NCBI RefSeq assembly: GCF_037042905.1
Contig: NC_087251.1
Coordinates: 44,580,001-44,644,000, forward strand
Direction of reading: 5' to 3'
Source: Lytechinus pictus
Taxonomy: Eukaryota
Length of the DNA: 64,000 nt
Part shown: positions 1 to 64,000 of the stretch, piece by piece
Layout: each line of letters starts with the position of its first letter
Position numbering within the stretch: position 1 is the stretch's first letter
Made by a program: the position numbers and the translations under genes
Notes under the pieces: model-generated
The model's input: only the letters and a program-made list of their open reading frames with translations
What the model was told of the DNA's origin: nothing
The model's database searches: none

Positions 1-386
1 ATTCAATCTGCATCACGGAAAATAAAGATGGCTATTTCTAACAAGTCTGATTCAATAAGATGAAAATCTGTAGTAATACTACAGTGAATTTTTAACCATC
101 CATCAAAGAAACGAATTACCCTTTAGTCAAACTTTTGCAATAAGGTTGATGTCTTGTAAAGAGTAATACATCTTACATGTTTAAGAGGCTTCTCTCTCTA
201 AGCCATATAGGCCTATATGTTATGGATTTCAAGCAAAAAATCTTAACTCATTATAATTATAATCTTTTATTGACATATTTATGTTAACAGCCCCTCCCTC
301 TATCCCAGTCCTTTAACAAAATTTAATAAAATTGTGATGATTGAACTCTTGAATTATGTATAGCACAGCCAAGGCCAACAGTATAC

Positions 387-1578
387 CTGCTTGATAAATT
401 GCGCAGCTAGACGGTGCATGTTTTCATCATGTAGGAGTGTCTGAAGGAGAGACTTGGCAAACTCCTCTGCCTTCATGGCCACATGCTCATGCTCCAGAGA
501 TCGTGAGGCTACTTGCGATACTTCCACAGCAACATTTTCTCTGATAGGATCCCGCAATAGGTACACCATCAGACCTGAAATGGAAAGAAAAAAATTACAT
601 GGATTTCATTCAAATCACTGTCAAAGATTTTTCATGAGTCACAAGTAACATTGATTAATTCCTTCAGTATTTTCCAGCATATTTTATCATTTTCTGTTAG
701 GGGCCTAGATCTATATGGATAATCCTGTTACATCAAAGGTGATTTTAAAAATCTAATTAATGCTCTCATTAATCTAGGCTACATCATCGAGATGAGACTG
801 TTGAATTACGACTCAAAATTTATCAGAGTAAAACCCTATATTACTGTAAAACAAATAATGTTTGTCATGTCTCCGGACGTAGACTACATTTAACATTATC
901 TAAACTTAGACCCCTAATCTCCATGATCTATTTACCTATGATGATGAAAACTCCTACTCCAATACGAACAGTCGAGTACCCGTGAAATCTGAGTGAGTTC
1001 TCCAGCTTCTTCAGCTTCTTCAGCTGGTGGAGGACAGATCTGTGGTCTTGGTCATGTTTCACTGGTTGGCCTGATGATGACTGCGTTGAGGCAGGATTAG
1101 ATGACAAGTATCTGGTGGAACTAAAATTCCAATGACAAACATTTGCCAATTTTACTTGAAGGAATTTCAATTGGAGATGTTGTTGCCTCCAAGTCCAAGA
1201 AGACAGTGGAATTGTTGAGAAACAGTTTTCTGACTTTAATGTTAGATGCTGTGATGAGGAATCATGAGGCCGCCTTGCCCTTGATGGTTGTTGAAAATGG
1301 GATAAAACATACGACGTTGTGAATCTAACACTAAACTCGGTCTCGGGAGTTCTCACACGGGAGCTGTGCAATGAATCAAACAGGATCCTTGGAGAGGAAT
1401 ACCCCGAACGCCAGGCGGGAGCGATGCCCAGGCCCGCGTTGCCTGACGTTAGTGATAATGAAGAGCTGACGGGAAAGCCATGGTTGCCAGAGGCTCTAAA
1501 GTTGATACTTTTTCGACAAAAAGAAATAACAAAACCATTTCTAAAATAACCAACAGATGAAAATACATTCATCTTCAT
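387..1578 (-). CDS. Uncharacterised, probably mitochondria-targeted single-pass membrane protein; first two coding exons, gene continues off the left edge
   Basis: Exon 1 is 1578-936 (ATG to ...ATAG|gtaaat, phase 1) and exon 2 is 574-387 (tttcag|GT..., ends AAGCAG|gtatac). The join is in frame: ...RFHGYSTVRIGVGVFIIIG/LMVYLLRDPIRENVAVEVSQVASRSLEHEH... The N-terminus is R/S-rich and acid-poor (presequence-like), followed by one hydrophobic segment and then amphipathic helices. Confidence 0.75.
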
Positions 1579-1699
1579 ATAACCAATTAACAGATCGTTT
1601 CAGCGAAAAAAGCGTCCAATACTACAATAATGGAGCAATAATCCAACAAGTTCAGTCCCCAGTCCATGAAATTCAGACTTCAGAACGAATGCATTCATT

Positions 1700-2001
1700 T
1701 TGATACCGGTACCGTACGTATGGCGTCTTTGGGTGTTTAGCAGACGACGCGCGACAACCGCGAGCCTCGGGCGCAAGGCGTTTAGCACGGCGCTGAGACG
1801 TACCCCCGCCTAGCCTACGCTACCGTCCATCCACCGGGCGCATTCGGCGACGGGCGACACACGTACACGTCACGTACACCGGCGTAGTGCACCTGCATGA
1901 CTGCACTGCAGCAGTGATTCGCGGATTCAGTTACCTACCGTACTTGAAAAAGAAAAGTGGTCAGTGTTCCTATTCCTGTCAGCTTGTGACTTCGAATAAG
2001 A
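1700..2001. promoter_or_regulatory. CpG-rich bidirectional promoter region
   Basis: GC/CpG-dense stretch (about 1720-1925, with ACGTAC repeats at 1861-1879) in otherwise AT-rich DNA. It lies between divergent start codons at 1578 (minus) and 2002 (plus). Confidence 0.6.
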
Positions 2002-5000
2002 ATGCAGAAACGCAAGGAACTCATTTTAGACGAATTTGAGACGGTAAGATTCTATTATTTCAAAGATTTCAAGCGCCAAGTGAAGAGTAATTTTTTTTTG
2101 AAAGACTGAGTTTAATAAACATGTTAAACGTCGTCTATGACTTGTTATGGACCCACCTGTTTCTATTCACGTACGGTACCCGGTACGTTTTAATAGAAAC
2201 AAGTGGGCCAGTCAACTCAAGTCAAAGACGTCGATGATGGTTGAGACTATATTGGCGTCGATCCGGCAGGTCATTAATATTCATGAGCTTGGAGATCTTG
2301 TTCGACCGATGACGTTGCTCATTAATATTAATATTACGGTAACACATTGGGAATCGCGGGTGCGCCTCACCACTTACAACTTTACCCTATCAAGTGCAGT
2401 TATACTGGCGTAAATCTAACCCAGAGAGCTCCAGCCCGCGTAGCGGGCTGGAGCCCAGACGCGCAGTGTACAAACGGGCATTCAGGTGAGAGTACCGTGA
2501 AGTTTGGTCAATATCATTTACATAATACATAATTTAAACAGAAATTAAGCACTTACCACGATTGTATGGATGATAGTCTAACGAGTGGCAGTTTCCTGAC
2601 ATCGAGGCACAGACTGGAACCTCAAAAAACGATCAGTTCTGTCGCGGTGTCTCTCCTTCTTTCAAAATTCATAGCAAAATGGCCGTTCGAGAGGGTGTAG
2701 GGCGCATGCGCGAATTTGACAAAGTCTATATGCGCTAGTGCTATACTAGCCTCGGTCTCGATCGGCCATTTTGTGTTGAATTCTGAAAGAGGAGAGCTAC
2801 CGCGACAGAACTGATCGTTTTTTGAGGTTCCAGTCTGTGCCTCGATGTCAGGAAACTGCCACTCGTTAGACTATCATCCATACAATCGTGGTAAGTGCTT
2901 AATTTCTGTTTAAATTATGTATTATGTAAATGATATTGACCAAACTTCACGGTACTCTCACCTGAATGCCCGTTTGTACACTGCGCGTCTGGGCTCCAGC
3001 CCGCTACGCGGGCTGGAGCTCTCTGGGTTAGCGTAAATCCAGCAAAATCCGGCAGTTTTTTATGGAAATAACCAAAATAATGATAATGAACCCAAATGAA
3101 AGTGTTGGTTTGTCCAACTTGTTGGAAAAGACAGCATGGAGCTAGTAAAGCAGAAACCATTCATGGAAAAAGATTGACAACTTGTATTTTCAATTCCCTC
3201 GGCCTCATCATCATGATCATGTCAATGTGCATAAAACTGGCGTCGATTCAGCATCTTTGGCGCCAATCCGGCAGTTTTTATGGAATTAACCAAAATAATG
3301 ACAATGAACCCTCTCTCTCTTAGCTGATCCCTCCACTATTTGGAGATTCCTAGGGTCCAAGGTAAACAGATATGTTCCATATACGCTGTCATTCTGGTTT
3401 AGGAGGTTTGAACCATGTCAGTACGGAATACATCAATTTTGTGGAGGAAAAAGAGAGATAATAGGAGTAAACTATTGTGTAGTTCCTTGGGCAAACAAAG
3501 TGTTGGTTTGTCCAACTTGATGGAAAAGACAGCATGGAGCAAGTAAAGCAGAAATCATTTATGGAAACAGATTGACAACTTGTATTTTAAATTTCCCATT
3601 CATATCAATGTGCATAAAACTGGCGTCGATTCAGCATCTTTGGCGCTAATCCGGCAGTTTTTATGGAATTAACCAAAATAATAACAATGAACCCAAATCA
3701 AAGTGTTGGTTTGTCCAAATTGATGGAAAAGACAGCATGGAGCAAGTAAAGCAGAAATCATTTATGGAAAAAGATTGACAACTTGTATTTTAAATTCCCC
3801 CATCATGATCATATCAATGTGCATAAAACTGGCGTCGATTCAGCATCTTTGGCGCTAATCCGGCAGTTTTTATGGAATTAACCAAAATAATGACAAGGAA
3901 TCAAATTCAAAGTGTTGGTTTGTCCAACTTGATGGAAAAGACAGCATGGAGCTAGTAAAGCAGAAATCATTTATGGAAAAAGATTGACAACTTGTATTTT
4001 CAATTCCCCCATCATCATGATCATGTCAATGTGCATAAAACTGACGTCGATTCAGCATCTTTGGCGCTAATCCGGCAGTTTTTATGGAATTAACCAAAAT
4101 AATGACAATGAATCCAATTCAAAGTGTTGGTTTGTCCAACTTGATGGAAAAGACAGTATGGAGCTATAGTAATGCAGAAATTATTTATGGAAAAAGATTG
4201 ACAACTTGTATTTTCAATTCCCCCATCATCATGATCATGTCAATGTGCATAAAACTGGCGTCGATTCAGCATCTTTGGCGCTAATCCGGCAGTTTTTATG
4301 GAATTAACCAAAATAATGACAATAAACCCAAATCAAAGTGTTGGCTTGTCCATCTTGATGGAAAAGACAGCATGGAGCTAGTAAAGCAGAAATCATTAAT
4401 GGAAAAAGATTCACAACTTGTATTTTCAATTCCCCATTCATTATCAATGTACATTAAACTGGCGTAATTCCAGTTTCTACTGGGATAAAGAAAAAAAATC
4501 AGATTACAAGGTTCAAATCGGATCTCTGAAAAAATATTTTTACCAAACAGCAGTTACTTCATAAACAAAAATTAGATAATGTAATAGTTTCATCAGTATC
4601 ATTGAGTTCTAAAATGTTTTTGTCTCACCTGCATAGCAGAGCGAGACTATAGGCGCCGCTTTTCCGACGGCGTCAACACCAAATCTTAACCAAAGGTTAA
4701 GTTTTTAAAATGACATGTATGTGGACCTAGTTCATGACACTTGGACATAAGGTTAATCAAGTATTACTGAACATCCTGCCTGAGTTTCAAGTCACATGAC
4801 CAAGGTCAAAGGTCATTTAGGGTCAATTAACTTTGGCCAAGTTGGGGGCATCTGTTGAATTACCATCATAACTTTGAAAGTTTATGGATCTGATTCATGA
4901 AACTTGGACATAAGAGTAATCAAGTATCACTGAAGATCCTGTGTGAGTTTCAGGTCACATGATCAAGGTCGTTTAAGGTCAATGAACTTTGGCAAAGTTG

Positions 5001-8000
5001 GGGGTATATGTTGAATTACCATCATAACTTTGAAAGTTTATTGGTCTTGTTCATAAAAATTGGATATAATTATGAGTAATCAAGTATCACTGAACATCCC
5101 GTGCGAGTTTAAGGTCACATGACCAATGTCAAAGGTCATTAAGGTCAATGAACTTTGGCCAAGTTGGTGGTAATTATGAAATTGCTGTCACAACTTTCAA
5201 AGTTTATGGATATAGTTTATGAATTGTTTATGAATAATCTAGTATCACTGACAAGTCTTAGGTTACATGATCAAGGTCAAATGTCATTTAGGGTCAATGA
5301 GCATGTATTATATCATTATATGAATGGTGTTTTTTGTAAATAATTATTTCATAGTTTTCAAAGTCAGCACTGGTACTATATTGAATTGTGTAATGCAGGT
5401 GAGACTGCCAGAGGTGCTATCACTTGTTATGCAAGGCAGATTCCCTCATATTAGAGTAATAAAGCTAAACATATATTCTGCCCTAATAGGTATGTAACCG
5501 AAAGTACTTAGATTTTACAAACTTTTTTGGAATACCGGTACCTTAAATTTATTACAGAAGGGAGAAATAAGTGTGGAAACTGAGCTAAAATATTCTCTTG
5601 TGTTTCATGAAGATGCAAGTGATTATTAGATAAATTATGTTAAACTCTCAAAATGATGAAGAATGAAATGAATAAATGAAACATGATGTTGAATCACTGT
5701 TTCAGGTGTGTAAATACGATATATGTTTTCATTGTGTTAGTTCAGTGTTTTCAATTGTTGACAAACTCAAATTGTTTTTTGCTCCACCCCCACCCCAAAG
5801 TGTCTCAATGGTATGCATCCTGTAGTGGTGGATGAATATGTGATATGGTATTGTGAGTGTATGTGATGTGTTTTGGACCAAGTAATTTTGTCCACGCTTA
5901 GCACTGCAGTGTTAGCTTCAAATTAACAAAATTTCCACATGTTTTCTTTTCCTCTTTATTTCTCTCTCCTTCCTCTTATTACTTCTTATTATTTTTCTTC
6001 CTCTTTCATTGTATTTCTTTTTTTCCCTTCTAGTCAAGCTTTCTTTTCATCTCATTTATTGATTTTTGCAACATTTTTCATAACAAAATTCTGGACAAGA
6101 AAATACATACAATTTCGACATCAAGATAATGAACAATACTTTTGTACATAAATCATCAAATATATCATACATAAATGAAAAAAATATTAAGTGGTATTTT
6201 CTGTTACAAAATAAATAGGATGGTTGCAAAAGCAAAGCTTGAAAACCAGTGGCGTACCTGGCATATTTCGTCAGGGGGGCAAAAATGAGCAAAGTGGGGA
6301 TATCAACTTCACAGTTTTTAATTTTCGAGCGAGCAAAGCGAGCGAACATTTTTTTTCAATAATTATTTTGCCTTTTTACATGATATGAAACTTGCAGAAA
6401 TTATACATTCGGTCATAAAATTACCAATACACGAGGATATTTGGGCACCTCGCAGTCCCTGTTGCCCTGCATTTTGCAGCCCATCCCCATACACGTTTGG
6501 ATGTGTAGGTCTGGAAGTGGCACTGAAGATGGGAAAGGTTACCCTGGGGGTGCCCAATAAAACAGCTGGGATCTTGCTACTACTGATATTTCCTATCGGG
6601 CGATTGCACTTTATTGTCGAAATTAATTCTTTTCTTTTTTTTATATCATTCCAGAAATGAAATGTACAGTGGATCGTGATAGATATATTTCTAATCAAGT
6701 GTTAATTGCAATGTTTATATAAAAGGAAAATGAAACCCTTGAAACATGATAGCTTATGCAATAACAGAAAAATCAAAGAAACAAATAAACGAAAGTTTGA
6801 GAAAAATTGAATGAATAATAAGAAAGTTATGAGTATTTGAAGTTTAGATCATTATTAATTGAGTAATGTAGATCCTCCTATTGGCAATGCGACAAAGATG
6901 TGTGATGTCACATGTGAACAACTTTCCCATTACTTTTCTATATATTTCACTTAAAATGCCTCTTTTATCATATCTATCAGTATAGATCATGTATTCTTTC
7001 TATATGAGGGCATGTAATACAGATTTTAAAAGAATGCATTTTGATAAAGAGTATGTATCACACTAACAAAGAGCAAAAATAGACATTTTCAGGGTATTTT
7101 ATAGTCCATCAAAGGGAAAGTTGTTCACATGTGACATCACAAATATTGGTCACATTGCCAATAGGAGGATCTCCATAGCATTAGTGATCACAATATTCCA
7201 ATCAACCAAAAAATTACACGGGGGCGGCGGGCGAATTCGCCCCGGAAAGTCCAAAAAGAGCCCCGGAAAAGGGCTAAAAACATTCACACGAGGGCGACTG
7301 CAAAACTCATAATCGCCCCCGTCAACACTGTATATTTCACAGTGGCAAATTGTCCATAGACTGTGTACAACGAATAGACCGTCTCAGCTCAGCGAATCGG
7401 AGACCGCTGATTGGCCAATCGCGCAGATCACGTCATGACTACGTGGTCGCCAAAATAATTCCTTCGGACTGCCTGCGAAAGTATCGATAGCGATAACGAT
7501 ATCCGGTCACATTGTCTACGCGGGAAATGGTCTTGGTTCGTGATCGGATCGCTCCAGTATCGATCGAAAATTATCGAGACTCGGCAATTTCATGCATATT
7601 CACGCGACGCTCCGAAACCCGGAAATCAATTGACTTTGTACACGTTGCGATAGACTCTACAGACTCCAACGAACACGATGCTATATCAACGCTAATTCGT
7701 AAGATTTTGACCGAAAATCAAGAAGTAATCGAAATTCGCTTACCTGTTCGGTATCGGTGAGAAAATAGATCCTCCGAGAATACCTTTCATAATTCATATA
7801 AATTATAGGAAAGTGAAATTCTAGGTCGATTTTGGTACGAGGTGATAGAGTATTGCACACTTGTTTTGGTGGAATACTGTGTGGGGCTATGGAAGGCTTG
7901 CACTGCGCATGCTTACTATATTTTCATTCATAAATTGGCTCTCGGCAGTGGCTGGATGACGTCATGTAATAAGCAAAATATACACGCCCGCTAGCGTTGA

Positions 8001-11000
8001 ACGCACCGCATGTACAGTACATCTTGTTAAAGCAGAGCCTGCAGCAGAGCAGCCCTGCACTGCTGACCAGCATCCCTTCAATGTGGCACACACACACACA
8101 CACCCCCACACACACACCCTCACACACACACACACACAAACGCAAAAAAGCCGCGAAATAGCTCCAGAAATTGTAGACCAAAAGCTTCGGTCTCTGTTAT
8201 GTTGGTTGTTCAGCTGAACTCCGTTGGCTTCACTCACCAAATACAGAGACCGAAGTTCTAGCGCGATCTGTACAGGGGACTCAATGGCCATATGTTTATG
8301 TACTTAAGATCGGATAAAACGGGGAAGTGAATTTGCACGACAGCTGAGGTAAGTCACTGTTTTTGTTCCTTTTAACTTGATTTTTCTCTGTTTTTTTGCA
8401 ATTAATGCCAAGAGGGAATATTAATTTGCATTTTGGTCACGTTAATTTTCAAAAATTTTATTCATTAAAGACAAAAATTGAAGAGCCCCGACGGGGGGAT
8501 TTTGCATTGCAAGTCCCCTAATGGTGGCTGCACGCTAGCGAGCCGTCTGTGTACGAGGAGAAAAAAAAAAAAAAAAATGTTAAAAAACTCCTCGAAACAG
8601 ACGGCTGCCAGCTGTCTACAGAAATTGTAGCCCTGGAAAGTGGAAAAAGAGCCCTGGAAAATGAAAAAGTAGCCCTGGAAAATTTTTAAGTTTCTCCAAA
8701 AAGAGCCCTGGAAAGAAAAAAAGTAATTTTTTGGTTGATTCCAATGCTCATAACTTTCTCATTATTTGTCTGATTTTTCTCAAACTTGCTTTGATCTTAT
8801 ATTTGAATTTTCTGTTTCCACAAAAGCCAACTTGTTTCAAAGATTTCATTCCCCTTTAAAATACTTCTTTAATTCCTCTTTAAAGGTTTTTACATTATGT
8901 TCCCAATTCTGCTCATTTGGAGATGTTATAAAAGAGGTATTTGACATTGAACTCAGTTGTGTTTCATGTATTGACTTGCATTTGTTTTATTTCCATACAT
9001 TCACTCATAAAAAAATAAATATGAACGTGAAAATATATGCGACAGTAACATGATATATCACTAGATCGCTCACTCACTAGCAGGAATGTCAGAAGATTGA
9101 GGGAATTGAAATTGGAAAATATAGATAGGCGGACGAAGGGATCGGGTATCAGGATAGGAAGGGGGTACTGTAATAACCAGAGGAATGTGTAAGCAGGGGT
9201 ATAGCTAGGCCTTTACCGACAGATATCAGTACCGATTACTGACGTCCGACGACCAATACTCATTTATATCCAACCCATGGGCAGATCCAGGATTTTCAAG
9301 GGGAACATTTGTTTACAAAAAAAATGACAAGCCCCACCCCCAAAAAGTCTTCACTTTCACTTGCACGTGCCTAACAACTAACATTAAAATTATATTAAAA
9401 TAATAAATGCGAGCGTGAAGCGCGAGCTGAAATTTTCTAAAAATTTAGACCCAAAACAATACATTTCTGTACTTAACTATATGAATAGGATGAGTATCTT
9501 CCTTAATAAATTAATAAAATATGCGAGCGCGAAGCGCGAGCTACAAATTTTGAAATTCCTAACTGGACACTAGACATTCTAAGCAGTTTTACAAGATGGG
9601 TATCTAAACAGTCGTGCGGGCACAAAGCGCCAGCTAAAGCTTTTGATATTCCGATTTAAGAACTGGATATTCTAAACACTTTTAGTAACCATGAACAAAT
9701 CGGTTTCTAACTGAATAATTAATTGATGCGAGCGCCAAGGGCGAGCTGAAAATTTGAGATATTCCCCCCTAAAAAGTGAACATTCTAAGCACCTTTTTTA
9801 AATTATGAACAAGATGGTAGTTAAAAACAATTAATTGGTGAGAGCGCGAAGCGCCAGCTGAAAACTTTTGATATTTTGACCTGAAAACTTTACATTCTAA
9901 GCACTTCATTTAATTATGAACAGGATGGAACTTTATGCGAGTGCGAAGATCGAGCGGCAATTTTTGATATTCCAATCTAAGAATTTGATATTCTAAGCAA
10001 TTTTTGTAACCGTGAACAAATTGGTTTCTAATTATATACTTTTGATATTTTTTATTTTCCGACCTGAAAACCGGACATTCTAACCAATTAATTTATCTAT
10101 GAACAGGATGGATATACCTAAATAGTTATATGTGAGCACGAAACGCGAGCTGAAATTTTCGATATTCCGGCCTAAGAACTGGATCAGTTGGAACAATCAG
10201 TTGGAACAGCCTCGTGTGCCCGACAGTTTATCATTTTTTCCGACAGTCTGCAGTCCAATTTTTGTTTTTCCACTTTCTCTTAAACTCTATCTTCTTTTTC
10301 CCTTCCCCCTTTTTTCTCTCTTTCCTTTTTCCTCTTTTCTTTTTTCTTTCCCCTTTTTCGCTTCCTTTTTTTGTTTGTGACTCGTCAGGGGGGGGGGGCA
10401 GTCTGCCCCCTGCCCCCCCCCCTTAGGTACGCTAGTGTTGAAAACGTAACAGCCCTGGAAAATAGCCAAAATAATTAATATCTATTATCGTAAGACGTGC
10501 AAGTGCACTCTTCTACTTCTTCGCTGTCCTCAACTCCTGCATGGCTTTCATGCCCCCTTCGTCTTAAAGTTGGAATGACGTTAATTGTTTGGTTTTGGTT
10601 AATTTCATAAAAACTGCCGGATTAGCGCCAAAGATGCTGAATCGACGCCAGTTTTATGCACATTGACATGATGATGGGGGAATTTAAAATACAAGTTGTC
10701 AATCTTTTTCCATAAATGATTTCTGCTTTACTAGCTCCATGCTGTCTATTCCATCAAGTTGGACAAACTAACACTTTGATTTGGGTTCATTGTCATTATT
10801 TTGGTTAATTCCATAAAAACTGCCGGATTGGTGCCAAAGATGCTGAATCGACGCCAGTTTTATGCACATTGATATGATCATGATGATGGGGGAATTGAAA
10901 ATACAAGTTGTCAATCTTTTTTCATAAATGATTTCTGCTTTACTTGCTCCATGCTGTCTTTTCCATCAAGTTGGACAAACCAACACTTTGATTTGGGTTC

Positions 11001-14000
11001 ATTGTCATTATTTTGGTTAATTCCATAAAAACTGCCGGATTAGCGCCAAAGATGCTGAATCGACGCCAGTTTTATGCACATTGATATGAATGGGGAATTT
11101 AAAATACAAGTTGTGAATCTTTTTCCATAAATGATTTCTGCTTTACTTGCTCCATGCTGTCTTTTCCATCAAGTTGGACAAACCAACACTTTGATTTGGG
11201 TTCATTGTCATTATTTTGGTTAATTCCATAAAAACTGCCGGATTAGCGCCAAAGATGCTGAATCGACGCCAGTTTTATGCACATTGATATGAATGGGGAA
11301 TTTAAACTACAAGTTGTCAATCTTTTTCCATAAATGATTTCTGCTTTACTAGCTCCATGCTGTCTATTCCATCAAGTTGGACAAACCAACACTTTGATTT
11401 GGGTTCATTGTCATTATTTTGGTTAATTCCATAAAAACTGCCGGATTAGCGCCAAAGATGCTGAATCGACGCCAGTTTTATGCACATTGATATGAATGGG
11501 GAATTTAAAATACAAGTTGTCAATCTTTTTCCATAAATGATTTCTGCTTTACTTGCTCCATGCTGTCTTTTCCATCAAGTTGGACAAACCAACACTTTGA
11601 TTTGGGTTCATTGTCATTATTTTGGTTAATTCCATAAAAACTGCCGGATTAGCGCCAAAGATGCTGAATCGACGCCAGTTTTATGCACATTGATATGAAT
11701 GGGGAATTGAAAATACAAGTTGTCAATCTTTTTCCATAAATGATTTCTGCTTTACTTGCTCCATGCTGTCTTTTCCATCAAGTTGGACAAACCAACACTT
11801 TGATTTGGGTTCATTGTCATTATTTTGGTTAATTCCATAAAAACTGCCGGATTAGCGCCAAAGATGCTGAATCGACGCCAGTTTTATGCACATTGATATG
11901 GGGAATTTCAAAAATACAAGTTGTCAATCTTTTTCCATTAATGATTTCTGCTTTTCCAGCTCCATGCTGTCTTTTCCATCAAGTTGGACAAACCAACACT
12001 TTGATTTGGGTTCATTGTCATTATTTTGGTTAATTCCATAAAAACTGCCGGATTAGCGCCAAAGATGCTGAATCGACGCCAGTTTTATGCACATTGATAT
12101 GAATGGGGAATAGAAAATACAAGTTGTCAATCTTTTTCCATAAATGATTTCTGCTTTACTAGCTCCATGCTGTCTATTCCATCAAGTTGGACGAACCAAC
12201 ACTTTGATTTGGGTTCATTGTCATTATTTTGGTTAATTCCATAAAAACTGCCGGATTGGCGCCAAAGATGCTGAATCGACGCCAGTTTTATGCACATTGA
12301 TATGATCATGATGATGGGGGAATTGAAAATACAAGTTGTCAATCTTTTTCCATAAATGATTTCTGCTTTACTAGCTCCATGCTGTCTATTCCATCAAGTT
12401 GGACAAACCAACACTTTGATTTGGGTTCATTGTCATTATTTTGGTTAATTCCATAAAAACTGCCGGATTAGCGCCAAAGATGCTGAATCGACGCCAGTTT
12501 TATGCACATTGATATGAATGGGGAATTTAAAATACAAGTTGTCAATCTTTTTCCATGAATGATTTCTGCTTTACTTGCTCCATGCTGTCTTTTCCATCAA
12601 GTTGGACAAACCAACACTTTGATTTGGGTTCATTGTCATTATTTTGGTTAATTCCATAAAAACTGCCGGATTAGCGCCAAAGATGCTGAATCGACGCCAG
12701 TTTTATGCACATTGATATGAATGGGGAATTGAAAATACAAGTTGTCAATCTTTTTCCATAAATGATTTCTGCTTTACTTGCTCCATGCTGTCCTTTCCAT
12801 CAAGTTGGACAAACCAACACTTTGATTTGGGTTCATTGTCATTATTTTGGTTAATTCCATAAAAACTGCCGGATTAGCGCCAAAGATGCTGAATCGACGC
12901 TAGTTTTATGCACATTGACATGATCATGATGATGAGGGAATTGAAAATACAAGTTGTCAATCTTTTTCCATGAATGGTTTCTGCTTTACTAGCTCCATGC
13001 TGTCTTTTCCAACAAGTTGGACAAACCAACACTTTCATTTGGGTTCATTATCATTATTTTGGTTATTTCCATAAAAAACTGCCGGATTTTGCTGGATTTA
13101 CGCCAGTATAACTGCACTTGATAGGGTAAAGTTGTAAGTGGTGAGGCGCACCCGCGATTCCCAATGTGTTACCGTAATATTAATATTAATGAGCAACGTC
13201 ATCGGTCGAACGAGATCTCCAAGCTCATGAATATTAATGACCTGCCGGATCGACGCCAATATAGTCTCAACCGTCGATGATATGGATGATACGATGACTG
13301 GGACCACATGTTAGGGTATGGTACACTCTAAGTTAAGATATGTGTAAAAATGTTAATGGTTGTGAATTGTGTTGTCATTGTGAGATAATTCGTGATTCTG
13401 GGCCTGGGAAGAGGGTTGTGCATTGCACTCTAGGCGACACCCCAATACTTACCCGTGCTAATAAACTGGGACTCCACTCACGCGCATTTGGGCCGCCCTA
13501 GCTTAGAACTAAGCAATATTATCTAGAAATTGTCATGAAATATGTTCTATTAAATAAATTGATAATGTTTAATCGGTACTCACCGGTTCTTTTGTTGCAT
13601 TTTCAGACCATTTCTCACAATTCTTCGTAAATATTTGCGGCAAATTTTGTCGCCATAGACAGCTATACATCCATCTTTATTAATAAATGGAGCGCCCTTT
13701 ACGATAGTTGTTAATGCCGCGGAGAAATCGTTAGGCATTTTGGCATGTGTTCAAGGCGTTCTTTCTGTTTTATTTTTTATATTGAAGATTGTGCATTTGT
13801 TGAATAGCGCCGTCTACGTCAGGTATGAGATCGAGTGTATAAATACACTCTTCCAAAATAATTATGATTCCGACCTGGCGCTGTTTAACTTCAATCTCTT
13901 TCACCTAAATTAGCGATGAATGCTAGCATTATAAAATATATATTATTAACGTCTGACGAAAAGAATAACCAACCGATCAGCTGACGAGAACGCGAATCAC

Positions 14001-17000
14001 GTGATCTTCATATCAGCTTCGATCGCGAGTCAGAAGTGAAGAGCAACTGCCCAGAAAATCAGGAAAAAGCCGTGAAAATGTAAGTTCCCCTTCATTTCTT
14101 TCATTTTTTTTGTTGTTGCTAACGATGCATTTACACTATAAAATTATAATTTAAATAAGAGAAAGGAATATAGCTTGTACTTGTGATATAATATATAAAT
14201 ATCCTGTTCTCAGAGATTTCTAACCAAAAATACTACTGATGTCGCCTATGAGGTCCATACATGTAATGTTTGGACCTCATTGGTACTACTCAGTAGCACT
14301 ATAGGCGACACCCCAATACTTACCCGTGCTAATAAACTGGGACTCCACTCACGCGCATTTGGGCCGCCCTAGCTTAGAACTAAGCAATATTATCTAGAAA
14401 TTGTTAAACTCTAGTCATGAAATATGTTCTATTAAATAAATTGATAATGTTTAATCGGTACTCACCGGTTCTTTTGTTGCATTTTCAGACCATTTCTCAC
14501 AATTCTTCGTAAATATTTGCGGCAAATTTTGTCGCCATAGACAGCTTAGCATCCATCTTTATTGATAAATGGAGCGCCCTTTACGATAGTTGTTAATGCC
14601 GTTAGGCATTTTGGCCTGTGTTCAAGGCGTTCTTTCTGTTTTATTTTTTATATTGAAGATTGTGCATTTGTTGAATAGCGCCGTCTACGTCAGGTATGAG
14701 ATCGAGTGTATAAATACACTCTTCCAAAATAATTATGATTCCGACCTGGCGCTGTTTAACTTCAATCTCTTTCACCTAAATTAGCGATGAATGCTAGCAT
14801 TATAAAATATATATTATTAACGTCTGACGAAAAGAATAACCAACCGATCAGCTGACGAGAACGCGAATCACGTGATCTTCATATCAGCTTCGATCGCGAG
14901 TCAGAAGAGAAGAGCAGCTGCCCAGAAAATCAGGAAAAAGCCGTGAAAATGTAAGTTCCCCTTCATTTCTTTCATTTTTTGTTGTTGCTAACGATGCATT
15001 TACACTATAAAATTATAATTTAAATAAGAGAAAGGAATATAGCTTGTACTTGTGATATAATATATAAATATCCTGTTCTCAGAGATTTCTAACCAAAAAT
15101 ACTACTGATGTCGCCTATGAGGTCCATACATGTAATGTTGGACCTCATTGGTACTAGGAGTGGTGCATTGTGTGGTCTGCAGTGACCCAGTGTTGCCTGA
15201 GTGTCAGTCTCGGCTCTGAACATGCTGAACAGCCAGAGGAAAGTCTGAAACGAGAAAGAGAGAGAACAGTTGAGAATCGAGATCTTATTTCGACATGTAT
15301 TGTTACTGGACTTAGTCAAATTTCTAGTTTTTTTAATTATTTCTCCTCGTACACAGATGGCTCGCGAACGTGCAGCTGCCATTTTGGGGGTTGCAATGCA
15401 AAAAAAACCCGTTGGCGACGGGGGTCTTTGATTTTTCACTTTATTCTAAATAATTACATAAAAAATTCCCTAATAGAAAGTTGATTATTCTGTTTTTGCA
15501 CCAAAACGGGAAAAAATGAACTTAAAAGGGAAAAAAAGGAGTGACTTACTTCGAGTTAGGCTGTCGTACAACTCCCATTATATCCGAAGGTGTTATAATA
15601 CACAAACATATTATGGCCTTCGGAAAAACTTCTGGGTCGAAACCATTGGCCAATCAGATCATCCCTTCTAATATCTGGTTGGATTGCTTGTCGATCGTAC
15701 GCAAGCGACAAACGTTCAAGTTTCAACTCATGGAAACATCTAGGCACTGTAAATGATGTAAGGGTCAAAGGGTGGAGTCTGTGGTCACTTTTATGAATAT
15801 TCAGAACCAAGATGGCAACTTACAGATTCATCTCATGAAGAATTTGATTTTAACCAGTTTCCAGGCGGGAATATAGGGTAAGAAATTAGTCCAAGGGTAC
15901 GATATAATTAAATACAGCGGTCGTAATAGGTTATGTACTTAGGTAATACTAATAAGATTAAACTTGTTTGTGGGGGTTCTTTTTAACTTTGCTATTTCTG
16001 CCATTTATCCCTGTACAGATCAAGTTAGAACTTCGGTCTCTGTAATTGGTGAGTGGAGCCAGCGGAGTTCAGCGGAACAACCAATATAATGGAGACCGAA
16101 GCTTTTGGTCTAAAACCAGTCTAGAATCTAGATCTAGACTGTCTATTTGCTTTTTTACCATCTTGTTTTGTTGTTTCCTTATAGAAATTACAAATGTATT
16201 TTTGCTTCTTTTTGTTATTAAATTTTTTTTTTGAAATTCCTTGTCTACAATTAGGAAAGTCCTCAATAAAATAGCACAATTCCTATCCAGGATAGATCTA
16301 TATTAAAAGAATATAGATCGATGTGGAGCTACATTATTTCTACAGAGTGAAGGTATCTAAACCTTTTACAACACTCGACTCTGCCCAGTGACTAATCTGC
16401 AACTAATTGCTTGTGGTATTACTGAAGATGCAGATTGAGGCTCTACGCTGCACTGTATTGATGGCACAGGTTTTTAATCCTGCTCTTGACTTGATGGTTG
16501 ATATTGATGGCTAAAAGATTTGTAATAAATTGATAATAGTAGTTTTTTTCCATTTCATGTAGACAAGGCAATACTGAATTTCAAAAACTAAGAAAATATT
16601 CACTTAGTCTGGTGGATGTAATGGCAGCTGGGCATGATAACGAATTTGGATTTTTTTTTCGGGTGAATAGTTTAAAATATTATGTGCACATGAAGTTATT
16701 TTGTGACTCGTATTTTGTGCGCTTTGACTTTATTAGTTGAGGTAATGCAATCGCATTCCAAAAGGAAGACAACAAACATACTCAATTGTGTCTGTTTGAC
16801 CATGATCATGCATTTGACCTACGAGCTCCCGGAAATTTCATGGTTGTCTAACCTTGATTTAGCTTAAAAACTAAAAGCCTTGGGATCATTGTATTTACTG
16901 ACAGCATACAGGGCTCCACAAACCTCAGCTTTTTGCACAAAGTTAATCGATTCCCAGGGAGTGGAGGATGTGCATACATTGTGTGCGGGAATGACTGATT

Positions 17001-19973
17001 GAATCCAATGACCGGGTTAACAATATATCTGTAAAGCGCTTAGACACATCGTTGCGATGTATTAAGCGCTATATAAAAGCGGATTATTATTAATTTTATT
17101 ATTATTATTACTTATTATTTGTACTGCACTTTTCCCATTAGGCCCAAAGCGCTTACAATGAATTAATTAAATGTAATATTTTAAAAACTACAAAGTACGA
17201 AAGAGATGAGTTTTTTATTTACTTTTTGAAAATTGCAAATATTGGAGACTGTCTAATTATTATTATCATCCCTTTAATAAACAGTCATAAACATGAAAAT
17301 AGTTTTTCATAAAATTATCCACAGGTAAAGAACAGAGAGCATGAACTCCAAGTCAAGAAAGAAGAGCTGCTGCTTATGAGAAAGGAGCATGATGAAGATA
17401 TCAAAGAAAGGGAGAGGATTATCACCGCAGCCAGAGAGAATCAACCTGGTGTACAAGGGAAGAAAATGTAAGATATTAATTTTGTTCCTTGGCTTGCTAA
17501 TGCAATATAAATGTTAATGAGAATGTCCCACTCTTCCTTATCTGCAGTCGAGATAATCATGATGATGTAGGAAGAAATTATGTAATATTTTAATTTGTTT
17601 CTTGGTTTGCTAAATACAATGTAATTGTTAATGTGAATTACTCAATCTTCCCTATCTGTCTGTTAGGAGAAAAGCAATTCTAGATGAATATCAAGGGTCA
17701 TTCTGTGTCTTTGTTATTTTTTCTTCAAGAAAACACCAATGAACACCTTGGAAAATGAAAAAAAATACATTATAGGTTTATATAGGCATGATTAACAATT
17801 TATTTTGGAAATTAATGTACTGAATGAGACCCTTTTAATTTTGGACAAAACATCACATTTTGACAGATTTTTTTCCATCAAAATATATGCCCTAATGGTA
17901 TATACATTTAGAAAATATTCTTATTTTTTTTAATTTGATTTGTGTACACTCCAATTTTCTTTCAGGTTTGATGAAGTATTTAGACTTGTTGATAGCTGCT
18001 ATCATCTACAGCTCTTGATTTGTGAACTTCAAGAACAACTTGCATTTGCAAAGGAATCGTGCGAAGAAAAGGACAGTATTTGTTTACTTAAAGGTATAGT
18101 AGCTGTGAGATTTATTCAGTGAAGAGTAATTATGTTGATTGTTTTCAAGAAAATAAGAATCATTTCTCTGTGTACTTTCAAGAGTGGAAAATGTAGATAA
18201 ATGCCTTGCCAAAGGACACAAGTGCTGCCGTGGGATATGAACCCGGACCTTGTGGGTCAAAGTCGGGAGACTTATCCACTGAGCCACAACACTTCTTCCA
18301 AGTGGTGTTAGACCAAGTGGATAATAAACAAAATGGATATAGCTTCTTTAGCATCAGAATAAATGGTAAATGGGCTAAATCAAATGGCAATTAGAACTAA
18401 TGTGTAGTTGACAAACTAGGATGAGGTCATGTGGGATGAGTCCAAATGGAAAGAACCTGAAGTGGGTGTACTGTAGACAAGCAGAAAATTACTAATAAAT
18501 ATTTTAAACTTTGTAACTCCTTCCTGAATTTCCAATTTTGTATTTGCAGGTCTAACTGAAGCCCAAGATGTTCCTGAAAATATGGACCCATCTACCATGT
18601 TATCTGCCTGGTATCAACAGATGAAGAAACATGTTCAGGATAGGATTAGCCAACAGTGTAAGATCACGTTCTTAATATAATTTTCTTGTGGTATCATATA
18701 ATGTTTTGTGGTCATTGTCAGGCCACTAGAGGAGAAGCAGCCTGTTACATGAAAAGAAACCATTAATAAGATGATGATGATGTTTTGGGACTATCGACCA
18801 AATATGGTGTGACAACTGACAAATCTGTACAAACTTTTAAAGAGTGTTTGTTTATACTTGGTATTTTTGTATGTTTGCTTTTATTTCTGTTTGAAACTTC
18901 AAATAATTCAATAAAAAATGTTTTTACATATAAAGTATACAAAAATATTCCAGGATATAAAACAAAACACCATAATCATAGTATATAAATAATGCACATA
19001 CACCGATGCGAAGTATAAACTTTTCTTTAAAAAATATGCAATCAATGAACGCAAGATACTGCAACACCTGACTGACATACTCATTTTAGTGAATTGTTTT
19101 ATGTTCATGGACTACCTGATAGGATGGTGTATAAAATAAATGTCAAGTAGGATCACATATCAAGTTTGTGACATGTTAAAGCTAAAATCTGATCAATTTT
19201 TTTTCATGTATAATTATATTCATGTATGTAGACCACTGTGTGGATGAAGATTGTTTCTACAATGTCAGACTGTCCTCAGACAACCAAGGAAGAGAAGAAA
19301 GGTGTGCGCCAACAAGCTTGACCTTTTTGACAAGACACAGAGGCTACTGCCTTCATCTCACTATAGAAGAAACTAGGTAAATAAAAAAATTAAAACAATT
19401 AAATGGTTTATTAAACATGAAACATATACAATGCATTGTGTGCAGGAATGACTGATTGAATCCGATGATCGAGGTAATAATCTGTAAGCACACAATGGGT
19501 GATTTCAAGTCCGGTGTTGGCGTTGGTGTTGGTGTTGGAAGCACAATTTTGATTGCTTCCCCTTGCTCTAAAACCTATTCTGAGTTTGTAAAACTGAACC
19601 AGATCACATTATTGACATCTCAACAACTAGTGCGTGACTTTTCATGACCATCTTCATTTTATGTTTGGTGTTATACTTGTGTAAAAGTTGACCTAACACC
19701 AACACCAAAAGGTCAACACTGAACTTGAAATCACCCATTATATTGTTATTATTGTTATAGAAAAGTGTTCATAGTATAATTGGTATTTTCATTGCACACA
19801 GGTCACCGTCCACAGATGGTATTCAACCCACTCTGCACCATGCTTTCACATCAGACATCCACCTTGAAGGGTTAGAGTTGAAAGGTCAAGAGTACCTAGG
19901 AAGGGGTCGGGCTGCCCAAGAGTTCATCATCGAAGAGGTGTGGCCATTAATGGATGAAAATATCTCTTTATGA
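2002..19973 (+). CDS. Six-exon gene for a 245-aa protein with an N-terminal coiled coil and a C-terminal globular domain; tentatively kinetochore Spc24-like
   Basis: Exons 2002-2043, 17325-17467, 17966-18093, 18550-18657, 19232-19376 and 19802-19973. All introns are GT-AG with matching phases (0,2,1,1,2). Total 738 nt, no internal stop, ends in TGA. There is an in-frame upstream stop at 1987. Protein: MQKRKELILDEFET/VKNREHELQVKKEELLLMRKEHDEDIKERERII...GRGRAAQEFIIEEVWPLMDENISL. Exons 2-6 are better supported than the link to exon 1 across the 15.3-kb intron. Confidence 0.7.
2417..3030. mobile_element. 614-bp near-palindromic MITE inserted in the left foldback arm
   Basis: TAACCCAGAGAG...CTCTCTGGGTTA, with arms matching for ~230 bp and imperfectly to ~275 bp. 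The duplication GCGTAAATC sits at 2408-2416 and 3031-3039 (7 bp if the TIR is extended by one base). The uninterrupted site is preserved in the right arm at 13090-13110. Confidence 0.92.
3040..4470 (+). repeat. Left-arm tandem array, about 6 units of ~203-214 bp, interrupted by an unrelated ~180-bp insert (3312-~3493)
   Basis: The anchor AAAACTG(G/A)CGT recurs at 3233, 3616, 3825, 4037, 4251 and ~4456. Confidence 0.95.
4621..5428 (+). mobile_element. Helentron-associated (HINE/DINE-1-like) element with internal ~160-bp tandem repeats
   Basis: Starts in a T-run. Subterminal inverted repeats are GTCTCACCTGCA (4622-4633) and TGCAGGTGAGAC (5394-5405), and it ends ...CACTTGTT. Internal units are anchored by AATC(A/T)AGTAT at 4755, 4918, 5078 and 5236. 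Confidence 0.75.
8087..8138 (+). repeat. (CA)n microsatellite
   Basis: Interrupted CA run read directly from the sequence. Confidence 0.9.
8174..8618. mobile_element. 445-bp element with TAGAC...GTCTA termini and a 9-bp TSD
   Basis: CAGAAATTG at 8165-8173 and 8619-8627. An inverted, longer relative lies at ~15335-16112 and ends at the same ...GCTTTTGGTCTA terminus. Confidence 0.75.
9405..10165 (+). repeat. Degenerate ~100-115-bp tandem repeats inside the hAT element
   Basis: Variants of GCGAGCGCGAAGCGCGAGCTGAAA at about 9408, 9523, 9616, 9728, 9839, 9937 and 10132, most followed by ACATTCTAAGCA-like motifs. Confidence 0.8.
10590..13095 (-). repeat. Right-arm tandem array, about 12 units of 201-213 bp, inverted relative to 3040-4470
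   Basis: The anchor AAACTGCCGG ends at 10620, 10826, 11038, 11241, 11444, 11647, 11850, 12051, 12254, 12466, 12669, 12872 and 13085. Confidence 0.97.
13426..15162. mobile_element. Head-to-tail dimer of an ~865-bp unit flanked by an 8-bp TSD
   Basis: Copies 13426-14288 and 14297-15156 are highly similar, differing by two 11-bp indels and a few substitutions. GTGCATTG lies at 13418-13425 and 15163-15170. Short termini are CACTCTAG / CTAGGAGTG. Confidence 0.8.
15335..16112 (-). mobile_element. Partial, longer relative of the 8174-8618 element
   Basis: Inverted homology blocks: 15335-15590 with 8300-8570, and 16008-16112 with 8174-8280. It has ~400 extra bp in the middle and no TSD was found. 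Confidence 0.65.
16945..17110 (+). mobile_element. SINE 3' part with an L2-like tail
   Basis: CCCAGGGAGTGGAG...GTAAAGCGCTTAGA...AAGCGCTATATAAAA followed by (TTA)n. Related fragments occur at ~19433-19492 and ~33930-34035. Confidence 0.65.
18183..18296 (-). mobile_element. tRNA-derived SINE head
   Basis: The reverse strand reads box A TGGCTCAGTGG, then box B-like GGTTCATATCC, then GTGTCCTTTGGCAAGGCA. Degenerate relatives occur at ~20340-20425 and ~35205-35300. Confidence 0.75.
19497..19736. mobile_element. MITE
   Basis: TIR GGGTGATTTCAAGT / ACTTGAAATCACCC with inner GGTGTT repeats. Confidence 0.75.
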
Positions 19974-20635
19974 GAATGGCTTCATAGTTTGATGGAAAAA
20001 TTCAATAAGCGTACTCCACGGTCGTACGAGGGAGCATTTTATAAAACATAATTTTCACTGACTGCTGTTATAAGCTACTCAGAATTCCTTGCTTCTGATT
20101 GGTTGGGAGCAAATTAGTCAGTGAAAATCACCAACACAAATATCACTGACAAAACTTGCAGAGGAGTTCAAGACAGAACTGCGCTTCCAGAGTTCCACCG
20201 AGATGGCCCTCAAATAAGTTAGTGAGGCCAATCTGGTAGGGCCATATGAATGAAAATAATATAGGGTATTTGTATAGCACACTTATCCACCTTGTCAGGT
20301 GCTCAAGTTGTTCAATTATTACCTCGGTCATTGCTCACAGCTTTTTTTTTTAAGGAATTCATGCCGGTTCCCATTTTCCTCTGTTTCAAAGTCCGGAGAC
20401 TAATCCACTTGGCCACAATGCTCCACACCAACTTGTGTGCCATCCATGCCAAGAGGTTTACCATATGCTAAAAGATAATTCATGAAACACACCCTAGGAC
20501 TGGCAGCAAACGCATGGTAGAGGCAATTTGTTCTTGATGCAGATCAGTTGCTAAACATACTTTTTTTCTAACATATCACAATATATTGGGGGAAGTTATG
20601 ATTGAGATCAGAATCAAGCTTAGGTTAGTATTTAA

Positions 20636-21227
20636 AGGTCAAGTCCACCCCAGAAAAATGTTGATTTGAATAAATAGAGAAAAATAAAACTAGCATAATG
20701 CTGAAAATGTTATCAAAATTGGATGTAAAATAAGAAAGTTATGACATTTTAAAGTTTCGCTTAATTTCACAAAACAGTTATATGCATATCCTGGTCGGTA
20801 TGCAAATGAGACTATGATGTAATCCACTCACTATTTCTTTTGCATTTTATTACATAAAATATGAAATATTATAATGTTCTCCTCATTGTCAAGTGAAACA
20901 ATTATTAATTCCTCCCTGAACATGTGGAATTAGCATTGTTTAATAATTCAGTCAAGTTGGTCTTTGTTGTCAAATATGTAAAAAATGAAATATTGTATAA
21001 GTCAAACAATAAAAATCAAAAGAAATAGTGAGTGAACGACATCATCCGCTGCCTCATTTGAATGTCACTGAATTGTGCATATCATTGCTCTGTGAAAAAT
21101 AAGCGAAACTTTAAGAAGTCATATCTTTTTTATTTTACATCCGATTTTTAAGAAATTTTCAGTGTTATACTAGTTTGATTTTTCTCTATTAATTCAAATA
21201 AATATTTTTCTGGGGTGGACTTAACCT
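20636..21227. mobile_element. TTAA-target MITE (AGGNCAAGTCCACC family)
   Basis: TTAA|AGGTCAAGTCCACCCCAGAAAAAT...ATTTTTCTGGGGTGGACTTAACCT|TTAG with long imperfect arms. Same family as 42169-42766 and 46727-47513. Confidence 0.85.
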
Positions 21228-22302
21228 TTAGGTTTGTGCAGATTTGGTTTAATTGCAATAACAGCCAAGTCTGTGATGCATTAGTGGTGTTGTTCATCGA
21301 TTGATGCAACAAGGACCTATTCATCTTGGGTGTTGAACATTAGGGGTTCGTTGCCAAATGCACTTATCATTCACCAGCGCGAGAAACAGTTACAAAACAC
21401 ACTGAACAGTTCCAAATGTGCGATGTATTTACAACGTTTAATTGCAGATCACCTCTTGCGACTACCTCACGGTTTCACCAATTGTGTGTGTGTGTGTGCG
21501 CAGTTTAGCTCGTGTAATTCAGCAAGTGTATTCAGCAGGCGGTTTGACTGAAAGCTATAGAGAAAATAACATAAATGATAGATGGTCTATAATACAAGAA
21601 AAAAGATACTAGTACTTACTTATAAACAACTAAGTAAATATAAAAGTAAACAGTTCAATACAATTTATATACAACCCATACCAATGCATACGTAATAGTT
21701 GACTGTTATCAGCACGTGAATAAAATCCTAATTATTCATATCTCCATCTTAATTTGGGAAACATAATTATATCATGGTAAATATCAATAAACTCAAGCTG
21801 TGAAAGTATTTTAAAGTCAAATAAAGAACCCATCAATGCATAATGATATGGTTATAACTCACTAACAACTGAGAAGAGTATTCAATTAATACTTAATACA
21901 CTAGTTCTGATAAACTGATAGATACTACTGCTGAAACAATTCTTATACATAAAGATAAATATAAAATAACTCACCAACTGTTAGAACCCGATTAACAACA
22001 GCTTAATCAGGACTACTCTCTTTTTCAAAGTCCAACCTCTCCTCTTAAGAGTGATTTTGAACACAATGAATAATGCTCTTGCTTGAACCCAGTATAAATG
22101 CATCTTCTTCCACACAAAGAGAATTATGGGAAAGTTACACCCTTTGGTCACTGCGTTGGTCATCGGATCTATCACTACTTAAACATATATACCCAATTAG
22201 ACACTGCTAAACACTGGAGTGAAGGAATTTGGAGGATACATATAATACACATGCTATATGCTCTGCTTAAAACTAAGGTGTCCTAATTCTAACTCCCATA
22301 CT

Positions 22303-22671
22303 CAGGGTGCTACATAACTTTTTAGAAGCACTGACTGGGCAAGTAAATTTTTGAATAGTTCAAATATACTTGCCCAAAAATCTATTTTCACCTGCCCGAA
22401 AAAATCATTGAAAAAAAAGTTTTACCTCTTCAAAAGAAAGTATTGCGGTTTTATAAACCATTGACCTTTTTCTCTCTTGACATGAACTGATCATGGGTTC
22501 AGGGTCAATATCACATCATATCGACCCTAATTTTGGTCATTCTACTGTGAAAATTTTGCTTGCCCAATTCGGGCAAGTAGTTTTGGTCTTTACTTCAAAA
22601 CACTTACATTGTACCCGACTCTGACTTTTCCTTGCCCCGGGCAATCGGGCAAGTGCTTATGTAGCACCCTG
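22303..22671. mobile_element. hAT-type MITE inserted in the putative BEL 3' LTR
   Basis: TIR CAGGGTGCTACATAA / TTATGTAGCACCCTG, TSD CCCATACT / CCCATGCT (7 of 8 match), with internal CTTGCCC/GGGCAAG repeats. Confidence 0.85.
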
Positions 22672-23139
22672 CCCATGCTATATAATGTATATATATATAT
22701 ATGCTGCTACATTACCGGCCCCAAATTGACAGACATCAGGATGTTGATTTCTACAAAATATCATAAGCGGCAAAGATCCCTAAGTAACAACAATGAATAT
22801 AAACAATAAAACATACATAGCAAACATCTTGGAAATTAGAAACATTAAAATAAACATCAAGAAGACATAAAAGATGATTATAAAGATTAAATAATTATAC
22901 TCATTATTTCATGCCAATAATCATTGATATACTCTAGAACTGCTAATAACCAACACAAATACAAGACAATATATTTTATGTGATAACGAGAAGGTTGGAA
23001 ATGCATCAAGTTGCATGAAAATTACACAAAAATGAATTTAAGTGAATGATGGCTGCGCACATGCAGGGGTAGATGAGCTCTATACCTCATTCATCTTGAG
23101 CAGCGTTGTGCTCACTACTTTCAAGCAGGCAAAGCTTGT

Positions 23140-26100
23140 TTATAGGACGCACGTAAAACCTAACCCTAAAAAATCTTCTTGGCACATTGAAAACGAATCA
23201 GTATCGAGATTGTGAGCCACTTCAAGGTGCACTGCCCTGCTTGCAAGGCATGTGAAGATACATCCATATCTCTTCACTGTTTTCCGCCCTTCCTTAACAT
23301 AGAATGGCCCAAAATAATCAATGCCAACACTAGAAAATGGTGGTTTGTCAGGTGTGACTGTCTTTAGGTAAATCTGCCATGAACTGTTGCCCTCTGGCAG
23401 CATTCCTCTTCTTACATCTGAAACTTCTTTCAATTGTTTTGCGTACTGTAGCTCCACCATTAATGATCCAGAACCGCTCTCTCAAGGAGTTCATGTAGCA
23501 CCTGCACCACAATGTCCCACCAATATGTGATGATGAGCAGCTTGGTGACATGGTGTCCACTTGGAATGATCTCGGGGTGTTTGCTATCATATGGTACTGA
23601 TGAATTAGCCAGTCTTCCACCAACGCGCAACACTCCATCTACTATGACAGGATTAACCTTTGCTAAGCTAAGACCAGAGGTCTTCTTAGCACTCCTATCA
23701 ACAACTTTCAGCTCATTAGGGAACTCTCTCGCTGAGCGTACTTAACAATAGCCACTTCAGCCTCCTGCAGCTCTGCAGGAGAAAGCACATTGTTGGTGCA
23801 TGGCTCTTTGTTTTCTGACCTCTTCAAGCAAAGCTATCTCAAGAATCGCCTGATCCAGGCAGCGCCCTTCTTGAGTCTCGTCAATGGTGATTATTGTTTC
23901 AGGAGATCATCCTGTCACTACTGACAAAGTTGCTCTTTGCTATCTATTTCACTTCAAGGTCTCCTTGAAGTTCTTGCATCGATCAAAGGAGATGCAAGGG
24001 TTGTGGCCATTGATCCTGTTTCTTCCACAGGAAATCAGGCCCATTAAGCCATCTTGATTTGGAAGTCATTTCACCTGCAGACAAGCCTCTAGACCCCTCA
24101 TCTGCGGAATTCGACTTCGTTTTTACAAATCGCCACTGCGCAACATCAGTTGCAGCACAGATCTTAGATACATGATTAGCCACAAATGTATGAAAGTGCC
24201 TACTCTCATTTAAATATGCTGATGTAGAATCTGTGTAGTAAGTGGTTGTGGCTATCAGCAGCTTCAACTCTTTCAGGATGGTCTGGCCATGCAGGACTGC
24301 CAGAACAGCTCCTGAGAGCTCTAGATTTGGTATTATAGTCTTCACTGGCGCTAGCCTTGTCTTCCCCATAACAAAGGCACTGTGAACCTTTCCTTCCGCA
24401 TCCTCTGTACGGAGAAAGGCCACTGCTGCATACGTTCTCTGGGAAGCATCGCAAAAGATGTGTAAGTCGTGTCTTGATGTCTCTGCATTTGTATTTAGTT
24501 TCAGACACCACTGAATCTGCAGTCCTTGCAGTTTGCTTCCATAAAACTTGTTCAGCTTCACCAACAACTTGATCCCATCCTATGCCTTCTATGCAAACAT
24601 CCTGCAAGAGAATCTTTGCTACCAGCAAAAACTGGGGCTACAAATCCGAGAGGATCGTATGAAACACTGGTCACCGAGGATTTACCTTGAAAGTGAAGAT
24701 GTCAGCTTCATTATTCCAAGATACCCCAAGAGTTCGCTCCATGGGAGGACTATCAAAGTCGAGGTCAATTACAGATGCTGTTTGCTTGGAAGGAGGGATA
24801 CTGGCAATGACATCATAGTCATCACTGACCCACTTCGTGAGTCGAAATCCTCCAGCTGACAGCACCTTACGTAGACCTCTTGAAAGGTCTTTTAGTATCT
24901 TGTCGTGTTGCCACAGACATAAGGCAGTCATCTACGTATAAAAGTTATCTTTCACTGCCTTCGTCGCTTCCTCGAGCCCCACTCCGCCATTTTCCTCGGC
25001 AGCCTTCCTCAGTGCAAAAGCTGCACATCTTGGAGAGGAAGTGGCACCAAACAAGTGAACCAACATCATGTAGGTCCTTGGACAAGTCTCCTTTAGGCCA
25101 CCAGAGAAATCGCAGCGCATCACTGTCTTTAGGTGCTACCTTCACCTGGTGAAACATTGCTTCAATGTCGGCCATCAAGGCAACCCTTTCTTCTCTGAAT
25201 CTTTTCAAGACGCCAACTAGGTTATTATTGTAATCAAGTCCTTGGAGTAGCTGGTCGTTCCGTGATGTGCCATGGCTCCAGGCCGCACAATCAAAGACTA
25301 CTCGTACCTTACCTTTCTGTGGATGGACAACTGGATGATGAGGCATGTACCATGTCTTTCCTGAATGACATGTACTATCCACATCAGACACTTCTTGAGC
25401 ATAGCCTTTCTCTATGTAACCCGCCACAGTTTCTGTATACTTCTCATGCATCACTTGGTCCTTAGCCAAGCGCCTCTGTAATCGCATTTTCTTGCCATCG
25501 GGCAGATTGACATCCGGATGACACCAGGGCAATCCAATCTCATAGTGCCTATCGACCTTTTTGACTGTTTCTTTGAAGATCGCTTGAACTCGCTGATCTT
25601 CTACTGACAGCCCCCTTTTATCCTCATGGCAGTGCTCCATAGTCTTTGGAGCAAGTCATCACCCATAAATGTATGAGTGAAGTTAGAAGTGAACCCTGAC
25701 CTCTGTCTACTTTGGTCCTAGGTTGGTCCTAGTGGGTCCATCACAATACTGTATGCATAGCATATGGTTCTCCCTTCTTACCTTGTCTGTCTTCCTTAAC
25801 CCAAAATGCTTCCGGAGTATCCCCTCCAATGAGGAGCATTACTTCATTGGAATCGATTTAAGGGATGGTGATGTCATCATCAGAAATCGGCAACTTCTCG
25901 ACTGTCCACACCCCTTCTAAGTCAATGCATTTAGTTTCCTTAATTCCAGAGACTGAGAGTTGGATCTCTGTACCACTCATCTCCTTGTTCTCCTGGTTAA
26001 TAGTAGACAGATTAAACCTTTTCTTGTCACCTTTTATACCCAGTTTCTGGGCGAATCTCTTGTCACAAAGTGAGACATCACTTCCCCCATCAAGACCCCA

Positions 26101-26490
26101 AGTTTTGACTTCTCGACCACAATTTCTTACTTTAACAGGGGTTATTCTCAGACAGACCTTCCTATTAACTGATGCAGCCAGACTGGTAGCCGATGGTTGG
26201 TTTGAAACATTCCCAACCTTGTCATTTCTGTCATCACTGGCCCCGGTTGAGTCCTAGGTTGGTCCTAGTGGGTCCATCACAATACTGTACGCATAGCATA
26301 TGGTTCTCCCTTCTTACCTTGTCTGTCTTCCTTAACCCAAAAAGCTTCCGGAGTATCCCGATAGCCGATGGTTGGTTCGAAACATTCCCAACCTTGTCAT
26401 TTCTGTCATCACTGGCCCCGGTTGATGCATCCAGCCGTAGGAATTAAAGGACATGGTGCTTACCTCTACAGTCCTGATCACACAAGGACT
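23140..26490 (-). pseudogene. Fragmented BEL/Pao gag-pol polyprotein
   Basis: ORF-track pieces 24945-25640, 24932-25123, 24671-24931, 23983-24567, 23348-23638 and 23140-23460 carry consecutive RT, RNase H and integrase motifs in different frames. Confidence 0.9.
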
Positions 26491-29400
26491 TTATAATGTA
26501 TATATGCCGCTACAGCGGGGTTTGGTGTAGTTAGGCTTGGTGGGTCCCAGATGGCTAGTCGGGCCAATCTGCGCCCTGAATAGTCTCTGGCAGTGTGGAC
26601 AGGGAATATTGGCAGGTGCTGTAAGGTTGGAAATCCTTGCCTCCCTGTAAATTAGCAATCAATAGTAACTTTTATGGAATCATTTATTCTAGTCAGCTGT
26701 TGTCATGATGTTAGTTTATATGAACATTTGCTTTATTGCAACGTGTGCCCTGGTGAAGATACAGGCATAAAGAGCCATAGCATTATTTACAAAGAAAATG
26801 TGAGACATGATTTGATTTCCATAACCGTGTTCTCTATAGTGCTAATCTCCCATAGTTTCGCAGGCAAGGAAGCATAACTGTCGTTTTAACTATCAAGAGA
26901 AGCTTTGTTACATGAGTGCAAAATGAGCTTAAGTTATTTGTGTCATTCTCATTTCATGTTACATATTTGTTGCATTTTCACTTGAAAATTATGAATCAAC
27001 AGTACTTTGTTCATGTCTCCCAGTCATTCACTCAATATATGTTTTGTACGTGTATGCATATCTGAATTGTTAATTTTTCTGAGATAAAGACACTGAATGA
27101 TAAGCCCGTTTTTGTGTTATTTGTAGTTCTTGTATTAATTTTTGATAGTTTCCCATTTATCAGACACAGTTAAGGTTTTGTTTGTGAGAACATTTCTTTC
27201 ATGATATGGAAGAGAGTTGTGCAGATATGAAAGGGAAGAGAAGTCAAGAGAGATGTGATGTTTGTCTATATTTAATAAAATAAAGAGTTATTGTTAAAAT
27301 GATTATTATTGATATGAAAGTATGACTGCATCGTTTGAGAAATTAACAGGCTAGATAACTTATATTTTTGTGGTACAGGCATCTCTAACTTCTGGAGAGC
27401 GCTATGCCAAGATGCAGGCATTCCAGATAATAAATTATTGTGTTGTTGGCTTTCCATACTAGTTGGGGTTCATTTGCATCAAAAATGTTTCCAGATAAGA
27501 TGTATTCCACTGCCCTGTCTTACAAAGAGTTGTGATTGATCTAATCAACCTAAACTATGGAAAACCATCAATGTCATAGTTATCATTACGTGATATTTGC
27601 TCATTGTGTGAAAACACAGAAGACAATGTCTTGTATATGAATACTGTATTCATCATTTTGAACACACTTACCGGTATGCATTTTAGATGTTGGGGGTTGC
27701 TGGCTTTCCACAATGGTGAATTGGATCAATTGCAACTCTTTATGAGAAAGGGCCCATGTTGGTCTGTGTGAGATGAAAAGCTACCTTTTCCAAAACTTAA
27801 CTATAGAGGGAGACTCAAGACCCCCCACCCCAAACCAGCACCAATCCAATAAGGTAGACATTTGGGGTGGATTACTGTGGGGAGGGGCCGTCTCTCTTTG
27901 TTGGGCTTTGGGAAAGGTCAATTCTCTCTCACAGAGGCCAAACTGGACAATAAAAGATGGGGCTGAGATGTAATTAAATGAGCTCTCCCCTTAATATCAT
28001 CATTGCCTAAAGGAATAGACGGACCACACAAGTTATACAGGTATTCATATAAAAACAGTGGTTTATTTCTACAAATGTATGTACAGTACACTTTCTATGA
28101 CCTTCACTGATACATATACAGGGTATACCACACTCATCACATTCTTTGCACACTGAAATGTCCCAAACAAAGCTTGTATCAAAATCAAATATGAAGATAG
28201 ATCAAAAGTCCAAGTCAACCCTTAAAATCAGTTTGAGTCAAATCTTTATAGTCGGTATCATACAATTAAACTGTCATCAATCTTCGATGTATGATGAGGA
28301 AGTCGCAGCATTTCAAAATTCTTGCATTCATATATGAAAGTGACCAGTATCGATAACATGGGCAGTATGCAAGACATGGGCTGATGTAAGAAATCTCAAG
28401 TATCCTTTTTTTTTGCTAGATGCATGGGTGTTTCCCCTTGTATCATTGAATATCTTACACATACCATTAGAAGTTGAGGTGGTTTATACTTTCTCAAGCA
28501 GAATATCAAAATATCTGATAATTCATGTAGCTACGCAAATAATAAGAGGACTAATGATATGTCATATACTTTACCATATCAATAACGATTCCAGATTTGA
28601 ATAAAATGCTGTGACTTTTTTAAAATTTACAGTTCTTAACTGCAATCTTACATCGGGTAGACCGACGAACGTAAAGGGCGTCAACACTGCAGTTCGTTGG
28701 GGGTAAACTCACATAAGGCTATTGTTCATACTTGAGAAATAAAAGTTCCTTCCATCACATCATTGTATACTTTAGATGTTAATTTCCACATGCTGAGAAT
28801 AATTAATAAACTTGAATCGTGCTGTTAAAAAATGGAACAAACAACACTTATCTTTACAAAATGTACAAACTAATTCTCAAATGATATCCATTTTGGACGG
28901 TAATCTTCAAACAAAAATTTCCAGACTAGAAAACTTCCATTCAAGTTTCAACATAGTATTAAATGGCCATCAAATATAAACAAATGAAAACAGCAGATTG
29001 GAACAAGAAGGGTCAAGCAATGGCCTATTCTCTTGATGCACATGTCCACATGCAAAGCTAGTTTGAATTTTCAATTCGGGGCATTTTCATGATTGAAATC
29101 ATCCCAACTATTCCCGACATAGCTTTGGCTTTGGAAGCTTTAGATGTTTACTTGAGCCTTTATTCTGATGATTTCAATGACAAATATGGCCAAAATTAAA
29201 AGTAATCTCACACCCTATTTAGCATGCTGAGCAGATACACATGAAACAACGGCTTGTTAAGATACTGGCCCTTACATGTCAAATAAAAGAAAAATTACTT
29301 TACAGTTCATTGCATGCATATATCCCACTGGGATTATGTATGTTTATGATAGAAAATGAACTTGGGACACTTTGAATTTCCGTATCAATGAAAATTTCTC

Positions 29401-31913
29401 ATAGTGCCATTAATCTGAGCATTTAGAGAAATGCAGCATTTTGAGGTTGCGGGATGTGTCATGTTTGCAATAGTTATGTATAACTTATGACAATGCCCAA
29501 TTTGTCAAATTCTTTACAAGAAACAAAAACATTTTCAGCAAATTAATCACCTTCAGGGGGAACATGGCATTACCACTTAAGTCACCTCTATATTTGCCTA
29601 TTTTATATTTTAACATCAAACAGGATATCTGATTCAAGATTACACTGATGATAAATTAGTGAATAATAGTTCTTTGAACATATATATACTTATATTTTAA
29701 TTGCGAAATTGGCCATCTCCTGTGGGAATTTCAGGATGCAATGGCACAGCGAATAAAACATTCAAAGGATTATGTTGAACAAAAGTGCATATTGAATTCC
29801 TCCTAATCTTGTGTGGGGAAAAGGTAACTAAATAGCATAGTTTATAAGCTTCAACACTTTCATTACCAGTCAGGGAGAATATTCCTAGAAAAAATATCAG
29901 TGGAAAGCAATTTTCTACGAAGTGATCATATCTGTCTAATTGTCGATGTTTTGTTGCAGGGTTTCTTAGTACAAATACTCTCATTATACATACTGAAGTA
30001 TCACAAATTTTGGCTGCAAGTTTGTGTCAGATTTATGAGTGGTTATATATTGCAGTACTGTCTGTAGTGCAATAAAGTTTCAGGAAACAGAAGTATATCT
30101 TACGTATCTCTACAAAAAAAAAAACGACAAATTTTGCATCAGAAGCATTTGTTATGTTCAATGTAATAACTCCAGTAAATTTTTTTATATCCAAATCACA
30201 AGATCAGAAATAAACTGTCCATGTACATTAAAATTTTTTTAATGTACATTTAAAATTGTGGTCTATAAAGCCATGTAAGACATGGTGATATTATCCTTAG
30301 TTCTTGCAGAGTCTTGATATCTTAATTATGCCGTTACGATGCCATGGCCTATATCCACGCAACTGAAGACATATATGAATTTGCACTAACTTATTAAAGA
30401 GTTTGATTGGTTAACAGCCTTGTGGAGACAGAGGACCGACCCCAAGTCAATCTCCTACATTTGTGATAATCTTTTACGCCTCATCTTGGTTTTGTACATA
30501 AAATGGTTCTGAGCTTTGTGTTCGAGTTTTGTTGTCCGTATCAATCCTTTAAGAATTTAACTTTGAAATAAATCATAGACCAAATATGCACAGATGTCCA
30601 TTATCATGAATACTTGTATTTTTCAAAAGTGTCAAAATCAATTGAGGCTGTCAATATTGTATCAATGTATTCCTTCTCGAAACTGAAGAAGCTGCTCATT
30701 AAACACATACTAACAACAAACCCTTTTGGTATAAATCCAAGAATCAAATATAAAAATCCAAAATGAGCTAAAATATTTGAACATACAGAAATAGATTGCT
30801 AGTTATAATGGATGAAAATGAAAAATTTCCATTCAGAAAGAATATTCAAACATTTCCTCTGAAATAACATTGGAAAAGAAAATAAATTTAAGTGACAAAT
30901 TCTTGAGGTTTTATCTGGCAATGAAGATAAAATACATGAAAAATATAGCAAACATTGTGAAAACTGATGTCAAAATAACCCTGGTATTGTCTGAAATTAA
31001 AATTTCAACAAAGTGGTAGATTAGGTAAACAGAACATGCTCTTGTCTATTGCTTAGAGAGATTCCTTGCACACATGCCTAAAGATAAGTGTTAACGGGAA
31101 CCAGACGAATGAAATGCAAGACTAATCTTCTTCTTAATTTCAATCATTTACCAGTAAATGATTTACAAGCTCAAAAGATTTGTAAAGTCCAGCTGCTTGA
31201 CTCAGTTTTGAGCAGTTCTAACACACAGCACAAACATACAGGGACGAAGTAATTCACAAAATTCCTTTCGTTTCGACAGTACATGTTACGACTGTCCGAA
31301 CGCGAAAACCATAATACATAACCCACTTGGTATGGAGGAAATTCTTTCTAAATACACCAAAAGCACGCACAGGGCACCAACAAGAATCTGGATGTATTGG
31401 TGACTGTTTCCAATTTGCAGTTGCTTTAATCCTCTGATATCAATCTCGCGTTCCGAAGGATGATTCTTTAACCCAAGTTGTCAGCATTTTGCCAAGTATC
31501 CCCCTCCTTCGATGCACCACTATATGTATAACAAGAGTCTATTATCTCTCATGGATGGCGACCGGGTGAAGCAAGCTTATCGCATTCAGTTCCGGCCATG
31601 TGGTCCCTGTTGTGTAGAACACGGGTCAAAGAGTCCTTGGTGAAGGTCTGCAGGAAGCATTTCATGAAACAAACGGTCAGTGATCTTCACTAACTATTGT
31701 TACAAGCTACTGAGATCCTGGCATCTGATTGGCTCAGAGCACATTTACCAGTGAAAAGCACTGATAGATATTAAGATCCTTCATGAAACTTCACTGACAA
31801 GTGTTATAAGCTACTGAAATCCTAGCATCTGATTGGCTGAGAGCACATTTGTCAGTGAAAAGCACTGACCAGATGCTTCATGAAACCACTCCCCATGGAT
31901 GGTTAAGGTGGAG

Positions 31914-34900
31914 TTAGATCAGTCCTCTCATCTTCTTGTACTCGTCCAGGTTGAGGGACCTCCGAGGAGCACCTTGAGGGTCTCTCTCCGAATTGACGGC
32001 AGAGATGGGTCGGGATTCTGTACAAACAAGAACAAGAGAAGATGATGACAGAACATTTTGAATGTGAAAAAGTGACTGTGTCTTTGGCGTAAAGGTTTGA
32101 TTAACACATTTTTGAGAGAGTGTTTGTAAGAGTTTTACGAGTGATTATGTCTTTGCCGTAAATAATTGACAAAAATTGTTTTAGATGGGGTATTTGAATT
32201 TGATGCATACACATTTTTGAGGAATTTTAGGGAGAAAAAGGTCATGTTGACAGTATTCGTGTGTAAAAAAAGACAAATGGGATTAACAAATGAAAACAAT
32301 GCTGACTTTAAAATAGCTGTGCAAAACTCAAAAGACGGAAAGGGCAATTTTGGGGAGAAAAAACATGTGGAGTTGTAAACTTTATTAAAAACAAATACAT
32401 TAAATGCAACTTGCAAATGCAGATAGATTCCTAGTCTACATAAGCCAAGGAAATAAAGCCCAGAGCAACCAACTCTACAAAATTCAGCCTCGATCAAAAG
32501 AGGAATTATATTTTTATTTCTAGTTATTTTTATCTCACCTGGTATAGAAACATCGAGGTCAATTTTAATGTCAAAGTCATGGGCCTGGAAGAGATCCTCG
32601 GATACCTTCCTATCTGCGACCTTTGCCGGGACTGCTTCCTGGGTCAGTGAGGCAATGATATCTTCTTCCTGCAATCAACACAGAAATATATCGGTCAAAT
32701 TTCAATATCAATGTTATTTATGAAGAAAAGGGCAGTGATCAAATATTGCAGTTTGGTATGGAAATAAAAGTCAAAATTATCATTTTTTTTTAAAATCTAC
32801 CTTCATCATCAGTTTGACATTACGGGTCAAACTAATTTTAATCTAAGCTTTGCATTACTCGGCCCCTTCCCAACTGTATATATCATACATACTAGTAATT
32901 CAAATTAGGATAGTTTATTGATTTTGATCCAAACAAATAGAAATTTCTCAATTTGACAAAAAATGTATAAGAAAAAAATCAAATAGCAAACAGGGCATCG
33001 ATGGAATAGAACACTAAGATTCAATACTGTATTGGGCCACTGGGACTGATATACAAACACCCCACCCCCAAAAAATCAAACGAACAAACAAACTTGAACA
33101 GAAAGAGAATTTTTAATGGATCCAGAAACTATTACCTATCAAGTCAGTATGAATATGGATGATGAAAAGTTCATTTAAATACACACGATGTCTTCATCAT
33201 TTACAAGCATTAAGTTATCATTAGGAATACAAGGAAATTATAGCATCAATATCAAACCTACCCTTCTTTTCTTCATCTCCTCTTGTTCTCTCTTTTCCTT
33301 TTCGGCCTTCTCCTGCATAAGCCTCTCTTCTTCCAGTCTCTTGAGAATATCTGCCGTGTCTTCACGCGCCTGTGAAGGAGGAATCATATGGCGATGTAAA
33401 TGTGTAAATAATACATCTTAAACATTGGCTAAGTCATTCTAGAAATAAGAGGGGGACAGAGATGAATATGGGGAGAAAGGGTAAAGAGGTGAGAAAGAGA
33501 TTTTCTATGTAATAGAAATTGAAAGATGGAAGAAAAAACATTTACATGGTAAAAATATGTAATGTAGTTCATAGATGGATAATATGAACATATGATCATA
33601 CTTCTAGCTGATTTGAAACCACCATAAGCAAGCAGGGGCATGTGTATATTAATTATCATTTTTCTATACGTTCGATAACTTTAAACCCCCCACTCACCAC
33701 CCAGATGCCAAATGTGTAACCTGGGCCCTGTAACACAAAGGTTAGCGATTAATTGCAATTCGATAGAACAATTCTGATTGGTTCCACTTCAGTCCTCGGA
33801 GCAAAATGTGCATGCAACGATGATCTTGATAGGCCATTTCATTTAGCAATTAATTGCTAACCTTTATGTTTTACGGGCCCAGTAGTATGTCATGTTGTTT
33901 GCCAAGCAATTGAAAGAATCTCGTTACAATGCTCCTCAGGGAGTGGAGAAAGAGCATACATTGCGTACTGGAAATCCCTGATGTATCTGTAATGTGCTTA
34001 GAGATGGCATTCTGATGTATTGATCACAATGTAAAACCGAAAATGACTATCATTTTCCGTTTTACTTAATTAAATCACTTCTGAATGTCTTACCTTTGTC
34101 ACTAGCTGTGGTCTACAATGCCTGCGTGTGAAGGGATCCGGTGGGGCGTTTTCAATCTCTTTGATTTCTTCTTTCATGGCCACCTCGGACTCTGCAATAT
34201 TCCTATTTCTGTTCCTCTGATTGATGTACCTATTAAATGAATATATAAATGAATAATACTAGTAAATGAATGAATAAATAAATGAATAATAAATACTAGT
34301 AAATTAATGAATAAAAAAATACTTATTCATGTTCAGACAATCAAACTTTAATAGAAATAAAACATGTCCTATAAGACATAATTTTAAATAGTGGTCCAAA
34401 TTCTTTCATACTGTCTCACGTTTTCATAATTTTTCTGAGACATCTTTTTCTTTCCATTTTGTATTCATTTTATACTGATGTGAATGATTCTTAATGTCTT
34501 ATACTGATGCTAAAAATGCAAATGTACAGGTACTAACATGCAGTGTTTGCGTATATATCTAGAGAATAAATGAAAGTTATATGCTTCTCCCTCAGTTTTT
34601 TTTTTCAGGTTTCTTTCTTACGTGATTGCATTGACTTCACGGTTTCTGATCCTGTCCAGTTCCTGAGCCCTCTCTTCCAGGTCTGTCAGCTTCTGAGATA
34701 AACCTTTGGCCCTGTCTTCGTCTCCTTCTATTAATGCTTGGTCCTGGGGGGAAAAAATATTTTGAGTGTTGTCAGCATACTATGGGCAAGGCTACACACT
34801 CACTTTTTTTCTTGGTGGCCCAAATGGTCCACCATAATTATCAATTTCACATTCAGGGTGGCCTGCAAGGCAAATTTGGTGGCCCTAAAACAATAGAAAA

Positions 34901-37900
34901 CATTAGAATTTATCAAAACTTTGGCAGCCCAACTGGACCACCAAATGTGGGCTTTTGCAGAATGTTGGTGGCCCTACTCTCATTTTTGGTTGCCCCGGGC
35001 CACTGCTAATGTCCAGCCCTGCTATGGGGCACCAACTATTAATACAGGGGTTATGTTTATGAGACACTTTAAAGACACCTTATAAAGTCAAGATTCTGTT
35101 AACATGTTGACACATGCACTCACTGATACCAGCAATACCCGTAGCATTTCCATTTATTTTAATGTATGATTATTTGAATGTATGAAGAAGTAGTAATTAT
35201 GAATTAATGCCTTGCTCGAGGGCACAGGTGCCATGACGGTGATCAAACTCCTCACTTTCATATTTCTAGAAAGGTAACCTAGACCACTCAGACAAGGCAC
35301 TTCTATTAATGTTTTGAAACATAATAAACTGAAAACATGACTTATTACTGTACCAATGGAACACATTTTCACACCTCTTATGTTATATTAAATGTATGAT
35401 AATTTAGATATGGATTACACTGCAGACAACTACATAATTGGCCTAATTCATTCTATGAAGATGACCAGTGCAAAAGGATTAGTGTGATAAGCTTACCCTC
35501 GCTTTCCTCAGCTCTGTCTTTTTCATTGCATAGTTCCTTGGGTTTTTCCTGAATCTTTCCTTTTCATGAACAATCTTTTTAAGAGGAGAAAATAGACGAG
35601 TGAAAAGATGTTATAAAGGTAAGACAACTCAAACATTACTGCTAACACTGCGCTTTAAACAGAGGACCCGTTACAACCGGTAATGTCGCAGCAATGCCTT
35701 ATGCCATAAGAACATGTAATTTACATCTTACATCACAATCCGAAAGATGTGATTGGGCCTACTGTTTGTGCTGTTTAATAGCGCAAACAACGTTTTTGTG
35801 CGGCTGGTACAGGACAACTCCTCTAAACTGTCTGGGAATATTAACTGAATCATAAAGAAAGGGCACAGTAAACACAATATAAGATGTAAGCACAATTTGA
35901 CATTTGCTGCTTCCAATAATTTTTAGCACCGAGTAGGACCATGTCTTAAACAAGAATATGGAATATATTTTTCCTGTCAATAACAGATGTCGCAGCTACC
36001 TTATACTTGAAATTCAGAAGACCTTCTTTACCTTTTCAATGTCTTCTTCTTTGTATTTGTAGTTGAGCGCCCTCTTGATTATTGCTTCTTTGTTCTCCAC
36101 ATCGTTGATGGTGGGCAGGTCATAATCTCCATTGATCATCTGAAATTAAATAACAAACACAATGCAGAAAAAATATTTAAAAACTAACCAATAAAATCAC
36201 ATTCCTACAACAAAGAATTACAATGGCTTATACCGATCCATGCTTGCAAGTACACACATCCCACATGTCAAGAAAATGGGACCAATTAGTATTAAACTGT
36301 AATTCAAAAATTCCTATGAATTTATTTTTACAGCTACTTATAAAACATCAGGATACAATATAATCAATAGTGAAAACTGCTCTCCTTTTTCACCTTAATA
36401 GAAAATGACTACATTACATCATTATCTAATTCAAAAGAATACCAAATGAACAGCATTGTTTAAGCAAAAGAACCCCCCCCCCCTTAAAAAAAAACAAAAA
36501 CATGTTCTTATTTGAAAATGAATCTTACATCTTCATGCCATCTCTTGAACTCTGTATCTGTGAAATCCTGATTTGAGACAAATTCCAATCTGAAGACACG
36601 TTCTTGTGAAGCATATCTGGATACATGAGACGTTAGAATAGTGTTACAAAGTCACTGAGGTATATTTTGCATATCGAGGGACAAAACTCGCTATAGGACC
36701 ATTAAATGGAAGATGTACAGACTTCCCACAGGAGGAGTAACTTTACAGATCTAATTGTTGTAAGGGCATGAGCATCAACTCGCACCTATTGTTGGAATTT
36801 ATCATGACCAAGATCAGCAGTGATTGGTACATAACATGTTCTTTGTTCCAAATCAATTTGTTTTTGTATATTGGGAACTATACCAGTGTAAATCAAATAT
36901 TGCAAATACATGCAACTATCAACATATTCAAATTTGTGCATAAACTTACTTAAATTAGGAAATTTCATGACAACCTGAAAGCATACACAGTCTTAGCATC
37001 AAATAATATACAGACTGCAAAATTGATTCTTGTATTTGCAGTTCATTTACAAGTAGAGAGTTTCATGAAGTTCCTTGTTACTAGATCCCCTGGTGAATGA
37101 AAAATTCATAAATTTTAGCAAGTCAATATAACAGGGTAAAAAATTACAGATTTATTAAATTATGGCTTGTTTTGTTGATACTATATTCTACTTACTTCAG
37201 TCTGAGACCTTTGTTTGTACGTGTGCTTCCAAGAGGGTATACCTTGGCTGTTTCTACTACATCAATTATTTCTGCCACCTACAAAGAAAATAAAAAATGA
37301 AAAAACCTCAATCATCACATAATTTCCACTAAAATGGAGATATGCTGGTCAGTGGTCATGTCATATAAATGAATTTTTAGTTTACTGGGCTTTTGTGTAT
37401 ACAAAGCCCAATATATTACGATGTTCCATCCAATCATTTGTAGGTGAAATGTCAAACTTTAGAGCATATAACTATTTCTGATAAATGTATAAGAATATGT
37501 ATGGGAAATAGCAACTTACTCTATAAACAGGCCTGCCGTTATTCTGTCCAATGCCAATACGTACAAAGCAGCCAATCGTTGTGTGGGGAAAAAAGGGCAT
37601 ATGAACCCACCTGAATAATACAAAACAAAACGTATAATGGAATTTTTTTTTTCCTTCAATGTATTATCTTTTTTAGGTCTTGTTTGAAAATTACACAAAT
37701 AATGTTTTCTGTTCTCTCTAAAATTCATTGTGTCCAATGCAAACACAAATGCTCTTGTCAATTTACATGTATAGCTTAACGCTGATCTAAAGGTTTGATA
37801 AAGGTTCAAAACTTTGAATTGTATCAAATAAGCTCTTAATCATCTAACAATATACTTCAATTCATCATAATACAAATCATTATCATTTGATTTAACAAAA

Positions 37901-40900
37901 TACTCGGTGAAGGATTTAATTTTCCGAACCAACATGAATACTTACTTTTCCATTTTATTCCTTGTTAATCTGATCCTGTTCAATTCCTCCTTGGTAGAAA
38001 CATACATGGTCATCTGCTCATCATCGTCACTGAAAACAAACACCACAGAAAACAATAAGTCATTGAAACAAACATATTTTCATCTATATTAAAGGCAAAA
38101 CAGTTATCACCAAGACATAAGGTTATCATCCCAAGCAGTTACCTCTACACCTGCAAACCTAAGCCGACACATTTAAAAGATATTCAATATACATGTAACA
38201 CGTCGTTGTTCCTGAATACTTACGAACATAGATCTTGACATATACCTTAACAAAATATGCATTTTGATGTAGAAATCTTTGGCAAGTAACCAGAAAATAG
38301 CTATTGCATAAACAATTTCCTAATTGGAAAATGAAAGACTGCTTTGAAAAAAAAAAATCTGGCAAATTACAAGATGGGAGTATGTGATTTTATTTACATG
38401 TACAAACAGGTCAAACTTTCCAACCATTACAATTACCGCAGAATGCCTAAATTCTGATACAATCAATATGTTGAAAGATTCTTGAAAAATTAAATCACTC
38501 ATTATTTCAGTCTTGAGTTTCACAACTGGAGAGCATTCCATAAAGCATCTTATAAGCAATTTTAAATAACGAATTTGCTCTCAACCAATCAGATGCAAGT
38601 ATTTCAGTAGCTAGTCACAAGGGTTAATGAAAACTACCAACAAATCATTCCATGAAATCCCCCCCCCCCCCCTCTGTCAATCACTCACTCATCTCTATCC
38701 GAGTCTGAAGCTTCAGAAGAAGCATCGCTTGGATCGGACGATCTTGGATCTTCCTTCCTCTCCTCATCATCATCTTCCTCGTCATCGTCATCATCGTCGT
38801 CTTCATCGTCTGTGTACACATCACTGGCTTTCAGGAGTTCCTTCCTTGAGGGTGCATTCTCAACTGCATTTAACATGAGAGGAAACGGCAGATTTTGTAT
38901 TATTTTCATTTTATTCTTTCATAATTATCAATAACCCCCCCTTGCATTCAGACTGTAGCATGAATAGAATTATGCCAATTTGCAGACTTAATAATGTATC
39001 ACACAAAAAAAAAACTAAAAAATATGAGGCCAATTATTTTTGTTTCACATTTTTTACAAGACGAATATACAGGTGAAATTTTTAAGGAGGACGTCTTTAC
39101 AAAACAGTTTCATGGTATTTCCTACGTAGAATATTAAAAAAACACACCTGATTTCTTCTTTTTTTCCCTGAGGGCTTTGAGATCCTCTATAGCTCTTGCT
39201 TTCTTGTCATACTTAGTTTCAATGGTCTGTCTCCTTTCCTTGCTACGGTTTTCTCTGGAGCTGTTGTAGACGTTGACAGCACTGTTTGGAGTGGGTGCGG
39301 CAGCAGCAGCGGCAGCCGACGGTGCACTGGCAGCTTGTTTCATCATTTCCTCACGCTTCTGCTTCTTGCGCTCCTTCTTCTCTTTCTTGAGCTTTCTTTC
39401 AATTTCATACCTATATTTATTATGAATACAAATGTATTTTGTGATTCAATATCTCTTCATTTTTACAATATAACACTTTCAAGTAACTCTTTTAACAGGC
39501 AACAAATAGTTCACATATCCAAATAGTATGAATAAGTGCGTTTATCGGTGACTGATGAAGGACTTGAAATTCTTGGTTTAAGGATTGTCAAATTTATGTG
39601 AATTCACTGGGCTGGCATAATCATCCCATTCAAAATGAAATGACAAAACAACTGCTTACAAAATGTATCCTGTTTGAAGGTTATGAAATGGAAATATTCT
39701 CTTATCCTCAGCATTTATTACCATAATGACCCCTGAACCTTACAATTCTTTTCAGCAGAATTTTATTCAGTATTTAAATGAGGAGGGAAGAGGGAGCGAG
39801 CTCTCAAAACGTTCTTCACATTTCCCAGAACACAAGCTCCTCTTTAAACTGACCTTGTCCTTAGGGCATCTCTCTTCTCTGATCTGTTGTAGATGACTTG
39901 TTCTCTTTCCTTCTCTGTCATCTTCTCCAGCATCGCCCTATCCTCCTCATCCCCGATGAAGTTCTCATCGTACCCATCAAAGAACTTCTCATCATCAGAA
40001 CCAGAATCGGAATCGTCACTCTCGGAATCAGACACTTCTCCTGAGAAGTGAACATATCAGATGGGAGTTTTGTAAAAACATTTTTTTTAAGTGCATCAAT
40101 CACTCCAAGAATGCTTGCTCTTCATGATGTAGGTTCCATGTTATTATTCATGTGTCAACAAATTATGGGCTTCATAAAAAGTATACTACATGTATTTAAA
40201 GCCCCCTTACATGCCCACCAAGATATAAAGGCTCAAACAGAACACAAATATCTGCTCATAAGGCTAACCTAAATTTCAACTTCGACCCTAACAACACATG
40301 TAATGCAATACTTACACAACACCATATCTTTCTATTAAAAAAAATCAGAACTGGAGCTATTGTCGCTCAAGATGAGTTGGATCGCCATTCATTAAGAATG
40401 TACATAAAAGCATCTTACTCAAATTTTAATGAAACATCACCTTGGAATCAATTTAAAGGTATTGAAAGACTACAATGTAATTAAGAAGGGTTTGACATAA
40501 CTCGGGAGGGAGGGCAGTGAGAATATTCCTAATGCACTGTACCTTCTTCAAGTGAAGACTTGTCAGAGTCACTGATGACCCCAGATCCATCAGATGCTGA
40601 CCGAGCCACCTTCTTCTTTGGGTTCTTCTTGATCCTGGATTTCTTTTTGTTGCCACCCAATGTCCACTGAATACAAAAATAGGAAAAATATCAAAGCTGA
40701 TCAATTCCTATCCAAAGAACAAAAATCAAAGAACGATCTAGACTCGAGATACGCAAATGCGTTTTTAGTAACCGGGTAGTGAATGACTGGAATAGCCTCC
40801 CCCAAGAAGTTATTGACTCAGGCTCCATCCATGTATTCAAATTATTAAAGACTCGATAAGTTTTGGTAGTCTGAGCGTTTCAATCTCCAATGATCAAAAC

Positions 40901-43825
40901 CGTCTCTGCCCTCCACGTGTGCAAGTTTTTGCTCTTGTAGAATAACACATCGTATGGAGATGGATGACTGTAATTTCAGATGAAGAGATCGAGGTCAACA
41001 GGATTACCTCACCTTGTAACATGATGATGACATAGATTTACATATATATTTATCCATGAAAAAAATGTTCTAGTGAAGAATGTTAATCCATTAAAATTAA
41101 AACACAATAGTGAAATAACTCACCATTATTTCTATGTGAGAAAATCATTTCATGTATGTTTTAATTACATCTAGATATTATTCACTTACTTAGTCCTAGA
41201 TACACAAGCAACCAGGCATTTTGTTCTTTTATGTAATGTGCTTCATTTTATGAATTTGAAAAAAAGATGAGTCAAAGCATCACTGGCTGCCAAGCACAGA
41301 TGAAGTGCACAAAGTCCATCCATCATTTTATTTCATAATTTAAAAATATTACAGAAACTATACCTGGTGGGTGTTTCATAAAGCTGTTCATAAGTTAAGA
41401 GCGACTTTAAGGACGACTGGTGATCCTTTCTTGTGGTAAATGGTATATTCATCGGCGATGGTTTAGCGCGTAAGAAAGGATCACCAGTCGTTCTTAAAGT
41501 CGCTCTTAACTTACGAACAGCTTTATGAAACGGCCCCCAGAATGCAAGGCTACATATTGAAAGGTGTTTGAGACAATTCATATTCTATATTTCTATCAAT
41601 AGTGCACATATAGGCCTATACTTAATTGAAAGAAGAAAAGGAATGTAATCAAGAAATAATATTTGCAAAAAAGTGCTATGCACATAAGTGCTAAAATTCA
41701 AAGAGAAACTATACTCACATCATCATCACTTTCTGATGTCTCAGACTCAGAATTGCTCTTTTGCGAAGTTGATTCCTTGGCCGACTCTGGCTCCACCTTT
41801 TTCCTTTTGGCTAAAGTAAGCAGTTCCTGGCAACGGCAATAAAATAAGAAAACAAGCTTATCAATAGTGGGATGAAAGGAAGAAAAGCTCTGTAAAGTTC
41901 AAATCAGAATTTTGAAGTTTTTAGTTCAGAAATAGGGTTTATTTAGTTTTGGAGGTTACATTTTATGTTTGGCTTAATGCGTAGATTTTCAATTGGAGCA
42001 ATTGTCACCAGAGCAAATGTCATGAAACTGGAAAAATACTAGCCTTGAGGACTCAGTGATGGTATTTTTAAATACACTTTTACATCATGAAGCCTTGAAA
42101 CCCTCCCCATACTTGCCTAAGCGGGACATGTAAACACGGATGGATTTCCCTAGGAAATCCATAATTAAAGGACAAGTCCACCCCAACAAAACAATGAATA
42201 GAATAAAAAGAGAAAAATCCAACTAGCATAACGCTGACAATTTCATCAAAATCGGATGTAAAATAAGAAAGTTATGATATTTTTAAGTTTCGCTTAATTT
42301 CACAAAACAGTTATATGCACATACCGGTTGGTATGCAAATGAGGGAACTGATGACGTCACTCACTCACTATTTCTTTTGTATTTCATGACATGAAATACA
42401 AAATATTCTAATTTTCTCCGCATTGTCCTGTGGAACAAAGTTTTATTTCTCCCTGGAAATGTGGAATTACCATTGTCTAACATTTTATGGTTCAGTCAAG
42501 TTGGTCCTTATTGTCAAATCTGTAAATTTGAAATATTGTATAATTCAAACAATAAAAAACAAAAGAAATAGTGAGTGACATCATCGATTCTCTCATTTGC
42601 ATGTGACTAAATTGTGCATGCAACTACTTAGTGAAAAATAACCGAAACTTTAAAATGTCATGACTTTCTTATTTTACATCCGATTTTGATGAAATTTTCA
42701 GCATTATGCTTGTCTGATTTTTCTCTATCAATTCAAATCAACATTTTTCTGAGGTGGACTTGACCTTTAAAGCTAGAAATCACGTAAATTTGTTGGATTT
42801 TATTTATCTATATAGGGAAAAATCCATCTGTGTTTACATGTGCCGCTTTAATAGGCAAGTATGGGGGAGGGTTTCAAGGCTTCGTGATGAAAAGTATATC
42901 TATGTAAAAATATTTTTAAATATCATCATGGAGTCCTCAAGGCTAGGTAAATACACCAATCATGCATTATTTTTAGCTATTAACTGGGTTACAATTAAAA
43001 ATCTTGCAATCTGATGATTGCATCACTGCATAATATCACATATATGTGTAGACATATATCACAACTATATTATCTGACAGTAATATTACAAATAATACCC
43101 ATCACCATGGGAATGAACAAGGTAGCTTCATAAAGTTCATTTGTATTACAGTTTTAACACAAAAAGGTTTTTTTTTTTAGAAATTGCAAGAAAAAATTGC
43201 TGATGGTGATGCCCCCACCAGCCACCTTAATTGATTGCCGTCGTGTCTACTTAATCATAGACCTACGTCAAAGAAGAAAAAAATCAAGCAATATTATTAA
43301 TGTGCAAACATTCACTCTCACTCTCAGTCTCACTCTTGGCAGAGAATCCAAAGACTGCATATTATTTACGACCAACATGTGCATGGTCATGGATGGGTCA
43401 TGGCCCATGCCATGCCATTAATTATTTCAATGTCTGCCTGATGACAAACTGATTTTGCTCAACGAATTTAACTTAAGTTTTTGCGATTGTTTTCTGTGCA
43501 AAACAAGCTAAGAAAATGCCAGAAGCAACCCGTCAGCAAATTTTCTTGCAGTTCCATTCCTATATTCCTGAAATTTAGTGACATCAAAATTCAAACACTC
43601 ACTTACTCAGTCTCAGCTAAACTTAATATTCTCAGAAACACACACTCACTGCATACTGCACTGCATGCAGTGCAAATAAATGTGCAACTATCTATCTGTG
43701 TCAGTGTCATGTCTGTCTGTGTGTAAAGTGAATGGAGAAATTACCTCTTCCAGATCCGATTCATTTTCCGATGCAGAACTGTCTGAATTTATCACTGCTC
43801 TGCTTGGTTTCTTACGTTTCGACAT
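31914..43825 (-). CDS. RTF1: RNA polymerase II-associated protein RTF1 (PAF1 complex, Plus3 domain); 17 coding exons, 689 aa
   Basis: Exons: 43825-43745, 41826-41719, 40666-40543, 40040-39854, 39410-39148, 38863-38689, 38029-37946, 37610-37520, 37278-37196, 36616-36529, 36139-36032, 35574-35497, 34743-34622, 34229-34094, 33369-33262, 32668-32539, 32017-31914. All are GT-AG, phases are consistent and the total is 2070 nt. Recognised motifs include [29 protein letters not shown], the Plus3 segment WVHMPFF...GCFVRIGIG...PVYRVAEI...[30 protein letters not shown] and the C-terminal [16 protein letters not shown]. Confidence 0.97.
33724..33879. mobile_element. PIF/Harbinger-like MITE (CWG target)
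   Basis: CTG|GGCCCTGTAACACAAAGGTTAGCGATTAATTGC...GCAATTAATTGCTAACCTTTATGTTTTACGGGCC|CAG. Confidence 0.7.
34787..35021. mobile_element. Degenerate hAT-type MITE in an RTF1 intron
   Basis: Flanking repeat CTATGGG on both sides, ends CAAGGCT / AGCCCTG, and internal GGTGGCCC repeats. Confidence 0.6.
40728..41025 (+). mobile_element. CR1-type LINE 3' fragment
   Basis: Translates as [38 protein letters not shown], the typical CR1 ORF2 C-terminus, followed by a short 3' UTR. Confidence 0.8.
41367..41537. mobile_element. PIF/Harbinger-like palindromic MITE
   Basis: CTG|GTGGGTGTTTCATAAAGCTGTTC...GAACAGCTTTATGAAACGGCCCC|CAG. A near-identical copy lies at 59397-59563. Confidence 0.85.
42040..42945. 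mobile_element. Palindromic TAGCC...GGCTA element containing a nested TTAA MITE (42169-42766)
   Basis: TIR TAGCCTTGAGGACTC / GAGTCCTCAAGGCTA with ~110-bp imperfect arms. Flanks are GAAAAATAC / GGTAAATAC (7 of 9 match). The inner element is bounded by TTAA at 42165-42168 and 42767-42770. Confidence 0.8.
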
Positions 43826-45246
43826 GGCGCTTGGGTCTTTCACTTTAATGGGTAGAATCGGGACTCAAATCGATGAAGTTCTTGCTTTTTAGGGCATTTT
43901 GTAGAGAGAGACCACGACTGAGATGAGTTCCCTTTTTTTCTTGTTTTACTTTTTTGCTAAACGCACGCACACGCGTGCAATACGTACGTACATCATGTAG
44001 GCTAGCTAGACGTACATGGCCGCGTATCGTTGCGATTTTAGCTGATAAGTTTTAAAACGGTACCATTACTAACCAATGTGCACACGCACGAAACAAGCAC
44101 ACGAAAATAAATGACAAATATTGTATGGTACTTTCATATAAGCAAATCGTGATTCTGAACATTTGGCATAATTACTCCGGCTGACTGAGAATGGGGGGGG
44201 GGGGGTGATTCCAAAGCACTGGCGTAGATCTTTAGATGGTGTGGGGTGGGGTTCCGCGACCAAGAAAAAAAAGAGAGAAAATGCGAAACATTTTTTTCAA
44301 CTTTTTTAGATTACGCCCAGGCCATTATACGTCACCATAAAAAAATATTTTCTCATGGTTTGCTCGCTTCTCTCGCTCTTGATTTTAAAAAAATGTCCGA
44401 TGCGCCATCAGTTATTGCTCCTCATTTTTTCTCTCCTGCGGGAACCACAGAATCTCCTGATTACCTCGATCTTCTTATAGGGGCGGGGGCGCGCGGTGGC
44501 GAGAAATCACCCCCCTCCCGCTGTTTGCACCATGAATGCAAATTAATACTTTTTCCTATATAGCATAAGGCTGAAGGTCTTTTATTACACGCAATCGCGC
44601 TTGGTCAACGTTATGAATTAAAGAAGTGTTGTTTTTCTCCAAAAATAAAGGCTTGACGTGAAATGACTAATTCCTTACTATAGTCACGAATGGCCAAGAT
44701 AATTGGAAGTATATATATATATAGGCCATAGTTTTATTTCCCCATCATGCACTCATTGATATCCGATTTTTTTGTTGTCTATTAACATGGAAGATAAAGC
44801 CTATAAGGAAATCGATGCCGTGGTGATGAGAAACCAAAAGAAGGCTATAGGGCCTACTTGATTACAACAACGGCTGGGGGAGGGGGTGGGGGCGGAAAAA
44901 AATGAAATAAATTATTTCTATTATAAAGCCCGGAAGAACTTGACTGCACAAGACACTGATTTGATTATCATTGAATTAACAAACGAGCCATTTAGCGACC
45001 GAAGAAAAATAGATTCCCTTTGCAAAATATAGTGACCTTTACATTAATTTTGGTACATAAGAAACACGACTCATTGATATAGGCTCTTGCGGCCAGCAAA
45101 GCGACAAAAGGCTCAACGCAACACAGCTCATACAGGCTCGATCCCTGCTGCGGCACTCCGTCCATATAGCATGAATTAAAATAAACTGCTTTCAAAAGGC
45201 CTGTAAGTTTATACCTGGCCTAGCCTAACAGGATATCAATCTGGTG

Positions 45247-46187
45247 CCGGGGGGGGGGGGGCACTAGCTTCCATTGACGAGTGCATGGATACCATGCGCC
45301 ACCATGTCCGGGTCTCGAAATAAAAGCCTTATTTTGAAAATGCACCAGGCCTTAATTTGGCGTGTAAATCCCTACCCTTAACAAGTATTGGAAACAAAAC
45401 GATATCTTGGCAAGTATTTCCTGAATTGAACCCCCAAACAAGTACAACGATATTTTGATTATTATGACGTCGGTTTTACCTTTACCTACATCATTGGGTT
45501 TATGACCCCACCTCCCACACACCGCCACACACCGCGCAATCGTACTCTAAACACACAACGTTAGCCTAGTGTAGCGGTTGGGGAAAAAAGTAAATCCTTT
45601 ATATAACAGTTTTTTTTAAAATTATTTTTGTGTTTTTGCCACCCTTATTACGTTACGTAACTTTGTAACGTGCCCTATCTTGAAAAAGACACCCCTTTTA
45701 CGTGTTTTATAGTCGCGCATGGTATCTATTCATGCACTTCCCCATATTTTTGATGCCATATGTTCACAAAAAATTAATTTTATCATAACTACCCCACGAG
45801 ACACTTCACTTCGCAGCGAAGACCTCTTTGTGTGAATAGCTTTGCACTTGTTCTGTAATTATGTTTAGATCAATATGATTTCGACCTATTTGTTCCTTCT
45901 CTTTTTTCTTTCCTGTATATAAACGCATAAATGAATAAGTCGATTATATTTTCTTCATTTCCGTGGGGATCCACACTTTACAAGCTTTGCTTTTTAGTGG
46001 ACCCCCCTCATTTCCATTTATGCTCAATATTATACTGTTTTTTTTTTTTTTACGAAGTAAGAATACTCGTCTGTAAAATTGTATTTCATTTGTATTACTT
46101 TATATTACTTTGTATTATGTTTTGAATGGAAATGGAATAAAGAATTGAATTGAATTCGTCAATGTAAGTGCCCCCCCCCCCCCCGGA
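45247..46187. mobile_element. CCGG(G)n-terminal MITE whose right TIR is interrupted by a LINE 3' end (~45732-46156)
   Basis: The left end CCGGGG...GCACT...CATTGACGA...GATACCATGCGC has its inverted counterpart split between 45714-45731 and 46155-46187. The insert ends with a stem-loop, AATAAA and (GAATT)n. Confidence 0.6.
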
Positions 46188-46726
46188 TCTGGTGGTGCAA
46201 AATTGAGCTTTCGATCTGGCTGCACGTACCCCTGCACAACTTAATTATGTTCATTGGAACTGTGCCCCACTTACAGTGGATGGGTGCAAAACTCCCTCTG
46301 TCTGCATTGGCTGACTTTCCGAAATCATAATTTAAACAAATATGTGAATCGCACAGTAGTTGTTTAAACAGTTTAAACAAGTGTTTAAAATTTCAAACAA
46401 CCTTGCTTAAATTATTGATAATTAAATATTTGAATTTAAACTTTGTTGTTTAAGAATTTGTACTTGTCTAAATGTTTAAACAACTTTTTTGGAGTTTTTA
46501 TTTAGTTTCATATCTGTTTCATCGGAATGTTGTACAAAATCAATAAACATGACAAGTAAAAAATAAAAAAAAATTATGCTTTGATAAACTAAATTAAAAA
46601 AAATTAAGCAAACTCAGATGATTTTGTATTTTAGAGTAAAACGGTGGGCTTACCGGAAAAGGCAAATTAAAGCTTGTATAAAAGGCAAGCCTCTATAAAA
46701 CTTTCTAAACTTTCTAGTGTCATTAA

Positions 46727-47513
46727 AGGACAAGTCCATTCCAACAAAAGATTGATTTGAATAAAAAGAGAAAAATCCAACAAGCATAACACTGAAAATT
46801 TCATCAAAGTCGGATTTGAAATAAGAAAGTTATGACAATTCAAAGTTTCGCTTAATTTCGCAAAACTATTATATGCACTTCCCGGTCGGTATGCAAATGA
46901 GGGAACTGATGTTTTATTGCTCCCTGAACATGTTGAATTACCATTGATAAACATTTTATGGTTAAGTCAAGTTGGTCCTTGTCAAATCTGTAAAAATTGA
47001 AATGTTGTATAATTCAAACAATAAAAACCAAAAAAATAGTGAGAGGGGGGACATGGGCGGAAATCACAGGGGGGACGTGTCCCCCCTACTCAAAATAGTA
47101 GTGGGGACACAATATCAAATGTCCCCCTACTATTATTTTGTGGTCTTTTATGATGGTAAGAAATACATCATTCAAAATCGAAATAAAACATGTATCTTAG
47201 GACTATATGACCTTACTTTTGGGATGGTAATCTTTTTTTTTTTTTGCTTGTCAAATTTTCCAGCTCCTTGTCCCCCCTACCTTTTGGGAGAGTTTTCCGC
47301 CCCTGGGGGGGGGGGGGGGACATCATCAACTCTCATTTACATGTGACTAAACTTATTGTGCATATATAAACTATTTTGTGAAAAATAAGCGAAACTTTGA
47401 AATGTCATAACTTTCTTATTTTATATCCGATTTTGATGAAATTTTCAGCATTATGCTTGTCTGATTTTTTTTATTGATTCAAATCAACATTTTTTTTGGA
47501 GTGGACTTGGCCT
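46727..47513. mobile_element. TTAA-target MITE with a nested hAT-like MITE (47052-47305)
   Basis: TTAA|AGGACAAGTCCA...TGGACTTGGCCT|TTAA. The inner element reads CATGGGCGGAAA...TTTCCGCCCCTG and sits in a G-run target. Confidence 0.85.
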
Positions 47514-48198
47514 TTAACTAAAAATTTACACACAAAAACTAAAGATTGAGTTCGTAATAAATGTACACTGTAGGCCCCTACATTTTTTAAATACCTTCAT
47601 GATGAAATATGCATAATAACCTCATAACCCTCACAAATAGGTCTAAACACATGCAGTAAAAACGCTATTTCAATTTTTATAGAAGTTTACAACGTACGCT
47701 GATTAGGCCTACTATATGTTTTTTAATCAGCTGTCTAACAGTTAAAAATAAACATAAAAATGATCTGTTTAAAAGATTGCAAACACTTGTTTACACTGTA
47801 AAACAACTGCTTTAAAATTAATATATTAACCAGTGTTGCAGACAATTTTTAAGAAAAATTTTACTGTGTAGTGATAGGCATCTAGGCCCCCGGTCTAGGC
47901 CCAGTTTAATTTGCAATCACTATAGCCATTATCAAGTTCCTATATAGGCTATATAGCTAGCTAGCTCTTGCCTTGAATTCGCACACACGATTGCTCGCTG
48001 GCGCGGGATCGATCGACATGCACGCAAATCAGCTGGCCTGGCGCAGGCGATCGCGACGACATTTAGTGTGCATTGTAGCTCCATTGTAACCTTTGGCTTT
48101 GCATTGTGTGATTAACATATTCATTGCATGTGTTGTGTTATGATTCATTTTCACACGAAACATGTATACCATTCTCGTTTGCAGCCTGAGAGTTCGAG

Positions 48199-51100
48199 AT
48201 GGCAAGTCGATCTAAAACCCATCAACCTGTAAAATACAAATCTAAACGGGTTTGTGAGGAGAAATTTGATTGCGACGGATCGAATGCTAGCTACGAATGC
48301 TTGAATTGCGGAACAAGACAGTGCGAACATTGTGAGCAACTTCTGCACAAACCAGAGAGACCAAAATTTGCAAGTCACATTAGACGAAAAATTGAGCAAC
48401 TTCCTTGCGCTGTTGAATGTGCCCTGTGCCCATATAACCCTGCAGAATTTTCCTGCTTGGAGTGTAGAACTGTAATTTGCCAAGACTGTAATAAGGAATA
48501 TCATCGAGGGAAGTTAACTGGACATCGACGCACTCCGCTACGTACAAAACAAAAACAGAACAAAGAGGTGGTTTACAGTGATACGACGCAACAAAGCCCG
48601 ACGAGCGAGATGAATCCATCAAAATCTTCGCCAGAAAACTGTCTGCCTCTTTCTCCATTTCTCGATTCTTTAAGTGAGCCAACGCCATGTGAAATCAAGG
48701 AGAGGCAAACTACAATCTTAACCGGGGATATTTCATCTTCTTCGACAGGATTAAACCTTATTGATGAGTTAACGTTGGACTCGGATTTCCACAGTTTGAC
48801 AATGCTGGATAAGAAACCTTCGCTATCTACTCCAGATGACAACGATATAGAAAGAGATGATTTTTTGTCTTTGGAAAGTGTAAGCAGTGGCCAGAGTGGA
48901 CTTAAATCATTGGAATTTCTCTCGGGACACTTTGAGAGCGTGGAGAAACCCTCTATTGCACAATCGAATGCAATAGCCATACCCAAGGCTCCAGAGAGCA
49001 ATGTAAACAGAAGTGCAGGTGGTGGCATGACAGTGACTCACAGAACAACACGGGCTCACGGCAAACCCGGAAGTGGTAGGAATGTAAACAAACATGGTGC
49101 AGGAGCGGTGCATGGTGATCATGGGGAGAGAGTTGTGACATCAACAGGGAATCCCCAAGGCACTCACCCCAAAACAGAGGACATTCAAAGCAACCAACCA
49201 TATCTGGACCAGACTTTGTCTCCAAGCCCAAGGCATTCCGAGTTCTTCAGGTCCAATTCTGGCTCCGGGGAGTGGACCCCTACTCAGGGCCAACCATTGT
49301 CGCACAGTTTGGAGAGTTCTGGAGGCCGGAAGAGGATGGAAGCGATTGTGAAACCTGTCGGGAGTGTGAAGGCTGTACCGTCATCACCCAGAGAGAAACA
49401 AGTGGAGAGCCAAAAGAAGACTCCATCACCACCACCACCAGCACCAGTGAATGAGCTTGCTGACATGGAAGCTGCTGAAGATGAGATTGATCTTGTTGAT
49501 CCTAACCATGCTAAGGGCTTTCTACTTGTTGATGATTCAGAGACACTTCAGGTAATTAATATTCTGTCTTTTTTATAAAGCAAATTAACTTAACTTGATA
49601 ATATAATATATTTTTTTCAATTTGGGTTGCTGTCACAATAGGAACTCTCACCAATTCAGATTTTGTTGTAATAAGTAGATCTATATTTTTTCTAAATAAG
49701 AGCAAGCCATGAAATCACACCTTAAAATTTGAGTGCATTTTTATTTTCATTATTATTCTCTCCTTGCATTTTACTTTTGCAATTTTGCTCCCCACCCCCC
49801 CTCAAAAAAAAAGAGGCATGGATTTTCTTGTAGTTTTATCGTTTTGAGGTACTTGCAAAGGGGGTAACTACATGTATATCTGGTAATTTTAGTTACTTTC
49901 CTGGGGAAGTGTTCTTTCATTTTTATTGAAAATTATTGGGTATATTAGTTATGGAGGTACCAACAAAGTCAAAGCAAAGGTCTCGACTCTATTAGTTGTG
50001 GCATGTTTGTCTCAGAACCTGAAAGTGATTTTTTTTTTTTTACTTTTAGAGAACACTCGTAATTATGACTTGATTGCTTCGTCTCTGCTTGTTTATATCA
50101 AGACAAACATCTTGTCTGACACCCTTGAACTCTAAAAAGTTGTTGCTATGTCATGGCAATACAGTGCCTTGCCTGAACAATGCTTTAGAAGCAATTTTCA
50201 TGCATTCATTAAAGGAGAATGAAACCTTTGGATCAAGATAGCTTGTGTGAAAACAGAAAAATCAAAGAAACAGATCAACCAAAGTTTGAGAAAATAAGAG
50301 CATTTGAATATTGCGATCACTAATGCTATGGTGATCCTCACATTGGCAATGCGACAAAGATGTGTGATGTCACTTGTGAACAACTCTCCCCATTACTTTA
50401 GTATATATTTCACTTAAACTGCCTCTTATATCACATCTATCAGTAGAAGTGTTCTTTCTATAGGAGGGCATGTAATACAGATTTATAAAGAATACATTAT
50501 GGATAAAGAGTTTGTATCACCATAAGAACAAGCAAAAAGAGACATTTTTGGGGTATTTTATAGTCCATCTGAGGGAAAGTTGTTCACATGTGACATTACA
50601 CATCCTTGTCGCATTGCCAATGGGAGGATCTCCATAACATTAGTGATTGCAATATTCAAATGCTCATAACTTTCTCGTTATTTGTCTGATTTTTCTCAAA
50701 CTTTCTTTGTTCTTATTCTTTGATTTTCCTTTTTCGACATTAGCCTACTTGTTCCAAAGGTTACATTCCCCTTTAATGTTTTGGTGGCAGCAGTGGGATT
50801 TCCACAGTCTGCATTTAGGATTACTGTGTTGAGCTGTTTAAGACAATGTTTTGCTTTGTGATTTTCATACAATTATCATGCAATTTCAAAGTAAATGTGA
50901 AAATGATATTTGTTAAGAGGAAAATGATATTCATATTGAGAAGAGGAAAATGTATTTTATCATAATTGTACTATGTTCATGTATACATGTGAAATAGTGT
51001 GAATTATATTATGCTAAGAGATATTAATCCAAATTTCAAATCTTAAAAAAAGAAAGTAATCTCTTGCACTTATTTCCATCCATTGAATCTTTGAGAAGAT

Positions 51101-54100
51101 TTGAATTTAACTTTTGAACTTAAAGGGATGCTCTGGGCTGAAAATATCTAAATAAAAGTAAAATTCACAGAGCAAAATGCTGAAAATTTCACAGAAATCT
51201 GATAACAAAAAATTTATAGTGAAGTTATTGATATTTAATGTTTAGCAATATATTGTGAAAAAATTTATATGCACGTCATTATGAATATCAATTAGATGGG
51301 CTGATGTTGTCACATTCCCACTTTCCCTTTTCTTAAACCTTTATACCGCATCTACTGAAAAAATGTTGTGTCTGCAGTCGAGTTTCCATGTCTAGCTTGT
51401 ACTGTACATTGTCTTCCTATCTTGGATAAATTGTTATACTGCATCTGTGCTATTTGTGTTTTGCTGTGCCAATGCAGTGACTAAATCACAATTCCCATGC
51501 ATGAACATAATGCCACGCAGACCAAAACTTGTCTACATGTAGTTTTGTTTTGTTATGTTATTACATGAAATCATAATTGTTTCATTTTTTCATACATGTG
51601 TGAATGATGTATCTCCCTTATAATGAAATAAGATGCAGCAAGATAATGCACTTATTATTCCAATATTTTTGGCTCTGGAAGGAAAAAATGTGAATAAACC
51701 TCATTTCATATAACAAATGGTGATATGACATCATCAGTTTGCTCACTTTGAATATTCATGAAGGTATGCCTAGAACTGTTTCACCAGATGAATGTAAATC
51801 TTTAAAATGCCATAACTTTGTTATTCCTTGTGTGATTTTGATCAAATTTTCAGCCTGGAATACCCCTTCAAGCACTCTCTTTAATAATACCAATATTATT
51901 TTGTCTTTTCAAAATATTTGTCAATTAAAGACAAATTCCATATTTATAAATGTATTCTGAATTTTTTGTTTGCTTCCATGCTTGGGAAGTTATTTTCATA
52001 CTGGTCAAATTGAAAAAAAAAACCCACTCAACAAGTTAGGCCTACATGTACTGTATCAGGTGATGGATGTACAAATACAATGACATTTAAAAACAAATGT
52101 AAATTGTACATATATGGAACATCATGGCTGGGCTGATGAAACCTCATATCTCAAAAAAAATTGAGGGTATGCTTAGAAAAGGATGTATTGAAAAATATAG
52201 CAATGGTGGCAGTCTCATATTGTCTGAAAACAGTCTTGTGATACCTGTGAAGAACTCTTTCAAGGTAGAAGAAGGTTGCTACCCATGTTATGAGTCTAAA
52301 ATCTAGCTTATTCTGAGCTGTCATCAAATTATTTATTGAGTTTGAGATACAGTACAAGGTTTATTAGCCCAGCCACAATATATAAGATTTTATAACATCT
52401 TTTGCACAATATTGGTTTTATGATATACACTGTAATCTCATTTTCAAAACTAAAATAGCTTTAATCAATCCATCCATTGTTTGCAATTCAGGTGAACTCA
52501 GCAGAAGCGTTGGTGGAGAAATTAAAGTGCGAGTTGAAGACACCTGTCAAAGTAATCTCCATCTTTGGGAACACAGGAGATGGCAAATCTCACACCCTCA
52601 ACCACACCTTCTTTGGAGGGCAGGAAGTGTTCCACACCTCCCCTACCCAGGAGTCCTGCACCATCGGCGTTTGGGTAGCCTACGACGAAAGAACCAACAT
52701 CATCGTTGTGGACACGGAAGGCTTGCTAGGGGTATCCAACAACGAGAACAAACGCACCAGACTCCTGCTGAAGGTGATAGCCATCTCCGACGTCGTCATC
52801 TATCGCACAAGGGCTGATAGGCTGCATCGAGATCTCTTCCAGTTTCTGGGGGATGCGTCAAAGGCATACCTGAAACATTTCACTCCAGAGCTGAAATTGA
52901 CTTTGGAGAAGTGTAACATTAAAGGACCCGTGTCAACCCTCGGACCGGCAGTGATCGTGTTCCATGAAACCACTCATACATTACCACTAGGAGCTGGTAA
53001 GCATTAATCAAAAGCTTGCATTTTGTGGATTACACACTGTTTGTTAGTAGTGTACCGGTACATGTGATGTAACTGGTATTATCAAATTGGTTGTTAAGTT
53101 TGGGATAAAATGATCTGTAGTGTTGTTAAGTCATTTTAACATGATGATGATGACGATGATGGTGATGATTGATGACGATGGTGGTGATGATGATGATGAT
53201 GATGATAATGAGGATGATGGTGGTGGTGGTGATGATGAGGATGGAGATGGTGGTTGTGTTGATGATGGTGATGATATTGATTATGAGGATGATATATTTA
53301 GTAGTGTGCTTTCATATCATGTATTATTTCCAAAGTCTTTACTACCGGTATTTATTCAGTGTACCTTTTTTCATTTTTCTCTTTTAAAGGTAATATGCAC
53401 ACATTTTGGTATTAATAAGAATGCTCTAAAGTCCAAATAGCTTTCTTCATAATCATATGTACAATTGTTTTACCCATACACTTGCCTCATATATAAAGTA
53501 CAGATTCGTCTGAGAATGCAACAAATTTTATACAATATTTCACTTTAACCTAGCCAGGAATATATCATTGTTTTTATGGAAGATTGAGAAGATAAGATAA
53601 TAATTAGTAAAGAAAATGTGTTGACAGAAGCTGGAAGAAATAACAGGTGCCTGGTGGGTGATGCGACATTTGCTCCGGTCTTAATGGCATAGGGTTAGAG
53701 TTAATATTGTAATAGAATTTTAGGTTGAGAATAATGTGAAGATAAGGATTAAGGTTCATTTAGTTCTGGAGGTTACATTTTATGTTTTGCTTAACGTGCA
53801 TATTTTTCATCGGAGCAATCGTCGTCAGAGCAAATGTCATGGAACTGCCTTGTGGTCACTCATCACTTGTGGGAACAAAGGATCGCAAAATGGGTTTGAG
53901 CTTGCGTAATCAACCAGAGTATTGTTAAATGTGGCTCGGATGCAGTGTGCATCTCATGTACAAAGAATTTATCAAATTAATATAAATTCAATATAAATCG
54001 CGGAAGAGGTTTACGGTACACCATACTGTGTAAAGTCCTGGAGGGACTGAGATAAGAAAAGTGGACTTTACACATGGTGTAAGCCTCTTCAACGATTGCT

Positions 54101-57100
54101 CATACCACCATTCAAACCTTTATTACATCATCCAAATTCAATATTTTGCAGACAGTGATAGGCCTACAGTTTATGCTATTTAGTAGAAACAATCATACTG
54201 AATGAAAATGAATCAATGAGAGGGAATACTGAAAAACTTGACTTCCTTGTTTCACTATGAGCAACATGCTATTTTGTACCAATGTATCTGCCTTTTTATA
54301 GTCGTTATGTAGCTGTTTTGTAGCCCTTTCAAAAAATGGCTGAAAAACTGCAAATTTTGTCCATTTATGTTTAACTCCATCTATAGGCAATTGGAACGGC
54401 TCCAAAACTGCATAATGGACAAAATTCACCACCCCCCCCCCCCCATTTTACAGAGCTTGGTTTACTGTGATTGTCTATCAGTTTGCTTGGAATGTTTTTC
54501 GTTTTTTTTGTGGAATAAACTAGACTTTCATTTTAGAGGTTAGCCTAACCATTGATAAGCCTAATGTCACTCATTCCTTGAAGAAGTGGGCTACATGTAT
54601 GCTTAAAGTTAAGCTTCAAGTACATGTATAAATCTTTGAAGTCCTGTCCTGTCTAATATACAAATATACCAGTCTTCGAGTAAGTGTAGCGGGAATTATT
54701 TGTCCGAGGTTGGAATGGTATTAAAGTATAGTATACATGTAGAAAAATAGTAATTTGCCAGTACAATTGAAGATGAATAATTCCCTCTATACTTTCGAAA
54801 TGAAAGGCCAGGGGACCGTTTCATGAAGTTGTCAGCACTGACAACTTGACTTTCTCCGACAGTTACCATGGTAACAGTCAGAGGTAAGTGCCTCTCAGCC
54901 AATCAAAACCTAGGATTTCACTGAAATTGTCAGCTCTGACAGTTTAGTCAGCAATGACAACTTTCATGAAACACCCCCCCTGTAATTTATATCCTACATT
55001 TAATAAGTTAGAACAACAGATCTTGATAATCCAGTTCCTCTTTTTTTGATCTGAACCAAAATATAGATAACCCGCTGCGCTGACTTTTCCTGAAGCTACA
55101 GTATTTGTGCCTGCGGCCATGCCTGCGCCCGAGAGATTGCATGGTCTGTGTCAATGATCTGTGATGTCAATGATGGAATAGTGCACTATTCCATCATTGA
55201 CATCACTGAATAGTCATTTTTCTTCAGTGCGCGTTTCATTTTCAACATCATTTCAAAGTAGTGAGAATATGTTTGGTCACATAATGCTATTTAAACCAAT
55301 CAGCATACAGGATTTAATTTATGTAGGATATAAAAGAAAACTATTCCTCATTGTCACATTGTGTTTGATGTGAACTTGACTTATTAGTCTAAACAGGTTG
55401 TTTGACCACCCAAGAATTAAACTATAAGATAAAATTGTACCTTTCAATCAAAATGAATTTATTATATATATCAATATTGCCATTATCGAGGCTCACAAGC
55501 TGTCAAAACATAAAGTTCAATAAACCAGTATCAATAAGTTTTGGAACAATCTGCCTCAATTCAAATTAGTATAATGTAAATAAACTAAGTATTGTGACCT
55601 GCTATTCCTATTCAAAGGAAAGAGCATAAACTCTGTGTGTGTTTATGAAAACAATGTATATACTATACATATACCGACTTTATATTATGGGGAAAGTTCA
55701 GTTTCTCAAGTCTTCACTCATCACCCGGTGTCAGACGCAAATGGATGAGCAGTGCCGAACGGAAGACGATATGAGGATGAACTCGCGAATGCGATGAACT
55801 TGCCAAACTAGAAGAAACCGGATAACCTAGATCTCGGGACGTTCCCGTGGATAACGTAGCAATCGTAGAACGTCGTAAGACGTCGAAGAGGCCGTGAACG
55901 TCACAAGACGTAGGACGTAGCTAAACGAGGAGAACTATGGCGATACATGGAGACACGGAACGTCAAAAGACGTGGATAAACCATGGAGAAAAACGGCCGT
56001 CTGGAAGAGAATACGCAAGGATTAACAGCCTACAGTCCATATCATTTCTGTTATTCAAATGGCTTATAATAAAGTAAATGCAGAGTACATTCAAGCAGGT
56101 CACTGAACTTTCTATACTTGCTTTCGAGTACCTAATAGCAGTGTCCTAACTCTGAACAAGTGAAACATTAATCCTAACAAAGCGTCATATAAAAATCTCC
56201 ACTCTCCTTAGTTGACAAGTGTTTAACATTTGTAGTAAATAGACTAATTGTCTTGATAAATGACAAAATAGCTTTCAAGTTAAAAATATTGGACAGTTAA
56301 GTCACTTCCTAAAACAATCATTTCATGACGTGTGTAAGGCATAAAATGTATCATAAAGTGTATGACATAAATATAATATCCGATATCTTTACATGTATGT
56401 CTTATATCTTAGTCTTTAAATAGCATACTTATCCTTCGTCATGTTCAATTGTAATACAAATTAACATAACAGTTTCTAAATGTTATCAAAGCCTTCCATA
56501 ATTATATGGTAAAATAAAACATCAACTTACAGTCTGGACCTTGAATTCCAACCAGTGAACCAACCACTGCTGGCTTACATGCCACTCCAAATATCAAAGG
56601 CGTGGCACCAAAGTGCTGGCTTTCCCAGCCAAGGAGCTGCTGCACCCTATGCTTGCTTATCTGCAGTCTGCTGAGCATTTGCTTGCATTGCCCTATGCAG
56701 TGCACACACACAATAGCTATCAAACACAGTGAGGGGTTGCCTACTCTAGCAGTCAGGTTTGGTCTATTCATAAACAAATTAAGGAGTTACTCAACCAAGT
56801 AGGCTCTTCCACTGGCTAGTAAAGGGGAGTTTGAATAAGCTTCTGACACTCATATCCCTCTAATTGTATTCTCAGTATGCTCTTCCAAATCTCATCTCCC
56901 TCCTCATGTTCTTCTTCCTGTTGGCAGTCCAACCACAGAGGAGCTCTGGGGGGCTCAAGTCGGCGGATACTCTCCTCCAGGAGCGCTTCAAGGAGCATGG
57001 GTGCCACATGGATGCCTTCAGCTGTGTCCAGTACATTGGTATCCAGACCATCAAGCCTCCGACCCACTTCAAGCCCCTGAAAGAGGCCATCCTGACCCAC

Positions 57101-60100
57101 GTTTATAACAGCACCGTTCGGTCTCCGAGGTCGCCCCAAGTTGTATACCTCGCACTGAAGGTGAGAAGTGGTACAAGTTTTGATGCAGCATCAGAGCTTA
57201 AATTAAATTTCAATATTTCTTAGGGCAAGGCCATTTTTTGTATGGCTCATTTCTGTATTCCATTTCCAACATGAATGGGACAAAATTCAAAGGGCACATA
57301 AATATCCAAGGACAATGAAAAAAGGCATTAAGAGTTTTAATAGGGCGTCCACAGCCACAGCCATGACCTTTATTGTTCTTCAATTCCTATAATCCCTACA
57401 GAATTATGAGAAATGAGTGATTGTTATCATTTTGTTTCGAACGATAATGTGATACACAGCCTATAAGCACAGCTACATACACATCTTTACTTCTCTTTTA
57501 ACCCCAGCAAATTAATAAGAGATAACATTATTAGCTGCTCATGGCATCTCAGTCATATAACAAATTTGAATTAGGACCACTGTCTTACAGAGGGGGGGGG
57601 GGCAAGATCCCCTCCCCCAAAAAAATTTTCACGACCAATGAAAAAAAAGAAAATAAAGGAAAGAGAGAAGGGTAAAATATGATGTTATTTTCTGAATATT
57701 GTATCAAAAGCTATCACAAAATTTGATTTTTGTAATGAAAATGTCAAAAATTTTGCTCGCTCGCAACTTTAAAAAAAATGTACGCGATATGCCATATCTA
57801 GCCCCCTCAAAATTTTTGTCTCATCATGCCACTGATTGGGACTTTAAATAGTTTTAAGAGAAATTAACCAGGATGTTCACAGAGAAAATCACATTTTATA
57901 ATATTGTTGCAAAGTTCCAACTCTTATTAAATTATAGTTAAGAGAAATTAACCAATAAGTAAAAGAAATACTTGGTTATATACAAGGTAAATGATTTTAT
58001 TCGTTTGGATATGATTAAAATTTTTACAATTTCACTGGAAAAGCATGTGTGCAAGTTATCTTGCATTCCTTCTTTATGATTGCAGGGCCTGAATGATAAG
58101 TTCAGTGGTGCGATCGACCGTGAGGTTCCGTCTCCATTCCCCGACGAGTACTTCACCTGTTCCACCCGATGCCTCTCCTGCAACGCTCGTTGTACCAACA
58201 CTATGAACCACGTCCAAGATAACATCATACATGAGAACCTGTCACGCTGTAAATATCAGCACCAGTTCGATAACAGGGTCTACATATGCAAGGTAAGTCA
58301 TTGGGTGATTTTTTTTTTTTACCTATTTTAAAAAAAATATTCAACTAGTAATACAAATTAGTGGCTGAATTCCTAGTCTAATTTGCCTGTTTATTCTGCA
58401 CTTGATACGAAAGATATCATTGAAAGCTACATATTTATTGATAACTAATTTAAAATATTTATGAAGTTTCAGGTTTCCAAAGTTAGACAGGTCATAACAC
58501 TGCATGTATGTATCATTTAATATTTTAAATTCATGTATATGTTTATATCCACTGAAAGTGGGGCAGAAGGTATATTGCCACAGTTATTCATTTAGCTATT
58601 GCTGCCCCCTTGCATACTAGTGGTTAATTTCTATTCCTATTGTTCTTTCTTTGATACTTAAATTGTATGTATTCTTTATGTAATTTTCATTTTGTTGAAT
58701 GAATAATAATAATATTAATAATAATTAAAGTCATTGGGTGATTTCTAGGAAAAAATTTGATCTTTTTTTTGGTGTAATCCCACATGTTATTTTGAAGTGT
58801 ACATTGTAGGTAACTAGACTAAGCAGCCTGATTCACACAACTTAAATTGTTAATTTCTGGTAGTTGTACATTGAAATGGTGTTTTGTTTAGTTTGGTCAT
58901 ATGGAATCATCTACTTTGAAATGTAAACAACGAAGTTCGTTCATGCAGCGTAGATTGATTCACCCTTTGTGTGTGCTAATCCAAAGTCTAAGGTGAAGGG
59001 GACATAGAGATTATAAGAAATGCTGATAAGTAATACACGTAGGTTTCTTCAGTCATTGCAAGAAAAAAAAACTTAGGGAGTTTCATAATCAGTGTTTGAC
59101 ATAATTTTTGTTTTACTGTAGAATAATGTTATGCTTGCTACCTGATGACACAGATTGAAACTTCCCATATATATTTTTTTTCTGTATGAGTGTATCACTG
59201 AGGTACATGAGTAATGGTAGTAAACATGTGATCATTACGAGGTGGACAATTAATGTTGTCTCAAAGTGAACAACTGATTGAAAGTTTACTATTGAATGGT
59301 CAAGATGTAAACCATTATCATGAATAAAGACTTTAATTTCAAGAAATCCCATCTGCCAGAGGTTCTTCCGTTTCCATCTGTGATATTCCATACCAGGTGG
59401 GTGTTTCATAAAGCTGTTCGTAAGTTAAGAGCGACTTTAAGAACGACTGGTGATCCTTGTGGTAAATGGTATATTCATTGGCGATGGTTCAGCGCGTTAG
59501 AATGGTTCACCAGTCGTTCTTAAAGTCGCTCTTAATTTACGAACAGCCTTATGAAACGCCCCCCTGGGCCCTGCTTCATAAACATTACTGTTATGGTAAC
59601 TTTTGCAATCTAATGACAATTACCATGGTAACCAGTCCATTCATAACAATCAAGCCCAAGGACTCTATAAAAGTTACCATTGGATGGCTAAATTACCATA
59701 ATGGTGACCTTTATGCAACAGGGCCCTGGCCTTCCCACAGTTGGGTGCCAACTTCTGCGAGAACATGTTCATAATCATGAAATGTAATGAGAATATAAGG
59801 TCCTCGGCTAAGCAAGGAGTTTCATGCACCTGCCCATGCTCGAGGCAGTATACATTCCTCTTACTGACCCCATATTTTGCCGCCAGAAGGAGTTCGTAGG
59901 AACCCTTGTATTATTTTAGTTAATGATGATGATGATGCACATCATTTGTACAGAGCCATATATCTGTCAAAGACATTCAAAGGCGCATTTTTGGAGGAGC
60001 CAGCCAATCTGGGTCGCCTAGAAAGGTGCGCACACAGAACTGTGACCCGCAGGTCATGCTTCAATAAAGGCCGGGCTGCTTACTAAGTCTAATTTGTTTT

Positions 60101-63100
60101 ACTTTGACAGCAAATCACAGCTTGTCGTTCAGCATCTATGGTTCTACTATAAATTTTGTTTTGTTCAAGCATTTTGTTCATTTAAATTTTAATATGCAAT
60201 TTTACTCTGATGAATGCTTGTCATAATGCTTCAGTATGTCCATTTTCAATGCTATTTTCTTACAATATTTGTGTTTTTCTTTTATCATAATACAGAGCTG
60301 CTATCAGGGTGGGCAGGAAGTAGTAGTAGTACCAAAGATGTGTTCAGCTACTGATAACTCCTGGATGGGCATGATCAAATATGCAGTCTCGGGGTAAGTT
60401 TACTTTGGGTATTTCACAAAGAATCATGCCCAGGTCACACCCAACGTAACCAATGCCAATCCAACCAATGATTTGTGTTTTGAAAATAACCGGTCTAGAT
60501 TTGGTTTTGCTGGTGTGATCTTGGCTTTAGATATGACTTTGATCCTATACTGTTTGCATCGCCTATATATATATTTTAGTTGAGAGAACTTTATGCTGAT
60601 TGTTTTATGTCATATTCGCTACATTATTTTCATTGTGAGAAATTAAAAAAAGAAGGAGAAAAAATCATGCGACCACATAGCAAAATCCGCTTCATTTAAG
60701 ACCATTTTATACACTGTTATAAACAATTCTACTTGGCTTGATCTAATCATTTGATGAGTGTGTATGCCAATACAGTTTTCTAGAGGTTGTGACTTTATTT
60801 TTAAGTGTATTTATTTTTGTTGACCTATTTTTGATTAGGTTTGTGTTGGAATGTCCACACTGTGGTGTTATCTATCGTAGTCGGCAGTATTGGTATGGCA
60901 ACCAGGAACCGGAGATGGAAGCAGTCAGAACAGAGATTCGACATGTCTGGCCTGGGGTATGTTGACTTTGTCGACCAAAATTCAGAAAAAAAAGTTCTTT
61001 AAAGGGCAAGTCCAAACAAATAAAATGTTGGTTTGAATAAGTAGAGGAAAATCAAATAAGCATATTGCTAAAAATTCCATCAAAATAATTTCTACAAAAT
61101 AGTTATTTGGAAACATTGATATGCAAATTGGAGAGTCAGTTGAATCAAACACTCGCTTTTTGTATTTTATTGTATGAATCTTACTTTATTTCAAATCTTA
61201 CAGATTTGACAATAAGGAAGCATGTTGATTAAATCGTAATAGGTTGTAATTAATGAGGAATCGAACTGTATTTCACATTATAAGGAAGAAAATTAAGATG
61301 TTTTATATTTCATATAATGAAATACAAAATAAATAGAGAGTGGGTGATGTCTTCTATAATACAATTCATGTTTATCTCAGACTTTATTAATAAACATTGA
61401 TCTAATTTACTATACCAGTAACCCATATAGTTTGTCCTGGGGGGTTTTTCACAAAGATTTAAGTATGACTTAGAGTCGCTGTCTAATGCCTAGTTGCGCG
61501 CGGTATAAAAGCCATGACCCATTGGTCAGATCATGCAGAGGACGCGCAATACTGCATATTGATCAATTAGATTGCGTGTTGCATTTCAGATACGCTTCGG
61601 CATTTAAGTGCGATTTAAGTCATACTTAAATCTTTGTGAAACACCCCCCATGTCATACTGTATATTATTGCACAGAGAATCAGAGATATGCAGTGCAGTT
61701 TGCTTATTTAGCATATTCTTATTCATGTGCTTCATACCTTTGTAAAGCTCAGTCTTAAAGTCTTAGGCCCTCTGTTATTTATAAATTCTGATCCCTATTT
61801 GATATTAGGATAATTGAGATAAAACATTGTATTCCATACATTATTGATTGCTTTCCATACAGGGTAGCACAGTGCTACAAGGGACTCACAACGCAGGGCG
61901 ACGTCTGCTGGATGGAATACATCAGGTAGTGGATGTAGTCAGTAGTGTCAGTGCTAAACCAACCACTATGATGTCACAATGGATGATGGACCAGATTGCG
62001 CCTCCGTACTGGAGACCAAATGCCGAGATCACGGTAAGATTCCAATTTTGCCCCCCTTTTTTCCAGCATCACTGTTTTATTCACTTTTACTGCCTAATGA
62101 ATGCCAATGACAGAGAATGAACGTCATGTTCTTGACCTCCCAATCTCTTTATTCATTTATTTATTTCATATTTCCAGTTTTATTTTAACAGGGTAGCCTC
62201 TTCAGTTGACAAACATGCTATCACTGGGGGCCCTGTTGAGGTGCTCATGATATTTATAATGTTCTTTCTCTTTTTCTCCTCCCTATTCAAGACCGACATA
62301 AAAAGTCAGTGAACTTCATTGTGAATGACCCCACCTCCCAACTTGTATTAGTTCTTGTTTGAGTTTTTTCTTCTTAATCTTAACTAGTCTCTCTTTCCTT
62401 CCCATTCACCACATTGTCAATTTGTTCCCTATAAATACCTATTTCTATCCAAAAAAAAAAGATTTGAGGTGTCTATACCCCAAATTGGCTAAAATTTGAA
62501 GAAAAAAAATTGCCCGTTATTAATTTGTAAACTACTCTTTATAAACTTCCTTCAACAATGTAACTTTATGCCTTCTCATTGTCAATGACAGTTTAATAAG
62601 AGTTTTTTTCACCTTGGTTACTTGATTGATTTAGTCTCTTATATATACAACCTGTTTTATTGTACATACTCAATCAATAACAATGATCTAGATTAAATAT
62701 GGAAAAATTTGAACTCCTAATAAATGACTGTACTCGGAGTTCTATTTCTGTCTTTTTACTCAATGATGTAGTAATAATGGATCTAGTAAGACCATTCCTA
62801 AACCCAGAAGCCAGTATCGAACATGCCATATCTCACACATTAGACATGACACTCCTGCATGAGGGACTCTTGCTTATCCCCCAAATCTCTTTTTCACACC
62901 TGTATCACAGTCATGCTTCCCTATTTTGAATCTCAGGCATCTCTGCAATGTCCAAGACTTTATACCATTGTCCATACCTATAATTTAACTATGAGCATTT
63001 AAAGGGTCAAAGTATGAGTACTGTAAGCATTTTATTCCTGAGGTTGGAGGTCCTATAATTTCATGCTTTTGTGGTAATTTTCCACATCGTAGGAAATTAA

Positions 63101-63737
63101 ATAGAAAATTGCCTATGTTTTAAAGTTCATTCAAGTTTAAATGTATGTGGTAATTGGGTACCCTGAAAATATTGTAGCATAGTGAGTAGTACCGGTACCT
63201 TGACATGTATTGCTTAGTTCGATTGTAAGGGGTTTTATATTTGGAGAAGTATTTTGAGGAGTACGTCAGTTCGCTGGGAGCTGCGATGATGTGCAGTTGT
63301 AAGATGTAAAGTGAATAAAAATAAAAGTCTTCATCAAAGATCTCCCATGTTGTGTCCTTTGTGGTGGTGTGAGCGAGTGATCTGATATGATTTCAGAGGA
63401 ATGAGAGAGACAGAGAACGATCTCACGTTGCAGAGTGTTTTTGTCAGAGAATCTGCCGAAAATGAGATGCATGAGTAATGAGAAGCGTGGACAAAGTGAA
63501 TAAAGAGGTATTAGGCTCTACATATGAAAGTATAATTATATATCCCTTTTTCAATCCACCAGGCCTGCTATAGATGCGGCAAGAAGTTTGACGAGACGGA
63601 GAAGTTACATCACTGCAGGGAATGCGGGGAGGGATTCTGTGACGAGTGCTCACAGCATCAGCTACCGGTCCCGGAGAGAGGATGGGGACCCAAGCCTGTC
63701 AGGGTCTGTGATGGATGCTATCAAAAGAAGACATCGG
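48199..63737 (+). CDS. ZFYVE1: Zinc finger FYVE domain-containing protein 1 (DFCP1); first 8 coding exons, gene continues off the right edge
   Basis: Exons 48199-49551, 52492-52996, 56928-57160, 58086-58292, 60296-60393, 60839-60956, 61863-62033 and 63563-63737, all GT-AG and in phase. Features are N-terminal B-box-like Cys/His modules, the P-loop SIFGNTGDGKSHTLNHTFF, DTEG, FPDEYFTCS, YRSRQYWYGNQ, and the first FYVE domain (WRPN...HHCRECGEGFCDECS...VRVCDGC). Confidence 0.97.
50213..50772. mobile_element. Intact TTAA-target (Kolobok-like) MITE
   Basis: TTAA|AGGAGAATGAAACCTTTGG...CCAAAGGTTACATTCCCCT|TTAA with ~170-bp imperfect arms. Confidence 0.88.
51124..51867. mobile_element. Degenerate TTAA-target MITE
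   Basis: TTAA|AGGGATGCTCTGGGCTGAAAAT...ATTTTCAGCCTGGAATACCCCT. Confidence 0.6.
53141..53293 (+). repeat. (GAT/GGT)n trinucleotide microsatellite, intronic
   Basis: Read directly from the sequence; it explains the poly-D/M ORFs at 53120-53440. Confidence 0.95.
54812..54979. mobile_element. PIF/Harbinger-like MITE
   Basis: CAG|GGGACCGTTTCATGAAGTTGTCA...TGACAACTTTCATGAAACACCCC...CTG. Relatives occur at ~20030-20160 and ~31655-31895. Confidence 0.7.
55501..56179 (+). mobile_element. Solo LTR (Gypsy-like, 4-bp TSD)
   Basis: AAGC|TGTCA...CTAACA|AAGC, with a TATA-like TTTATAT at ~55679, a CpG-rich middle and AATAAA at 56068. Confidence 0.7.
59397..59725. mobile_element. Two abutting PIF/Harbinger-like MITEs (59397-59563 and 59567-59725) sharing a CTG target
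   Basis: The first matches 41367-41537. The second reads CTG|GGCCCTGCTTCATAAA...TTTATGCAACAGGGCC|CTG. Confidence 0.8.
61440..61648. mobile_element. PIF/Harbinger-like MITE
   Basis: TIR GGGGGTTTTTCACAAAGATTTAAGTATGACTTA / TAAGTCATACTTAAATCTTTGTGAAACACCCCC. Confidence 0.8.
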
Positions 63738-64000
63738 GTAGGAGCTTTTACTATTCATAATACATGCGGGCAAATTGCGCCCTTAATGTGGCGTCAATCC
63801 TTCGTGTTAATCCTGAGAGATTGGTTGACCACCGTTGGTTGACCGCACCATGTATTAATCACCACCCTTGTTTCTCTTGCAAAGTTATCACAAACCTCAT
63901 TTAAACGATACAGTTCTGCGGGGATGACTTGGCATATGCTCCTGCGACATTTGCTCTGGTCCTGATGTCTCAGTATCTCAGCAGGCATAGGGTTAAAGTT

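Follow-up and report, generated by a model that had tools for sequence, protein, structure and literature searches.

A nest of five gene-less DNA transposons in Lytechinus pictus whose outermost layer may have moved last

Background

When DNA transposons lie one inside another, must the outermost be the one that arrived first? Transposons commonly accumulate by nesting, and a cut-and-paste element can travel with its passengers. Dating by interruption has a known caveat, in that a host element may propagate an insertion that is already old (PMC1914374). A locus of Lytechinus pictus (assembly GCF_037042905.1) raises the question directly. Within a stretch of 64,000 nucleotides (NC_087251.1, positions 44,580,001 to 44,644,000; hereafter the window), a first-pass annotation described transposons stacked five deep, each with recognisable ends, and read from the stack the relative order in which at least five families had inserted at the locus.

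Here we examine this stack layer by layer. Layers are numbered from L1 (outermost) to L5 (innermost), and three side insertions in L1 are called A, B and C. Positions are those of the window, and features given without a strand are unoriented.

Results

The five layers are found where they had been annotated, one within the next, and constitute a real nest of five gene-less DNA transposons. The target-site duplications (TSDs) of L1, L2, L4, L5 and A together hold 0 mismatches in 43 positions, and empty sites are seen for L4 in a free copy of the L3 family and for A and B in the right arm of L1. An 8-bp TSD combined with at least 10 or at least 15 exact bases of terminal inverted repeat (TIR) occurs 0 times in 20 Markov-simulated windows. 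L1 and L4 have perfect tips; the ends of L2 and L5, taken alone, are weak by the chance simulations given below. The longest open frame per emptied layer measures 50-119 codons. No transposase remnant was found in the stack: among nine frames scanned against Pfam, eight have no match and one has a sub-threshold match (E=0.022), and Rfam gives 0 matches on 2200-10200. A random-insertion model yields 0-125 depth-five insertions per 100 Mb. Exact-pattern scans of metagenome contigs for an abundant MITE motif of the window and for the terminal 22-mer of L1 found 0 loci each, as did a scan of prokaryote genomes for an L3 motif. With 900-10592 as query, a search of sequencing runs listed 14 that belong to 5 studies; none contained half of the sampled words (word shares 0.08-0.35), and these shares are no evidence either way on the locus. 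CpG content was dropped as an age marker, since it follows family composition.

The outermost layer, L1 (2239-13272), is a non-autonomous foldback element of the FB/Tetris type, having long TIRs with tandem repeats, a non-coding middle and a TSD within the 8-10 bp range. The TSD, GTCGATGAT, agrees at 9/9 positions (2230-2238 and 13273-13281) and encloses GG..CC termini. A terminal domain of 178 bp, whose inverted ends agree at 177/178, is followed by arms of tandem 201-219-bp units, about 5.5 on the left (3040-4445, plus strand, split by B) and about 12 on the right (10593-13094, minus strand, 12.2 copies of 203 bp). Repeat unit and terminal domain have a motif in common (15/18 bases at 2252-2269). 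The left part of the middle (5429-6238, plus 4446-4620) is AT-rich and single copy within the window; the right part (10446-10592) holds a 47-codon minus-strand frame for which a Pfam scan gave no match. Overall the middle has a GC content of 0.32, a CpG o/e of 0.46 and a longest open frame of 85 codons, and inserted elements make up 53% of the L1 span. Mutator/MuDR elements have G..C ends, and judged by its termini and 9-bp TSD L1 would fit among them. Tetris was put in Mutator/MuDR from a ~9-bp TSD and its ends (PMC4079207), and MuDR TSDs are given as 4-10 bp (PMC10045372).

L1 has been hit repeatedly as an insertion target, with A, B and C all inside it. All three had been annotated as side insertions, a description that needs refining for two of them. 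Side A (2417-3030), a 614-bp palindromic element in the left arm, has a 9-bp TSD, GCGTAAATC, perfect tips, arms identical over their first 232 bp and its empty site in the right arm; it is a young insertion. Side B (3312-3493) holds as an insertion only: these 182 bp are absent from the right arm and unclassified, with no TSD, no TIR and no Pfam (one frame) or Rfam match. A mitochondrial insert or gene piece was considered for B and rejected, as its frames under tables 1 and 9 gave nothing recognisable, one of them also lacking a Pfam match. Side C (4621-5428, plus strand) is not a TIR element and appears Helentron-like. It has 13-bp subterminal inverted repeats (subTIRs; 4622-4634 and 5393-5405), T-rich flanks, no TSD and 2.9 central repeats of 156 bp, and so would belong with the HINE/DINE-1 Helentrons, described by subTIRs of 12-15 bp, a T-rich site without TSD and central tandem repeats (PMC4067079). 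It differs in the distance between its 3' subTIR and the end, 23 bp where mite HINEs have 38-60 (PMC4067079), and its 3' stem is weak, with only 4 bp near 5414-5425 and -3.6 kcal/mol for the segment overall.

The boundary of L2 (6247-10437; 2055 bp once emptied) is the least secure of the layers. Its TSD, TTGAAAAC, agrees at 8/8 positions, and its ends are short and imperfect (CA..TG; 11/13 match, then 19/35). Taken alone these ends are near chance: over 40 simulated windows the pattern arises on average 0.175 times in each, with a maximum of 2, and the expectation falls to ~0.004, by arithmetic from the simulation, for pairs inside the L1 middle only. Both halves of L2 bear GCGAGC-rich motifs. 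Within L2 lie diverged repeats of ~100 bp (9399-10184) and two orphan end-like motifs, at 9194 and 9276; no second copy was found within the window. The hAT pattern is an 8-bp TSD with a short TIR starting CA, and P and Merlin elements can give an 8-bp TSD too. The annotated label hAT-like is kept for this non-autonomous element on its 8-bp TSD and CA ends, and reaches no further than those features. The hAT element BuT4 has an 8-bp TSD (PMC2775673).

L3 (6724-8855; non-coding, 589 bp once emptied) is a palindromic MITE. Of the name TTAA element, the right target bears out TTAA, and the left reads TAAA (one mismatch). As had been proposed, L3 with the fourth layer removed is colinear with a free family member spanning 50213-50772, the two aligning with 481 matches, 75 mismatches and 37 gap columns; the free copy is flanked by TTAA on both sides and has an empty L4 site. 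The annotation's own refuting condition, family boundaries that miss the proposed junctions, was thereby checked for L3. Both copies end in AG..CT. These termini exclude piggyBac, which needs 5'-CC..GG-3' (PMC10045372), and would fit Kolobok, with its TTAA target and 5'-RR..YY-3' termini (PMC9587614). The TTAA duplication is present at the free copy, and L3 itself has TAAA/TTAA. L3 is unlike the Kolobok superfamily in lacking a transposase and in its left target, and echinoderms are not named in the part of that description drawn on here (PMC9587614).

L4 (7203-8737; 1081 bp once emptied) has a TSD, ATTCCAAT, matching at 8/8, and a perfect TIR (15/15), with direct GCCC(C/T)GGAAA subterminal repeats at both ends. 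Its target has palindromic edges, so that a 6-bp or 4-bp register is also allowed. An 8-bp TSD, CA..TG ends and subterminal repeats are the pattern of hAT and P elements; L4 has all of these, which fit hAT and P equally, and we call it hAT- or P-like.

L5 (8174-8618; 445 bp) ends in TAGAC..GTCTA, with one hairpin per end (about 8184-8256 and 8532-8615). Its TSD, CAGAAATTG, agrees at 9/9, the true TIR is only 5 bp and the outer ends align poorly beyond it. Such short ends are near chance alone: a 9-bp TSD with at least 5 TIR bases within 1 kb turns up on average 0.75 times in a simulated window and at most 3 times, and the real window has 5 occurrences. Two independent supports exist. A second, longer copy of the family (15300-16112, minus strand) begins at TAGAC as L5 does (at 16112; 101 matches, 12 mismatches), and the L4 subterminal motif runs through the L5 junction, its best match among 960 positions in 7203-8173, left subterminal repeats excluded, lying at 8159 (9/12). 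The right end and TSD of the second copy were not found within the window, which rules it out as a sixth, outer layer. AcademH elements have the terminal signature YR..YR; TAG..CTA of L5 and TAA..TTA of A would fit this rule, with a TIR of only 5 bp in L5. Both also have the AcademH TSD length of 9 or 10 bp, at 9/9 each, a length within the 4-10 bp of MuDR as well (PMC10045372).

The order of insertion L2, L3, L4, L5 holds, because each interrupts the next outer element with a duplication of the staggered-cut type. That L1 is the oldest arrival at the locus does not follow, because its outer arms differ at 3/444 sites, against 29/424 private changes in L3, counted between two copies whose subfamily differences may account for them (Fisher p=6e-7, a roughly tenfold lower divergence of the L1 ends). 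Only 3 columns are common to both arms of one L3 copy. The annotated order for five families stands for the inner four by containment and goes too far for L1.

Discussion

L1, though outermost, may be the last mover rather than the oldest: either it moved recently with L2 and L3 as cargo, or its tips have been homogenised. We give about an even chance to a nest of non-autonomous DNA transposons in which L1 carried L2 and L3 here as one unit, a transport proposed from one copy each of L1, L2 and L4. For each layer a different family would have supplied the transposase, acting in trans. L2 and then L3 would have inserted into a foldback copy, within its middle domain, and the enlarged copy would later have transposed whole to the present site, giving the 9-bp TSD; the L1 tips would be near-identical because it transposed as a unit. 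A would have arrived after that move, and L4 and L5 could have come before or after it. The stack would then order insertion events in a sequence lineage, not arrivals at a locus.

Several observations weigh against such transport. TIR identity is not a clock, and arm mismatch in L1 climbs inward, from 2/394 at the tips to 11/189 inside; arm-to-arm conversion or a parent with unlike arms could give this gradient. By arithmetic, an old insertion at 6% per copy keeps a 9/9 TSD with a probability of ~0.3, and the private changes of L3 may be subfamily differences. A somewhat smaller share of our belief goes to insertion of all layers here in sequence, L1 first, with tips converted or L3 from another subfamily. 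It is the simplest reading of containment, the graded rather than uniform arm divergence agrees with it, A, B and C show L1 to have been a target several times, and Galileo foldback copies gather secondary hAT and other insertions in situ (PMC2775673). On this reading conversion must have reached each tip, or else L3 must be young and yet differ by ~7% per arm from a star-like relative; moreover, the L3 target copy has a mismatch.

The L1 middle might instead be captured genomic DNA already holding L2, Pack-MULE-like or composite, so that L2 never entered a foldback. Being AT-rich and single copy in the window, it looks as an intron or 3' UTR might, and Tetris middles differ in size and content (PMC4079207). 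The native middle of a deleted autonomous element would look alike, the one middle frame tested matched no host gene or transposase, and no donor locus was seen in the window; we hold this quite unlikely. Unlikely as well, in our view, is that the arms captured ordinary genomic DNA already containing a hAT-like element, itself with a Kolobok MITE inside, and that the ~10-kb unit moved to where a promoter region begins or ends, spreading dead elements of other superfamilies, and perhaps a host last exon with 3' UTR, through the genome as cargo; if true, this would be Pack-MULE-like behaviour in an animal. Highly improbable is a stack of fewer than five layers, with the L2 or L5 boundaries being chance TSD-like matches or mosaics, or an assembly artefact. 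Chance rates of 0.75 (L5) and 0.175 (L2) per simulated window and the orphan motifs in L2 speak for it. The ~0.004 expectation in the L1 middle, the GCGAGC-rich motifs in both L2 halves, the like start of the second L5-family copy and the L4 repeat array that L5 interrupts speak against it, and mis-assembly would not be expected to make five consistent TSDs.

The stack is a clean teaching example, and repeat-library curation can take from it the exact ends of six or seven non-autonomous families. It also carries a caution: the outer layer of a DNA-transposon nest is not necessarily the oldest arrival, and therefore a single stack cannot date families. If transport of cargo held for many copies, foldbacks would be setting dead elements of unrelated superfamilies in motion again, which would bias interruption-based dating and open a route by which regulatory DNA could be moved.

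Among known systems, the TU foldbacks of Strongylocentrotus purpuratus are modular, their arms being built of tandem repeats around a middle that varies, and have 15-bp units and an 8-bp TSD; as generally described, they resemble L1 in modularity and repetitive arms and differ in unit and TSD length. Dating by interruption clusters uses the same logic as ours, the inner element being younger than the one it interrupts, under the same propagation caveat (Giordano et al. 2007, PMC1914374); it pools ~600,000 interruptions, where one stack is a single observation per pair. Tetris of Drosophila virilis is like L1 in its outer flanking domain, ~200-220-bp tandem units in long TIRs, non-coding middle, 8-10-bp TSD and a flanking-domain motif that recurs in the repeat unit (PMC4079207). 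L1 is unlike it in sequence and host, in being 53% inserted elements and in that no mirrored inner domain is seen. Foldbacks with nested elements are already known from Galileo of Drosophila buzzatii, a foldback-type host to the class II elements BuT3, BuT4 and BuT5 with 8-bp TSDs of their own (PMC2775673). Galileo is a P-superfamily element, has a 7-bp TSD and carries two nested inserts per copy at inversion breakpoints (PMC2775673), whereas the chain described here is five deep.

Structure of the nest

A five-layer stack of transposons, each sitting inside the preceding one, had been proposed in the first-pass annotation and is borne out at the boundaries given there: an outer foldback (L1, 2239-13272) holds a putative hAT-like element (L2, 6247-10437), a palindromic MITE (L3, 6724-8855), an element with 15-bp terminal inverted repeats, or TIR (L4, 7203-8737), and a TAGAC..GTCTA element (L5, 8174-8618). 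Target duplications (TSD) are exact for L1 (9/9), L2 (8/8), L4 (8/8) and L5 (9/9). All comparisons, including second copies and empty sites, were drawn from within the 64-kb window.

The tips of L1 are identical (45/45), and its arms agree at 177 of the outermost 178 bp and at 264 of the adjoining 272 bp, with 2 mismatches in the latter. Each arm is an array of 201-219-bp units, the two arrays inverted relative to each other, with about 5.5 units on the left and 12 on the right, and inserted elements make up 5812 of the 11034 bp spanned. The middle of L1 carries, immediately right of L2's TSD, a single copy of L4's subterminal motif GCCCTGGAAA (10448-10463), the only one outside L4 within the window, which may be chance or a remnant.

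All three side insertions previously reported in L1 are present, two of them without a TSD. Side A (2417-3030) is a young palindromic element with a 9-bp TSD, no mismatches over 232 bp of arm and an empty site supplied by L1's right arm. Side B (3312-3493) is a real 182-bp insertion for which neither TSD nor TIR was found. Side C (4621-5428), flanked by T-rich sequence, combines subterminal inverted repeats of 13 bp with 2.9 central repeats of 156 bp, and matches HINE/DINE-1 elements in these features, as outlined in PMC4067079.

Evidence for the inner layers

The earlier description of L3 as a TTAA element stands for its right target; the left one reads TAAA, so the TSD is imperfect. Excision of L4 with one TSD copy leaves 589 bp that are, as had been claimed, colinear end to end with a free copy at 50213-50772 (481 matches, 75 mismatches, 37 gap columns). 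Because this copy, flanked by TTAA on both sides, is also uninterrupted across the L4 site, the boundaries of L3 and L4 are independently fixed. L4 shows an 8/8 duplication and 15/15 TIR bases, although its boundary register is ambiguous (8, 6 or 4 bp).

L2 is the least secure layer, since it has no second copy within the window and contains two orphan motifs (9194 and 9276) resembling hAT-like left ends without partner ends. These motifs may mark further decayed layers. L2's ends match at 11/13 and then 19/35 positions; the pattern of L2 arises 0.175 times per simulated window, or by our own arithmetic about 0.004 times if restricted to pairs within L1's middle.

The pattern of L5, a 9-bp TSD with at least 5 TIR bases, arose 0.75 times per simulated window and 5 times in the real one, and is not significant taken alone. 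L5 is accepted as a layer because a second copy starts with the same TAGAC (16112, minus strand; 101 matches, 12 mismatches), and because the best hit to L4's right subterminal motif beyond the known repeats falls at 8159, on the opposite side of L5. Most of L5's 3' part is also present in the second copy. The end design is odd: each end folds into its own hairpin (8174-8261 and 8535-8618; -18.3 and -19.6 kcal/mol, energies without shuffle control), flanked by TAG..CTA-like motifs of which the outer is long and the inner short, and closed by a second TAG/CTA. No more than 5 bp are common to both ends, and the second copy retains the left hairpin.

Across 20 simulated windows, no pair of 8-bp duplicates up to 15 kb apart reached either threshold of exact TIR bases, 10 or more and 15 or more. 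At the 15-base threshold the real window yields L4, a 940-bp element at 45247-46186 (8-bp TSD ATCTGGTG, 15-bp CCGGGG-type TIR) and three pairs inside L1's arms; a 9-bp, 15-base scan, counted in the real window alone, returned only L1 and side A.

The longest open frame per emptied layer is 50-119 codons; eight of nine frames from the stack had no Pfam match and one was sub-threshold, and Rfam gave 0 matches over 2200-10200. As far as tested every layer is non-autonomous, so superfamily labels draw on ends and TSDs only. From hAT- and P-type end patterns, L2 would be hAT-like and L4 hAT- or P-like. L3 is Kolobok-like: it has the RR..YY ends summarised for that superfamily in PMC9587614, and the TTAA target also given there is present on both sides of the free copy but only on the right of L3 itself. 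A piggyBac assignment was rejected for L3, which lacks the CC..GG termini outlined in PMC10045372, where a 9-bp TSD, as in L5 and side A, is listed for AcademH or MuDR.

Order and age of insertions

The nest had been read as ordering at least five families at one locus. Containment does order the inner four, the sequence of L2 preceding L3, L3 preceding L4 and L4 preceding L5, but the date of L1's arrival at the site does not follow from it. L1's outer arms differ at 3/444 sites. When the arms of L3 and of the free copy are aligned as a set of four (212 ungapped columns), private changes number 19 and 10 for the arms of L3 and 9 and 11 for those of the free copy, and a change common to both arms of a single copy is seen in just 3 columns. 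This suggests roughly 5-7% drift per L3-family copy versus <1% between L1's tips (divergence contrast, Fisher p=6e-7). The simplest reading would be that L1 moved, with its cargo, after L3 had already inserted. Giordano et al. excluded propagated old insertions from interruption dating (PMC1914374).

We regard such transport, with L2 and L3 as cargo, as an even bet. Mismatch between L1's arms rises from 2/394 at the tips to 11/189 inside, so the tips may be homogenised, which counts against transport; so do the intact TSD of L2, although L2 must predate L3, and the fact that with two L3 copies drift and subfamily structure are inseparable. Insertion of all layers in place is a serious but somewhat less probable alternative, capture of host DNA by L1 is improbable, and a spurious layer very improbable.

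Surroundings of the nest

With a GC content of ~0.37, the window consists of AT-rich eukaryotic sequence. Left of L1 lie a 223-codon minus-strand frame without Pfam match (928-1599), a CpG-rich stretch (~1700-1960), a candidate 14-codon plus-strand exon followed by a GT donor (2002-2043) and an imperfect 64-bp palindrome close to L1's TSD (2148-2211); L1 may lie ~190 bp inside a first intron downstream of the candidate exon. An element with CACTC ends and 8-bp TSD GTGCATTG (13426-15162), its interior two tandem 870-bp units 96% identical, begins 144 bp right of L1's TSD. Further away are a broken Pao/BEL retrotransposon remnant (23140-26425, minus strand; Peptidase_A17, E=4e-23), two copies, 92% identical, of a 175-bp palindromic MITE (41364-41540 and 59393-59567), and exons with Pfam B-box and GBP-type GTPase domains (48190-49578 and 52465-53007), which may be ZFYVE1/DFCP1-like. 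A second palindromic TTAA-type MITE family, more abundant than that of L3 and distantly like it, occurs at 20633-21230, 42166-42769, 46724-47516 and 60996-61354, the copy at 42166 being nested within another palindromic element (42039-42946).

Expected depth and known systems

By hand-picked spans, recognisable elements occupy 20% of the window sequence beyond the stack, a share that rises to 34% once the stack is included. A random-insertion model predicts 0.6, 6, 32 and 125 elements of depth at least five per 100 Mb for transposon fractions of 0.2, 0.3, 0.4 and 0.5, and a discrete-length simulation gives 0, 2, 7 and 61. The chance for a given 64-kb window is 0.0004-0.08, and this window was selected for the nest. 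On these models a five-deep nest should be locally uncommon, with some expected in a repeat-rich genome. Among the titles and abstract openings searched, none described the locus or its families; Repbase, Dfam and subscription journals lay outside the search. L1 resembles Tetris, as presented in PMC4079207, in its flanking domain, ~200-bp tandem units, non-coding middle and 9-bp TSD, a design tentatively placed there in Mutator. Foldback copies with nested class II elements are already published for Galileo (PMC2775673), and the nest is a new instance of a known phenomenon.

Follow-up and report, generated by a model that had tools for sequence, protein, structure and literature searches.

A gene-less foldback-type DNA transposon in intron 1 of a Lytechinus gene, with ~203-bp units arrayed in its inverted arms

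An ~11-kb gene-less element in the Lytechinus pictus window (the whole 64-kb stretch of DNA analyzed here) is, by structural class, a foldback-type non-autonomous DNA transposon. It sits in intron 1 (2044-17324) of a Lytechinus gene, whose splice donor (2044) precedes the target-site duplication (TSD) of the element by 186 bp (Table 1). Its probable mobilizer is a transposase of Mutator/Rehavkus type whose gene lies elsewhere, and whose binding site would be a 16-bp motif found at the element ends and twice in each unit of the arrays.

The element is flanked by a perfect 9-bp TSD, GTCGATGAT, which occurs exactly twice in the window, both times directly outside the GG...CC termini. Given the composition of the flanks, two fixed positions would share a 9-bp match by chance with a probability of ~7e-6. 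The two outer domains differ at only 1 of 178 positions (position 61), and inward of them lie inverted arrays of ~203-bp units in unequal copy number, about 6 on the left and about 12 on the right. The original prediction had described this TSD, the termini, the nearly identical outer domains and the mirror-image arrays correctly; only its range of unit lengths (203-214 bp) was too narrow, as the units measure 201-219 bp. Once four insertions are taken out, a core of 5,223 bp is left, including ~1,120 bp of non-arm middle sequence, in agreement with the ~5.2 kb and ~1.1 kb predicted. The middle consists mostly of nested repeats and contains no inverted inner domain, and the ~203-bp unit does not occur elsewhere in the window.

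Table 1. Features of the foldback element, its nested insertions and the surrounding host gene (positions in the window).
Feature	Position	Strand	Remarks
Host gene coding exon 1	2002..2043	+	matches residues 1-14 of Lytechinus pictus relative P0121
Left TSD	2230..2238	+	9 bp; found in the window just twice
Left outer non-repetitive TIR domain	2239..2416	+	178 bp; starts with GG; 177/178 identical to right
Terminal copy of 16-bp motif	2253..2268	+	consensus TGGCGYNRWTYCRGCA; candidate transposase-binding site (putative binding)
Palindromic MITE	2417..3030		614 bp; own 9-bp TSD (2408-2416, 3031-3039)
Left tandem array	about 3040..4465	+	two motif copies per unit; 5 complete units and a sixth almost complete, the units running from 3047 to ~4465
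Insertion in left unit 2	3311..3490		180 bp; no TSD seen; no second copy in the window
Middle domain, piece 1	4466..4619		non-coding
Nested element	4620..5428		short subterminal inverted repeats; 156-bp core repeats; T-rich target
Middle domain, piece 2	5429..6246		non-coding; holds left copy of 8-bp TSD (6239-6246)
Nested 4.2-kb element	6247..10437		CAGTG...-type ends; perfect 8-bp TSD
Middle domain, piece 3	10446..10592		non-coding
Right tandem array	about 10593..13094	-	12 full units and a short partial, the units running from 10593 to 13087; two motif copies per unit
Right outer TIR domain	13095..13272	-	178 bp; terminates in CC
Right TSD	13273..13281	+	9 bp
Host gene exon 2	17325..17468	+	end approximate

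The outermost units of the two arrays (L1 and R1) are two substitutions apart and group at 100/99, and differences among units are smaller in the right array (2.6%) than in the left (4.5%). Unit number would change by unequal exchange or slippage within the arms, with the outermost unit staying paired between the arms. Assemblies often get the copy number of tandem arrays wrong, and an assembly artefact or a chance pairing of two satellite arrays could be proposed instead. We regard this as highly improbable in view of the perfect TSD, the private differences between the arms, the unit-specific variants and the presence of the outer domain in independent contigs, as well as a nested MITE that carries its own TSD and occurs in one arm only. 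The arms of this MITE are 238/240 identical, and it interrupts the motif copy with which the left outer domain ends on its inward side.

Two of the other insertions can be given tentative labels. The nested element at 4620 we take to be Helentron/HINE-like, and the 4.2-kb element is presumably hAT-like, judging by the length of its TSD; within the latter lie additional nested repeats (~6716-8863 and 7202-8738). The foldback element may have carried some of the nested elements along as cargo. For one nested repeat in the middle, the likeness is only 81% to its second copy in the window and 76% between its two ends, and it looks older than the foldback arms, which are 99% alike.

Evidence for other copies in the same species comes from one or two short contigs. 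Run X10 is from the same species, with not a single difference across 763 bases of flank. One of its contigs (225 nt) matches 2239-2375 with four differences and continues for 28 unaligned letters beyond the terminus, and this short contig represents a second element end at boundary 2239 with a different flank. In run X11, loose ends were found at 2237 and 2269, in one contig each. Neither paired ends nor TSDs of other copies appeared among these contigs. The outer domain is also present in a related species (organism A) at ~91-94% identity, in three listed contigs. The insertion junction was spanned by no contig in the four runs, with organism A lacking cover at 2162-2232, and an empty junction constructed in silico had no other copy in the window. 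Palindromic target preference was rejected, since the TSD fits its own reverse complement at only 4/9 bases; with one to three flanks known, there is no basis for claiming one.

Since the likeness of the X10 copy to the window stops after 2375 and a loose end in X11 falls at 2269, the interiors of these foldbacks vary. This variation, the predominance of nested repeats, one of them older-looking than the arms, and the lack of an inverted inner domain would fit a compound unit, in which two inverted half-elements, each an end plus an array, captured ordinary genomic DNA with old repeats and moved once as a whole, so that the middle is not family-specific. However, a single perfect TSD encloses both arms, the outside units match between the arms, and variable middles are normal for foldbacks such as Tetris (PMC4079207) and for derivatives of Muta1, as far as these are described. 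We therefore find a compound origin quite unlikely. It would use the same enzyme, so that where the middle came from is all that sets it apart from transposition of a regular foldback.

The 16-bp motif TGGCGYNRWTYCRGCA occupies bases 15-30 of each element end and recurs twice per unit. A pattern describing it found 35 matches in the 64-kb window, of which 35/35 lie in the arms and face inward and 0 lie elsewhere. Because the pattern was built from sites in the arms, the zero outside them is the informative part of this count. When units were shuffled, 0/1000 matched an 18-mer of the outer domain twice, as the real unit does, and 19/1000 reached a single such match. Variation is only a little lower in the motif than in the remaining columns of the unit (4/32 versus 38/171 variable columns), which counts against the explanation preferred here. 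New here is a motif that is common to the element ends and to each 203-bp unit, where it occurs twice, and that is confined to the arms and faces inward throughout the window. The motif is likely a transposase-binding site.

There are 98 stop-to-stop frames of at least 45 aa; the Pfam scan for protein-coding content covered 56, comprising nearly all non-array frames and some array frames. None of the 56 reached the curated cut-off, and no transposase family was matched, including DDE_Tnp_IS1595; six weak matches (E 0.012-0.041) were all below cut-off. This bears out, for the frames scanned and the families that Pfam recognizes, the predicted absence of a transposase. An Rfam scan of 1500-14000 gave no matches at gathering score. 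The terminal 22-mer had no match in metagenome contigs or prokaryote genome contigs. Two sets of short matches were attributed to chance: a unit 22-mer at three metagenome loci, which are GC-rich (57-67%) and where the likeness ends at 22-23 bases, and a terminal 19-mer at three loci in viral contigs, where 11/43 of the next bases were alike in each case.

The original prediction of a MULE-mobilized foldback stands as to form, and a Mutator/Rehavkus-type enzyme is the best guess for its mobilization because of the TSD length of 9 bp, the long modular TIRs and a site near the 5' end of a gene. MULE TSDs are described as 8-11 bp, with 9 bp for Rehavkus, and MULE insertions as tending toward genes; the TSD here falls within this range, and the TIRs exceed 100 bp. 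In the accounts available, most foldbacks are assigned to Mutator. That no transposase was found in, or linked to, the element counts against the Mutator reading. A partner transposase acting in trans would have produced a cut-and-paste insertion near a promoter, and the arrays would act as multiplied binding sites for it, an effect that has been measured for Muta1 and Galileo.

An enzyme from a different superfamily, such as Merlin, a P/Galileo-type transposase or an unclassified DDE family, could have mobilized the same foldback. The GG ends and 9-bp TSD are also compatible with Merlin, whose described features are a conserved GG at the 5' end, TSDs of 8-9 bp, TIRs between 24 and 462 bp long and, in some families, internal tandem repeats. 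Moreover, the foldback form is reported to have arisen independently in P-type Galileo, whose tandem repeats contain extra THAP binding sites. The Galileo TSD, however, is 7 bp. Furthermore, Rehavkus is documented to carry kilobase-long mirror-image arrays together with 9-bp TSDs, which are absent from the descriptions of Merlin at hand, the usual assignment of foldbacks is to Mutator, and a weak motif resemblance points toward Tm1, making another superfamily unlikely.

Sea urchin foldbacks with long modular TIRs are known as TU elements from Strongylocentrotus purpuratus. TU elements have short (~15-bp) repeats in the outer domain and an 8-bp TSD, whereas here the outer domain is unique and the long repeats lie inward. 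Another parallel is Tetris of Drosophila virilis, for which ~220-bp repeats in variable number, a non-coding middle, 8-10-bp TSDs and no ORF are described (PMC4079207). Its non-repetitive flanking domain and its repeat have a 37-bp stretch in common, for which the authors propose a binding-site role together with membership in Mutator (PMC4079207). The same account gives an inverted inner domain, a flanking domain of up to 866 bp and repeats that form long satellite arrays (PMC4079207). Like Tetris, our element combines a non-repetitive flanking domain with long repeats, here in unequal number at the two ends; unlike Tetris, it has no inverted inner domain, and the shared stretch is the 16-bp motif, present twice per unit. 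By this analogy, the Lytechinus element would work like Tetris, although we do not class it as a member.

Rehavkus-1_TC of Tribolium is described with 164-bp units, mostly 5 and 8 per terminus, in a group that is defined by its PHD-finger transposase and has been recorded in insects and annelids (PMC10218199, PMC12581902, PMC6446971). In contrast, the element here has no gene and lies in an echinoderm; the two are likened by description, not by sequence. The unit lengths of Tetris and Rehavkus-1_TC also mean that units of ~200 bp are not the distinguishing mark that had been suggested, and nothing here ties their length to nucleosomes, which the original prediction had invoked. Its further proposal, that the element can seed satellite DNA at new loci, stays hypothetical, the arrays here being short. 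Since the design has already been described in flies and beetles, the echinoderm foldback is a new example of a known design and leaves the concept unchanged. Our literature search, with subscription papers and Repbase reports mostly outside its scope, returned no description of this family or of any Lytechinus foldback, and the sequence of the family itself may be uncatalogued.

In Muta1 of Aedes aegypti, more subterminal repeats are reported to give more transposase binding and excision, and a natural derivative carries 3 and 7 repeats (PMC5499845, PMC5225508). Muta1 differs from our element in its 145-bp TIR, 12-bp repeats and terminal palindrome. No such palindrome is visible at the foldback ends, and the Muta1 repeat was ruled out as a match to the 16-bp motif (568/2000 shuffles as good). 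Tm1 of Meloidogyne, a Mutator/Foldback element, is described as a Phantom-type MULE with a 9-bp TSD, unequal repeat numbers at its ends and a FLYWCH-MULE partner (PMC3169594). The TSD length and unequal repeat numbers recur here, and Motif C of Tm1 weakly resembles one motif copy (copy a; 11/14 bases, 13/2000 shuffles as good). Trimmed post hoc, Motif C matched at 11/12 bases (1/2000 shuffles as good); the M. hapla Tm1 motif did not match the 16-bp motif beyond chance (149/2000). Tm1 is described with 14-bp head-to-tail motifs and asymmetric ends (PMC3169594), as against two motifs per 203-bp unit and symmetric ends here.

A bolder and rather unlikely reading is that the 203-bp monomer might hold two spaced sites at which a Phantom-type MULE transposase binds, with a recognition sequence common to nematode Tm1, and that the element might be one of several independent Lytechinus foldback families inserting into first introns and growing satellites. 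If so, these families would form a natural series for testing whether satellite monomers and array length are selected by transposase binding. On the preferred Mutator/Rehavkus reading, the element adds an echinoderm case, at the short-array stage, to the foldback-to-satellite route of Drosophila and Tribolium, and its sharply defined candidate transposase site would allow a direct test, with the partner transposase in hand, of whether long satellite-like units serve as binding sites.

The 9-mer GTCGATGAT occurs at two sites in the 64-kb window, 2230-2238 and 13273-13281, each abutting the GG...CC ends of the element, and the terminal 178 bp of the left and right ends differ at one position. 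The 9-bp target site duplication (TSD), termini and near-identical ~178-bp outer domains of the original prediction were thus all confirmed. The mirror-image arrays, expected to hold about 6 units on the left and about 12 on the right, were recovered as 5 full units and 1 nearly full unit on the left and, inverted relative to these, 12 full units plus a short incomplete one on the right. Unit length was similar to the predicted 203-214 bp, with a slightly wider measured range (201-219 bp in both arrays). Four insertions interrupt the element; the core without them is 5,223 bp, ~1.1 kb of which forms the middle, in agreement with the ~5.2 kb and ~1.1 kb of non-arm sequence anticipated. When 56 of its 98 stop-to-stop frames of at least 45 aa were scanned against Pfam, none reached the cut-off and none was transposase-like, as predicted. 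An Rfam search of the element region gave no matches. The element is a genuine, well-preserved, gene-less foldback transposon.

Insertions in the element and other features of the window
Feature	Position	Remarks
Palindromic MITE, 614 bp (insertion)	2417-3030	In left arm; own 9-bp TSD, the same length as that of the element; inserted into the element's own motif
180-bp insertion	Left unit 2	Without TSD
Element with 156-bp core repeats, 809 bp (insertion)	4620-5428	
4.2-kb element (insertion)	6247-10437	8-bp TSD; contains further nested repeats
Nested 1.5-kb element	7202-8738	TCAACC...GGTTGA ends; TSD reads as 6 bp, 4- and 2-bp readings also fit
CpG-rich stretch	~7380-7990	Inside nested 1.5-kb element; CCAAT-like boxes; might be a captured promoter
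Palindrome, ~105 bp	2129-2233	73% self-match; old
Tandem duplication, ~870 bp	13425-15156	96% identity; begins 144 bp right of the element
Further palindromic MITE families	20629-21230, 41360-41540, 42039-42946, 50207-50778, 59390-59567	Some with 2 or 3 copies in the window
Decayed LTR retrotransposon pol fragments	23140-26260	Minus strand; BEL/Pao-like by their motifs
RTF1-like gene exons (minus strand) and ZFYVE1 exons (plus strand)	Within 39134-39445 and 48190-57223	

This foldback design is already known from Tetris and Rehavkus, and the element is a further example of it. In Tetris, from Drosophila virilis, ~220-bp repeats that vary in number lie behind a unique flanking domain, the middle is non-coding, TSDs measure 8-10 bp and a 37-bp stretch is common to flanking domain and repeat; the authors of that study proposed a binding-site function and Mutator membership, and demonstrated long arrays (PMC4079207). 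Rehavkus-1_TC of Tribolium, 9.5 kb in length, is built on units of 164 bp, its ends mostly holding five and eight of them (PMC10218199), and its Tribolium relatives have inverted termini of more than 11 kb and gave rise to arrays of up to 80.5 kb (PMC12581902). TSDs of 9 bp mark Rehavkus, a group allied to MULEs (PMC6446971). The element operates like both, a likeness of design, whereas membership in either would rest on the transposase; unlike Tetris, it lacks an inner domain. Mobilisation by MULE/Rehavkus machinery is reasonably probable. Merlin shares the GG ends and has TSDs of 8-9 bp (PMC8101967), so that the superfamily assignment is provisional.

P0121, a Lytechinus pictus protein (uncharacterised LOC129265697), links 14 codons at 2002-2043 with an exon at 17325, which places the element in intron 1 of a host gene, 186 bp past the splice donor, in a sea urchin near L. 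pictus. A further four exons align as far as 19970, with 82-96% identity in the better-aligned exons. The target site coincides with the end of the palindrome at 2129-2233, which puts the insertion at one border of a small, decayed MITE. The left flank showed no differences from contigs of sequencing runs X10 and X11, and in X10 position 934 is joined to sequence matching 543-572; because of this junction we read both runs as RNA, apparently of the same species as the window. Their contigs cover 934-1734 and 1840-2047 of the flank, which fits two divergent transcripts with starts near 1700-1840. The GC-rich region 1700-2047 is likely a bidirectional promoter, with a spliced minus-strand gene covered at 934-1734 and the plus-strand host gene at 1840-2047. 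Neither the host gene protein nor that of the minus-strand neighbor had a Pfam match.

Contigs of four of the 13 listed runs were compared with positions 600-2720. A 225-nt X10 contig matches 2239-2375 with 4 differences, leaving 28 letters unaligned outside the terminus and another 60 past 2375; it appears to be another copy in a different flank, its alignment breaking off at the predicted element end. Organism A is a related species whose flanks differ by ~4-10% from the window. Among the contigs listed for it, 3 carry the outer domain (~91-94% identity), and one continues 425 letters past 2416 with the MITE absent, consistent with the MITE having inserted later than the element. Summed depth in organism A, which is not copy number, was 27-80 for the outer domain, up to 82 for the flanks and above 130,000 for part of the MITE (2517-2658), a very abundant repeat there; the contrast between outer domain and MITE suggests that the element family is low-copy in organism A. 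No contig of the four runs crossed the empty junction, and metagenome, viral and prokaryote collections gave chance matches or none.

In a tree of 18 units from both arms, the outermost units of the left and right arms, 2 substitutions apart, formed the sole strongly supported grouping (100/99), and other forks were mostly open. The mean difference between units was 4.5% over the 10 pairs within the left array and 2.6% over the 66 within the right, while the 60 cross-arm pairs averaged 3.6%, from which we infer that the right array probably expanded or was homogenised more recently.

With slight variation, bases 15-30 of each element end are repeated on the inner border of the outer domain, in each unit as two copies (a and b) spaced 20 bp, and where the left array ends on its inner side. 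A degenerate pattern, derived from these same sites, had 35 matches in 64 kb, every one in the arms and facing inward; an 18-mer scan allowing up to 4 mismatches gave 34 matches in the arms and 1 elsewhere. The best outer-domain 18-mer matching the unit twice was equalled in 0 of 1000 shuffled units, and a single match in 19 of 1000. Variable columns across units (4 of 32 in the motif vs 38 of 171 in the remainder) are only suggestive of conservation. Two loose X11 contig ends, one contig each, fall at 2237 and at 2269, just past the terminal motif. If both belong to one contig, it would represent a relative sharing only the first 31 bp; alternatively, the end at 2269 may be a splice point.

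By analogy with Muta1 of Aedes aegypti, in which repeats raise transposase binding and excision (PMC5499845), and with Galileo (PMC3688188), the motif would be a transposase site. Motif C of Tm1 (Meloidogyne) shares 11 of 14 bases with copy a (as good in 13 of 2000 shuffles); over the first 12, a trimming chosen after the match was seen, it shares 11 (1 of 2000). Neither the M. hapla version of the Tm1 motif (149 of 2000) nor the Muta1 repeat (568 of 2000) resembled the motif above chance. The Motif C likeness, a lead rather than a test, may point towards Phantom-type MULEs. Among the new details on the element, the candidate transposase-binding motif is the one of greatest use.
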